Assembly (NCBI GenBank): GCA_951406725.2
Contig: OX597843.1
Coordinates: 7,006,001 to 7,070,000, forward strand
Reading direction: 5' to 3'
Length of the DNA stretch: 64,000 bases
DNA from: Octopus vulgaris
Lineage: Eukaryota
The notes beneath the pieces are model-generated. The model saw only the letters and a program-made list of their open reading frames with translations, was not told the origin of the DNA and made no database searches. Below are positions 1 to 64,000 of the stretch, in pieces (the stretch's first letter is position 1; the number at the start of each line of letters is the position of its first letter). Both the position numbers and the translations under genes were made by a program.

Positions 1-338
1 GTATGGCAGGTTTGGTAGCCTTCAACTAACACTATCTCCTCCGAGACCCTACGGTGCAAGTTGACCAAAATTGAGAGTATGATAGAAGAAGGCTTGCTCT
101 TCCTTCTGTAGAAATTCAAATTGGACCATATTAACATCAAAAAGGTGCTTTTTTTCTATAAAAATCCCTATTCTTTACGATTTTTTCACTGCTGTGTCGC
201 CACTTTTCGGTGTATTTCAACCAGAAAAATGTTCACTTAAAGAGAATAACAAGCTACATAATGCAAAATTTTTACTTTTCAAAAATTCCAATTCTAAAGG
301 GTCGAAACAAACCCGATCAACGCCAGGCTATACTGCTC
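1..338 (+). mobile_element. Non-autonomous Helitron-like repeat (5' end lies outside the window)
   Basis: Same family recurs at 7529-7872 (+) and 42535-42934 (-). The family starts TCTCTATATATAAAGCTGAAG and ends ...GATACTGCTAG with no TIRs. Confidence 0.55.
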
Positions 339-344
339 TACCTT

Positions 345-665
345 CTAGGGGAGTTTAACGCTTGCGTGGGATCTGACCATGATACGTGGCCCATTTGTGT
401 GGACACTTTGGTATTGGCAACATGAATGACAATGGTCAGAGACTACTTGAATTTTACACATACCATAACCTGTGCATCACAAACACATTCTTTGCCAACA
501 AGCCATCCCACAAGGCATCTTGGAGACATCCAAGATCTCACCACTGGCATCAGCTGGATGCTAACATTATACGGAGATCCTTTCTGAATTCTGTGCAACT
601 GACCCGCAGCGCGGATTGTGACACAGATCACTTACTAATTAGAAGTAGGGTGAGGATTCTGCCTA
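345..665 (+). mobile_element. RTE-clade LINE endonuclease fragment
   Basis: LLGEFNACVG, NDNGQRLLEF, LCITNTFF, SWRHPRSHHWHQLD and ADCDTDH are APE endonuclease motifs typical of RTE elements; frameshifted. Confidence 0.85.
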
Positions 666-690
666 TTATATATATATATATATATATATA

Positions 691-1072
691 GGTGCAGGAG
701 TGGCTGTGTGGTAAGTAGCTTGCTTACCAACCACATGGTTCCGGGTTCAGTCCCACTGCGTGGCACCTTGGGCAAGTGTCTTCTACTATAGCCTCGGGCC
801 GACCAAAGCCTTGTGAGTGGATTAGCCTCGGGCCGACCAAAGCCTTGTGAGTGGATTTGATTAACGGAAACTGAAAGAAGCCCGTCGTATATATATATGC
901 GTGTGTGTCTGTGTTTGTTCCCCCAACACCGCTTGGTGTGTTTATGTCCCCGTTACTTAGCGGTTAGGCAAAAGAGACCGATAGAATAAGTACTGGGCTT
1001 ACAAAAGAATAAGTCCCGGGGTCGCGGTGCTCCAGCATGGCCGCAGTCAAATGACTGAAACTAGTAAAAGAA
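691..1072 (+). mobile_element. tRNA-derived SINE, family A (most abundant in window)
   Basis: Head GGAGTGGCTGTGTGGTAAG...GGTTCAGTCCC (A/B boxes), internal (TA/TG)n, tail GGTGCTCCAGCATGGCCGCAGTC; more than 15 copies in the window. Confidence 0.9.
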
Positions 1073-1399
1073 TATATAGGCTGCAGGTAACCTTACGCCT
1101 AAAACAACAAATGTCTGAAGTGTGTCACTTATCGGAATTGAACCCAGAACCTCATTGTAACACAGACTTCTTAACCAAACATCTATTACCCCCATTTATC
1201 ATTCCCTTCCACCCGTAATACCCTTTCTCCATCCCAGCAGCTTAAACTCCAAAGTCGCCAATTCTTCTGGTTAACAGTTCAGCAGGAGTTATCTCCCCTG
1301 CATTCTAATTTTTATTGATTGAATCTCCTGAGATTCTTGTCTGCAGGGCTCAGGTGGCCCCTCGACTGGTCAAAGGGACGTCTATAGCTGATGCCTCAA

Positions 1400-1462
1400 T
1401 GGGAAGTGAACAGTGCATGGGTGAGATACATGCTTGCGTGTGTATAGAGGGGAGAATATCAG
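1400..1462 (-). mobile_element. CR1-like LINE 3' UTR fragment, inverted relative to 1680-2062
   Basis: Reverse complement resembles 1988-2045 (CCTGATCTTCTC...ACTGTTCACTTCCC). Confidence 0.65.
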
Positions 1463-1463
1463 G

Positions 1464-1613
1464 GCACTAGTTAAGAAGAATGGTCCCGGTGCTCGCGCTA
1501 GCTAGTCGTGACTAGTCGATCCTACAACGACTAGCAAAGTAAGGATCGACTAGCGAGCGCCGATGCGCCCCTACGCGTGTGGGCGCACCGGGACCACTGT
1601 TCTTAAGTAGTAC
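1464..1613. other. GC/CpG-rich foldback with nested or pseudoknotted inner stems (identity unknown)
   Basis: Outer arms GCACTAGTTAAGAA..TGGTCCCGGTGC / GCACCGGGACCA..TTCTTAAGTAGTAC. Inner pairs GCTAGTCGT/ACGACTAGC and CTAGTCGATCCT/AGGATCGACTAG. Side hairpin TGCGCCC/GGGCGCA. Confidence 0.7.
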
Positions 1614-1679
1614 GAAAATCAATCTTCTTGGAAACCGTTGAGAAAGGTGCAGCCAGGCGAATCCCCAGCAGCAGGCAAC

Positions 1680-2062
1680 CACCTTACTCTGAAGGCCTTG
1701 CTTTCCGGGGCCTGGACATGTTAAAGCTCCAACATTTGGCAACTGAATTGGTAAACTCCCACAAGATTATCCACAACCTGGGGAAACCTTTTCCAATTCC
1801 GTCTGTCGGACACTCCAGGACATCCTCACAAAATATAAGTCAGAAAACAGCACAGCTCCTTCCATGACTTTCGGAAACATTTTTTCACGCTGAGAGTTGC
1901 TGAAGCATGGAACAAACTGCCGGCATCAGTTGTTGGTTGTCGGAGCAGTGCATCCTTGAAAACTTCCTGAGATTCGCCAACACTACACCTGATCTTCTCT
2001 GTACACAAGCAAGCATCTATCTGACTCATACACTGTTCACTTCCCAGACATTTCTACAAATT
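1680..2062 (+). mobile_element. CR1-like LINE 3' fragment
   Basis: Encodes a degenerate ORF2 C-terminus (FRKHFFTLRVAEAWNKLPASVV); second copy inverted at 6887-7190. Confidence 0.8.
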
Positions 2063-2631
2063 ACCGGAATTCAATGTGAAAAGAATATATCGTTGGGTAA
2101 GTCTACACTAACACATATCGTTTTTATTGAATCGATCTATTGCATTTCAATCTGTTTTAGGATATCTTTTTTCTTCACAAATCTAAATAAACCGAGGGAC
2201 ATATTCAGAATGTTATTTACCTAAATGGACGTAATGGTTAAAATTGACGAAATATGTTAGAACATATGGAATTTTCTCAATAAAACCAAGAAAAAATGAT
2301 GTTTTATAAACATATTCTACCAGTATAGGAAGTTTAAAAGTGTTTGGTTAACTAGAAGATATCCTGTAGCATATACATATTTACGTAGGTATGTATGTAT
2401 ATAATTATATTATATATGTATATATTTATATTATATGTGTGGATGCAAAAGCATTCTGCTTTGAATAGAAGTGAAAGCAAAACTGGGTTGAAAAAAAAAA
2501 ACATTTTGAGAGAGAAAGTTAAAGAATGTTGTGGGCATAATGGTAGAATGTCTAAAAGCGACGAAGGACAGCCCTGAATTTTTCTTCTTTTTTTTAAACT
2601 TAAATAAGTTAATTTTACACAATTTTTTCAT

Positions 2632-2789
2632 GGCGACAGGTGGCTGGGATGTTAGCGCGTCGGACGAAATGCTTAGGTGTACTTCGTCCGACGTGACTGT
2701 CTGGGGGTTCGTTTCCCCGGATAGTCGCTCGGTCTGAGTACATCTAAGTATTTCTTTCGGCGCACTAATTGGCAAACCTGCCGCCTTTT
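2632..2789 (+). ncRNA. Candidate Pol III tRNA/SINE-headed long hairpin RNA, copy 1
   Basis: Starts GGCGACAGG; A-box-like TGGCTGGGATGTTAG; B-box-like GGTTCGTTTCC; ends ACCTGCCGCC-TTTT. The 5' and 3' halves are complementary over the full length, with mismatches mostly G-U on the + strand. TAAATA at about -30. Confidence 0.65.
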
Positions 2790-2837
2790 CAATCAGTTTT
2801 GCATGTGACCTAGTTATTTGACCCGGTTTATCGACCA

Positions 2838-2916
2838 CCTGTGCGCGCCCGCGCGCAGTCGCGTGTCCGCGCTAGCTGGGGCGCGTATGCAAATGAGTTG
2901 GTATGGCACATGCGCG
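2838..2916. promoter_or_regulatory. CpG-rich patch with a perfect octamer downstream of the hairpin gene
   Basis: TGCGCGCCCGCGCGCA foldback and ATGCAAAT at 2887-2894; repeated at 5665-5743. Confidence 0.4.
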
Positions 2917-4636
2917 AAGATAAGATATCTCATAAAGGAATTAATGGGTGTCCATCACTGTTATACGTATGTAATATAATTTTTCTATTGGTTTTAAGTT
3001 GATATTAATTAATACATATTTAACTTTTCATTCTTATTATTTAAGACCGATGATAAAAGTTCTTTCTATTTCTTACTAAAACCTTAAAAAATTGTTTCTA
3101 TCGTTCACACCTTTTATTTGGAATTTATTTCTCTTTCGAATGAAGACAATAAGCATTTTTATACAGTTTGAAGAATTCTATCTATATATAGGGTGGAAGA
3201 AAAGGGTTTCTCTTATCTTCAGAAATGTAAACAAATTCACGTGTGTACTTATACCGAAGGATCGTATTCTACACACTCAGAAAATGTTCTGTTTCCTGAC
3301 AAATACTCATTTTTCTGGACGTTATGAGGAAAGGAAACTGACGCGTGTTAATTAATGAATGTCTGCTTTCCACGGGGATGGTCACATTTGGCCATTAAAC
3401 ACACGCATTGTACATTTGATCTTCACTTCAGCTATATTGTAATTACTTTAATTTCTTTCTTCAAATTCCGTCGACTTTGCCTTTCATCCTTTTGGGGGTC
3501 GGTGGAATCAACAATTGCCCTCCCCACGAATTTCAGGCCTCTGCCTTTAGTAGAAAGGATTCTTAATTTAATTTGTTTTTTAATCATACGTGGGATAAAG
3601 AGTCGTTGAAGGGGTCACGAATGAATTGAAAACCACCGTAACGATAAAAGCTGAAGTGACCAGCAAATGTACGGTGCGTGGGTTTAATTAGCAAAATCTG
3701 GAACTTTTAGAGTTATTCCCCTGCAACCACATTCGATGACTGCTTTCTCCCCCCCCCCCCCGACATATATACGATTCAGCAGAATGCTTTTATACTTATA
3801 TATTATTCAAAGAAATTCCAACTCTGTTTTATTTATATTCTTTATAATATTAATGTAGAATATATAGCATAAGTATTGAGTATCAAATATTAAGGGACTA
3901 GTATACATTCTTGCATATAGGCCCCAGGTATTGACAGGAGTGTTTCAACTATTTATATATATATATGTATCCTATTCCATTCTTTGTTTCTATATCTAGG
4001 GCAGGTACCACTGGTATCATTACGAATAATGTTATCTAATTTCTTTCTAGCCCCCTTCCCCCCCTATATACCCGAACCCTATCGTTCTGATCATAGCCAG
4101 AGAACTGCATGTGGTGTATGAAGTTCTGTATATGTTTTTTCCATTTCATAGGGTTCATATAGTGGGGACACATTGTTCATTATTCTAATTAAGTCTGCTA
4201 TCAATATATTAATTTTCAGGCGTCCTGTCTACATATTCTTTGTAATTGTTTTGGATGTATGGTTCCAGGTTCAGTCCCACTATGTGGCACCTTAGGCGAT
4301 TGTCTTCTTTATTCATTATATTGGCCATAAAGGCATTATATAGAAGGGAAGCTGTGGGCTGGACATAGACAATGTTATATGATGATAAATAAGGGCAATA
4401 AGCGACCCCGCCGATCGCTGCTTACCTGAGAACATTGATCTTTTATAATTTCATTCATGGGGCTTCAAACCTCTTTCATTATTCAAAATGTGGCACTAAG
4501 CCTCTTTATTATTAACTTTCATGCCCGACCAGGCTCCTTGCCTCATTCGAGCACCAGGACGGTGCCAACTCAGGCAAGTGTCTTCTGCTTTACCCACGGG
4601 CTGACGAAAGTCTAGTGAGTAGAAAGAAGTTGATAT

Positions 4637-4910
4637 AGGCACAGGAGTGGTAAGTAGCTTGCTTCCCAACCACATGGCTCCAGGTTCAGTCCCACTGCAT
4701 GGCACCTTGGGCAAGTGTCTTCTAATATAGCCTCAGGCCAACCAAAGCCTTGTGAGTGGATTTAGTAGACGGAAACTGAAAGAAGCCCGTCGTATGTATG
4801 TGTGTTTGTCCCCCCAAACATCACTTGACAACCGATGTTGGTGTGTTTACGTCCCCGTAACTTAGTGGTTCGGCAAAAAAAAAAACCCCGACAGAATAAG
4901 TCCTGGGGTT
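4637..4910 (+). mobile_element. SINE family A, 3' truncated
   Basis: Homologous to 691-1072. Confidence 0.85.
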
Positions 4911-5329
4911 CATCACAACTACACATTCTTTTAATAAAAAATTTAATCAAAATTACGTCAATGTATTTTGTTTTGCAAGGTTCCTGATGGGAAATCGTGT
5001 GTCGAAACAGATATTGTTATATTTTGGGACGGTCAATTTGTTCTTGTTAAATCAACACACGCACTGTACATTCGCTCTTCACTTCAGATTGATTGTAGTT
5101 CTCATTTTATGTCCTTTGCCTGGAAATCTTTCGTCACACAATCTGTAACTCTTTCAGGGGGAGAGTCGCTGAAGAGGTCACAGGGTGTGTGACGAAAGAA
5201 TTATCAGACAATGGTCATAAAATAAGAACAACAATCTGATGTGAAGAACGAATGTATAGCGATTGAGTTTATTTGGCAAAAAGAAATTGTGAGGTGGGGG
5301 CTTCCCGAAATATTACGATTTTATCAAAT

Positions 5330-6562
5330 TTTTTGAGAGAAAAAGTTAAAGAATGTTGTGGGCATAATGGTAGAATGTCTAAAAGCGACGAAGGACAGCC
5401 CTGAATTTTTCTTCTTTTTTTTAAACTTAAATAAGTTAATTTTACACAATTTTTTCATGGCGACAGGTGGCTGGGATGTTAGCGCGTCGGACGAAATGCT
5501 TAGGTGTACTTCGTCCGACGTGACTGTCTGGGGGTTCGTTTCCCCGGATAGTCGCTCGGTCTGAGTACATCTAAGTATTTCTTTCGGCGCACTAATTGGC
5601 AAACCTGCCGCCTTTTCAATCAGTTTTGCATGTGACCTAGTTATTTGACCCGGTTTATCGACCACCTGTGCGCGCCCGCGCGCAGTCGCGTGTCCGCGCT
5701 AGCTGGGGCGCGTATGCAAATGAGTTGGTATGGCACATGCGCGAAGATAAGATATCTCATAAAGGAATTAATGGGTGTCCATCACTGTTATACGTATGTA
5801 ATATAATTTTTCTATTGGTTTTAAGTTGATATTAATTAATACATATTTAACTTTTCATTCTTATTATTTAAGACCGATGATAAAAGTTCTTTCTATTTCT
5901 TACTAAAACCTTAAAAAATTGTTTCTATCGTTCACACCTTTTATTTGGAATTTATTTCTCTTTCGAATGAAGACAATAAGCATTTTTATACAGTTTGAAG
6001 AATTCTATCTATATATAGGGTGGAAGAAAAGGGTTTCTCTTATCTTCAGAAATGTAAACAAATTCACGTGTGTACTTATACCGAAGGATCGTATTCTACA
6101 CACTCAGAAAATGTTCTGTTTCCTGACAAATACTCATTTTTCTGGACGTTATGAGGAAAGGAAACTGACGCGTGTTAATTAATGAATGTCTGCTTTCCAC
6201 GGGGATGGTCACATTTGGCCATTAAACACACGCATTGTACATTTGATCTTCACTTCAGCTATATTGTAATTACTTTAATTTCTTTCTTCAAATTCCGTCG
6301 ACTTTGCCTTCCATCCTTTTGGGGTCGGTGGAATCAACAATTGCCCTCCCCACGAATTTCAGGCCTTTAGTAGAAAGGATTCCTAATTTAATTTGTTTGT
6401 CAAAGTTTTTTAATCATACGTGGGATAAAGAGTCGTTGAAGGGGTCACGAATGAATTGAAAACCACCGTAACGATAGAAGCTGAAGTGACCAGCAAATGT
6501 CTGGTGCGTGGATTTAATTAGCAAAATCTGGAACTTTTAGAGTTATTCCCCTGCAACCACAT
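5330..6562 (+). repeat. Recent ~1.23-kb duplication, copy 2
   Basis: Near-identical to 2503-3732. Confidence 0.95.
5459..5616 (+). ncRNA. Candidate Pol III tRNA/SINE-headed long hairpin RNA, copy 2
   Basis: Identical by eye to 2632-2789. Confidence 0.65.
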
Positions 6563-6568
6563 CCGAAG

Positions 6569-6601
6569 ATTGGTTGTAATGACTAAGAGGAAGTGACGTC
6601 A
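6569..6601 (+). promoter_or_regulatory. CCAAT + CRE/ATF promoter-like module 1
   Basis: ATTGGTTG-N17-TGACGTCA; the same spacing recurs at 8711-8743. Confidence 0.5.
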
Positions 6602-6886
6602 GAGACAGTGCCGAAAACTGAAACAAACATTTTTTTTTTTCATAGGAAGGAAATCTGTTGCTCGCAGAACTTCCTTCTTGGTACGTTACATTTAATTATG
6701 TTTTTAAGTAGAAGTTTCGTTTGTATTGGTGGCAGAGATGGAGCCAGACTGGTGAACAAAGGAAATATATATATTAAGCTGTCAATGGGCAATATGTGGC
6801 CTGACTCGGCCTCCCAACCAAAAGTTATGAGGTAAGACCATTACGTTTTATTGTACATACACATATATATAATAATGAAATCATTA

Positions 6887-7190
6887 TACAGTGCTCAGGT
6901 GCCCCACAACTTGTGAAAAGTGCGTATAAAGCATCTGCAGTGATGCAGAAATGTCTGTGAAGTGAACAGTGTATGAGCCAGATAGATGCTTGCTTGTGTG
7001 TATGGAGGGGAGAAGATCAGGTGTAGTGTTGGCGAATCTCAGGAAGTTTTGAAGGATGCACTGCTCCAACAACTGATGCCGGCAGTTTGTTCCATGCTTC
7101 AGCAACTCTGAGCGTGAAAAAAATGTTTCCGAAAGTCATGGAAGGAGCTGTGCTGTTTTCTGACTTTGTAAACATGTCCACGAGTGCGGA
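6887..7190 (-). mobile_element. CR1-like LINE 3' fragment
   Basis: FFTLRVAEAWNKLPASVV on the minus strand; homologous to 1790-2062. Confidence 0.8.
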
Positions 7191-7528
7191 CATATATGTG
7201 TGTGCATATATATATACAAACATATACACTAATAAGGTGTATGTTTATTTATTTATGTGTGTGTGTGTATAAATAGCTTTAGATAAAATATCTAATTATA
7301 CCAGTTTATCATTGGGATGTTACTCCAAATTCTTCTTAGCAATAATCTCTATGCATTCCTTTTAAATACTAATTTAGGAACCTACAAGTGTGTCTGAATA
7401 TTTACAACTCGTATATTTTGGTGGGTTAAAATACATCTAAACATTAGCCCCGTCGTTCCCACAAGAGCCAGAATAACACCCATTGTAACTATAATAAATT
7501 CATGTGGTTTTTAAGTTTTACAACTTAA

Positions 7529-7872
7529 TCTCTCTCTATATATAAAGCTGAAGTTGTCTGTGTATGGCAGCCTTCTACTAACACTATCTCCTACGAGACC
7601 CTGCGGCACAAGTTGACCAAAATTGAGAGTATCATAGAAGAAGGCTTGCTCTTCTTTCCGTACATTATAAAATTCAAATCGGACCATGTTAACATCAAAA
7701 GGTGGGGGGGGGGTCTATGAAAATCCCTATTTTTTAACTGCTGTGTCACCAATTTTCGGTGTATTTTTACCAGTAAAATGTTCACTTAAAGAGAATAACA
7801 AGCTACATGATGCAAAATTTTTACTTTTCAAAAATTCCAAAGGGTCGAAACAAACCTGAGCGATACTGCTAA
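7529..7872 (+). mobile_element. Non-autonomous Helitron-like repeat
   Basis: Homologous to 1-338 and 42535-42934; 5' TC start, degenerate CTAR end. Confidence 0.55.
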
Positions 7873-8256
7873 TAACCTGATATAATTGCAGTACAACATA
7901 TAGTTGATTTCCTTTCCTAAGCTATACCTGTATCGAAACATATCCCTTCAGTAATTTCCGTAAAATCTTATTTCAATTTTTTTTCAGTTTCATTGCTTAT
8001 GTATTTTTTTTGTGTAAGTACTGTATATGAATGTGTATTTGTATACGCGTATGCACAAATATGCGTGTGTGTACGCATTCATACACAAAAATAGATACAG
8101 CCACATAAACACATACATTAGATCTTTTCGCTTTGACCGGCAGATTTTAAACATAATTTCTTTGTAACTAAACACTTTTAAACTTCGTATCCTGGTAGAA
8201 TGTGTTTATAAAACATCTTTTTATCTTGGCTTTATTGGGAAAATTCTATAGTTTTT

Positions 8257-8590
8257 CTCACTTACTTGTTTCAGTCATTTGACTGTGGCCATGCTGGAGC
8301 ACCGCCTTTAGTCGAGGAAATTGACACCAGGACTTATTCTTTGTAAGCCTAGTACTTATTCTATCGGTCTCTTTTGCCGAACCGCTAAGTTACGGGGACG
8401 TAAACACACCAGCGATGTTGGTGGGGACAAACACAACACACATATATATACAACGGGCTTCTTTCAGTTTCCGTCTACCAAATCCACTCACAAGGCTTTG
8501 ATTGGCCCGAGGCTATAGTAGAAGACACTTGCCCAAGGTGCCACGCAGTGGGACTGAACCCGAAACCATGTGGTTCCTAAGCAAGCTACT
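8257..8590 (-). mobile_element. SINE family A
   Basis: Reverse complement of the 691-1072 family. Confidence 0.85.
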
Positions 8591-8710
8591 TTGTTGTTTA
8601 ATTTCTATACATATACTTATATACAAACTGAAAACAAATGCATACGCGCGCGCACACAATATTGTCATAGCAACCGTTACACAGATATCTGACGTCGATT
8701 CTTTAATATT

Positions 8711-8743
8711 ATTGGTTGAAATTGAAAAGCGGTAGTGACGTCA
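8711..8743 (+). promoter_or_regulatory. CCAAT + CRE/ATF promoter-like module 2
   Basis: ATTGGTTG-N17-TGACGTCA, plus an extra TGACGTC at 8690-8696 and a CCAAT at 8749-8753. Confidence 0.5.
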
Positions 8744-8782
8744 GGCGACCAATGACTGCGCCTGTAAAACATTCTTTTCTCT

Positions 8783-8846
8783 GGCGGTAGGAAATATTCA
8801 GGGTTCGATCCTAGTCTACCGTACCCCCGACAGACCTGATTTTTTT
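8783..8846 (+). ncRNA. Candidate short Pol III RNA (acceptor-stem/T-arm minihelix)
   Basis: GCGGTAG/CTACCGT stem enclosing AGG-GTTCGAT-CCT (B box/T arm), ending in T7; CRE at -47 to -40. Confidence 0.35.
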
Positions 8847-10100
8847 CTGTTTGTTTGAATAAGGAACAAGTAGTTCTTTCTCTTCTTCTTTGTCGATGTT
8901 CTGACAAAGCCAGGAAGCATTTTTCTAGGTGAGGCCATAACATTATTATTCATCTCTTCCCAACACAACTTACTTTGGTGAGGAATAGAACATGTCCCGG
9001 TTTCTTTCCTTTTTCCCATTTTATAAATATCCTACATTCTAAAGCATGAAATTCGCATTTTATATTTCATCTCTTGGCGATCCTTCGGTATAGGTATCGT
9101 AAGTGGATTTGTTTACATTTCTGAAGATAACAGAAACCCTTTCTACTAATTTTGCATCGACCCAAAAAGCATGAAAGGAAAAGTGAACCTCGCGCTGAGT
9201 TTGAGCTCAGAACGTAGTGACGGGTGAAACACCGCTAAGCATTTCGTCCAGCTCGCCACCCTATTAATGATAGTGCTAAGACCATAGGGGGTCTACTTCT
9301 GGCATATTGGTGTCCACTTAGTGGTCATCGCTCTTATATGTATGTAATATAATTTTTCTGAATCTTCAGATTTCTCTGTATGCTACACCACTGGTTTTTA
9401 ATTGATATTAATCAAATAAATATTTAATTTATTATTTAAGACCGATGATAAAAGTTCTTTCTATTTCTTACAAAATATTCTGTTACTAACACCATACAAA
9501 TTGTTTTTATCGTTCACACCTTATGCAGAATATAACCATTTTTATACAGCTTGAAGAATTCTAATGCTAAATTAATATAAAGGTTTTAAACTTACTGGCA
9601 AAATTAGTTTAAGAACATGTATGCAAATTATTTTGCCAAAATGGGTGATCACATTTGTTTTGGGTTTTTTCTTTTCGTTGTCAGAAAAAAACAAGTTCGT
9701 TTGTATGTTTTCGTTTCTCGTTATTTTCATGTTCTGTACCCATATATGTATGTATATATTTGAACGTGGAACACCGATGAGCATTTCGTCCAGCTCGCCA
9801 CCCTTATTCATCATCGTTTAACGTCCGTTTTTGCGTGCTAGCACGGGTTGGACCGGGGTCTGGGAAGACTGGAGGCTGCTCCAGTCTGATCTGGCAGTGT
9901 TTCTACAGCTGGATGCTCTTCCTAACGCCAACCACTCTGTGAGTGTAGTGTGTGCTTTTTACGTGCCAGGGGAGTCTGGCAGCGCCCACGATCGGTTGGT
10001 GCTTTTTACTTGCCACCGGCACAGAATCCAGTGAAGGCGGCGCTGGAATTAATGATAACAATGACACAAGTTATGATATGACTAGTTGTTTGGGAAGTTT

Positions 10101-10106
10101 TTTATT
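10101..10106 (-). terminator. Candidate polyadenylation signal of the CBFA2T gene
   Basis: AATAAA on the minus strand at the edge of a ~2.4-kb SINE-poor stretch downstream of the stop codon; alternative AATAAA sites exist nearer the stop. Confidence 0.3.
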
Positions 10107-12529
10107 TATATAAGTTACAAATTGGAGGTAAAATTTGATAGGAGGGGAAGATTTGGGTTGGGGGTCAGTGGAGTGGTAGTCATGGCGGGTGGAGGGAATC
10201 AGATCAATTGTTTGTGGGGTGGCGGGGGACAGTACCACATCTGTGGTGTGTGATTTCTTGAGTATTTTCTTTTTTCAAGAGTTTGTTGTGGCGGACTGGA
10301 TCACATCTGTGGGGTAGGTTACGTTCAGGGGTCAAAATGTTTGTATACTGAGTAACTTTAAGAAAAAAACTATACCATTGTTTTTTTTTCTTCTTCTTTT
10401 GACTAGACACAATAGCAAAAATTTGTGGAAGAGGAGGGGGTCGTTTCCTGGTGCAAAAGGGACACAGAGGGGGGGCAGTGCTTTTAGGATACAGTTTTCA
10501 GTGTCACTTGAGAAGGTTCTCGTGTAAAGGGAGATAATCAGAGTTTTGTTTTGGTTTTTCAGCAGTTCAGAAAATTGAAAGTTCCAGCAAGGACCACCTG
10601 TCCATCTGTGAAGCTTCCGTTTCTCGTATAAAGGGAGTGTTTTTTATTTCTTTCTAACAGCAGTACAAACGGTTGAAGCTACAGGACTTATCCATCTGGT
10701 GGACGATGCTGTAACTAATGGAATAACTGAAAAAATTAGAGGACGGTGAGTGACATTTATGCTTAGTGCTTGTCTGTCTGTATGTACCCCCTGTCGACAT
10801 CTACACTATATATACACCCAATCAACAGTACATATACACACACTCAAACAACATGTCCAGTCAACTCTACACTCACACAAAATCCACAGTGTGTCTATAT
10901 ATATACACCGCATCAACACCCTGTCTAGAGTCTATGTGTGTATATATATATAATACACACCCAATTGACAGAGACTGCTGTCTTTCTTTTTGCAAGTTGC
11001 AGCCATGCTGGAGTACCGCCTTCAAAAGGTCCTCCCTGTCGTATATAATTCACTCAGTTACTGCTTTTATCAATTTCTACTTGTCAAACAGCTAAGTTAA
11101 ATCAGACCACAATGGTTTTGTATCAAACACTCAGCCAGCCCCATTCCACCCATCTGTAGGTTGGTCTACAGCTTAAACAGTTAGAGACGGATAAATGGAC
11201 AGTTGAAGGTGGTGTGGGATCATAACATTTTTGCTGTTCTCTCTTGTTTGAAACAACAAAACTAATTAGCTTTAAAATGAAAAAACAAGGGGCAGAGAGA
11301 GAAAGACAAAAATAGGGAGAGACATGAAGATGTAGAGATGCTAAAACAGACAAACACAACTGCAGATATATATATAGAGAGAGAAACAAGGATGTAAGGT
11401 GAGAGACAGATTGACAAAGATGCAGAGAGTGTAAGTACGTAGTGATGGAGTACAGGTGGTGTTAGGATTAGCATTGATTGGTTTGTTGGAATCACACACA
11501 CGACCTCTTCCCTTCCACAACACATGCCCACACAAACAAAAAATATATTACCCAATATAACAACCCCGTAAAACACCATCACACAATCGGAACAAAACAA
11601 CTCGGAGAGAGTAGAATCATGATGTGCCAGGCCCCACAGTTTTTTTTTTTTTCACCAAGTTTTTAGCTTCGTATTTTGAGTCAATTTTTTTTCTTTAATT
11701 TTGTCCACAGCTAAGAACTTTTCCATCACTAAAAGACACATTGTCTTTATCTTTTATTAAGGAGGGGGCGAAATGCCCAGTGGCATTTTTCATCCATCTT
11801 TAACGTTTCTGATGAAATAAGGGCCAGTCAAGCACTGAGGGTGGGGGGTTGATTACATCAAATCCAAAATTGCTGGCATGGTGCCAAAATTTGAAACCAT
11901 TATTATTGTAATTGTTTTTTCCAAGACAATTCTTTTAAAAGAAACACATTTTAGTCTTTAAGTCTTGTTGGTTTCATCTTGTAGCAGTAGATGTTGTTAC
12001 CATGGTGATTCTTGTCATGTAACGTTGTTCTTATTGTCGCCATTTTGTTTTTTGGGGGTGAAAAGGACAGGGTGTGGGGTGGGATGAAAATAAACAAAAA
12101 CAATTAGTTGGGGTACAGGGGGGGGGGGGTGTATGCTCAATGTGAGGGGAGATTGAAAAGCAGGGCAGCAGAGAGATGGAAGGGATAAAGAGGGTAGGTC
12201 GATTGCAACCTATTACATGGACAGTCTGTCTGATGTGGTGGTCAATAGTTTTATATATATGTTTATATAAAATGACCACTAAACAGTGCATAGGTCCTTT
12301 GTACCCAAGACAGTTTACACAGAGGGATTAGAATAGAGTAGGAGGTAAAAGAGAATTCAGGAAGGGATGAAAATAGAGAAAGACAAGAGAATATGGAGAC
12401 AGACATTCTTTAAATTTGTTCATGTTGGAGTTGCCCATTATTATAATTATTAATATTACTGTTTGTGTTTCTCTTTTACGCAGCAATCACAACTGACCCC
12501 CCAGAGGTCATGGACATAAGCACACCCTT

Positions 12530-13039
12530 TTACGACACGGGTCGGCCATTCTCGGCAGGCGTGCTCGACCGCGACCCCGCCGCAGAGTGTTGCGGAGAGT
12601 GTGCGCTGGCAGAGATGACGGAGTGCGTCGGACTGGGGGAAGAGGGTGGCTGGGTGGTGAGGAGGGTCGTTGAGGCGACGTCCGAGCTGGTCGACAGCGA
12701 CAGGGGCTGCTGTATGCCCGGCCCCGCCGTACATCTCTGTAGGTTCTGTGATTGCTGTTGCTGTGATGAGGCTGTGGAGGAGCAGCTGGACAGTGGAGAC
12801 GACGACGTGGAGGTGCGGAGGAGGAGGTTGGTGGTGGTGGAAGAGGATGATGAGAGCTGTGGTGCCGTGATCTGTGGTTTGCTTTCGCGACCATCACTGC
12901 TGCCCGTCGTCATTGGTGTCTTGCCACAGACATGATGGTGGTTCTCCCAGTCTTTGTGTTGGCAGAACGAACCGCAATATCGAGCGATGTTGCACCCGCT
13001 GCACGTCTCACTCGCTTTACGTCCGCAGTTCCAACAACT
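12530..13039 (-). CDS. CBFA2T1: CBFA2T/MTG8/ETO (nervy) terminal exon, MYND zinc finger (NHR4)
   Basis: [39 protein letters not shown] is the MTG-family MYND finger. Acceptor ttgcag at 13040-13045, phase 0; TAA at 12532-12530. Confidence 0.95.
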
Positions 13040-14263
13040 CTGCAAAGAATCAAGGGAAAGAAATATTAGAATCTCAATGAATTGGAATTTGGTCCAAAAA
13101 AAAAGCAGATATAACGGCTTTATGCTGAGTGCTTGTTTGTATGTACACCCTGTCGACATCTACACTCAAACAACATGTCCAATTAACTCTACACTCTTTG
13201 AGCTCCCTGTCTAGATATGTTATGTATAGGTTTATGTCTATCACTGTTTGAGTTGCATAATAGTGGTTTTATACTGTGAAATTTGATTTAATTTATATTC
13301 CTAACCACATAGTTCTCGGTTCAATCCCACTGTATGGCACCATAGGCAAGCGTCTTCCATTATAGCCTCTTAGACTGACCAAAAATAGTGTTTAAAAACA
13401 TCTTTATTTTTCTCAAGAAACATTTTACCCAACTTGTATACAGATGCGTTTATATATGGAAGTGTGATAGTGCTATGTGTGTATGTCTGTACATACACAT
13501 ATACATGCATACATGCATACATGCATACTTACATACATATATACACACACACATATATGCATACACTTACATCCATATATGTATGCTGGCAGACATATAT
13601 ACATGCATTTATACACACACACATGTGTGTGTCTGTATATATATACATACATATGCTCACATGCATACATACACACACACACACTTACATCCATATATGT
13701 ATGTATGTATTGACATACGCAATTAGCACTATCACACTTCCATATATAAACGCATTTGTATACAAGTTGGGTAAAATGTTTTTAAAACACAATTTTTAGT
13801 GTCAAGGAAAACTACTCTTATCCCAACTACAAGCGTTTTAATAAGAGACACAAAAGTCTGAGACATTTCAGTTTAAGATGGAATTTAATAAGAAATTATA
13901 TTGTGTTGTCCAGGAAGTTCATGCCGATTTATAGTAGCTTACCTTTCGACTTATTTTAGAACATAGCTGCGTCCCTAAAATGGGATTTGACTCCACCTCC
14001 GTATAGGCTATCTTTTGTCGGGGGGGGGGGGGGATATACTTTTAACGTTCCACTGGCACAAGTGCCGATCAGACGATACTATCATCGGCCACGTCAGCGA
14101 TTCTGATTTGATTTGCCTCGACAGGTCTTATGTATCGAAACGTAGAGTAGATGAAACCATGGCGACTGAAGAAGGGTTTTTTTCCTTGTGTTATTTGTCC
14201 TGTACTCTATTTTTGTTTAAGAAAAATGTCCAGTACTCATATATACAGGGTCAGGCAAAATGA

Positions 14264-14750
14264 TCTGACACATTTGTAGATTAAATAAATGGCATTGTTT
14301 TTCGTTTCTCTTTCAGTTGCTGCCATGAATTGGACTGGTGAGCATCGCACTTTCATTGTGGAAACGTTTATCAAAACAAACGATTCTGTAACTGCAACAC
14401 AAAGAGCGTTCCGTTTGCACTTCAATCTTGGTAGACATGATCCCGTACCAGCTCGAAACACGATCTTCTTATGGGTTACCAACTTCAGAGCTACTGGATC
14501 TGCATTGAAACGAAAATCAACCGGCCGACCTCGCACCGCCAGAACTTAAAGATGCAATTCGTCAAGAAATTACAGCCATTCCAAATGAAATGACCCGCCG
14601 AGTGATTGACAACTCTCGTGAACGCATTCGACAGTGTGTAGACAATAATGGATCCCATTTGACTGATTTAATTTTTGAAATAAAATGGCATTTTATGTTC
14701 TTTTCAAAAATAAAAACACTTTTTTGTTTCTTTACTTCATTTGCCTGTAG
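14264..14750 (+). mobile_element. Internally deleted Tc1/mariner-type DNA transposon
   Basis: TA-CAGGGT terminus. MNWTGEHRTFIVETF...TQRAFRLHF...WVTNFRATGS...GRPRT is a DUF4817-like HTH, joined directly to the transposase C-terminus (QCVDNNGSHL). Confidence 0.8.
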
Positions 14751-14777
14751 AGGTAGGTACGTACATGTTTACATATA

Positions 14778-15830
<1,053 letters not shown>

Positions 15831-16710
15831 CGCACTGATTGTGCCTTTGGGATATATATTCCTCTGGGTCCAGTGTATTCATTGGGTATTGCATTTTTGC
15901 ATGCTGATAGCATAAAGCTTGAAACTTTTCAGCATATATATATTCTTTTCAGCCCACTTGTATATTTTGTCCAGCTCACATTGCAGGCGTTTAGTGTCCT
16001 CAGAGTTCTGTATTGCCTGGGAACTTTGTATCACCTGCATATTTTATTTATATTATATGAGGCCATTATGAACAGTAGTGGTATATATTTTATATATATT
16101 TTTTTTTTTTTCATGACCATCTTTCAGAAAGTCATGAAGCCATTCTCCCAGTTTTTTTTTTTTTTTTTTATCGACTTTATCAAAGGCCTTTGCAAAGTCG
16201 AGATATATCACTTCCACATTTGAGTGGTTGAGCAGCCGTTTCAGCACCCAGTATAGTGTTGTAGGAGCTGAGTTAAACAGCTTCTCCCTGGTCGGAAACC
16301 ATGTTGGGTGTCGGGCAGCAAGTCATTTTCTTCAAGGAAGGTGATATATTTTCCTTCTGACTATTCGTTCCATGACCTTGCCGATGTGTGAGGTCAGAGA
16401 GATAGGTCTGTAGTTCTTGGCCTATATATACCTTATATATATTTACCTTTCCTTCAGTTTTCTATATGTTTGCCAGCTGCAAGGAAGTTTGAAAAGGAAC
16501 TGCAGTGGTCTTGCTAGGACTCTTATACTTTATATATATTTCCGGGAATCCATGGGGCCAGTAGCTGAGTCTGTTTTCATTTCATCTATAGCCTTTATTA
16601 CATCGTCTTCCTTTATATCGATGTAATCTATCGTCGCCGCCTCTGATTTTAAATCTGCAGTGGTAAAGAAGTCAGTATGGATTGGTGATTTGGATATGCC
16701 GATAGGGGTT
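15831..16710 (-). mobile_element. Garbled third copy of the CR1-like LINE RT region
   Basis: Colinear with 22959-23930, but blocks are overwritten by TA/T runs ([18 protein letters not shown] retained). Confidence 0.75.
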
Positions 16711-16719
16711 TAGTGATAT

Positions 16720-18542
<1,823 letters not shown>

Positions 18543-19138
18543 ATTGGGTGGGGGCACCGCGGAGGTTGAAAAAAAGATGATAGAGCGAGACTTGGTCTGG
18601 CAGAGTTAATAGAGGAGAAGTTAGTTAGATAAATAAATAACAACAGATAGGAAAACATGTATGATTGGTCGAGAATTGAAGTGAAAATAAAATAATATAA
18701 GCATTCAAACTGCCAGCTGTGCTCGAGATTATTAGCTGCTAGGTGAATGAAAGAGAGAGCAGTCATATTGTTGCCTTAAGTAAAGGAATTTTTGGACAAG
18801 GCGGAAGTGTATTAAGGGAACAGGCTTCAAAGATGGCGGAGATCGATACGCGAGGGTTGAAAAAAGATGATAGAGCAAGACTTGGTCTGGCAGAGTTGAA
18901 TAGAGGAGTAATTAGATAGGTTATTTATATATATTGATTGATTCAAATTTATATAGATTTTTTATATATTTATTATTCTATTTTATCTTTCACTTAGGCC
19001 CACATCTTAGTTAAAGTTACGATCGTCATTTGGTTTGTTTACATTTGCAATAACTGTTCTCGATATAATAATTTTCCAGATACTCTATCTTCCTGTCTTC
19101 TCTCGAACATAATTAGATAAATAGACGGATTATCCAGC

Positions 19139-19430
19139 ATGGAGATGTGACGAGCTGGATTTATTCGTACGAGCATGGGAGTGCGCCGGCGGAGATAGCC
19201 CTAGCGAGGTGATTGCGGCAGCGGCTCAGATGGAGCGAAAGAGACAGGAATTTGTGCGCTTGTACAGTCGCGCACTTGATGCCATCTTTGAGAACGAGCG
19301 GGGCAAGATTGGAGACGATGAAAGAAGTCACGCCCAGGAGGAGGTTTTGAATGAGAAACCTGCCCGGGAAGTGAAACCCAGGTGCAAGGGCCATGGAGAA
19401 CCCGAGGAGGAAGAGCTCAAGCAGGACCAA
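19139..19430 (+). pseudogene. Unidentified coding fragment, possibly a LINE ORF1 N-terminus
   Basis: GC-rich frame DELDLFVRAWECAGGDSPSEVIAAAAQMERKRQEFVRLYSRALDAIFENE..., fused to the LINE endonuclease sequence that follows. Confidence 0.35.
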
Positions 19431-22080
19431 AGAGTGGAACCAAACAGCGCACCCCAGGTCCTCTTGTCATACTCAAACTCGGTGTGTGACACACTAATTG
19501 TACATATTAGGCAACTTGATGTAGTTGTGTGTGCTACAGATGCCATGTGGGCAAGTTCGAAGACTGCCTTATAAAAATAGAAGAAATTCTAAACACATAG
19601 GTGTGCTTCTTATGGGAGACTTCAATCTGCCCAATGTCAGATGGCCCGAGGGCCTTTCTCTCCCAGGAATGACAAGATGTGAACGAGGTCCCTCATCAAC
19701 ACCCTGTACATGGAGCAGGTAACACACTGGATCTCTGCTTCACAAATGACATGGATCTCATCCATAATGTGAAAGTGACACCGACACTACTCTCGGATCA
19801 CAACATGATAGAGCTGACCATGTACGGGCCAAAGAGAGCACGGACATGCAGCCTACAAGAAACCCTCAAAATCTTTCCAGCTTGAACTACCATAAGGCAA
19901 ACTGGAAACAAATTGAGAAAGAGATCCTCAAACAAAACTTGCCTTGAATGTCTCTCCTCGCCAGACATCGACGTGAAACTTCAACAATTCATGTCTGTAA
20001 TGCAAGCCATATGCTACAAATGTGTCCCAGAGAGAAAGGCCACTGTACACAAGAACAAAATCCCCAGAGAGAGGAAAATTTTAATGAGACGGCGTACGAA
20101 ATTTTCAAATCGCCTAAACAAACAGATTGAAAGCAGTGAAACGTCCCGCCTAAAAATAAAACTGTTGGAAATCGAAAAATGTCTGCAACTCTCCCATGAA
20201 AAAGAAAGAGCAGACAAAGAAGCCTGGGCTATAGAAAACATAAAATCTAACCCCCAGAGCTTTCTACAGGTATGCCAAAGAAACAGCTACAGTGCACTGT
20301 AGAATAGGGCCACTCCTTGAAAAGGATGGCACACTTACAGGAAAACCAATGAGGGTAAGTGAAATACTGAATGAGCAATTCAAGAATGTTTTCACTCCAC
20401 CCCTTGGGCATCACCAATCCAACTGACTTTTTTACCACTGCAGATATAAAATCAGAGGCGGCGACGATAGATTACAACGATGTAACCAAGGCTATAGATG
20501 AAATGAAAACAGACTCAGCTACTGGCCCCGATGGATTCCCGGCAATCCTCCTAAAAGCATGTAAGAGAGTCCTAGCAAGACCACTGCAGTTCCTCTTTCA
20601 GAGCTTCCTTGCAGCTGGCAAACTTCCAGAAAACTGAAGGAAGGTAAAATGATGCCCCATTCATAAAGGAGGTAGCAGAGCGGAAGCCAAGAACTATAGA
20701 CCTATCTCTCTGACCTCACACATCAGCAAGGTCATGGAACGAATAGTCAGAAGGAAGCTGATCACCTTCCTTGAAGAGAATGACTTGCTGCCCGACACCC
20801 AACATGGTTTCCGACCAGGGAGAAGCTGTTTAACTCAGCTCCTACAACACTATGACTGGGTGCTGAAACGGCTGCTCAACCACTCAAATGTGGAAGTGAT
20901 ATATCTCGCCTTTGATAAAGTCGATCATGGAATGATATGTCACAAACTGCGTGATCTCAACATAGTTGGAAAACTGGGAGAATGGCTTCATGACTTTCTG
21001 AAGGATAGAAGTCAGGTGGTAGTAGCCAATGGGGCCACCTCCATTAACACACAAATAGTGAGCGGTGTTCCGCAGGGCACTGTTCTGGGACCACTACTGT
21101 TCATAATGGCCCAGAGAGCCACGATCACAGGCAATACAGAAACCTGAGGACACTAAACACCTGCAATGTGAGCTGGACGAAATATACAAGTGGGCTGAAA
21201 AGAATAGCATGCAGTTCAATGCTGGAAAGTTTCAAGCTTTATACTATCAGCATGCAAAACTGAATGCAATACCCAATGAATACACTGGACCCGGAGGGAT
21301 TGCACAATCAGTGCGTGACCTTGGTATTCACATGAGTGATGACGCGACCTTTCATGTACATGTTGCTAAACTGACAATGAAATGTAGACGGCTGGCTGGA
21401 TGGATTCTTAGAACCTTGAGAACAAGAAACCATGATGGTCCTCTGGAAGACACTTGTCCTAAGCCACTTTGACTATTGCTCTCAGCTATGGTCACCATCC
21501 AGTGTCAAGTTGATCACAGAACTTGAGGCGATCCAACGAAGCTACACAAAGAAGATAGCCTCTATGCAGAATGTAAGCTACTGGGAAAGACTCAAGAGAT
21601 TAAAATTATATTCCCTGGAGCGTAGGCGGGAAAGATATGCCATAATATACATCTGGAAGATCCTGGAGGGAAGTGTCCTGAACTTTGGCATCGAGAGTTA
21701 CGCAAATGCCAGAACTGGGCGCCACTGCGTGGTGCCTAGGACTCCAAACCTGCCATCAAGATGTAGGACAAGATTCTGTGATAGCCTGGGCTTCCGAGGC
21801 CCACAGCTCTTCAATATCCTCCCGAAGAACCTGAGAGACCTGCATGGGGTGGATACAGATGTCTTTAAAATGAAGCTGGATCTCTTCCTGTCAGGTGTCC
21901 CAGATGAACCAACTTCACGGCAGGAGGGGCAGATGAGGGCAGCTGCATCGAACTCTCTCATGCACCAAATAGCAGTTGCTAGAAAGCCTCCATGAAGTGA
22001 AACCAAGTAGCAACACCAAATGGCGGTGCCCCAGCATGGCCACAGCTCATAAACTGAAACTAGAATCAATCAATCAATCA
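19430..22080 (+). mobile_element. CR1-like LINE ORF2 (endonuclease + RT), frameshifted, with (ATCA)n tail
   Basis: MGDFNLP, GNTLDL, SDHN, GPDGFP, YRPISLTS, QHGFR, GVPQGTVLGPLLF, YSLERRRERY. Confidence 0.95.
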
Positions 22081-22123
22081 TATATATTTATATATATTAT
22101 TTATATATATATATATTTTATAT

Positions 22124-22191
<68 letters not shown>

Positions 22192-22236
22192 ATAAATATA
22201 TTATATATATTTTATATTATTTATATATATATTATA
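22081..22236. repeat. AT-only spacer between the inverted LINE copies
   Basis: Degenerate TA repeat. Confidence 0.9.
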
Positions 22237-24005
22237 TGATTGATTGATTGATTCCAGTTTCAGCTTATGAGCTGGGGCACCGCCATTTGGTGTTACTTCA
22301 TGGAGGCTTTCTAGCAACTGCTATTTGGTGCATGAGAGAGTTCGATGCAGCTGCCGTGAGTTGGTTCATCTGGGACACCTGACAGGAAGAGATCCAGCTC
22401 CATTTTAAAGACATCTGTATCCACCCCATGCAGGTCTCTCAGGTTCATCGGGAGGATATTGAAGAGCTGTGGGCCTCGGAAGCCCAGGCTATCACAGAAT
22501 CTTGTCCTACATCTTGATGGCAAGTTTGGAGTCCTAGGCACCACGCAGTGGCACCCCAGTTCTGGCGTTTGCGTAACTCTCGATGCCAAAGTTCAGGACA
22601 CTTCCCTCAGGATCTTCCAGATGTATATTATGGCATATCTTTCCCGCCTACGCTCCAGGGAATATAATTTTAATCTCTTGAGTCTTTCCCAGTAGCTTAC
22701 ATTCTGCATAGAGGCTATCTTCTTCGTGTAGCTTCGTTGGATCGCCTCAAGTTCTGTGATCAACTTGACACTGGATGGTGACCATAGCTGAGAGCAATAG
22801 TCAAAGTGACTTAGGACAAGTGTCTTCCAGAGGACCATCATGGTTTCATGTTCTCTTGTTCTAAAAGAATCCAGCCAGCCAGCCGTCTGCATTTCACTGT
22901 CAGTTTAGCAACATGTACATGAAAGGTCGCGTCATCACTCATGTGAATACCCAGGTCACGCACTGATTGTGCCTCTGGGATTGCAATCCCTCCGGGTCCA
23001 GTGTATTCCTTGGGTATTCAGTTTTGCATGCTGATAGTATAAAGCTTGAAACTTTTCAGCATTGAACTGCATGCTATTCGTTTCAGCCACTTGTATATTT
23101 CGTCCAGCTCATATTGCAGGTGCCTAGTGTCTTCAGGGTTCTGTATTGCCTGTGCATAACTTGTGATCGTGGCTCTCCGCGTGGCTGAGGGCATGTCTGA
23201 GAGGGCCATTATGAACAGTAGTGGTCCCAAAACAGTGCCCTGTGGAACACCGCTCACTATTTGCGTGCTAATGGAAGTGGCCCCATTGGCTACTACCACC
23301 TGACTTCTATTCTTCAGAAAGTCGTGAAGCCGTTTTCCAACTATGCCAAGATCACGCAGTTTGTGATATCATTCCATGATCGACTTTATCGAAGGCCTTT
23401 GCGAAGTCGAGATATATCACTTCCGTGGTTGAGCAGTTGTTTCAGCACCCAGTCATAGTGCTGCAGGAGCTGAGTTAAGCAGCTTCTTCCTGGTCGGAAA
23501 CCATGTTGGGTGTCAGGCAGCAAGTCATTTTCTTCAAGGAAGGTGATTAGTTTCCTTCTGACTATTCGTTCCATGACCTTGCTGATGTGTGAGGTCAGAG
23601 AGATAGGTCTGTAGTTCTTGGCCTCCGCTCTGCTACCTCCTTTATGAATAGGGCATATTTTACCTTCCTTCAGTTTTCTTGGAAGTTTGCCAGCTGCAAG
23701 GAAGCTCTGAAAGAGGAACTGCAGTGGTCTTGCTAAGACTCTCTTACATACTTTTAGGAGGATTGCCGGGAATCCATCGGGGCCAATAGCTGAGTCTATT
23801 TTCATTTCATCTATAGCCTTTATTACATCGTCTTCCTTTATATCGATGTAATTTAACGTCGCCGCCTCTGATTCTATATCTGCAGTGGTAAAAAAGTCAG
23901 TTGGATTGCTGATTTGGAAATGCCCAAGGGGTGGAGTGAAAACACTCTTGAATTGTTCATTCAGTATTTCACTTACCCTCATTGGTTTTCCTGTGAGTGT
24001 GCAAT
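22237..24005 (-). mobile_element. CR1-like LINE, 5' truncated, inverted copy of ~20330-22080
   Basis: Same RT motifs on the minus strand; (TGAT)n tail at 22237-22252. Confidence 0.95.
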
Positions 24006-24035
24006 ATATATATATTGGTTTTCCTGTGAGTGTGC

Positions 24036-24747
<712 letters not shown>

Positions 24748-24829
24748 ACTCACTTAACAATAAAATCATTGTTACAGTTCACTTGTTCAAAATCAGCGTC
24801 CGAGAAGACATGCACTTGACTTAGTATAA

Positions 24830-27800
24830 GTATCAAGTGCAAGACAATCTAGATTCTCGGCGACAACTATTGATAGTCGTTCATTCATTCTTTACTACTA
24901 CCATCATCATCATCGTCGAGTCCGTCGTCGTCCTCATCATCAGTTGTATTCGGGAAGGATGACTTTCACTTTGCAAATACTGACAGGACACATTGCGTGT
25001 CTATGAATATATATATATATATATATATATATACTACAGTAGCATGTACATATAGGGGTTAGCCATATTGAAATGGCAAAATACACACGTGTGTATGTAT
25101 ATATATGTATATATATATATACATCTGTCTGTATGTATGTATTAAATGTATTATCAGGGTGCGATATACACACACACACAAACACACACACACACACATC
25201 TTTACATTTCACACACACACTATCTGAATTTGATGACTACACACACATGGTCAGTTGGGTATAGTACCATATATATATATAGTATCCCGGAAATGACAAT
25301 ACGCGCGCATCACTGATTTGAAAAATTTCCATTATTTTTCGTTAATTTTGCTTTGTCCCCATATTTAGCATGACGGATAAAAATGCTATTTTGTCACGTT
25401 ACATTTCATGGTGTTTGGAGTGATCAGTTGAAAGTCATAGTAAATTATGCCACCAGTCTCATCTGCGATAACAATGAAGCCTCAGACATTTAATACGGAA
25501 GAAATTGAAATCACAGAAAATAAAAAAGGAAGTAGTGGAACTAGAGTCAAAGAGTACCAATGTCTTCTGTGTTTGGCAACAGGCCTCTAGCGACATGCCA
25601 TACAAGACTGAGGACCCTAAAGAAAAGAAAAAACTATTTCTGCGACCACGCTCCCCCCTAATATCTTTAAGGTACTTTTTTATTTCAACTCCCCAGACCA
25701 TAACCCCACTGGTGCAATATTCTATTCTTTCGTAAGGGCTCTGAGTTGAACGACATAAACCAACGTCTGAAAGCTTGTAACAATAGCTACAAGTATAGAC
25801 ATAGCTATGGCAACAATTCAACAACGACAACTTAAGGAGCAACAATTACGGTCCACAAATGTAATGTACAAATATTCTGAAGTCTTCAGTCTAGGTCATG
25901 GTGAATAGCGTTAAAGTACAATTGACGAAGGGGTTTTATTTCGGCGAAAAAAATTATAATTTAATGAGTTATATGCAGAGTCAGCACTTATCTGTATCGA
26001 TTTATATTTGGTAAGTGGAGTCAGTTAAAATGGGATGCAGGTAAGACTATGTTTGCGTAATGTTAGACGAAACAAAATACCTGTGCATTCAATCACAAAG
26101 GACAGATATATATATATATTGAGATAGTAGCAAAGTGTGTATATGTAGATTATATTCGAGAGGGTGCCGAAAAGTTCTGGCATTTGGGTAGAAAAGATAT
26201 ATATACAGGAGGGTCATGTTTATATATATATATTTATATATATACATATATATATATTCTCCTCTATAGATTCACACACTACATTGTAGTGTGTCCTGTG
26301 CTGTTTTCCTAAGCCTATATAAGGACTAGTGGAAGATTTGGGCCTGCACTGTGAGGCCATTTCCTTGATGCCCTTGAAAATATGTCTACTTTCCAGCACC
26401 TTGAATGGCTTTCAGATAATGTACTTCGATGACTCTCTTATGAATGATTCGTCATGAGCACTACTAAGTTGAATCACATTCGCACACACAAGCACGCGCA
26501 AAAAAAAACACAAACATACAACTGCCACAACTCGTAATATGTTTTTTTTCATGCGTCAACTCTATACTGTATATACACATGTAATATATGTATAACTTTA
26601 AAAAGCTCCGTGCACACAAACATAATAACATACCGATATATTTTGCTTATAGAGAGCTGACCTTTTCACTTTCAGGCTGCGTTTGTACCAATCTGTGTTG
26701 GTCTTAATCAAGCTAGAGAAAACGGCGTTATCAAGGTTACATTCAAATGGATGCATTATCAAACCAAACTATTCAGAAACCTATCCGATGGCCATTATAC
26801 ATACCACTTTAATGGCATCACTCGTAGTCACGTAACAATAAATTCTAGCATCAATATGTACAGATGAAAGTATGCAGATTCATTTCTATAGAAACAATCC
26901 TCAGAAACTACGACCTACATATACAAGATGCGTCTAAGGTATTTTCTCTTTACGCCTATCGCCGTTTAAATGGTGTATACTCAGATTATACCGCAGTCTT
27001 AAAATATGGTATATACTTCCAAGTGACAGTGGCTAAATTGCTTGACAAATAAAGCAGTAAATTTATCTGGAATATGTTTAATATATTAGAATCCGTACAC
27101 CAAGCAAAAAACAATTATATGTGTGTGTGTGTGTGTCTGCATGTATGTTTATGGGCTATGTACCTGTACGTAAGAATCTAGTGTAGAATATGTACATTAA
27201 AATGAGTAGCATGCAAGAACAATGCAAATAATTATTACTTATTACTTTGGATTATTATTTAATTATTATTGCATGATAGCATTCCAACGTCTTTTTGTTC
27301 AGAGTATTGCACGACTCTGTTTTTGAGGAAGAAATCCTTCGTTTGTCTTTTTTTATCGGAGCAAAGTTCCTCTTTTGCTGAATTTCTAGTGTTCAAACAT
27401 GATGTAATCGCTTGTTATCAGAAGAATATAAACAAAGTGTAGCTTTAACGGCATTGAGCATATATACGATCTATATATTTCAGGGTACTTCGTCTCGATA
27501 CTCTCACACATGTTTCTGAATACACAATCCCCACCCATATATAATGTCTATGGCCTCACCGACCAAGTCAGTATTTGTATTTACTCTTGGACTTCCATAA
27601 AAGTTCCATCTTCAATACTTCTCCAATGCTTGATAACGATAATGCTTTCTCCACCATATTCTAGCATAGGCAGGATCACCTCTTCCCACTCAAGGTCTTT
27701 TTTCTTCTGGGATGAACATTAATACACCAGATTCACATTAAACAAAGTTATTATACTGAAATAAATCACGTAGAAAAATGCTGTTGAGCAATGCAATAGA

Positions 27801-28811
27801 ACATCTTATCTGGAAAAATAACTAAAGAAAAATATTATTGAACATTTATGGTTATTTTCCTAGAAAATAAACTGATAACAGTACTGGAACACAATACTAG
27901 CTTGACTGGACTCTAAAGATTAGATAGCGAAACACTGCAAACCCCTTGTACAACTGAATGTATATTGGTTCTCGTGCCTAAGAAAATTTAACCCTCCAAT
28001 AAACTTCCAAAGGCGCGCCTAACCCATCTCTATGACATAAGACATTGGTTGTTGGCTAATAATCTTCCATAATATTTTGAGAAAGATTCCCCTTTGGGAG
28101 TGTATATATATGATATATATATATCAAAGAGTTCAGAGGAGTGTCGATAGCGGCAGGCTATTTCTCTAATTGAAGTTATCTAACAATTAATGTGAAGTTT
28201 TTATTATCTTACAATAGACAATCAGCCGTATGCATTCATGCAAGCAAGATCTGAAATGATTCTTCAATGAAAACAGGCATTGACCACCTTTTTGGATTAA
28301 CTTATAAAGAAACTGGTTTTCTAAGTATAGTATTGATGGTTCCGGATATACTACGGTTGATATAACAACACTGATGCATGTGTGGTTATTTTCATTGACA
28401 TTAAATATTATAAAATCTGGCAATTTTCTTATATGGATTTCCCTCGTTATTTTCTGTTCATATTCTTTTGTGCGTGTTTGTCAAAGAACATAAAGCTTAC
28501 TATGCAGTATCGCCACATTTGCTCCGGTCTTGAATAGGAACATAGGATCTCGTATACAAGCATTTTGAGAGTTAGAGTCCCTTGATAGATGCCAATTCGG
28601 GCTTTCTTAACCATTTCGGAATGGTTAAAGGTGTCTTCGTGGACCATGAAGTCGTTGTTCTAAAAGGAACGCTGGTCTCCTTGCACAACGCTGTATATCG
28701 ACGTTGATTTCCTTACGGACTCCCTTCCCCACAGCTGTCACGGGGAGGAAGAAGGGGTAGAAACAAACACAGGTGCAGAAGTGTGACCATGGACGCCAAC
28801 TCCGCCGCCAT
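24830..28811 (-). pseudogene. Frameshifted PA-domain RING E3 ligase gene (goliath/RNF128/RNF130-like); pseudogene or error-laden sequence
   Basis: Signal-peptide-like MAAELASMVTLLHLCLFLPLL from ATG 28811; donor gtaagc at 28500-28495. PA-like ENNHTC...LIQKGGQCLFSLK...NAYG/LIVY at 28210-28420. RING-end-like RHAMCPV..CK plus an acidic tail at 24850-25002. Confidence 0.5.
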
Positions 28812-29499
28812 CGACACACGAAAAAATTATGCATTAAAATGGAATGAAAAGTAATGATGTTAAATTTATTTTAGTAAATCGTGAGCGCGCTCTTTTAGAC
28901 GGGCTCGTGCAAGATCACATTAATCAAGATACCCGGTTAGTGTGGTTAAACTGCACCGCAAAATAAAAGTGGGAGTAGTTAGGAATCTAAATCGAAGGGG
29001 ACATACGACACTCACACAACTACAGTTTTATATATATAGATATAGTCGAACCATCTTATTAGCATTCTGTTTCTAATGATATATTACCAGTCCGAAATGT
29101 ATGTTTTAATGAAAAGCGTACAAGATGACTTTCTGTGAATGTAGCATAACAGCTAAGGTATAGTGTCAGGGGTAGGCTCAGCAACAGATTCACTTAAATA
29201 GACCATATTCCATTGTAGATAGAATATGTGAATCCAGAAATTGACATTCCTTAATGATCTAGTCTTACTATGTTCCAAACACATCAAATATTACTAAAGT
29301 TACTACAATTACTGAAGGTGTTGGCCCTATGATACGATAAAATAGTCGGTAGAAATATGCTTTAAAAATGATAATAAACAGTAGGAGAATTCAAAGCTGA
29401 TAGTCTGAAGAACAACATGACTTTTCTGGTTGCAAATAAATATAGAGTACTATTTGACTAAATCGGGAAAACTATCATAGCTGGTGATTTGTAATAAAC

Positions 29500-30100
29500 C
29501 ATCATCATCATTGTTCGACCGTGGTCAAAACAATGGAATTTACCATGCTACACCAAACTTCACGGTCCATCATGGCATTACGGAGGTCCTGTTGCTGGAT
29601 GCCTGTATCCCTGGAGATTACATCAGGGTAGGAGAGTGTGCGCCCTCTGGTATTGCGAGTAGATGGCTTCCAGAGGAGAAGAGTAGAGATTACCTCTTTT
29701 TCAGCTCTACAACAATGTCCAGCAAGATATGACACAGGTGGTAGTTTCCCATATATTTGCATTTTGGTTGGATGGCGCTTCCACGAGAGATTTTGAGCTC
29801 TCATAAGGAGGCGAGTGTAGGTTCCATCCAACCGCCTCTCAAGCTTCTTTGATAACGTCCAGGTTTCTGAGCCATATAGTAGAATTGGTTCGACTGTGGC
29901 TTTGAAGATTTCAAGTTTGAAGTCTCTACTTAGATTTGATGACCAGATCTTATGCATGTCATTACAGGCTGACCAGGCCATACCCTTTCTAGTTAGAAAA
30001 TCTTTTCCAGATGATGATATGTATGACCCAAGATATTAGTAATCAGAAACCATATTTAAGGGCGCATTGTTGAGAGTATGGATGATTAATTCACTGTTGG
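29500..30100 (-). mobile_element. RTE-clade LINE 3' fragment
   Basis: FKATVEPILLYGSETWTL...LDGTYTRLL...LAGHC; (GAT)n tail. Confidence 0.88.
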
Positions 30101-30359
30101 ACAGGCATAATACACACAATAGGCTTCTTTCAGTTGCTGTGAACTAAATCTACCTGGAGGCCTAAGGTGTCACACAGTGGGACTGAACCCGGAACCATGT
30201 GGTTGGGAAGCAAGCTACACAGCCACTCCTGTGCCTATGTTCAATTAAAAAAAAAAATCTTCAAAGCAGTGCTCCAGCATGGCTGCAGTCAAGTGACTGA
30301 AACAAGTAAAAGTACACAAACTGAAACATCGCAAATATTGTCAAGGGGAGATAACTCAC

Positions 30360-30622
30360 TGTAACTTGGATAGTGTCGATCCCTATCTCGCTCCCTGTCA
30401 CGCTCGGCTCGTTCCCTTTCTATCCTTTCCTGTTCCAACCGTTCACGCTCTCGCAGTTCCCTCGACAGACTGATGTCTCCGAGGCGGATAGGTCCACCAG
30501 AGTTCAGGTTCACCATGCCGTTTGGACTGATACGGTTGTTGCCCAGGGGGCTCATGCTTGGGTGGCGCTTTGCCGAGTGGAGCGTATCCATGTGACTGTC
30601 GCTGCCGTTCTCCTTCGTTGGT
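30360..30622 (-). CDS. CBFA2T1: CBFA2T exon (linker with RE/RD-rich stretch)
   Basis: ttccag acceptor and gtgagt donor; phase 2 in matches the previous exon, phase 1 out. PTKENGSDSHMDTLHSAKRHPSMSP resembles the MTG TKENG..AKR motif. Confidence 0.85.
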
Positions 30623-30678
30623 CTGGAAAGAGAGATTTTAATTTGGAATAAAATGAAGGATAAAGAATGTTGATATTC

Positions 30679-30797
30679 ACTGCTAATTATGCAAACCGAT
30701 GAGGGAGCCCCTAGGCAGTCCTATAAACCATCCGAGTTGTGAATGGATCTTAGAAGACTACCTAGAGGCTCCCTCATCGGTTTATATAAGTAGCAGT
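30679..30797 (-). other. Intronic ~45-bp-arm imperfect hairpin (pre-miRNA-like or MITE)
   Basis: ACTGCTA..AAACCGATGAGGGAGCCCCTAGGCAGTC pairs with GACTACCTAGAGGCTCCCTCATCGGTTT..TAGCAGT. Confidence 0.55.
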
Positions 30798-30828
30798 TAA
30801 GTACAGGTGTTGGTTACACAATGAAGGT

Positions 30829-31215
30829 CACACAGGATAATGTAGTCCTAGATAGACTATGTCTGGATAAAAGACAGGATGGTCACAGTTGGAACATCTT
30901 TGATCAGGGTCGACCTGGGGCTAAACAACAAGGAAGGACACATTAGATAATGTAGTCCTAGATACACTATGCCTGAATAAAAGACAGGATGGTCACAGCT
31001 GGAGAATCTTTGATCATAGGTCTACTGGCTCAGGACTGATCTGGGGCTAAACATCAAGGAAAGACACATTAGAAAATGCAGTCCTAGATACACTGTGTCT
31101 GAATAAAAGACAGGATGGTCACAGCTGGAACATCTTTGATCATAGGTCTACTGGATCAGGACTGACCTGGGGCTAAACAAGGAAGGACATATTAGATGAT
31201 GTCGTCCGAGATACA
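30829..31215 (+). repeat. Tandem array of ~126-bp unit (~3 copies)
   Basis: CATTAG register at 30941 and 31067; unit ends GACCTGGGGCTAAAC. Confidence 0.9.
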
Positions 31216-31249
31216 AAAGGGTCAGTGATTGCCTGAGAAAGTAGCTTAC

Positions 31250-31431
31250 CTGTCAGGTGATCTTCGTTTGCCATTCTCGTTGAACTCTGAAGACAGTGAG
31301 TCATGTGACTCAACGGGGGAGTTGGACGTATCGAAGAGGATGTGTTCGTTCTGTGCGAGGTACTGCTGGGGGGTCTGTTTGGCCATGCGGGCACAGTGTA
31401 GGAGTTCCCTTTGGAGCAGAGGTAAGTTGGC
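31250..31431 (-). CDS. CBFA2T1: CBFA2T exon (end of NHR1/TAFH and NLS-like KRRSPDR)
   Basis: [34 protein letters not shown]...[11 protein letters not shown]; ttccag/gtaagc splice sites; 182 bp. Confidence 0.95.
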
Positions 31432-32894
31432 CTGGAACAATATAGGAAAGAGAGAAAGTGTTAATGTCAGGTGTGAAAGAAAGCGAGAACGAGAGAAACA
31501 AACAGAATGGATACAGGTAAGGAGAGAGAAGGTTAGATAGACAGGTGGGTCGAGAGAGGTGTATAATTACTCTGCAGACAATATTTTCCCGCATTTTCAA
31601 CTCTTATATGCACTCCTCACAGAAATAATAACACCTACACACGGATTGGAATAAGTAGAGGTGCTTTAAGAGGACACAGCTTGGCTCTTCACCCTATCTA
31701 AATAATAATAACAACATGCCTTGATGCAGTGGCTCTCATGGCTTCTGATTGGAAGTGTTATCATGTACATTGTTTTGTCTTGGTGTAAAAGATGGGTTTT
31801 ACAGCAAATATTCTGCTCAATACCACAGATTTGCTTGTCAGTTGTTTGACCTTAACCAGTTGACTATGTCCCTTAGTGGCTGACGATATGTGCATCTCTG
31901 ATCACGAGCAGAAGTAGTAGGGGAGCATCATAGCCATGTGTTGAGAGGAATTCTTAGAGGTTTGGATAATTCACCTTTGGAAACATGGGTGGTTCGTTCT
32001 ACATCCTTAAACAAACCTTATTCAGGGACCTATTCAGTGGGATGGGTTACTCAACCAGAACAAAATTCTAACTGGGCCCCACCTGCAAGGTCATGTGCTG
32101 TTTATCTTGATATGAGATCACCATGTCGCGCACATATGGTTGTGATGCATGTGCCTAGTGTACCCTTATCAGACGGGTATACTGGGCTTCGTATATTTTA
32201 CCCCAGTGTCACTTTGATGGCATGCACTGCTCTCTCACTCAACAATAATGATAATAATAATAATATACATACAGAATGGGAGATGGTTAGATAGATAGAT
32301 GAACGGATAAGGCATTCGAAAGAGAGAAAGTATTGGAGTGCCAAGGGAGGTTACTCTTGTTGGCCTGATCTGTTGTCATGAAAAGGTGTGTTTGTGCTCG
32401 CTTAGTATTTTGTGAGTGGAGAACCGAGAGAAAGAGGGGGGTGGGAGATGGCAGTCCCTATTTACTAGACGTTTGTATACGTTTAGAGGTTTGTGCTGGG
32501 TGTAATGAGCCTTTCTATTATAGGCACAAGGCCAGCAATTTCGGGGAAGCATAAGTTGATTACATCGACCCCAGTATTCAACTGGTACTTGTTTTAGCGA
32601 CTGCAAAAGGACGGAAAGGCAAAGTCGACCTCAACAGAATTTGCAGTCAGAACGTAAGTAATAATCTTTTTACATTGGAGGCACAAGGTCGCAACTTATG
32701 GGGATGGGGGGAATTAATTGATTACATCATTGACCCCAGTACGCAACTGGTACTTAATTTATCGACCCTGAAAGGCAAAGTCGACCTCAGTGGAATTTGA
32801 ACTCAGAATGTAGCTCTTTCGTCCAGCATGCTAACGATTCTGCCATTTCACCAACTTAATGAGCGAAGTGTTATATATATAAATTTATATTGTG

Positions 32895-33210
32895 AGGGCT
32901 TAGTGGTTAGGGCATCAGGTTCATGATCGTAAGGTTGTGAGTTCGATTCCCGGCGATGCCTTGTGTCCTTGAGCAAGACACTTTATTTCACATTGCTTCA
33001 GTCCACTCAGCTGGCAAAAATGAGTAGTACCAGTAATTCAAAGGGGCCAGCCTTGTCACATTCTGTGTATCATGCTGAATCTTTCTGAGAACTATGTTAA
33101 GAGTGCATGTATCTGTGGAGTGCTCAGCCACTTGCATGTTAATTTCACGAGCAAGCTGTTCTGTTGATTGTATCAGCTGGGACCCTCGTCGTCGTAACCG
33201 ACAGAGAGCT
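32895..33210 (+). mobile_element. tRNA-derived SINE, family C
   Basis: GGCTTAGTGGTTAGGG...GAGTTCGATTCCC head followed by TGTGTCCTTGAGCAAGACACTT. Confidence 0.75.
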
Positions 33211-33567
33211 CCTATGTATATATATTCATCCAGACTAAAGCTAGACGCGGAGAAGGAGAGAAAATAGTAATTCAATGAAGGAGAAGTAGTGATAGTAATA
33301 ACTCTGACCGAGAAAGGAAGAGGTGAAAAAGATCTGTGAGAGTATATGTGTGTGTGTATGTAAAAGGGGGGTATGTGAGTGTTTGTGTGTGTGTACAATG
33401 GAAATGGGATGGTGAACAATCAACGCTGAAAAGAAAAATCAAACAGCGTTTCAACTCTGAGTGTACATGTGTGATTATTATGTACCTTATTTTTATATAA
33501 AATCCTACAAATAGCCATCATTTTTGATGGCACCGGGACAGCTAGTAATAATAATAATAATAATGAC

Positions 33568-33657
33568 CTTGAGAAATGGAATAACGAATGGTCGAAGTGG
33601 GAAGTTGGTAGCCTCCTGCAGTTTGGCATGGAACTCTTCAATGGACAAATGGGAATT
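33568..33657 (-). CDS. CBFA2T1: CBFA2T exon (NHR1/TAFH core); not in the ORF track
   Basis: Hand translation gives [30 protein letters not shown]; 90 bp, phase 0/0, tgtag acceptor, gt donor. Confidence 0.95.
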
Positions 33658-34061
33658 CTACAAAAGAGGGGAAAAAAACGGTTAAAAAGAAAGAAAGCAA
33701 ACAAAACAAGATTTTGATTAAAAGAAATTTTATAACCAATGTTTTTTGTTGTTTCGTTTTGGGTCTCTTTTGAGGCATCTCTCAGACAACAACAGTTTTA
33801 TTCAGAGAAAAAAAAAACACACATACTCTCTTTTACTTGTTCCAATCATTTGACTACGGCCATGCTGGAGCACCGCATTTAATCGAGCAAATCAACCCCA
33901 GGACTTATTCCTTGTAGGCCTAGTACTTCTTCTATCAGTCTCTTTTGCTGAACCGTTAAGTTACGGGGACGTAAACACACCATCATTTGTTGTCATCTTT
34001 TTCCAAAATAACTCCTTATATTGAACTCTAATATTTACCTCTAGTTAACTCTCTCACATCA

Positions 34062-34107
34062 TCTCTGATGAAGGGACATCCCTAATATCCCAGAAACAGC
34101 TGTAAGA
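34062..34107 (+). ncRNA. Minimal type I hammerhead ribozyme motif (Penelope-LTR type)
   Basis: TCT-CTGATGA-[GGGA..TCCC stem II]-GAAA-CAGCTG (palindromic stem III)-TA-AGA. Confidence 0.6.
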
Positions 34108-34187
34108 CTAACTTTCTTTTTATAAACGTCTTATAAATTCTACATAGTCTTAATTTTGTTGTCTCATGTTATTTGATATATATATAG

Positions 34188-34369
34188 GTGTAGGAGTGGC
34201 TGTGTGGTAAGTAGCTTGCTTACCAGCCACATGGTTCCGGGTTGAGTCCCATTGCGTGGCACCTTGGGCAAGTGTCTTCTACTATAGCCTCGGGCCGACC
34301 AAAGCCTTGTGAGTGGATTTGGTAGATGGAAACTGAAAGAAGCCTGTCGTATATAGGTATATGTATGTA

Positions 34370-34428
<59 letters not shown>

Positions 34429-34610
34429 ATGTATGTATATGTTTGTGTTTGTCCCCCCACCCCACCCCAGCATCGCTTGACAACCAATGCTGGTGTGTTT
34501 ACTTCCCCGTAGCCTAGTGGTTCGGCAAAAGGGACCGATAGAATAAGTCCTGGGGTTGATTTGCTCAATTAAAATGGCCGCAGTCAAATGACTTCAACAA
34601 ATAAAAGAGA
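34188..34610 (+). mobile_element. SINE family A
   Basis: Homologous to 691-1072. Confidence 0.88.
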
Positions 34611-35115
34611 GAGTATATATATATATGCACACACAAATCTCCCCATAAATATATATTTATACATACAAAAATCTCCCCTTATATATATATATATATATGC
34701 ACACATACACATATATATATAAATAATACACACTCACCCACATCCATAATTTAAATTCTAAAAGATTTCGGCAATCCACCCCAACACCGCTGCTGCCACC
34801 ACCATTAACATTCCCCTCTCTCTCTCTCAACCTCCCACCACAATGACAGATCTTCTCCCAACACCACCATCACTGCTACTACTACTGCTTCATCTGTCAT
34901 TTCTCCTCCACTACATCTGTTCTGTGTCTGTTCCACATCTGTCACTAACACCCTCCCTCTCTCTCTCCCCTCCACCTAACCACCCCAATGAGTGCTGCCT
35001 TTGTATTTAGTTGATTTATTTGTTGTTTTACCTCTTTTTGGGGGTTTTGCTTTTTCTACCTGCCTCCCCTCCTCCTTCCTCTTCACTATCAGCAGCCACC
35101 ACAAGGAAACTAGTC

Positions 35116-35520
35116 CACATTAGATAATGTAGTCTTAGATACACTATGACTGAATAAAAGACAGGATGGTCACAGCTGGAACATCTTTGATCACAGGTCT
35201 ACTGGATCAGGACTGACCTGGGGCTAAACATCAAGGAAAGACACATTAGATAATGTAGTCCTAGGTACACTATGTCTGAATAAAAGACAGGATGGTCACA
35301 GCTGGAACATCTTTGATGAAAGGTCTACTGGATCAAGACTGACCTGGGGCTAAACGATAAGGAAGGGCACATTAGATAATGTAGTCTTAGATACACTCTG
35401 TCTGAATAAAAGACAGGATGGTCACAGCTGGAACATCTGATAAGCTCAGAGGCTTATCAGACTGGAAAAAAGGATGGATCATAGGTGTGTTAGGGCAAGA
35501 CTGACTTAGGGCTAAACCAG
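35116..35520 (+). repeat. Second tandem array of the same 126-bp unit (~3 copies)
   Basis: CATTAG register at 35118, 35244 and 35370. Confidence 0.9.
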
Positions 35521-37124
35521 ACCAACAATCATGGTAACAGGTAAGTCATGCAGAAAGCAGAACATAAAAATAATTATCTACCCTTGGACCTCAGCTGCCC
35601 TGATTAATACCAATCACTCTATGGACCCTATACCAAACCCAGCACAAAAAAAAGTAATTTTTGAAATTCCTAAAAGCATGGCTGTCCAGTTAAGATGTTC
35701 ACTCGGTAACCATAAGATACTAAGTTCAATTCCAATGCAAGGAAAACCTTGGACAAGTTTCTTTTCATTCCATGCTGACCATTATGACTGGTCATCCAAG
35801 GCTTTGCGGACAACATCAGCATTGTTTTTAGAAGGAATTTGGTGAGGTAGATTTGCTTTCCAAGGCCAGATACCACTCCTGACTTCGCCCCTCACCTGTT
35901 TCCAAGTAACAGAATATTTTCTCCTGACTGGAAATGGGGAAACTGCTATTTGCCTCAATAATGTATTCATCTAACCCATGGAAAAACAGATGTAAAAATG
36001 AATGCTATGTATATATTTATATATAGGTGCAGGCGTGGCTGTATGGTAAGATGTTTGTTTCCCAACCACATGGTTGTGGGTTCAGTCCCACTGCATGGCA
36101 CCTTGGGCAAGTGTCTTATTCTATTGCCTCAACCCAACCTAAGCCTGTCATATACGTATGTATCTATGAATGCATGTTTGTCCCCCCTCTCACCACTTGA
36201 CAACCAATGTTGGTGTGTTTGCATCCCCGTAACTTAGCAGTTTGGAAAAGAGTCCAATAGAATAAGCACCAGGCTTAAAGAATGAGACCTGAGCTGAATT
36301 CATTCGACAAAATTTCAAGGCAGTGCCCCAGCATGGCCGCAGTCTGATGACTGGAAGAAGCAAAAAGATAAAAGATATACAGCATGTATGTATCTTATTA
36401 TTATGCTTGCTCCAGTCATTAGACTGTGGCCATGCTGGGGCACCACCTAAAAGGATTTACTAGAAACAAATCAACCCCAGGACTTCTTCTTTTTCCTTTT
36501 ATTATATCATTCTCTTTTGTTGAACCACTAATTAATGGGGACATAATGAAACCAACATTGGTTTTCAAACAGTGCTGAGGGACACACACTCACACATTAG
36601 ATCATATATATATTTCTTTATTGCCCACAGGGGACAAACAAAGGGTTTAAGTCGATTACGTCGACCCCAGTGCGTAACTGGTACTTATTTAATCTATCAT
36701 GAAAGGCAAAGTTGACTTTGGCAGAGTTTGAACTCAGAATGTAACGGCAGATGAAATACCTGTTTCTTTATTGCCCACAAGGGGCTAAACATAGAGGGGA
36801 CAAATGGATTAAGTTGATTATATTGACCTCAGTGCGTAACTGGTACTTAATTTATCGACCCCGAAAGGATGAAAGGCAACTCAGAACATAACGGCAGACG
36901 AAATACCGCAAAGCATTTCGCCCGGCGTGCCAACAATTCTGCCAGCTCGCCACCCTAATACATATAAGAAAGGCTTCTCTCAGTTTCCATTTAATAAATT
37001 CATTCACAGTGCTTTGATCAGCCTGAGGCTATAATAGAAGACACTTGCCCAAGTGCCACACAGTGGGATTGAACCTGGAGCCATTTGGGTTGGGAGGCAA
37101 ACTTCTTATCACACAGCCTCACAT

Positions 37125-37173
<49 letters not shown>

Positions 37174-37194
37174 GCACACAGATACACACACACA

Positions 37195-37612
37195 CACGAA
37201 GCAAAGGAGGCCTCACCGACCACTCAAGAAAACCCATAGTAAATGATCCAAAAGCAGGCCTCAAGCAAACTGAGTGCTCAACTTGTTCCCTTTGCCATGT
37301 AATCATGTTCTATGGACACAAATGTGTTTCTTGAGAAGGCAGCAAGCTGGCAGAATCATAAGCATGCTGGGCGAAGTGCTTAACAGTTCTGAGTTTAAAT
37401 TCCACCAAGGTCGACTTTGCCTTTCATCCTGTCGAGGTCGATAAATTAAGTACCAGTTGTGTACTGGAGTCAATCTAATCGATTGCGCCACCTCCCTCCA
37501 AATTCCAGGCTTTGTGCCTAGAGTAGAAAAGAAATGTGTCTCTTGAGGCCTGCTTGTGGATCATTTACTATGGGTTTTCTTGAGTGGACGGCAAGGCCGG
37601 CTTAGCTTCGTG
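37195..37612. mobile_element. MITE with ~70-bp TIRs interrupted by a SINE family B copy
   Basis: 37195-37265 is the reverse complement of 37542-37612. SINE 37336-37531 is flanked by the TSD AAATGTGTYTCTTGAG. Confidence 0.75.
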
Positions 37613-37639
37613 CTACAAAACCCATACAGGTGCATGTAT

Positions 37640-37803
37640 AGGTGCTGGAGTGGCTGTGTGGTAAGTAGCTTGCTTACCAACCACATGGCTCCGGGTTCAG
37701 TCCCACTGTGGGGCGCCTTGAGCAGAGTATCTTTTATTATAGCCTCAGACTGACCAAAGCCTTGTGAGTGGATTTGGTAGAGGGAAACTGAAAGAAGCTA
37801 GTC

Positions 37804-37861
<58 letters not shown>

Positions 37862-38060
37862 ATGTATGTATGTGTATCTGTGCCCCCAACATTACCTGAC
37901 AACTGAGGTCAGTGTGTTTACGTTCCCATAACTTAGCAGTTCGGCAAAAGAGACCAATAGAATAAGCACTAGGCTTACAAAGAATAAGTCCTGGGGTCGA
38001 TTTGCTCAACTAAAGGTGGTGCTCCGGCATGGCCGCAGTCAAATGACAAACAAATAAAAA
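37640..38060 (+). mobile_element. SINE family A
   Basis: Homologous to 691-1072. Confidence 0.88.
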
Positions 38061-38103
38061 AATATATGTATGCACAAACACTATTTGTCTATGTGTGTGT
38101 GTG

Positions 38104-38134
<31 letters not shown>

Positions 38135-38326
38135 CAAGAAATGTATACATAATACATAATTGTGCATCTCATGGAAAAAAGAAAAGGTGGGATGATAACA
38201 TCCTGAACTGCTTCAATCATGGGTCAACTACAACAGACCACTGACCTGGGGTTAAAAGAAACAGCAACAACCACCAGAATCACGACAATAATTAAGAGAA
38301 AAGACAGACGGTCAATCAATACGTAC

Positions 38327-38544
38327 CACAAGACCGAGGACCAACGTCCGTACACGCTCCCCGATGTCGGGAGAGATGTCTGAACCAAACTGCTGTAGCG
38401 TGGTCAGGAACCGTTTTAACTTGCTCAGTTGCCGGGCGCCACACGCAGGTGGCAGCTGTTGTGTTGATACTGCATTGGGCATTGAGCCAGGAGGTGATGG
38501 AGTGCGGCCGTTCAGACCGAGAGGTGAATGCGTTCCATTCATAC
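38327..38544 (-). CDS. CBFA2T1: CBFA2T exon (start of NHR1/TAFH)
   Basis: [45 protein letters not shown] is nearly identical to MTG8/ETO; tttcag acceptor, gtacgt donor; phase 1 in, phase 0 out. Confidence 0.97.
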
Positions 38545-39423
38545 CTGAAATATGCAAAACAAAAACATCGTTAGCATCAATTTTCATCATCATCATTTAA
38601 TGTCTGAACATAGAGTGGACAAACAAGGATAGACAACGGGATTAAATCAATTACATCAACCCCAGTGCATAACTGGTACTTAATTTATCAACCACCGAAA
38701 AGATGAACGGAAAAGTCGACCTCGGCAGAATTTAAATTTCTGATAATGTTTCGAATTTTAAAAGTTCAGCTTTATTTTTTATTTTTTTTTCATTCTAGCC
38801 ATGTATTAAGATTAATCTTTTAATAAATTTCTGATACTGTTATAAAACGAATAAATTATTTATCAATCAATTTTCCTGGCATAGAGTCGGCAGTGGTGAG
38901 TGGTCCCTATTCCCTCTAGTCTGCTTTGGCATTGGTTTCTATGGCCAGATGCCCTTCCTAACAATAGTGTATGTATGTGTGTGTGCATATCATCATTTAA
39001 TGTGCATTGTCCATGTTGGCATGGCTTGGGCAGTTTGAGCAGAGCTGGCAAGTAGGGGTGCTGTTTTGGTCTAGTTTCTTATTTCTTTATTGCCCACAAG
39101 GGGCTAAACATAGAGGGGACAAACAAGAACAGAGAAAGGGATTAAGTTGATTATATCGACCCCAGAATTTGTTAAAATTTCTGATAATTGCTTCTTCGTT
39201 GCTCACAGGGGGCTGAACATAGAGGGGACAGACAACAGGATTAAATCGATTACATCAACACCAGTGCGTAACTGGTATATTTAATCGACCCTGATAGGAT
39301 GAACGGAAAAATAGTCTTTGCCCAAATCTTGACACGCTCCTTTTTTCTTAATATATAAAATCTGTATACAACCTCAAACAATCTATACTTCTCTCTCTCG
39401 TGTATGTATATATATATATAAAG

Positions 39424-39770
39424 TGCAGGAGTGGCGGTGTGGTAAGTAGCTTGCTTACCAGCCACATGGTTCCGGGTTCAGTCCCACTGCATGGCGCGTT
39501 GGGCAAGTGTCTTCTACTATGGCCTCAGGCTGACCAAAGCCTTGTGAGTGGATTTGGTAGACGGAAACTGGAAGTAGCCTGTCATGTATATATACATATA
39601 TATGTGTGTGTGTATGTTTGTACATCAGTGTATGTCCACCACCATCACTTGACAACTGATGCTGGTGTGTTTACCAACAGAATAAGTACTAGGCTTACAA
39701 AGAATAAGTCGATTTATTCGACTAAAGGCGGTGCTCCAGCATGGCTTGTAGTCAAATGACTGAAACAAAA
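39424..39770 (+). mobile_element. SINE family A
   Basis: Homologous to 691-1072. Confidence 0.85.
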
Positions 39771-39830
39771 TATATATATAAGTAATGGCTAAAGGAATAT
39801 TGAAGGAATTCTAGTTTTTGCTAGCAAAAA

Positions 39831-39868
39831 CTGTCTGATGAACGGCAACGAGAAACTCAGAGTAACAG
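39831..39868 (+). ncRNA. Minimal type I hammerhead ribozyme motif (Penelope-LTR type)
   Basis: CTGT-CTGATGA-A-CG GCAA CG-A-GAAA-CTC A GAG-TA-ACAG: stem I CTGT/ACAG, GNRA-capped stem II, near-palindromic stem III. Confidence 0.6.
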
Positions 39869-39971
39869 ATTTTGTTGAATTTTCTGCTGCTTAAAATAAA
39901 GCATATTACTCTACCACTGGTATTTGAGTACTCTTTTTTTCCACCTTGTTTCACATTTATGTGTTTACTCC

Positions 39972-40028
<57 letters not shown>

Positions 40029-40117
40029 GTATGTGAAATTTTGAATTTAGTTCACCGACCACCAGGGACCCATGGAATCCAGGTTGGGAACCACTGGGAT
40101 AGATAGATGTAAAGATA

Positions 40118-42342
40118 TGTTTCTTTATTAGCCACACAGGGCTGCACACAGACAGAACAAATTACAAGGTAGAGCTTTTCTTTTGGGGGTAAAAAAAAGG
40201 GGGGTTGGTTTTCGATCAAAAGGGATCGTAAAAGGAAAGAAAGAGGACAAAAAAAGGGGAGGATTTTTAAAAAAAGGGGGAAGAGAGAAAAAAAAAGGAA
40301 AGGGGAGAGGAAAAAAGTTGATCAATAGGGATAGTAATCACAGAAATGTCAATATGAAGTGTAAAGGGGAGGACAGGTGAGGTTTACCCGTGGAAAGAAA
40401 AGCCTACGGAAAAGACCACGGTAACCTCGGTCAATGAAGTCACATGTTATATTTCTTTCTTTTATTTTTTCTTGCAAATAAGCAACTCTCTGTATTAATT
40501 TTTACAGTTCATAGAATCATAGTCAAGGTGGCTTTGTCATTCATACGTGCCATCCTTGCTACATTCACCCATCTTTTTTTAAAACATTCACTAGACAAAA
40601 CTTGCCTCTCTACTCTCACTTTCCTCTTCAAGTGATACTTGAAGAAGTTGATGAGAGATTGACCAGAGAGGAAAGTGTTTGTCTCTAATCCTTTCAGGCG
40701 CGTCCACCAGATACATTCTTTCGCCATAGCCACAAGTATGATAAAAATAGCTCTTCCTTCCCGTTTGAAGGAAGGAGGCGTGACGATATTAACGATAGAC
40801 TCGGCTGATAAACCGACACGTCCCACACGTGACAGCAGTCGTTCGACATCAGCCCACAGGCCGGAAATTGCTGGACACTGCACAATTGCGTGCAGAGCGG
40901 TTTCGTCGCTCTGCCCGCATCTCGGGCAGGTCGGCCCCGTGTTTCTTGAGCCATGCCTATAGAGCTTATCCCGAACGGGTAGCGCTTCTCAGTAGAACCG
41001 CCAGGCCAGGGATCTCTGGAAGTTGTCCATAGGTCCCGGGCCGAAACTTGTTTGAAACAGGCGGGTCAGGTATTCCTCGTCGACGCCCAGGTTTGCCCCG
41101 AGATCATCGTCGTACCTCCCCTCCACTAATCCCCTATAGAATGCTTTGGTTGTGTTGAAGTCACTCAAGGTCGACCCGGGACGGCAGAGTTGCTTGAGAG
41201 CAACGCGACACTCGCGGTGCCATTCGCCCTTCCTCGGCCTCTTTTTGATCCACGACTGTAGTTCAGTCATGGAGACAAGTTGTGGGAATGCGTGCCTCAC
41301 AAACGGCGACCACACCTGTTCACCGTCGTCTACATAGAGCCGGAGATGTCGCAGTCTCAGCGCGTGTCTGTGCATCATCAACCACGGCATGCCCAGCCCT
41401 CCTTTTAACGGTTGTTGACAGCAAATAGATCGCCTGACCATCGGGACGCATCCTTTCCACAAGAAGCGGAAGAGGATGCGTTCTAGTTTGGTGATGGTAG
41501 GGTCGGGACAAGGGTCAGGTGATAGTAGATGATGGACGCGATGTACGCGTTCGCCACCTCCGCCTGACCTTTTAGGGACAGTTTCCTCTTGGCCCATTGC
41601 TGGGCAAGAGTGACCACCCTACTCGTTATCTCGTTCCAGTTCTTCTCCATTTGGAGGTCCAGACCGAACCAGATCCCGAGCAACTCAACCGGGCCGTCTG
41701 TCCAGCGTCCCACGACGGAGGTACTGGTGGACGGCATGGGCTTGCTTCTCCAGGTGCCGAGCCGCAAGCCCACTGACTTTTCCCGGTTGATTTTTGCTCC
41801 TGTCACCGCTTTGTAGTCTTTCAGTGACCCGCTCGATGTGCTCGTGGCTTGACACTATGACGGTGACGTCGTCCGCGTATGCAAACACGCTCGTCCCGCA
41901 TCCCAATTCTCGCGGGATACCCCTCAGAGTCGCCAGCTTCCGCAGTAGTGGCTCAAGAGTCAATACATATAGAAGCGCCGAGAGGGGGCATCCCTGACGG
42001 ACCGAACGTGCAATGTCGAAAGGTCTCGATAGATGTCCATTTATGCGAATTACCAAGCGGATGCCTCTGTACAAGGCAGCTATCCAGCCGCGGAAGACGG
42101 GACCGAAACCAGCCGCTCTCAGGACTGCCTCCAAGTATCGATGGTCTACCCTATCGAAGGCTTTCGATTGATCCAAGTTGATCAGGGCCCCACCCATGCC
42201 AGGTTCGTTAACTACCCTGTCTATGATGTAGCGCATCAGATGGAGGTTGTCATGGATGCTCCGGCCTGGCACGGCGCACGTTTGTGCGTTGTCGACCAGT
42301 TTCTCGATGACAAGCGCCAACCACTTGGCTAACACCTTTACA
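40118..42342 (-). mobile_element. L1/Tx1-clade LINE, 5' truncated, with 15-bp TSD
   Basis: LDQSKAFDRVDH, VRQGCPLS, AYADDVT, GAKINREKS, GGLGMP; AATAAA at the 3' end; TSD ATAGATGTAAAGATA at 40103-40117 and 42343-42357. Confidence 0.95.
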
Positions 42343-42534
42343 ATAGATGTAAAGATAGATAGCTGAGAAGATAGATGGATGGATGGAAAGACAGTTGGAC
42401 AAATAGAGAGGTAGATGGAAAGAGATAGAAAGCAAGAGGGACAAATAGAGAAGTGGACAGAGACAGATGAGAAGTGAAATAGATGGAAGGAAAAAAGATA
42501 GATAGATATTTATCTATATATACCGTAACATGTA

Positions 42535-42934
42535 CTAGCAGTATCGCCTAGCATTGCTCGGGCTTGTTTTCTTTTCGACCCTTTAGAATTGGAATTTTCG
42601 AAAAGCTACATAATTTTGCATTATGTAGCTTGTTATTCTCTTTAAGTGAACATTTTTCTGGTTGAAATACACCGAAAAATGGCGATACAGCAGTCAGAAA
42701 ATCGTAAAAAAATAGGGATTTTCAGAGAAAAAAAGCACCTTTTTGATGTAAATAATTTTTGGTGTTAACATGGTCCAATTTGAATTTTTTCTTCTACGGA
42801 ATGAAGATCAAGCCTTCTTCTATCATACTCTCAATTTTGGTCAACTTGCGCCGCAGGGTCCCGGAGGAGATAGTGTTAGTTGAAGGCTACCAAACCTGCC
42901 ACACACAGACAACTTCAGCTTTATATATAGAGAG
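42535..42934 (-). mobile_element. Non-autonomous Helitron-like repeat, full length
   Basis: Minus strand begins TCTCTCTATATATAAAGC and ends CCCGAGCAATGCTAGGCGATACTGCTAG. Confidence 0.6.
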
Positions 42935-42935
42935 A

Positions 42936-43061
42936 TAAGGAACCCTTTTTTGTCCAAAAAATTAGGTTTAAAAAATGTGAGTTTTATACATGGATAATAT
43001 TATAATCCCTTACACAACCTTTTTTCCAAATTTTAAGCCCCCAAAATTACGTGGTTCCTTA
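42936..43061. mobile_element. Small MITE (TAAGGAACC...GGTTCCTTA)
   Basis: Short TIRs; second copy in opposite orientation at 58585-58700. Confidence 0.7.
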
Positions 43062-43610
43062 TAGACAAGTGTTCTTTATATACATTAAAATACAGTAGAT
43101 GGATGGAAAGTGATAGAGAGACAGACAGACAGGTAGACATATACAAATAACCAAATAGAGAGGCAGATAGTAAGATAGAGAGAGAGAGAGAGAGACATAA
43201 TTTAATAACACTCTTGTAGTGGTTTCAACACAGACAAACACACACCAAACAATCTCTCTCTCTCACTCACTCCTTGCCTGTCTACTTTAGCATTTAAACA
43301 CACACTTGTGTGTGTAGTATTGGGTGTGTGTGAATGTGTAGAAATGTAAGTGAAAGTAGTCAAGGTGAGGGGGAGGGGAGCATTATTGCTGCCCAGTTAA
43401 GTAGGGAGAGAGAGGGAGAGAGAAATACAGAAGGGGAGGGAGGGATGAAAGTCATTGTTTGTTGTGTGCCCACCACCACCACCACCACCACCATAACATC
43501 TGGTCAATGGAGTGGTCACAGCTGGATTAAGTAGTTTACCACTTATCCTGACAATATTTACCAGCAGACCAGCTGTAACTATGTGTGTGTCTAAATATAT
43601 CAAAAGAGAG

Positions 43611-43666
<56 letters not shown>

Positions 43667-43824
43667 ATATAAATAAGTGTGTGTAATGTATATATAGAGA
43701 GAAATGCATGAGTATATGTGTGTGTGTGTATATGTATGGGTATGTGTGTGAGTATCAATGTCAGTAGAAGCATATGGTATGCCTGTGTGTGTATATATAT
43801 CGATTGGTGTGCATCTGTGTATAT

Positions 43825-43903
<79 letters not shown>

Positions 43904-44649
43904 TGTGTGTGTGAATTTAAGTGGAAGTGAGTATATGTTATGCCTGTGAATGCATGTATATTGATTTATACGTATGTGTGTGTATACATACATACATATA
44001 CACACACACACATATAGTATACAGTTATCTGAATGTTTGTTCTATTGTATATATGCAATATATTTACAATGAATATATATATATACACACACACACACAC
44101 ATACATACATGCACACAAACATACATACATGCACATAAATATACAGAAGGTGAAACAAGTTTACATGAACCAGCTGTGATGTGGAGTGATAATGGTGTAT
44201 ATACACCCTCCCCCACCACACACACAAACACATACACACGTGTGTGTTTGTACTATACATACATATATACACACTCACAGCTGTGTGATAGCCAGTTAGT
44301 CCCAAGCAGCCAGAGGTGGTGGTGGTGGTGTTTATATACCACAAGGGAGGGTGTACAAAGGGAAGAGGGCGGTTTAGTTTATATACCCTGTCACAGATCC
44401 TTTCTACACACACACACACATACACAAACTATCTCACTGTATATTCATTTGTAGTGCAATATGCGGATTCACAGAATCTTGTGGCTATCACAGAAAGCTC
44501 CTCTACTGGACCTGGCTATCAGACCACATATAATGCCAAGTTCTATGCAACTGAAATCCAGGAGTTGAGGCTTTGGTTGTAACCATGAGGTTTTCATGAT
44601 CTGATGAGCAGGCCTTCTTTATCTGCTTTGATTTGTTGATACAGAATTG

Positions 44650-44743
44650 TATAATGCATATTAGTGTATAATGTGTATTAGTGTATAATGCATATTAGTG
44701 TATAATGTGTATAATGTGTATTAGTGTATAATGTGTATTAGTG
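44650..44743. repeat. 17-bp minisatellite (TATAATGYRTATTAGTG)
   Basis: About 5.5 tandem units. Confidence 0.85.
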
Positions 44744-46189
44744 CAGACATGTAAGCAATTTATTATACACTGAGATTATTACACGATGAACGCTGCGAAA
44801 TAGCTGTAATCCTAAGAATATCAAATGCTTAACTAAATATATTCACCTCTCATACCACCTTACTTTTTATGGTTTATATACACATGTGTATGCATGTGTG
44901 TGTGTATATATATTTTTTACTTGTTCAAGTTATTAAACTGTGGCCATGCTGGGGCACTGCCTTGAAGAACTTTTAGTCGAATGCATCGACTTCCAGGACT
45001 TATTTTCTAAAAGCCTTGTACTTATTCTATTGGTCTCTTTTGCCTTACCGCTAAGTTACAGAGACATAAACACACCAGCATCGGTTGTCAAGCAGTGGTG
45101 GGGGACAAGCACAGAACAGGCTTCTTTCAGTTTCCATCTACCAAATCCACTCACAAGAATTTGGTTGGCCTGAGGATATAGTAGAAGACATTTAGCCAAG
45201 ATGCCATGCAGGGGGACTGAACCTGGAACCACACGGTTGGGAGGCAAGCTTCGTACCACACAGCCACGCCTGTATGTCCTAAATGCCTTCAAAATATCAT
45301 TTGGTTTGACTTCATCATTGTAACAAATATCTATCTTACCCATTTCTACTTTCTGAGTTCAAATCCCACCAAGGCCAAATTTCAGGCCATGTGCCCATAG
45401 TAGAAAGGATTGTTGTAACCTATATGTATAAGTACATACACGTGCGTGTGAGTGTGTGATAAATACTTTATCAGGAAATAATGATTACAAATGTGTTCAT
45501 TCATCGTCCTCTCTCATGGTCCTTCCTTCTTCCATGCTGGTATGAGCCAAATGGTTCGACAGAATCTGCTAAGCCAGAGGACATGTGGTGCTGCAACATC
45601 AGCTTCTGGTTTGGTTTCTTCAGCTGGAAGCGCTCCCTAACGCCAACCAAGGTCAGTCTTCTATGCTGCCATAGGCTAACTTATCCGACAGAATTCAATC
45701 AACCAGACGATTGCATCCAGTTCCAGTTGTCTGGTTTTGGCTTGGCTTCTTCAGCCGGAACCCTTCCTGACGCTAACCACTTTACAGGCTGTATTCTGTG
45801 CCCTTCGTGTGGCACCAGCACTAGCGAGGTCAGTAATTTACTCAGAACACGAAGACATTTCAAGCTTGGGTGTCGTATTGAGAAGTCGGGGCTTTGTGTC
45901 AAGTGTTGAGAGGCTGACAAAAGTAGGATAGGAGGACAGGGAAAAAGGGTCTTGCTGATGAGGAGATACTAGAAAGGGAGAAACGACAGTGGAGGTGGGG
46001 TGTCAGAGTATATTGTCAATGTATAAGGGGTGTATATGAGAGAGAATAGGGACAGAGAATTAAGGGTGGCTGGGTAGCTAAGTTGGTTTACAAGCAGGAT
46101 GAAAGGAAGGAGATTGGTGATTGAGACAAAGACAGATGTGAATGGAGAACATGGGGTGTTGCCATGTTGTGAACCATGTTGCCGTTTTT

Positions 46190-46710
46190 GTTTCAGTCAT
46201 TAGACTGTGGCCATACAGAACTTTCAGTTGAAAGAATTGACCCCAGGATTTTTTTTTTATTTCTAAGCCTGGTACTTCATCATTCTCTTTTACTGAACTA
46301 AGTTACAGGGACGTAAACACACCAACACTGGTTATCAAATACATACACGATGGGTTTCTCTCAGTTTTCGTCTACCAAATCCACTTGCAAGACTGGTCAG
46401 CCTGAGGTTATAGTAGAAGACACTTGCCCAAGGTGTTACGCAGTGGGACTGAACCTGGAACCATATGGTTGGGGAACAAGCTTCTTACCACACAGCTACA
46501 CCTGCCCCCATATATATATATATATACATATATACACACACACATGCACCTTGATGGGCTTCTTTCAGTTTCCGTCAACCAAATCCACTCACAAGGCTTT
46601 GGTCAGCCTGAGGCTATAGTAAAAGACACTTGCCCAAGGTATCATGCAGTGGGACTGAACTTGGAACCATGTGGTTAGGAAGGAAGCTACTTACCACACA
46701 GCCACACCCA
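46190..46710 (-). mobile_element. Two tandem SINE family A copies
   Basis: Two heads ending near 46505 and 46710. Confidence 0.8.
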
Positions 46711-47539
46711 TTTTTCCATGCTGGCATGGGTTAGATGAATATATAACTAAGGCATTGATTTATAACCAGATTCCCTTTCTATTACAAACCCTTACCTGTT
46801 TTTTTTTTCAAGAAGGGATCCCTTATTCCACATGCTTTTGAAAGAGCAAAGCCACGAATAATTTAATAACAGGGGTAACAACAACAATATTTGGGGCTTG
46901 GGATTTTTTCAGAGGCACAAATCTAAACACACCCAAACGCATACCCTCACACATGATGGGATTCTTTCAATTTCCACCAAACCGCTCACAAAGGTTTGGT
47001 TAGCCTGGGGCTGACATTCCATCGGTTATGATAATGAGAGTTCTAGTTCATCTAATTAATGAAACAGCCTGCTCATGAAATTAATGTGAGGGCAGTGGAG
47101 CACTTGACAGGGACACGTACCCTTAATGAAGTTCTTGGGGAGATTCAGAATGACGCAAGTGGACAGGAGCAACATGAAAATAAAGGATCTTACTCAAGGA
47201 CACTCTGCACTTCCAGGAATCGAACTTGCAAAATCATGATTGTGAACTGTATACTCTTACCCCGAAGCCACACAACTTCACAAGACCTGGGGCTACAATG
47301 AAAGGCAATAACCAAAGGGGCCGAACATAAAACCAACTGGCTGGAAAGCAAAGTTCTTAACTACTCATCCAGAGCCCTACCTGTACCCTAAAAATATAAA
47401 ATGATTGAAAGAAATGTGACTGACCATGGTGTGTGGGGTTTTGTATATTTTGTGGCACAAAAACATATTCAATACAACCTTGTATTGGAAGTGTATAGAG
47501 CATGATGAACATTAGATTAAGTACGATATAAACAGATAT

Positions 47540-47632
<93 letters not shown>

Positions 47633-47833
47633 ATATACATATATATATATATGTATGTATATATACATATATATATGTATGTATATATACATATATATAT
47701 ATGTATGTATGTATGTATATATGTATGTATGTATATATACATATATATATATATGTATGTATATATACATATATATATATATATGTATGTATATATACAT
47801 ATATATACATATATGTATGTATATATACATATA

Positions 47834-47864
<31 letters not shown>

Positions 47865-47952
47865 GTATGTATATATACATATATATATGTATGTATATAT
47901 ATACATATGTATGTATATATATATGTATGTATATATACATATATATATATAC
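47540..47952. repeat. (TA)n/(TATG)n compound microsatellite
   Basis: Direct inspection. Confidence 0.95.
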
Positions 47953-48614
47953 ATAATTAATGATTAATTATGAATTTTCTGGTTAATTCCGTAATGGAAT
48001 CGACGGCTTATATTTATTTGCTGCCGATAAATTTGGCGCGAGTGCGACGATTTGAAAATTTTAGGTCAGATATAAACTTGGCAACGTCGGAAATGCCTCG
48101 TGAAAATATCTGTTCCGTCTTGGGCTATTTCTTACTGAAGAATCTGAGGGCCTGTGGAAGATTGGCTTGATTTAATTTAATCAGGTTAGTTTACCATTAA
48201 TCAGCAGATGAAACGGTATATCGTATAAGAAATTACAGGGTAAATGTTTTTTAAATTTTCTCCTGGTTTACTGAATTAACTTTTATTTGCGGTTGAAGCT
48301 TTGGCTGTTATTTCTAGTGGGTGAATGGCCTATTATGGCCGTTCCTTTATTGTTGATATATATATATACATATATATTTAAACTGCACCTTGTGGTTTTG
48401 TTTGATCAAGATTAGAAACAAAAGAAAATGTGCCTATTAACAGTGTAAGAGGTGTAGTTCACCAGCTGTTGTCTCTTATGCTTGTGGGATGGTAGAGGAT
48501 AAATTAGGTCCTGTGTTGGCAGTTTCAAATGACCTCAGTTCTTATTTTCATTTTAGACTGGCAGAGAGAGAGAGGTACTCACTGTTTATATCTCCATCTA
48601 TATATATAAAATGG

Positions 48615-48766
48615 AACATCGACCCTAGTGCGTAACTGGTACTTAATTTATTGACCATGAAAGCAAAGTCGACCTCAGCGGAATTTGAACTCAGAACGTA
48701 GCGGCAGACGAAATACCTGTAAGCATTTCGCCTGGTGTGCTAACGTTTCTGTCAGCTCGCCGCCTT
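48615..48766 (-). mobile_element. tRNA-derived SINE, family B, next to an (AAT)n tract
   Basis: Head GGCGGCGAGCTGACAGAAACGTTAGCACACCAGGCGAAATGCTTA...GTTCAAATTCC. Other copies near 9150-9262, 32500-32860, 36610-36955, 37336-37531 and 54319-54520. Confidence 0.85.
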
Positions 48767-48767
48767 A

Positions 48768-48779
48768 ATAATAATAATG

Positions 48780-48866
<87 letters not shown>

Positions 48867-48867
48867 G
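48768..48867. repeat. (AAT)n microsatellite
   Basis: Direct inspection. Confidence 0.97.
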
Positions 48868-50198
48868 TGATTGTGTTAGTAGTAGTAGTAGTGTTGGCAA
48901 TAATTGTGCTGAGGTACGATATATTTGCTAAGTGATTAAGAAGTTTTCCTTTAAAGCCATGAGATGCAAGGTTCAATCTCACTGTTTGGCATCCTGACCA
49001 AATGTCATTTTCAATCTCCTCAGGTGAAACCATAACTTGTGAGACTGAGTAATTAGAAACTGTACTGAAGCCTATTATGTGGGTTGTACTTATAAATGCA
49101 AAATGGTACAATCTTGTCAAGACAGTGTCATATTAAGGGCAGCTGTCTGTGGAATGCTCAGCCAATTATATGCTAGTTCAGGAGCAGATAATTCAGTGGA
49201 GGTCAAACGACTGAATCCTCATTGATTGATACATGTGTGTGTGCGTGTGATCACGCATGTATATATGCATGTGTATATATACACCCATATACATATATGG
49301 TAGTAAATGGTTGTAGCGTAGTCAATGGTGGTGGCGGCATCGATAGTGTTGGTGGTGGTGGTAGTGGTGTAGTGTTGTGGCGTTACAGTAGTACAGTATA
49401 AGCGGTAGTAGTAGTAGTAACAGTAGTAAACGGTAATGTGGTATATATAATAAAGCTGTTTAAGCTGTAGTTTGTAATGAAGTCACAAATCACAGCTTAG
49501 GTTGAAATGTACAACGTGGATCGTTATCTTAATTGACGAAATGGAGTTGTATAGGCGGTGGTGGTGGTGGTATGAATGATGGTTATGCTTGATAGTAAGA
49601 GGTGGTGGTGCGAATAATGGTGTGGTGCAGTGTAGTGGTAGTGATGGTGATAGTGGGGGGAGTGGTGGTGGGTGTTGATGAGAGTGAAAGAGAAGGAAGA
49701 CGAAAGGGAAAGGATGGAGAGAAGGAGACAGGAGAGAGAGGGAAGTGTGTGAGAGAGAAAGGATATGAGAATGAGGGAGTGGGGGAGAGAGATAAAGAGT
49801 GAGAGAGTGAAAGAAACAGTGAAGAAAGGAGAGAAAGAGGGGAGGAGGAGAGAGAGAGGTGGAAAGCCATCTCATTTGCATACATCCCATCACGTTCACC
49901 ACTTAACATTCAATCCTGGCAACAAACAACAACAACAACGACAATAACCATCGCCCTCAAATCAACATCATCCTTACCGAAATCAGCATCCCGACGACCC
50001 CCTCCCCCAGTACCACCACCATCACCAAAACTCTCTCTAAGATAATTGGAGATTTAAAGCAGTAAAATCCATTTTACACACACACACACGTTTATATATA
50101 CGTATATGCCAATATACGTACATGTGTGTGTATATATATATATAAAGGCATACATGTATCTATATAAATGTTTGCATAATTGTAAATGTGAATGTATT

Positions 50199-50229
<31 letters not shown>

Positions 50230-50367
50230 ATATACAGATATATATGTATATACAAATATACACAGACGACTGTGTGAATAGGTATAGCCACATGTGTGCT
50301 TATATATACCATGTGAATCTATAATATAAACACACTATATACATACACATATATATATATACACACA

Positions 50368-50406
<39 letters not shown>

Positions 50407-51450
50407 TATAAAGCCACAGAGTTCATGTATATGTGAGAGAAAGAGAATTTTTATATATTTTGTGGTACAGAAACCAATAACTTTTCAATACACTCTTTTA
50501 TTGGCTGAGTACAGAATGTGATGAAGGTTAATTTACGTGGGAGATAAACACAGATTAAGCATCTGAGCCTCATTCTGCGGTTTGGTTTGACAGGCTCCCA
50601 GTCTCCCACCCATGTCAGTGGGGTCAGAAGCAGAAGGAATGACTCTTAGCAGTGTCAGAGGAGTAAAAATCACTGACTGTCACCTATCATGTGTGGAGAC
50701 AGGAGCTGCAGGGACAGGAGTGGGTCAACATTGACATTCTTGAGGATGAATTTAGTCAAGTTTTAGCAGTGTGAGATTAATTCAGTTTTACTGTTTTTTT
50801 TTAATCATTTAAGACTAGGATAGAGTAGTGTTCACTGTTACATTGACATAAGCGTAGGTATAGCTATGTGGTTGGGAAGCTCACTTTGCAACCATGTGGC
50901 CCTGTGTTCAATCCCACTGCACAACATTTTGATCAAGTGTCTTACTATAACTCAAGGTAGATCAATGTCCTATGAGTGAATTTGGCAGGTAGAAACTATG
51001 TGGAAGCCCATCATGTGTGTGTCTTCGTGATGTTTGTTCCTCCACCTCACCAGCTGACAACCAGTGTTGGTTCATATAAAAGTGCACATAACTTCACCGT
51101 TTGTCAAAGAGACTGATACAAGTAAGTACAAAACTTTAAAAAAAACATTAAGTACTGGTGTCAATCACTTTAATCCCTTCAAGGTGGTGCTCCAGCATGA
51201 CTGCAGTCCAATGACTGAAACACATGAAAAAAGGTATCTGATTACTGTATGACTATTTTGTAGCTACTATTATCAGTATTACTAAGTGCTACAAGTGCCA
51301 ATACTAACTGCCACAACCTTTAACGCTTGCTACTATAACCAGCCACACGCACTACTGATACAGATCCATTCATACATATCTTCACATCAAAACACTCAAC
51401 ACACAAATCAAAGGTCTATAACAGTATATGCCCCGTGCTTATACATTCTG

Positions 51451-51486
<36 letters not shown>

Positions 51487-51651
51487 TCCCCAAAAAACAA
51501 AGAAAAAACACAAAATGCGAGAACATGTTGCATGCAAAATATTAATAAGACGCTCAGGGAAGGAAAGAAAGGGTGTTTTATGTTTTGAGCAAAGCTCTTC
51601 TTCAGAAACAGGAGAGAGAGAAAAGGAAGGCAGAGGAAAAAAAAAGAAGAC

Positions 51652-51718
<67 letters not shown>

Positions 51719-52052
51719 GTATATATGTGTGTGTGTGTGTGTGTGTGTATTGCAATACAGTAGAAGACACTTGCTGAAGGTGTCATGCAGTGGAACTGAA
51801 CCTGGAACCATGTGGTTGGCAAGCAAGCTTCTTACCACAAAGCCACACCATACATTTATACATATATACACACAAACACATATTCTTTAATTGATTTCAG
51901 TCACTTAACTGTGACCATGCTGGAGCACCACCTTTAGTCGAGCAAATCAACCCCAGGACTTATTCTTTGTAAGCCTAGAACTTATTCTATCAGTCTCTTT
52001 TGCCGAACCACTAAGTTATGGGGACGTAAACACACCGACATCGGTTGTTAAG

Positions 52053-52094
<42 letters not shown>

Positions 52095-52571
52095 GCCACA
52101 AGCTTTTTTCAGTTTCCTTCTAGTACTTGCCCAAGATGCCACACAGTGGTATTGAACCCATAACCATGTGACTGAGAAGCAAGCTCCTTACCACACAGCC
52201 ACTCCTGCACCTAGAATGAAAACACTTTTACATTAATCTGATGACTTTCTCTATTCTTAAGCAGAGTACAAATTTATTATTCTTAAACAAGGACATTACT
52301 GACAGTGACTTCGAAATTTCAGCCTGTTAACCCATCATCGGACTAATATAACGGCCAGAAGTCAAAGATCAAACGTGAGACGCAAGAGCAAAATTAGGGG
52401 AGATAATAGGGTTAAATGACCTCGCTCCAACATAAGAGTGTGTGTGTGTGTATGAGAAGAGTGTGTGTGTGTGTGTATGAGAAGAGTGTGTGTGTGTGTG
52501 TATGAGAGAGTATTAGTGCGTATGAGAGGTCTGGACGTGTGTATGTATATATGATATATATATATATATAT

Positions 52572-52870
52572 GGAGGTGTAATGGCCCAGTGGTTAGGGCA
52601 GCGGACTCGCGGTCGGAGGATCGCAGTTTCGATTCCCAGACTGAGCGTTGTGTGTGTTTATTGCGCGAAAACACCTAAAAGCCCCACGTGGCTCCGGCAG
52701 GGTGTGGTGACAACCCCTCTAGTACTCTTTTGCCCCAACTTTCTCTCACTCTTCCTGTTTCTTGAGTGACGCTGCGATGGACTGGTGTCCCATCCAGCTG
52801 GGGGGAACACATATGCCACAGAAACCGGGAAACCAGGCCCATGAGCTTGGCTAGGCTTGAAAAGGGTGAC
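52572..52870 (+). mobile_element. tRNA-derived SINE (distinct family)
   Basis: TGGCCCAGTGGTTAGGGC...TTCGATTCCC head; body GGACTGGTGTCCCATCCAGCTGGGG. Confidence 0.75.
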
Positions 52871-52904
52871 ATTTATTGTTTATATATATATTCTTTTATT
52901 TGTC

Positions 52905-53295
52905 TCAGACATATGGCTGCAGCCATGCTGGAGCACCGCCTTTAGTCAAACAAATCCACTCCCAGGACTTATTCTTTGTAAGCCTTGTACTCATTCTATT
53001 TGGGTCTTTTGCTGAACTGCTAAGTTACGGAGACGTAAACACACCAACATTGGTTGTCAAGCTATGGTGGGGGGGGGGACAAACACAGACACACAAACAT
53101 ATACACACACATATATATATATACATATATACGACGGGCTTCTTTCAGTTCCTATCTACCAAATCCACTCACAAGGCTTGGTCGGCCCGAGGCTATAGTA
53201 AAAGACACTTGCCCAAGGTGCCAAGCAGTGGGACTGAACCTGGAACCATGTGGTTCGTAAGCAAGCTACTTATCACACAGCCACTCGTATGCCTA
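52905..53295 (-). mobile_element. SINE family A
   Basis: Reverse complement of the 691-1072 family. Confidence 0.88.
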
Positions 53296-53744
53296 TAAGT
53301 GGTAATATTGTGCTAAGTTTCGCAGCAGTATAGGCACAAGTACAACAGTGTACATGCTAGGAGACTAGTAACAATAGTATAGGTGAAACTAATAGTAGTA
53401 TTAGTAGTAATAATTGTTGCAGTAGCGGTAGTAGTTGTAGTGGTAGTAATAGAATATGTAGTACTAGCACTATTTTGGGTGGTGGTGCTGGTAAAAGTCG
53501 CGTACATGTTGCAGTACGAGCACTAGAATTACATGTGGTACCGCCAGTATTTTGGAGGTGGTAGTGGTGTCTTGGTGGTAGTAGAAATAGTTGTGGTAGT
53601 AACAGCTGAAGTAGTAGTAGTAGTAGCGAAAATTCGTTTAGTAGTTTTAGTAGTAGCAGCAGTAGTAAAAATAGATGTAGTAGTGGTGGTGGTAGTAGTC
53701 CAATAACGTTGAGCCATAAAAGTGCTGACGTGGCTAATGTCATA

Positions 53745-54245
53745 TAGCAGCCAATATGCTAATTACCCAACCAATATGCTAATTGGCAACGGCAAATATG
53801 CTAATTAACCGACACGGGCAACACCTGTGTGTATTCAGGGCTTGCGTTAATCAAAACACCTGTGCACCGCCGCCGTCACTAATAGTGCCTCTACCAGGAC
53901 TACCACCACCACCACCGTTACTGCCGCCATCACCACCACCACCACCGCTTCTGCTGCTACTACTACTGCCGCGACCATCAGCGACACCACCACCACCACC
54001 ACCACCACCACCGGCAGAAACAACGACCGCTGCTACATCCATCGCTTCCATCATCATCATCGCCGTCAGCAGCATGACCCACCAACACGCCGCCGCCGCC
54101 TCTGTGGTAGTGAAATGTTGCTGTCATAGCCACAACACTACATTATGTTAATGAGATCCGCACACACACACACAAGACACCTGTGAGTACGCCCCCACAC
54201 ATTAACCGAATATGTTAATTCGCACCTGTCCACACAGCTGCTACA
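53745..54245. promoter_or_regulatory. Candidate neural enhancer: clustered CASCTG E-boxes and ATGYTAAT POU-like motifs
   Basis: CACCTG at 53822, 53857, 54178 and 54223; CAGCTG at 54235. ATGCTAAT three times in 53756-53805; ATGTTAAT near 54145 and 54212. Confidence 0.45.
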
Positions 54246-54318
54246 ATACCGTGTGTGTGTGTGTGTATACACATCCCGAAAGTACAGAAATGTAATTCTC
54301 TCCATTGTTATTATTATT

Positions 54319-54520
54319 AAGGCAGTGAGATGGCAGAATCGTTAGCACGCCGGACAAATTTGCTTAGCGGCATTTCGTCCGTACTTATGTTGTGAGTTCA
54401 AATTCTGCCGAGGTTGACTTTGCCTTTCAACCTTTCGGGGGTCGATAAATTAAGTACCAGGTCTGCACTTAGCCCTCTTCTCCGAATCTCAGGCCTTGTG
54501 CCTAGAGTAGAAGGGATTTA
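54319..54520 (+). mobile_element. SINE family B
   Basis: Homologous to 48615-48766. Confidence 0.85.
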
Positions 54521-55060
54521 TTATCATTATACAAACATCTATAATATCGATATAAGACAGACGGACGGACGGACAGACAGACAGACAGACAGACAGATAG
54601 ATAGATGACAGTCTGACGGACGGATAGACAGACAGATATATAGATAGAGATCTAAATAGATGGGTAGATAGATACACAGAAAAATACACGTGAGCTGTCA
54701 CCTGACAAGACAGAGGGGGGTAGCAGTGGTTAAACACTGTGTGTGTGTGCATTTATCGTTGTGTACGTTGGCTATTTCTGTCTGTCTGTCTCTCACTGCA
54801 CCCACAAAAGAAATAATAGGACAAAATACACAATCTCCACTTCTCTCTTTCCCACTCTCTCTCTACATGCACACGCATACACAATATACGTAGCGAACAG
54901 CTTATACACACACACACACAAGACGGTCTTCCACAGAATGCCCGGCTCCCAAATACAAAAAAGGTATTTCTGAAAATCCCCAGTTTTTGTAATAAAAGGC
55001 ATTTGCCAAGACGGCTACACCGCGGAATAAACACAAAACGTGTATGTGTGTGTATATATA

Positions 55061-55092
<32 letters not shown>

Positions 55093-55438
55093 CATACATA
55101 CACACACCTAACGATGTCTCTCTCTTTCTCTCAATATACAACACCTGTGTGTGTGTGTGTATATACACACACAGAGTCACTGCCCCAGTAAGGGCCTGAC
55201 TGTGATGAATAAAACAAACACACACACACACACACACTGGCGTTCGCATAGAACGTACTGGAAGTGTCAGGAGAGCGTTTACCAAGTCTAAAGGTGGCCC
55301 ACCTGGACTGAACACCTGGTGAACACAGCTGTATATACCTACCTCCTGTATAAACAGACGCACACCTATACACACACACACAGTGTTATGTGTGTGCGTG
55401 CACGCGTTTTAATGTGGTATATGTATATAACTATACTT

Positions 55439-55469
<31 letters not shown>

Positions 55470-55687
55470 GTATATATATATATCACACACACACACAAAC
55501 ACAAGTCTGTTTTGCAAATGGAAAAGCAGTCATCGTGTGTGTATGTTTGTATATATGAGTGTGTGACATGTATACATATAGAGAGATACATAGACACAAA
55601 CATTCAACACTGTCAATATACATATAAGCTCATATGTATACACACACACACATGTATACACATACATATATATACATACATATACAC

Positions 55688-55756
<69 letters not shown>

Positions 55757-56066
55757 TACATATATATACATATATATATATTCATATATGTATTCATATA
55801 TATACTTATATATACACACATAATCACCACTGACAACATACACAGCACATCACAAAAATACACAAGTATATTCTATACACACACACTCACACACACGTGT
55901 GTGTGAGTGTGTGGAGAGACAGAGATTTCATCTATAGTCCCTTGAAAATATATGCATGCATAAATACATGTGTGTATGCATACACTTGTATACACACACA
56001 AATACATATATGAATGAACACTATGTACGTAAACGAATATAATTATATGCACATCTACATAAATAT

Positions 56067-56111
<45 letters not shown>

Positions 56112-56440
56112 GAGAGAGAGAGAGAGAGCATTTTACAATAGATCTATTTACAAGTATATATGTATATACATAGACAAATATATATTTTGCAAAGCAATTT
56201 TTTTGTAAACTGTGAAATCTTGAGGTATAGAGTGGATTGTAGGTATTTGACACCTATTTCTAGCCTTGGGCCAACAGGTTTTGGGATCTGACGATAAGCT
56301 AAACCCTTCATGGATGGGAAACCTAAGGTCCATCTATAAACCGGCCTTCCCCATTGTTTAATATATGATGCTCTACAGCTTTTCTTGAATTTATATTTCT
56401 TTTTCCTTTTTATTTTTATTTTTTACAGATGATATATATA

Positions 56441-56683
56441 AAGGGTGTTCAAAAAGTCTCCCCGCATTGAATTCAGCTTCAGAAATCCTTACACGGCAGC
56501 AAAGGAAAAAAAACGAAAATGAATTTTATGTATTGAAAATGAGGGACGACATCTCTTATAAAAGTTTTTTTTTTAACTCTCTATGCGTGTGTCTGTCTGT
56601 GTGTATACATTATTTTGTGGTCTTATACCATCCTATATTTATTTTGCAATAAAATACTGCGGAGAGACGTTTTGAACACCCTG
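56441..56683. mobile_element. Tc1/mariner-type MITE
   Basis: TIR AGGGTGTTCAAAAAGTCTCCCCGCA / TGCGGAGAGACGTTTTGAACACCCT with flanking TA. Confidence 0.8.
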
Positions 56684-56699
56684 TATATATATCTATATA

Positions 56700-57030
56700 C
56701 TCTTTTGTTTGTTTCAGTCATTTGACTGTGGCCATGCTGGAGCACCGATTTTAGTCGAGCAAATCGACCCCAGGACTTATTTTTTGTAAGCCCAGTACTT
56801 ATTTCTATCGGTTTACGGGGACCAGCATCGGTTGTCCAGCGATGTTGGGGGGACAAACATATATACATATATACGACGGCTTCTTTCAGTTTCCGTCTAC
56901 CAAATCCACTGACAAGGCTTTGGTCGACCCGAGGCTATAGTAAGAGACACTTGCCCAAGGTGCCACACAGTGGGACTGAACCCGGAACCATGTGGTTCGT
57001 AAGCAAGCTCACACAGCCACTCCTGTGCCT
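56700..57030 (-). mobile_element. SINE family A
   Basis: Reverse complement of the 691-1072 family. Confidence 0.88.
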
Positions 57031-57532
57031 ATATATATAAAATTAAAAAGGAGTGTAAAAGTACATCATGAAGGATATATCGTAAACAAAAAAAATTATT
57101 ATTTATGAATATCAATGGCCAAACATGCAATCATTAAATTACATAAGAGAAGAGTGTTTATATAGTAATGAATAATTGTGATTTATTCATTAAGAGGTGT
57201 AATTAGCCGACAACTGATGAAGGGTCATTCTTTGTGCCATTTATATATATATATATATATATAAATATGTACATATAGTTCTTACACAATATTGTTGACT
57301 GAAGTTCCAGCCAGTCAAGTCAATCGTCATAAGTCAAGAAATTTGTACTCGAGACAAAGTATGGAGTTAACCCGTTCACATTATCGTAAAAATTGTTTCT
57401 ATTATAAAACAGAAGAAAGGGGAAAAAAAACATTAACGGTGCGTGGGGGGGGGGGGCAGAGAACTAATTATGGAAAAATAAAGGAATAATGTATTTGTAA
57501 AAACTAACGAATACATGACGAGCAACACAAAG

Positions 57533-57595
<63 letters not shown>

Positions 57596-57620
57596 GTGTA
57601 AGCAAACATTACCATTTTTA

Positions 57621-57671
<51 letters not shown>

Positions 57672-58126
57672 TATATATATGTTTATAAGGTATATACATC
57701 CATTTAAAACATTTCAATAAAGACACGCACGGAATTGTATGTAGGCAGACATAGCTTGGTCATTGACCCTTGCAATCAGGTTGACTACAACAATGTGTGT
57801 CTTGAGAGAATACTACGTGTGTGAATGTATGTTGTAGGTATATATATATATATGTTGTGTGTGTATGTACATACATATATATATATTATACCACACACAT
57901 ATACAAAGAAGTACGCAGTAATTTATATACATTCACACACAAATACACACTATAAAAACATTGAAGGAAAGTAGATTTCAATGTAGTTGATTTTGTGTGC
58001 GTGTATATATATATATATGTATATATCATGCACTTGTGGCTCATTTCCAAAGAGGTAACACAATGCCGAGAGAGAGAGTGTGTGTGTGCAGATACAAGAC
58101 ATACCCGTACGTAACTATACACACAT

Positions 58127-58157
<31 letters not shown>

Positions 58158-58584
58158 TAGAGAGGCTGAGATTCTATTTAACATTCTGTCTTACCTTCCT
58201 CATTGCTTCCTGGCCTTGAATTACATTAAAACATTCACGCACATGTGTGTGTGTGTGTGTGTATGGTAAATGCAGATATCAAGTGGTTTATATATTAAGC
58301 AATATTTATAGCTACCAGTTCAAAGTTGTACACAAGTTTGGTTTTGCAATTTCACTACACACACACACACATATACATATAGTGTGTGTGTGTAGATATA
58401 TATAAAGTGCATTGATATGCACAAATATGTACTCATGTATATTCATGTACCTGTTGTGTGTGTGTATATATATATGCACATGAGTATTTCAAATATGTGT
58501 TACACATTTGAAACCTGTATACATGTGTGTGTGTGTTTGTGTATATATATATCTATCTATATATATACTGTATTTTAATGTGTA

Positions 58585-58700
58585 TAAGGAACCCCCTATT
58601 AAAATTCGGAAAAACCGTTTTATAAGGGATTATTATACTATCCATGTATAAGAAACTCCCACATTTTTTAACCTAATTTTTGACAAAAAAGGGTTCCTTA
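58585..58700. mobile_element. Small MITE, same family as 42936-43061
   Basis: TAAGGAACC...GGTTCCTTA; interior is the reverse complement of the 42936 copy. Confidence 0.7.
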
Positions 58701-58764
58701 GACACATTAAAATATAGAATGAATATATATATATACACACACACACATACACATATATACACCC

Positions 58765-59445
58765 TGTTACTTGTTTCAGTCATTTGACTGTGGCTGTGCT
58801 GGAGCACGGCCTTTAGTCGAACATATCAACCCCAGAACTTATTCTATCGGGGTCTTTTGCCGAACTACTAGGTTACGGAGATGTGAACACATCAACATAG
58901 GTTGTCAAGTGATGTTAGGGGGACAAGGGGACAAACACAGACACACAAACATATACATACATATATATATATATATATGACGGGCTTCTTTCAGTTTCTG
59001 TCTACCAAATCCACTCACAAGGCTTTGGTTGGCTTTGAGGCTATAGCAGAAGACACTTGCCCAAGGTGCCATACAGTGGGACTGAACCCGGAACCATGTG
59101 GCTGCTAAGCAAGCTTCTTACAACACACACACAAACGTTTGCTTTTATGTTCTGTTATGATAAAAACAATTTACATTAATCTGATAGGTTACTCTATACT
59201 TTTGACTTTGTGGTAAGAAACTCGTTTCCCAACCACATGGTTCCAGGTTCAGTCCCACTGTATGGCACCTTGGGCAAGTGTCTTCTGCTATAGCCTCAAG
59301 CCAACCAAAGCCTTGTGAATGGATTTGGTAGACAGAAACTGAAAGAAGCCCATCATGTGTGCATATATATATATAATATGAGGGAATATTATTCCAAACT
59401 TACAGGGAAAAATTCAATTTAGAAATACTAAATCAAATTTCACAA

Positions 59446-59481
<36 letters not shown>

Positions 59482-59830
59482 TAGAAAAAAACCCACCTTT
59501 TATCAATACAATAATGAAAAATTAACTTATACTATTTAGAAAAATTACATATTATAGAAAGATTTCTTTCTATAAAATGTAATTTTTCATTATTGAATTG
59601 GTAAAAGATGTCTTTTTCTAATTTATATATATATAAATGTTTGTCTGTCTGTTCCCACCATCATCGTTTGACAACAGGTGTTAGTGTGTTTATGTCCCTG
59701 TAACTTTGCTGTTCAACAGGATAACTACTAAGCCTACAAAGACTAAGTTCTGGGGTCGATTTCTTCAATTAAGAAACCCTTTAAGGCAGTGCTCCAGCAA
59801 GGACACAGTCAAATGACAAACAAGTAAAAG
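58765..59830. mobile_element. Head-to-head pair of SINE family A copies; the second carries an AT-rich palindromic insertion
   Basis: Minus copy ~58765-59125, plus copy ~59210-59830; foldback AAATTAGAAAAA...TTTTTCTAATTT at ~59478-59624. Confidence 0.75.
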
Positions 59831-60372
59831 AATAAAAGAATACACATATAATTAATTGTTAACGGTTTGGACTTAATCTTGAATTGCCAAAAAAAAAAAA
59901 CCTGGATAGCAAAAGTTGAAGGCAGGCTGTGGGGTTTGAACCCACATCACATGTAAGCAAAATTTATCTGGTTAAAAAAGATTCAGATGAAAACCTTGTA
60001 GTATGAGAAAGTGCACCTTTCACCTGGGATTGATGATGGTTACACAATATGTTAATTATGTCATTTCACCAATTGTAGTGAATTGATGTAAAGAATGTTG
60101 TTTAATGCATTTTCTCTTCAGGACACATGAACGAAACACACAGATTTAAAGTCCAGCACAGATAGAGATACAATCCATACAAGGACAAAATGCAATAAGC
60201 AGGACAAGAGGAGACACGTAGGACAAAGAGTCCCAGATGAGGTCACAGAGGGTGTAACGAAACAGCTTTGACAAATACACTAAAAATAATACAAATAAAA
60301 GCAAGAATGAAGAGCAAATGAATGCTGTATGTGTCGAATTGGCAAAAAAGGATAAAAGACCATCCTTAACTA

Positions 60373-60427
<55 letters not shown>

Positions 60428-60430
60428 ATG

Positions 60431-60465
<35 letters not shown>

Positions 60466-60474
60466 ATGCCTGTC

Positions 60475-60517
<43 letters not shown>

Positions 60518-61070
60518 CACATATATACGACAGGCTTCATTCAGTTTCCCTCTATCAAATCCGCTCACAAGGCTTTGGTCGGCCTGAGGCTATAGTAGAA
60601 GACACTTGCCCAAGGTGCCACGCAGTGGGACTGAACCCAGAACCATGTGGTTGGTAAGCAAGCTACGTACCACACAGCTACTCCTACGCCTATAAGGTTA
60701 TATATATATATGTATGTATATATAGTGGCTAATCTCCTTTTGAGTGTTGGGCCTCGAGGAGGCAATGACCAAGACCTTTGGCATTATGTCATGCTTGAGA
60801 AGAAGGTCCATCAAGCCGAGCAAAATCGCATCCATGGCAGATAACTGGTATCACGCAAATGGCACCTGAGCCAATGAAATCAGACTGGATCCTGATGCAG
60901 CCTCCCAGCATGGACAACGGAATTAAATGATGATGATGATGATACATACACACATAAATACAGATTTAAGCAATATACTCACATATATACACACACAAAC
61001 ATACATAACGAACTGTAGTATGCATTGTTATGTGAAGTGCATTTTTCATAGACAATATAAAAATAACAGG

Positions 61071-61154
<84 letters not shown>

Positions 61155-61379
61155 CATGTACGATATGTTTGTGTCTGTGAACATATAGGTTTAGTGACAA
61201 ACAGGAAAAATAAAAGTCTTTTTAAGTACTAACAATTGAAACTCCTGGTTCCTGAGTCACTCATGTTTCTGCTAAATATTAATACACACACACACAATGC
61301 TATGATGTACATTATTCATAGCATTACATATTAGCTGATACAGGGCATATAATGAAAACTATATATATGAATATATATA

Positions 61380-61680
61380 GGTTAGTGGTTAGAGCGTCGA
61401 GCTTACGACCATGAGGTTGTGAGTTCGAATACCGGACCGGGATGCGTGTTGTGTTCTTGACCAAGACACTCAGCTGTAGAAATGAGTTGCGACGTCACAG
61501 GTGCCAAGCTGTATCGGCCCCTTTGTCCTTTCCCTTGGATAACAATGGTGGCTTGGAGAGGCGAGGCCAGTATGCATGGGCGGCTGCTGGTCTTCCATAA
61601 ACAACCTTGCCCGGACTTATACCTGGGAGGGTAACTTTCTAGGTGCAATCCCACGGTCAGTCAGGACCGAAGGGGGTCTC
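61380..61680 (+). mobile_element. tRNA-derived SINE
   Basis: TAGTGGTTAGAGCGTC...GAGTTCGAATACC head followed by TGTTCTTGACCAAGACAC. Confidence 0.7.
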
Positions 61681-62193
61681 AGCACATATATATATATGTA
61701 TGTAGATTCAGTAGGATATTTAAATACCACTTGCAATGTACAGAGTCATCACTCTAAAACCACCACTAACTCACCATTAAAATACACACTGGGAACGCAA
61801 TCAATATAGGAGAAAGAGGTTTACCATTGCATGGAATACCGAAGCAAAGAATGTGAATATTCCAACATCAATTGATTTTGCTTTCTGTTTGCAGCAATTG
61901 GTGTTTAAATTCCTAACTGAATCCGAATAACACAGTTGAAACACTCCTGTCACAACCTGGGACCTTGAAGACTGCTTAAATGCAAGAAAGTGTCATTTGA
62001 TACTCAATATTTCATCTATTCAATAAGATAATCAATACTTCATTTCATTTTACACTATATATATTATTTATACTATATATTCTATATTCTACATTAATAT
62101 TATAAAGAATATAAACAAAACATTAAAAACAGACAAAGTGGGAATTCCTTTGAATAATATATATCCCTCTTTACACAATCATACAAACCCCTT

Positions 62194-62236
<43 letters not shown>

Positions 62237-62924
62237 GAGAGAGATAAGTAGGTAAGTAGAAAGAAAGGCAGGTAGATAGGTAGAGAGATGATAGAGAGAT
62301 AGAGAGATAGAAAGAAAGATAGGTAGGTAGGTAAATAGAGAGATAGATAGGTAGGTAGATAGAGAGATAAGTAAATAGAGAGTTAAGTAGATAGATAGAG
62401 AGAGATATAGATAGAGAGAGAAATAGGTAGATGGAGGAATCAATATACAAGGTAGATAGACAGCCGTAAACACTGAAGATAAAAGGTGTGGGGAGGCAGG
62501 GTCTGGCTCATGCACTTAGACATGTATGACGAAGGTTAGTGTTAGGGAGGAAAGCTGATGAGTTATCTCGTTCATACATGACAGGAGGCGTGATAAGTCA
62601 ATATCAATGGGGGGAGGGGGAGTGGCCGAGGTGGGGGGGACAGAAATGAAAACAATGCATCCAAAGTGAAGCATGACTGCACACAAGTTGCGACGTGTTT
62701 GTCGTCACGGCTGCGTCACACTGCTGGCTTCAACCGACCAACAAACTGTTGCTTTCCTTTGGTCAATCACATTACTCGGCAAAGCGTGACACTGTGTTAG
62801 AAGCTGGCTTCACGGTTGCGAATTTTGACATGTCACAGCACGAATAATGACAAAGACATATACAGCATGCAAGCGCTCCACCGATTATTTTCATCCAAGG
62901 GATCTAACTAAATGAAGTTATATA

Positions 62925-63295
62925 CTTGTTTCAGTCATTTGACTGTGGCCATGCTGGGGCATCACCTTAAAGGGCTTTAGCCAAAGAAACCCCAAGACTT
63001 ATTCTTTGTAAGTCTAGCACTTATTTTATCAGTCTCTTTTTGTTGAAATGCTAAGTTACAAGGATGTAAGCACAACATCATCAGTTGTCAAGCAATGGTG
63101 GTGGGACAAACACATACACACACACATATGTACGACGGGCTTCTTTCAGTATCTGTCTGCCAAACCCACTCAAATGGCTTTGGTTGGCCTAAGGCTATAG
63201 AAGATACTTGCCCAAGGCGCCATGCAGTGGGACTGAACCCAGAACCATGTGGTTAAGAAGCAAGCTTCTTACGACACAGCCACGCAGGCGCCTAT
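62925..63295 (-). mobile_element. SINE family A
   Basis: Reverse complement of the 691-1072 family. Confidence 0.85.
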
Positions 63296-63319
63296 AGTAT
63301 ATATATATATATTGATTCA

Positions 63320-63890
63320 TTCGTCTGTTGTTGTCGATGACAACCAAGGACATCAGATGAAAGAACAAGACAAGGCATGGTGTGTCCAGCTGTGGCCAAG
63401 CAGTCTGTTGCGTGCTCAGAAGGCTCTGTCACAGGTCGTGCACTGGTGGTCAGCTGGGACAAAAGGCAAGGTGTAGGCTCTGGGCTTGCACAGTTTGCAG
63501 TTTCTTTGTACACCTACAATCCTACTGTTTGTAGGGGTGGTACCTGTATTGGTGCAGCTTCATCAGGGAGGGTGCACTTGTGCTTACATTTTGTAGGTGT
63601 CAGGGTTGATCTCGGAGCTGTTCATTTAAGCTTTGAGTGTCCCATTGAAGCGTTTTTTCTACACACTCGGTGTGCCCTTGCCTTCAGCCAGTTCACAGTA
63701 AAACAGTCGCTTGGGTAGTCGCATGTCAGGCATTCAAACAAGATTGCCTACCCACCTGACTTGCACTCTCCTCAGCTTGAGAGAGACCCTCCGTGTCTGG
63801 GACCCTGTCTTGCCAGGCGATTTTCAACAGCTTTCTCATGCAGTTCATGTGGAAGCAGTTCAGCTTTTTGCTATGGTTTCCATAAACTAT
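63320..63890 (-). mobile_element. RTE-clade LINE 3' fragment
   Basis: Minus-strand translation includes LNCFHMNC-RKLLKIAWQDRVPDTE and RMPDMRLPKRLFYCEL. Confidence 0.8.
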
Positions 63891-64000
63891 CTCTGAGGCC
63901 TGCATTTAGCTGTAAGGAATACTGCACATGCATACAAACATGTGCATACAAAATGGAAAAGCAAAAGCAGTGTGAAACCCAACATATAACCAAAAACCTA

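Follow-up and report, generated by a model that had tools for sequence, protein, structure and literature searches.

A 150-base self-folding stretch joining two opposite-facing LINE pieces, most likely an inert copying scar or a small transposon

Positions 1464-1613 of the window (the whole stretch of 64,000 nucleotides that was analysed) are a real 150-base self-folding stretch which joins two opposite-facing scraps of one retrotransposon. Most likely, the foldback was left behind by self-primed copying and is inert, or is a very small transposon, rather than a working RNA switch; either way it would be of a known kind, a by-product at the DNA level or a small transposon. A preliminary description of this DNA had offered a structured RNA, a terminal hairpin of a parvovirus-like or foldback element, and a template-switch product as explanations. 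Of these, a template-switch product or a foldback element gives the best fit; the structured RNA is without support, no Rfam family having reached its gathering score.

The foldback and its surroundings

The outer stem, previously described as an imperfect duplex of about 29 bp, is formed by a left arm at 1464-1492 and a right arm at 1585-1613 (both plus strand), which share 25 Watson-Crick pairs over 29 positions; the four mismatches all fall in the outer 17 bp, and the inner 12 bp are perfect. The side hairpin reported at 1564-1587 is likewise there (1564-1570 with 1581-1587, 7 bp) and extends to 1560-1591 (plus strand, 10 of 11 pairs), where it competes by strand exchange with the inner end of the outer stem. 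The predicted fold energy is -78.9 kcal/mol for the plus strand and -78.7 kcal/mol for the minus strand. For the whole element the fold has a z-score of -8.1, with none of 200 shuffles as stable on either strand, and the interior alone (1493-1584, arms removed) has a z-score of -3.2 (3 of 500 shuffles). The fold is beyond chance. The description of the stretch as a CpG-dense island is correct (GC 56%, 15 CpG, observed/expected 1.28, against window averages of 37.6% GC and 0.63), but the island is not unique in the window: 150-mers as CpG-dense lie at about 2.8, 5.6, 12.5, 40.8, and 41.8 kb.

Both flanks are, as had been proposed, inverted pieces of one LINE family, which we take to be CR1-like from its C-terminal motifs. 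The left flank is an inverted 3' UTR piece (1344-1463, minus strand) that starts at the ORF2 stop-codon region and is identical to another copy at 6.9-7.2 kb at 98 of 119 aligned bases. To the right lies a degenerate piece of the ORF2 C-terminus (1614-1836, plus strand) with frameshifts, in which 16 of 112 informative positions differ in 1631-1777, followed by a younger-looking piece with the ORF2 end and 3' UTR (1837-2058, plus strand; 208 of 215 aligned bases as in the 6.9-7.2 kb copy) that is without its last ~60 nt and tail. The right LINE is 5'-truncated, its homology beginning at about 1614-1625, and the right arm of the foldback adjoins the truncation point. On each side the foldback arm stops exactly where LINE homology starts, the two LINE pieces being oppositely oriented, and this is the most informative fact on the foldback. 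The inverted UTR pieces differ from each other at 6 of 50 positions, and the left one is more distant from the right one than the 6.9-kb copy is. The 11 nt at 1326-1336 (plus strand), in a micro-palindrome immediately past the left piece, are an exact copy of LINE 1965-1975; as background, 13 of 944 60-nt tiles share an 11-mer.

An assembly or library artefact, that is, a fold-back chimera, is highly improbable. The foldback is single-copy, palindromic, and located beside a recent duplication, as an artefact might be, but its arms differ at 4 of 29 and the inverted flanks at 6 of 50 positions, which is too many for a read-level fold-back, and blastn gave no phage or plasmid match beyond one each (E 2 and 5).

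Several further observations concern the LINE pieces. Within the right-hand LINE, identity to the 6.9-7.2 kb copy jumps from about 75% to 97% at 1809-1836; this switch sits at a 6-nt insertion, within about 25 nt of the truncation of the 6.9-7.2 kb copy, as might result from a local gene conversion or from a chimeric insertion in register. An AT-rich direct repeat (10 nt + 7 nt) lies outside the LINE-foldback-LINE composite at 1309-1325 and 2121-2133, and it is a possible but unconvincing target site duplication (TSD) of the whole composite. ADAR-type hyper-editing of the flanks was rejected, as the left piece has 7 transitions and 14 transversions. A model of a SINE inside the LINE was also rejected, as the ORF2 continuation was not found left of the composite (P 0.72). 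A Penelope-like inverted pLTR, as characterized in an excerpt of PMC8557442, was discarded because the flanking LINE, judging by its motifs, is not of that type.

The LINE frame at 1839-1967 matched 11 proteins among 16 candidates, the top two being from Octopus vulgaris with 91% identity, which marks the window as octopus genomic DNA. From ~12.5 kb onward (12530-31570), minus-strand exons with MYND and TAFH domains probably belong to a homologue of MTG8/ETO/nervy, judging by domain content. The foldback lies ~11 kb downstream of the last coding piece of this gene, surrounded by SINEs, scraps of LINEs, and small foldbacks. LINEs of other families, decayed but with reverse-transcriptase domains, were seen at 19886-24237 and 40509-42509, the former made up of inverted pieces with long TA runs in between.

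A recent 1.25-kb duplication (2504-3745 and 5331-6575, 97.8% identical) includes a CpG patch and a near-perfect long hairpin of ~155 nt at 2633-2788 (plus strand), duplicated at 5460-5615 (z -12, 0 of 200 shuffles). This hairpin opens with GGCG, closes with a complementary segment and then TTTT, contains motifs that resemble A and B boxes by eye, includes a 15-mer that recurs in SINE pieces near 9.24 kb and 9.78 kb, and is followed ~100 nt downstream by an octamer-like motif; its Rfam matches were only to miRNAs and all sub-threshold. It resembles a Pol III gene for a hairpin RNA, or a relative of a SINE, and is possibly more interesting than the foldback at 1464-1613. In a run that assigned the latter a z-score of -7.6, stronger, unrelated foldbacks were found at 2633-2788 (-13.4), 5034-5289 (-13.7), and 30676-30800 (-10.3). 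Strong foldbacks are not rare in the window; what is distinctive in 1464-1613 is its repeated inner motif and its position. Small MITE-like foldbacks lie at 30676-30800 (outer arm AT-rich, inner stem GC-rich), 58579-58706 (TTAA-bounded and also 128 bp), 5034-5289, and 3387-3695; alignment revealed no kinship of 1464-1613 with those at 30.7 or 58.6 kb.

The repeated inner motif and its predicted folds

All stems listed in the preliminary description were found where it had placed them. The motif CTAGTCG occurs at 1502 and 1512 and its complement CGACTAG at 1528 and 1547; 25 of 5000 shuffles contained one 7-mer four times. The four copies, two in each orientation, lie in a large inner arm (1495-1560, plus strand) that can form either nested stems (1495-1508 with 1547-1560, 13 of 14 pairs, and 1512-1518 with 1528-1534, 7 bp) or an alternative stem of 12 bp (1512-1523 with 1542-1553). 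The 12-bp stem crosses a 9-bp pairing of 1501-1509 with 1527-1535, and together they make a formal H-type pseudoknot (1501-1553, plus strand) with loops of 2, 3, and 6 nt; two crossing stems, each of at least 7 bp, were found in the interior of 32 of 5000 shuffles.

A 2-nt loop can cross 7 bp of stem. The claimed pseudoknot core does have its two crossing stems, but loop 1 is too short for the 12 bp of stem 2, and the full pseudoknot is sterically doubtful because this 2-nt loop must cross the 12-bp stem inside a closed multiloop. With sterics ignored, a rough pseudoknot energy of -80 to -86 kcal/mol compares with -78.9 kcal/mol for the nested fold, so the pseudoknot cannot be dismissed on stacking alone. 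Trimming the 12-bp stem to 7 bp costs 10.1 kcal/mol and brings the pseudoknot to about -70 to -76 kcal/mol. In the energy model, an H-type pseudoknot is formally possible and would be competitive if sterics are ignored.

The bistability that had been proposed is predicted for one molecule. The plus-strand RNA has two nested folds, at -78.9 and -77.5 kcal/mol, which are 1.4 kcal/mol apart and appeared in a ratio of 4151:843 (83:17) when 5000 structures were sampled. In contrast, a single nested branched fold made up 4777 of 5000 samples of the minus-strand RNA, and 4930 and 4869 of 5000 samples of the two DNA strands. Two-state folding thus holds in the model for the plus-strand RNA only.

These predictions bear on two of the alternatives. 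The two plus-strand folds are what a cis-acting RNA acting in place would offer, whether as a ribozyme, a frameshift pseudoknot, or a bistable switch in the downstream transcript of the neighbouring gene. That gene, however, lies on the minus strand, which has a single fold state; the foldback is embedded in decayed repeats, and there is no intact ORF. Pattern searches found no hammerhead core, twister, pistol, or slippery motif, and a strict HDV descriptor gave 0 matches on both strands (a relaxed one, with 31 and 122 matches, was discarded as too loose), in agreement with the earlier statement that no hammerhead or HDV core is present. We regard such an RNA as extremely improbable.

The single branched, two-arm fold of the single-stranded DNA of both strands is in turn what one would expect if the terminal hairpin of a rolling-hairpin replicon, parvovirus-like or other, had been endogenised, and a T-shaped hairpin of 161 nt is reported for a shrimp densovirus (PMC11357303). 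Nevertheless, the arms are lopsided with a large internal loop, both flanks are LINE, and the 70 open frames of at least 45 aa across 1-7500 contain no viral domain, having returned 7 weak, sub-threshold, and unrelated matches. Octopus and cephalopods are also unmentioned in the available portion of that review. With only its shape in favour, the viral terminal hairpin suggested in the preliminary description is very unlikely.

Possible origins of the foldback

Searches for relatives of the foldback were largely negative. No second copy is present in the 64-kb window, and the comparison with Rfam that had been recommended yielded 0 families at gathering score over the window. In permissive Rfam runs, only Rota_CRE (20.3 against 40 bits) and a ciliate snoRNA (18.6 against 75 bits) appeared over the foldback, and both were dismissed as chance. 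The inner stem had 0 matches in prokaryotic genome scans; the outer 12-bp arms matched 2 Tsukamurella loci, but these differ in the interior and outer arms and were also attributed to chance. The foldback's 34-aa open frame had 0 matches among predicted proteins (a weak negative for copies), and the degenerate ORF2 frame had no candidate among predicted proteins of 44-142 aa only (also a weak negative). The matches listed for 11-mers of the foldback in paper full texts include no paper on cephalopods or similar repeats, a limited literature search found no description of it, and the excerpt of PMC10886601 holds nothing relevant. A k-mer search of supplements to PMC9699675, PMC9115989, PMC5786205, PMC4824008, and PMC9587614 gave no match in the files covered; copies could be present in file 2 from PMC9699675, in file 1 from PMC4824008, and, from PMC9115989, in files 5, 7, and 8 and the transcriptome archives.

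We tentatively favour the reading of the foldback as a single-locus junction scar of snap-back or template-switch synthesis without RNA function, because one event explains the exact boundaries and because precedent exists (PMC11371274, PMC2666801, both in excerpt). The event would start with the insertion of a 5'-truncated LINE (CR1-like, judging by its motifs) or with later repair at its junction. The growing minus strand would run off its template near 1614, fold back, and prime itself several times, producing the side hairpin and next the repeated 7-8-mer in both orientations, before recopying its own first 29 nt as the left arm. Synthesis would then go on to copy the LINE 3' end in antisense and finally join flanking DNA. 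The product would be a branched palindrome, functionless as RNA, whose alternative pairings are a by-product of copying one short motif four times. The anatomy, the adjacency to both LINE pieces, and the internal copy structure are observed; the order of events, the enzyme (presumably either a repair polymerase or the reverse transcriptase of the LINE), where the CpG-rich seed came from, and the absence of function are what we infer.

In favour of such a scar, the foldback sits at the 5' truncation point of a LINE and is followed by antisense sequence of the same LINE (the inverted 3' UTR at 1344-1463), with a second templated scrap of that LINE at 1326. When the foldback is read in minus-strand order, 59 of its 150 nt are exact copies (at least 6 nt) of sequence made earlier, which was seen in 0 of 500 shuffles, and the arm-to-arm mismatch of 4 in 29 is similar to that between the inverted UTR pieces. 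Against it, the excess of copied sequence is inverted and not direct (P 0.56 for the direct part), which any hairpin would give. The CpG-rich seed of about 40-60 nt is without a clear template, its longest match to either LINE copy being 8 nt, and the inner stems are nearly perfect against the 14-18% divergence of the adjacent LINE pieces, which suggests younger or constrained sequence. Neither the seed nor the preservation of the inner stems is explained well by a scar. A scar also leaves a TTAA pair with RR..YY ends as a coincidence, and, with the left UTR piece more distant from the right one than the copy at 6.9 kb is, a later conversion must be assumed.

Two local templates were considered. 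The right arm at 1577-1609 has a weak likeness to the ORF2 segment expected just upstream, a possible template. tblastn carried the ORF2 match into 1577 without composition correction but showed no extension with it, and an ungapped back-translated ORF2 profile had its best score at 1577, with 26 places in the window scoring as high. Profiles of 6 and 11 codons, picked after seeing the match, gave P 0.005-0.021, and 13 codons gave P 0.10-0.20; an anchored gapped test failed (70 and 89 of 400 shuffles). The second is the CpG patch 1.3 kb away. The 10-mer that had been noted as shared with 2868-2877 is indeed present, but alone it is at chance level (150 of 2000 shuffles). In a longer ungapped comparison, 1591-1552 of the foldback (minus strand) matches 2838-2877 (plus strand) weakly at 29 of 40 positions, the best of 355 window tiles (3-15 of 500 shuffles), and on this similarity the patch is a possible local template.

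The seed and the inner-stem preservation would both be explained if the core were instead a transposon. The preliminary description saw no TSD, and a boundary scan at 1464/1613 agrees, but the statement is too strong: TTAA at 1471-1474 and 1603-1606 is a candidate TSD. It encloses a core of 128 bp (1475-1602) with GA..TC (RR..YY) ends and an 18-bp inverted repeat matched at 16 of 18 positions, which would be a non-autonomous MITE moved in trans by a Kolobok-type, TTAA-specific transposase, an unlikely reading that still merits weight. The arrangement TTAA|GA..TC|TTAA with its inverted repeat fits the definition of Kolobok by TTAA TSDs and RR..YY ends, KolobokP having TIRs of 11-18 bp (PMC9587614, in excerpt), and TTAA MITEs of ~100 bp are known from corals (excerpt of PMC2872659). 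The core is better preserved than its flanks, and the unrelated ~125-bp foldbacks at 58579-58706 and 30676-30800 show comparable elements in the window, in which five TTAA-bounded inverted repeats were counted. A TTAA in one arm of a palindrome, however, forces a TTAA in the other; as both belong to the stem, the pair is not independent evidence of a TSD. Moreover, 81 of the 326 TTAA in the window have RR next, and beyond each TTAA, 5 of the 7 bases that remain before the LINE boundary are still paired. The MITE would thus have to land, by luck, in an 18-bp palindrome at a pre-existing head-to-head LINE junction, with the repeated motif as subterminal binding sites or slippage, a history we likewise consider unlikely. 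The element is single-copy in the window, and neither the window nor the four KolobokP supplements of PMC9587614 provided a match or a partner transposase with the same ends. For a Crypton, no TIR/TTAA definition was found in the available part of PMC3212892, and this candidate was dropped. If the foldback is a MITE, it adds one more family to the poorly curated cephalopod repeat set.

A third reading accounts for boundaries, composition, and preservation together, and is rather less probable again: a full-length retrocopy of an undescribed structured RNA of ~150 nt, closed by its terminal stem and captured when the reverse transcriptase of the LINE jumped templates, or a SINE-like 5' head with the LINE 3' UTR at 1463-1344 (minus strand) as its tail. 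The two junctions fall at the paired ends, as expected for a copy of a whole RNA, the sequence is CpG-rich and foreign to its flanks, and the minus-strand RNA has one dominant fold. On that strand 3 of 7 non-canonical positions are G-U, against 1 of 7 on the plus strand, but this bias is not significant. Capture of non-coding RNA at 5' junctions has been described (excerpt of PMC11371274), and mollusc SINEs with CR1-derived tails exist (excerpt of PMC4758252). Nevertheless, there is no positive evidence for either version. The putative RNA belongs to no Rfam family and has no U-run end; the putative head shows no Pol III B box on the plus or minus strand, even with one mismatch allowed, and no A box on the minus strand, is present once in 64 kb where other SINEs have many copies, and had no k-mer match in the SINE supplements searched. 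In its most specific form, which is a shade more unlikely still, the 150-mer would be a LINE-captured, full-length and undescribed cephalopod small RNA or mobile replicon end, with its 29-bp stem and four fold-switching motif copies. On this view the captured 150-mer may be a relative of the CpG patch that neighbours the Pol III-like hairpin genes, and may head a non-tRNA SINE with a CR1-type tail. We would like to note that only this captured RNA or new SINE head, if true, would surprise specialists, as it would point to an undescribed structured octopus RNA.

Comparison with known systems

The foldback shares features with several described systems. As in tRNA-derived SINEs, a LINE-derived tail (1463-1344, minus strand) directly follows it; in contrast to them, its head lacks Pol III A and B boxes, and no tRNA gene was found. 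A pseudoknot-capable, GC-rich sequence 5' of a LINE recalls the HDV-like ribozymes at the 5' ends of R1, R2, R4, RTE, Ingi as well as LOA elements (PMC5786205, in excerpt), but the foldback has neither HDV topology nor core and adjoins the ORF2 C-terminus instead of a 5' UTR. The T- or Y-shaped terminal hairpins of parvoviruses (PMC11357303, in excerpt) are similar in size and also have a long basal stem with two branches; the foldback differs from them in its asymmetric arms, its LINE flanks, and the lack of viral coding sequence (NS1/VP) nearby.

Non-autonomous Kolobok elements (PMC9587614, in excerpt) and coral CMITEs (PMC2872659, in excerpt) resemble the foldback in having TTAA on both sides, a short imperfect TIR, and a length of ~100-130 bp, the former also in their RR..YY ends. 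In contrast to both, the stem of the foldback runs past the TTAA, and no second copy or partner transposase was seen; its TIR also does not start with CCC, as CMITE TIRs do.

For the junction scar that we tentatively favour, the counterparts are snap-back junctions of R2, where, ahead of 5' joining, antisense copying of the cDNA is primed from its own 3' end, and zebrafish ZfL2-2, about 40% of whose copies have extra 5' junction nucleotides attributed to template jumps (PMC11371274 and PMC2666801, respectively, each in excerpt). The foldback departs from these in its length of 150 nt, its several nested rounds, its CpG-rich seed without a proven template, and, around the whole composite, a TSD candidate limited to the AT-rich 10-mer at 1309/2121. 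If the foldback is indeed such a scar, it neatly preserves how snap-back synthesis proceeded in series at a LINE junction in an invertebrate, and it warns that pairings of a bistable or pseudoknot-like type come about without selection. What it has in common with the R2 and ZfL2-2 junctions is inverted, self-templated sequence at the truncated 5' end of a LINE, followed by the antisense element.

Follow-up and report, generated by a model that had tools for sequence, protein, structure and literature searches.

A stretch of 64,000 nucleotides of the Octopus vulgaris genome (contig OX597843.1, designated C30 below), which we call the window, carries at positions 2632..2789 (+) a long hairpin that is likely a Pol III gene for a rod RNA of about 160 nt. 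Such an RNA would owe its function to its shape, serving dsRNA-binding proteins as ligand or decoy. We put the probability of this reading at roughly one half.

The hairpin unit and its copies

The preliminary description of this DNA set the limits of the unit at G2632 and TTTT. Both limits are right, the T-run being at 2786-2789. The RNA predicted for this copy is 158 nt long, with about 65 pairs and a 3' UUUU overhang. The two halves had been said to pair end to end, and this is borne out by the fold of the + strand, a single end-to-end rod of -99.1 kcal/mol (z -11.2; 0 of 200 shuffles were as good), against -70.3 kcal/mol for the - strand of the same unit. The longest pure Watson-Crick runs between G-U or mismatch positions do not exceed 6-9 bp.

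An excess of G-U pairs on the + strand (about 11 vs 2) had also been claimed. It holds for the predicted folds of the window copy (12 on the + strand vs 3 on the - strand) and for the related type B copies described below, where a symmetric, strand-neutral arm-to-arm alignment gives 12-14 G-U against 1 A-C (p=0.001-0.003). The same count for the window copy, 10 G-U against 3 A-C, is not significant alone (p=0.09). An origin of the G-U pairs by ADAR action alone is ruled out, because C>T and A>G changes both contribute.

ARAGORN and Rfam at the gathering score gave no hits in the window, which agrees with the earlier statement that the unit matches no named RNA family. In particular, there was no gathering-score match to the Rfam tRNA, vault, Y, SRP or miRNA families. 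Rfam at E up to 10 produced only generic sub-threshold hairpin matches, none of them to vault or Y RNA, and a Y-RNA or vault-like reading, prompted by the terminal stem, is left without Rfam support.

The unit had been described as a duplicated gene. A second, identical copy does lie at 5459..5616 (+), within a tandem duplicate of 1.25 kb (2504-3745 vs 5331-6575, 97.8% identity, one hairpin in each part), but the family is larger than one duplicate. The window type, type A, has four copies, all on C30. Type B has eight copies, also all on C30 and about 80% identical to type A; one of them is 3'-truncated. An older type C was reached by searching with the upstream flank of the hairpin and has at least seven copies on six contigs (two on C21 and the others on C23, C26, C27, C28 and C30), plus two stubs. 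These counts are lower bounds, as 40 of 102, 9 of 9 and 40 of 2386 candidates were scored and remote members may be missed. A pattern match at C30:5859399 that looked like one more copy proved spurious.

The copies have about 1-1.5 kb of flank in common. The flanks consist of nested old repeats with ragged ends, and discrete element ends are absent. Such flanks point to segmental duplication rather than retroposition as the probable way of spread. A MITE or SINE subfamily of high copy number, for which the preliminary description would expect hundreds of dispersed copies, is ruled out: about 19 copies were found, their flanks are common to them, and no element-bounded insertions were seen. The hairpin stretch or a part of it is present in 8 of 24 run entries, under four organism labels, which says nothing about expression; none of the runs listed is recorded as RNA. 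A deep run of another organism holds both L002/L003-like and L004-like forms; these forms thus predate the split from that organism.

Several other features were observed on the same contig. At 4.55-4.60 Mb and 6.13-6.18 Mb of C30 there are duplicated inverted clusters of C2H2 zinc-finger genes, several with frame changes, and each cluster carries an inward-facing pair of identical type B hairpins. Within the window, an exon with a zf-MYND domain (Pfam) at 12533-13159 (-) presumably resembles the last exon of a nervy/CBFA2T-type gene, and a 3.7-kb self-inverted repeat with 88% identity at 20326-24005 surrounds LINE-like reading frames.

Origin and putative promoter

Both arms of the hairpin correspond to the head of a tRNA-type SINE, according to arm comparisons and a tree. 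The 5' arm (2632..2707, +) is the sense head; the 3' arm (2712..2785, -) is an antisense head and the faster-changing of the two. The similarity of the 5' arm to a SINE head at 48766-48690, noticed in the preliminary description, is real, but the 3' arm, too, is a SINE head. The unit had been said to lack the SINE body, and indeed it contains neither body nor tail.

The build of type C is the most informative in regard to origin. It comprises a whole SINE head (+1 to about +92, with the B box intact), a loop of 4 nt, and a complete antisense SINE head. The two heads meet at the SINE's own GTCGAC site, and a second antisense SINE comes after the hairpin. A remnant of this complete antisense SINE, which is found 3' of the hairpin in type C and in copy L004, lies at 2807..2836 (-) of the window. 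The TTTT run is the complement of the A-run preceding the antisense head; AAAA stands there in only 1 of 36 SINE copies sampled.

The tree was built from 63 arm and SINE rows over 77 columns, and its supports are rough; short rows, the 5' arm of C_L088 and the 3' arm of B12 were excluded. The 5' arms all fall together within the SINEs (97/97), and the 3' arms all fall into a second group (100/99). Types A and B together make one clade in each arm group (98/94 and 100/99), on long branches. Because type C is made of SINE heads and the 5' arms nest within the diversity of the SINEs, we infer that the hairpin was built from SINE heads and not the SINE from the hairpin. The suggestion that the hairpin is the source gene of the SINE head is thus not supported.

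The sequences further indicate that A and B descend from type C as a common A+B lineage. Relative to type C, each of their arms is missing 13 bases (12-15 in A) that pair with those missing from the other arm; the B box of the SINE is gone with them. At the apex, most C copies have GCGA, which is a GNRA loop, and B copies have UUCG. GNRA and UUCG are extra-stable RNA loops. The new apex makes a B-box-like element at +75 to +80, the lost SINE box having been at +74. It is less economical, though possible, to suppose a single deletion after which the old B box was altered where it stood; a box is kept either way.

In the window copy, this B-box-like element occupies 2706..2716 (+), in the apical loop. 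The matrix used for scoring came from 26 distinct tRNA-like genes of this genome, 6 of which have T at position 58 and may be pseudogenes. On this matrix the element scores 15.0 bits in type A and 10.4 in type B, compared with 8.2 for the lost SINE box and 11-19 for the tRNAs. The A-box position at 2641..2651 (+), inherited from the SINE, is degenerate and is absent from the top-scoring sites: scores range from -4.2 (A4) to 2.5 (B), with the window copy lower still, against 6-20 for tRNAs on a matrix that is narrow and on which the SINE's own A box likewise scores poorly. Of the two elements named in the preliminary description, the B-box-like one has T in place of the tRNA A58, and the A-box-like one is poor. 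Six tRNA-Lys-like copies (L126, L128-L132) also have T58 in the T loop; they are possibly a tRNA-derived repeat family or pseudogenes.

A predicted Pol III terminator, the T4 at 2786..2789 (+), derives from the A-run 5' of the antisense SINE head and follows right after the last paired base. T4 stands directly after the stem in 10 of the 10 A/B copies listed. A second T4 (2797..2800, +, in the window copy) is found 11-20 nt past the first in the same 10 of 10, where C copies have T3. Type B also has an internal T4 at +126. The first T5 downstream (+349; 2980..2984, +) is a candidate end of read-through transcripts.

Upstream, a TATA-like TTAAATA at about -32 (2600..2606, +) is present at 11 of 11 A/B loci listed. 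It carries little weight in an AT-rich flank, and it stays weak because no fixed upstream TATA was evident by eye at 30 octopus tRNA loci. At U6 loci the picture is different: 7 of 15 have a TATGC(A/T)AAT-type element near -77 together with a TATA near -30. No such U6-type PSE element was found within 90 nt upstream at any of 11 hairpin loci, which rules out a type 3 (U6-like) Pol III promoter. The promoter, if any, would therefore be internal and imperfect.

The candidate PSE of U6 (L041, L043, L048-L052; about -77 to -57 from the U6 +1) separates likely real U6 genes from retrocopies, and five U6 variant genes stand in tandem on C1 near 139.42 Mb. The first 12 letters of the PSE-like element of the tandem U6 genes, TATGCAAATGAG, recur at 2886-2897 (+) of the window and downstream of L003 and L011. 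The window site is about 100 nt past the hairpin, in a GC-rich MITE-like remnant, and no snRNA-like gene was seen after it by eye.

Contigs from four runs were considered, two of which we guessed to be RNA, strand unrecorded. In these two, type A contigs at 2675-2926 and 2724-2975 (depth 3-4) cross T4 and end before the T5 at 2980. A type B contig of 492 nt (depth 12.7), which also belongs to a run guessed to be RNA, starts precisely at +1 of a B10/B11-type copy, a weak hint; if it comes from B11, its end falls about 10 nt short of an A7 run, and no T5 intervenes. Contigs of the runs guessed to be RNA extend 137-330 nt beyond TTTT and have no one shared end. The same two runs do not cover 2440-2625 or 2998-3183, which proves nothing by itself. 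Since the contigs cross T4 and type B has an internal T4, either T4 is leaky or the real RNA is longer. The contig ends fit leaky termination with only the long forms captured; DNA carry-over or Pol II transcription would fit equally. Downstream of type B (L005-L010) there is a conserved block of about 200 nt with GGAAGTGACGTCA and GAAACTGAAAC, possibly a Pol II regulatory element or a part of a read-through RNA; we take GGAAGTGACGTCA to be ETS plus CRE-like motifs.

Selection on pairing and alternative explanations

The type C consensus was used as the reference, in which role it stands in for the true ancestor, and the C copies were used as the control. For pair-change counts and simulations, the registers of type A rows were moved by hand and those of B rows were not moved. 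After 25-36 substitutions relative to the C consensus, 64 of 71 pairs are kept in A2, 61 of 71 in A4, and 66 of 74 in both B5 and B11. The neutral expectation for these copies is 46-56 pairs (p<=0.001 in all 8 runs of 4000 simulations, with two mutation models). In the same simulations four C copies fit the neutral model (p 0.33-0.71).

Changes at Watson-Crick pairs preserve pairing in 9 of 11 cases in B5 (p 0.005) and in 12 of 14 in B10 (p 0.001), against 10 of 33 distinct events in C (Fisher test). The corresponding figure for A2 and A4 is 11 of 18 (p 0.04). Compensatory changes are present among the paralogues: there are seven two-sided pair changes in A/B and none in C, and 6 of 48 pairs have changed on both sides, a value reached in 2 of 500 shuffles on rows that are related. 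Stepwise paths via G-U intermediates are visible among sister copies.

The contrast between core and flank depends on the type. Variable columns in type B number 8 of 164 in the core and 27 of 158 in the upstream flank (p 5e-4), though the core is CpG-rich, and four B copies have identical cores with 1-12% divergence upstream. The type A core is no less variable than its upstream flank (13 of 158 vs 16 of 181 columns). Among the type C copies C85, C79 and C86, the core diverges by 8-9% and the upstream flank by 6-11%; these are pairwise values, since non-homologous sequence inflates the flank column counts of type C and, in one comparison other than that given above, of type B, and such counts were not used. 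One-sided deletions occur in at least 4 of the 7 C copies, and full-length A/B copies have none of that kind. Contig X4 from another organism (depth 6) has a deletion of 8 nt in the apical stem.

Pairs kept beyond the neutral expectation in A and B, neutral decay in C, and G-U pairs favouring the + strand together argue that the hairpin structure is under selection as RNA. Divergence among A2, A4 and B is greatest in their terminal 22 nt, where pairing is rebuilt, which suggests that shape rather than a fixed guide is what is kept; the central 5' arm is more conserved.

Much of this pattern might also arise from an inverted SINE pair carried in segmental duplications, with gene conversion between arms and copies and strand-biased mutation. 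The copies do travel with flanks of nested repeats, the upstream flanks look mosaic, and the 200 nt downstream of type B are well conserved too. The +1, the paired ends and TTTT come free with the origin, and the unusually long A/B branches could reflect a local mutational process. Two-sided changes and identical cores could likewise come from gene conversion, but G-U pairs that last on one strand could not: conversion between the arms would erase them, yet 11-13 persist in A/B copies against 1-2 A-C mismatches. The C copies, which are the same kind of palindrome in the same kind of flanks, decay neutrally, and the B-box-like element is back at nearly the same place. Hence we consider a purely neutral history unlikely. 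The one-strand G-U pairs bear as well on a role at the level of DNA, either as a TFIIIC-binding boundary or as a cruciform seeding duplication. Such a role would agree with the kept B-box-like site and with the frequent duplication of the locus, but G-U pairs help only RNA, being A-C mismatches on the other strand, and it seems highly improbable. The preliminary description had itself proposed a natural shRNA that makes anti-SINE small RNAs. The 3' arm is indeed antisense to the head of an abundant SINE, and with the SINE consensus the B arms still form a duplex of about -90 kcal/mol. However, even the best antisense 21-mer mismatches the SINE consensus at 6-7 positions in the conserved A and B copies, and at 1 in the decaying C, so the match to the SINE has not been maintained by selection. 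Endo-siRNA machinery is moreover reported to be lost in Trochozoa (PMC11114477), and the pathway is described as not evident in molluscs (PMC12479628). With the antisense arm drifted and the machinery reportedly missing, anti-SINE silencing is disfavoured and very unlikely.

Two further explanations accept an RNA product of another kind. The rod could be the precursor of a microRNA-like guide, either cut from the base by Dicer-1 independently of Drosha, as for mivaRNA and miR-snaR, or trimmed near its apex by Drosha, with the guide as the functional product. Imperfect, G-U-rich stems are typical of pre-miRNAs, and the paired 5' end with a 3' oligo-U overhang resembles both the terminal stem of VA RNA that is cut by Dicer (PMC7589676) and the ends of snaR-A, the source of miR-snaR (PMC8127991). 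On the other hand, the terminal 22 nt and the would-be seeds differ among A2/A3, A4 and B, and the best Rfam miRNA match reaches 31 bits vs a gathering score of 104. The arm motifs are also absent from the supplements searched (PMC9699675, PMC11701709), in which no miRNA sequence list was noticed. A guide precursor is in our opinion an improbable reading. Alternatively, the hairpin may work inside Pol II transcripts, as an inverted-SINE duplex in the 3' UTR of C2H2 zinc-finger genes (editing, retention, Staufen) or as a short Pol II RNA from a TATA-like/TCAGT start. Three identical B copies sit 0.75-1.5 kb 3' of C2H2 zinc-finger exons on the same strand, the contigs run beyond the T runs, and B copies have TCAGT just before +1, which we take to resemble the invertebrate initiator consensus. 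The UTR placement fits three copies only: the other copies scanned have no same-strand upstream zinc-finger motif within about 10-15 kb on each side, nor is there one near the window copies, which lie at a distance of 7-10 kb from the nearest coding exon found and antisense to it. A UTR element, besides, needs neither a B box nor a T-run. We consider a Pol II role quite unlikely.

Proposed function and known systems

The view of the preliminary description that this is a + strand rod RNA gene of Pol III type, maintained by selection, survives in most respects: pairing is kept in A and B, the unit is built of SINE heads, and the loop has a B-box-like element, while both boxes depart from the tRNA consensus. 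A/B copies keep shape, length, paired ends, tail and B box, and their terminal sequence and SINE match drift. In our preferred reading, TFIIIC would use the B box of the loop with the weak A box and perhaps the TATA-like element at -32, and Pol III would start at G+1 and stop leakily at the pair of T4 runs. The paired 5' end with the UUUU overhang would suit export by Exportin-5. The G-U-studded rod would bind and buffer dsRBD proteins of the ADAR, Dicer-1/TRBP and NF90/Staufen types, and any ends cut by Dicer would be a by-product. All steps after transcription are modelled on snaR and VA RNA. The ADAR/Dicer decoy proposed in the preliminary description comes near to this reading and may hold.

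A bolder version of this reading, which we offer tentatively, is that octopuses have evolved VA-like decoy RNAs of their own from junk DNA, a Pol III gene family whose host-encoded rod would tune ADAR editing or the flux through Dicer and Exportin-5. It is equally tentative, as a part of the same version, that the genome keeps each stage of the birth of these genes: the SINE, the SINE palindrome, dead copies, the loss of the promoter and its re-invention, and two live subfamilies that have diverged. To our knowledge, octopuses are among the animals with the heaviest known RNA recoding. A dedicated dsRNA rod in coleoid cephalopods could regulate ADAR or Dicer.

A literature search, with poor coverage of subscription journals and with MirGeneDB sequences outside its scope, found no description of the hairpin. 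In particular, there is none in text passages or supplements of PMC9699675 and PMC4758252 or in the supplement of PMC11701709. The hairpin may have been annotated as a microRNA before.

BC1 and BC200 are SINE-exapted Pol III RNA genes of mammals. Such genes are known mainly from mammals. Another case is snaR (PMC3045588). If our reading is true, the octopus adds a case among invertebrates, one that is built differently and whose dead sister copies supply a neutral control of its own. The de novo birth of a structured RNA gene would then be directly testable, including a promoter element regained in a hairpin loop.

Vault RNA, Y RNA and BC1/BC200 are likewise small RNAs made by Pol III, with ends that pair and a tail of U; BC1 and BC200 are SINE-related. 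The octopus hairpin differs from vault and Y RNAs in having no Rfam match to them even at E up to 10, and from the BC RNAs in having no A-rich domain. Drosophila hpRNAs and microRNA precursors from head-to-head transposable elements are long, imperfect, G-U-rich hairpins that arose by inverted duplication and are Pol II transcripts. The octopus hairpin is similar to them in its length, imperfect G-U-rich pairing and inverted duplication. However, hpRNAs need Dicer-2/Ago2, reportedly missing in molluscs, and the octopus hairpin shows no evident conserved guide. Named tRNA-derived SINEs of octopus are OK, OR1 and OR2. Both arms of the hairpin are heads of the common octopus SINE, from which the unit differs in having no body or tail, in its low number of copies, and in flanks that its copies share, in place of new sites of insertion. 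PMC4758252 cites OR2 and Ohshima and Okada 1994.

Adenovirus VA RNA is about 160 nt long, is transcribed by Pol III from an internal promoter, and has paired ends and an oligo-U tail; it has a second downstream terminator with read-through and engages Exportin-5 and Dicer (PMC7589676). The octopus hairpin, whose transcription is predicted, resembles it in length, paired ends, oligo-U tail and a second downstream T-run. VA RNA is viral, has a branched central domain and targets PKR, whereas the octopus hairpin is host-encoded, unbranched and SINE-born.

The closest comparison is with primate snaR, a SINE-derived, highly structured, oligo-U-ended RNA with an internal Pol III promoter (PMC3045588). 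The snaR genes were dispersed through segmental duplication and underwent rapid lineage-specific change via deletions and substitutions from traceable intermediates (PMC3045588); snaR-A binds the dsRNA protein NF90 and yields a Dicer product, miR-snaR (PMC8127991). Membership of the snaR family, which descends from Alu/FLAM-C, is ruled out by the descent of the hairpin from an octopus tRNA-type SINE, and no homology is expected. Judging by SINE origin, structure and spread by segmental duplication, the hairpin seems rather to work like snaR in its origin and spread. The octopus case is new in its starting SINE and in its build: snaR goes back to a single Alu left monomer (7SL type, about 117 nt), and the octopus hairpin to two inverted tRNA-SINE heads that form one rod of 65 pairs, with the putative promoter box in its terminal loop.
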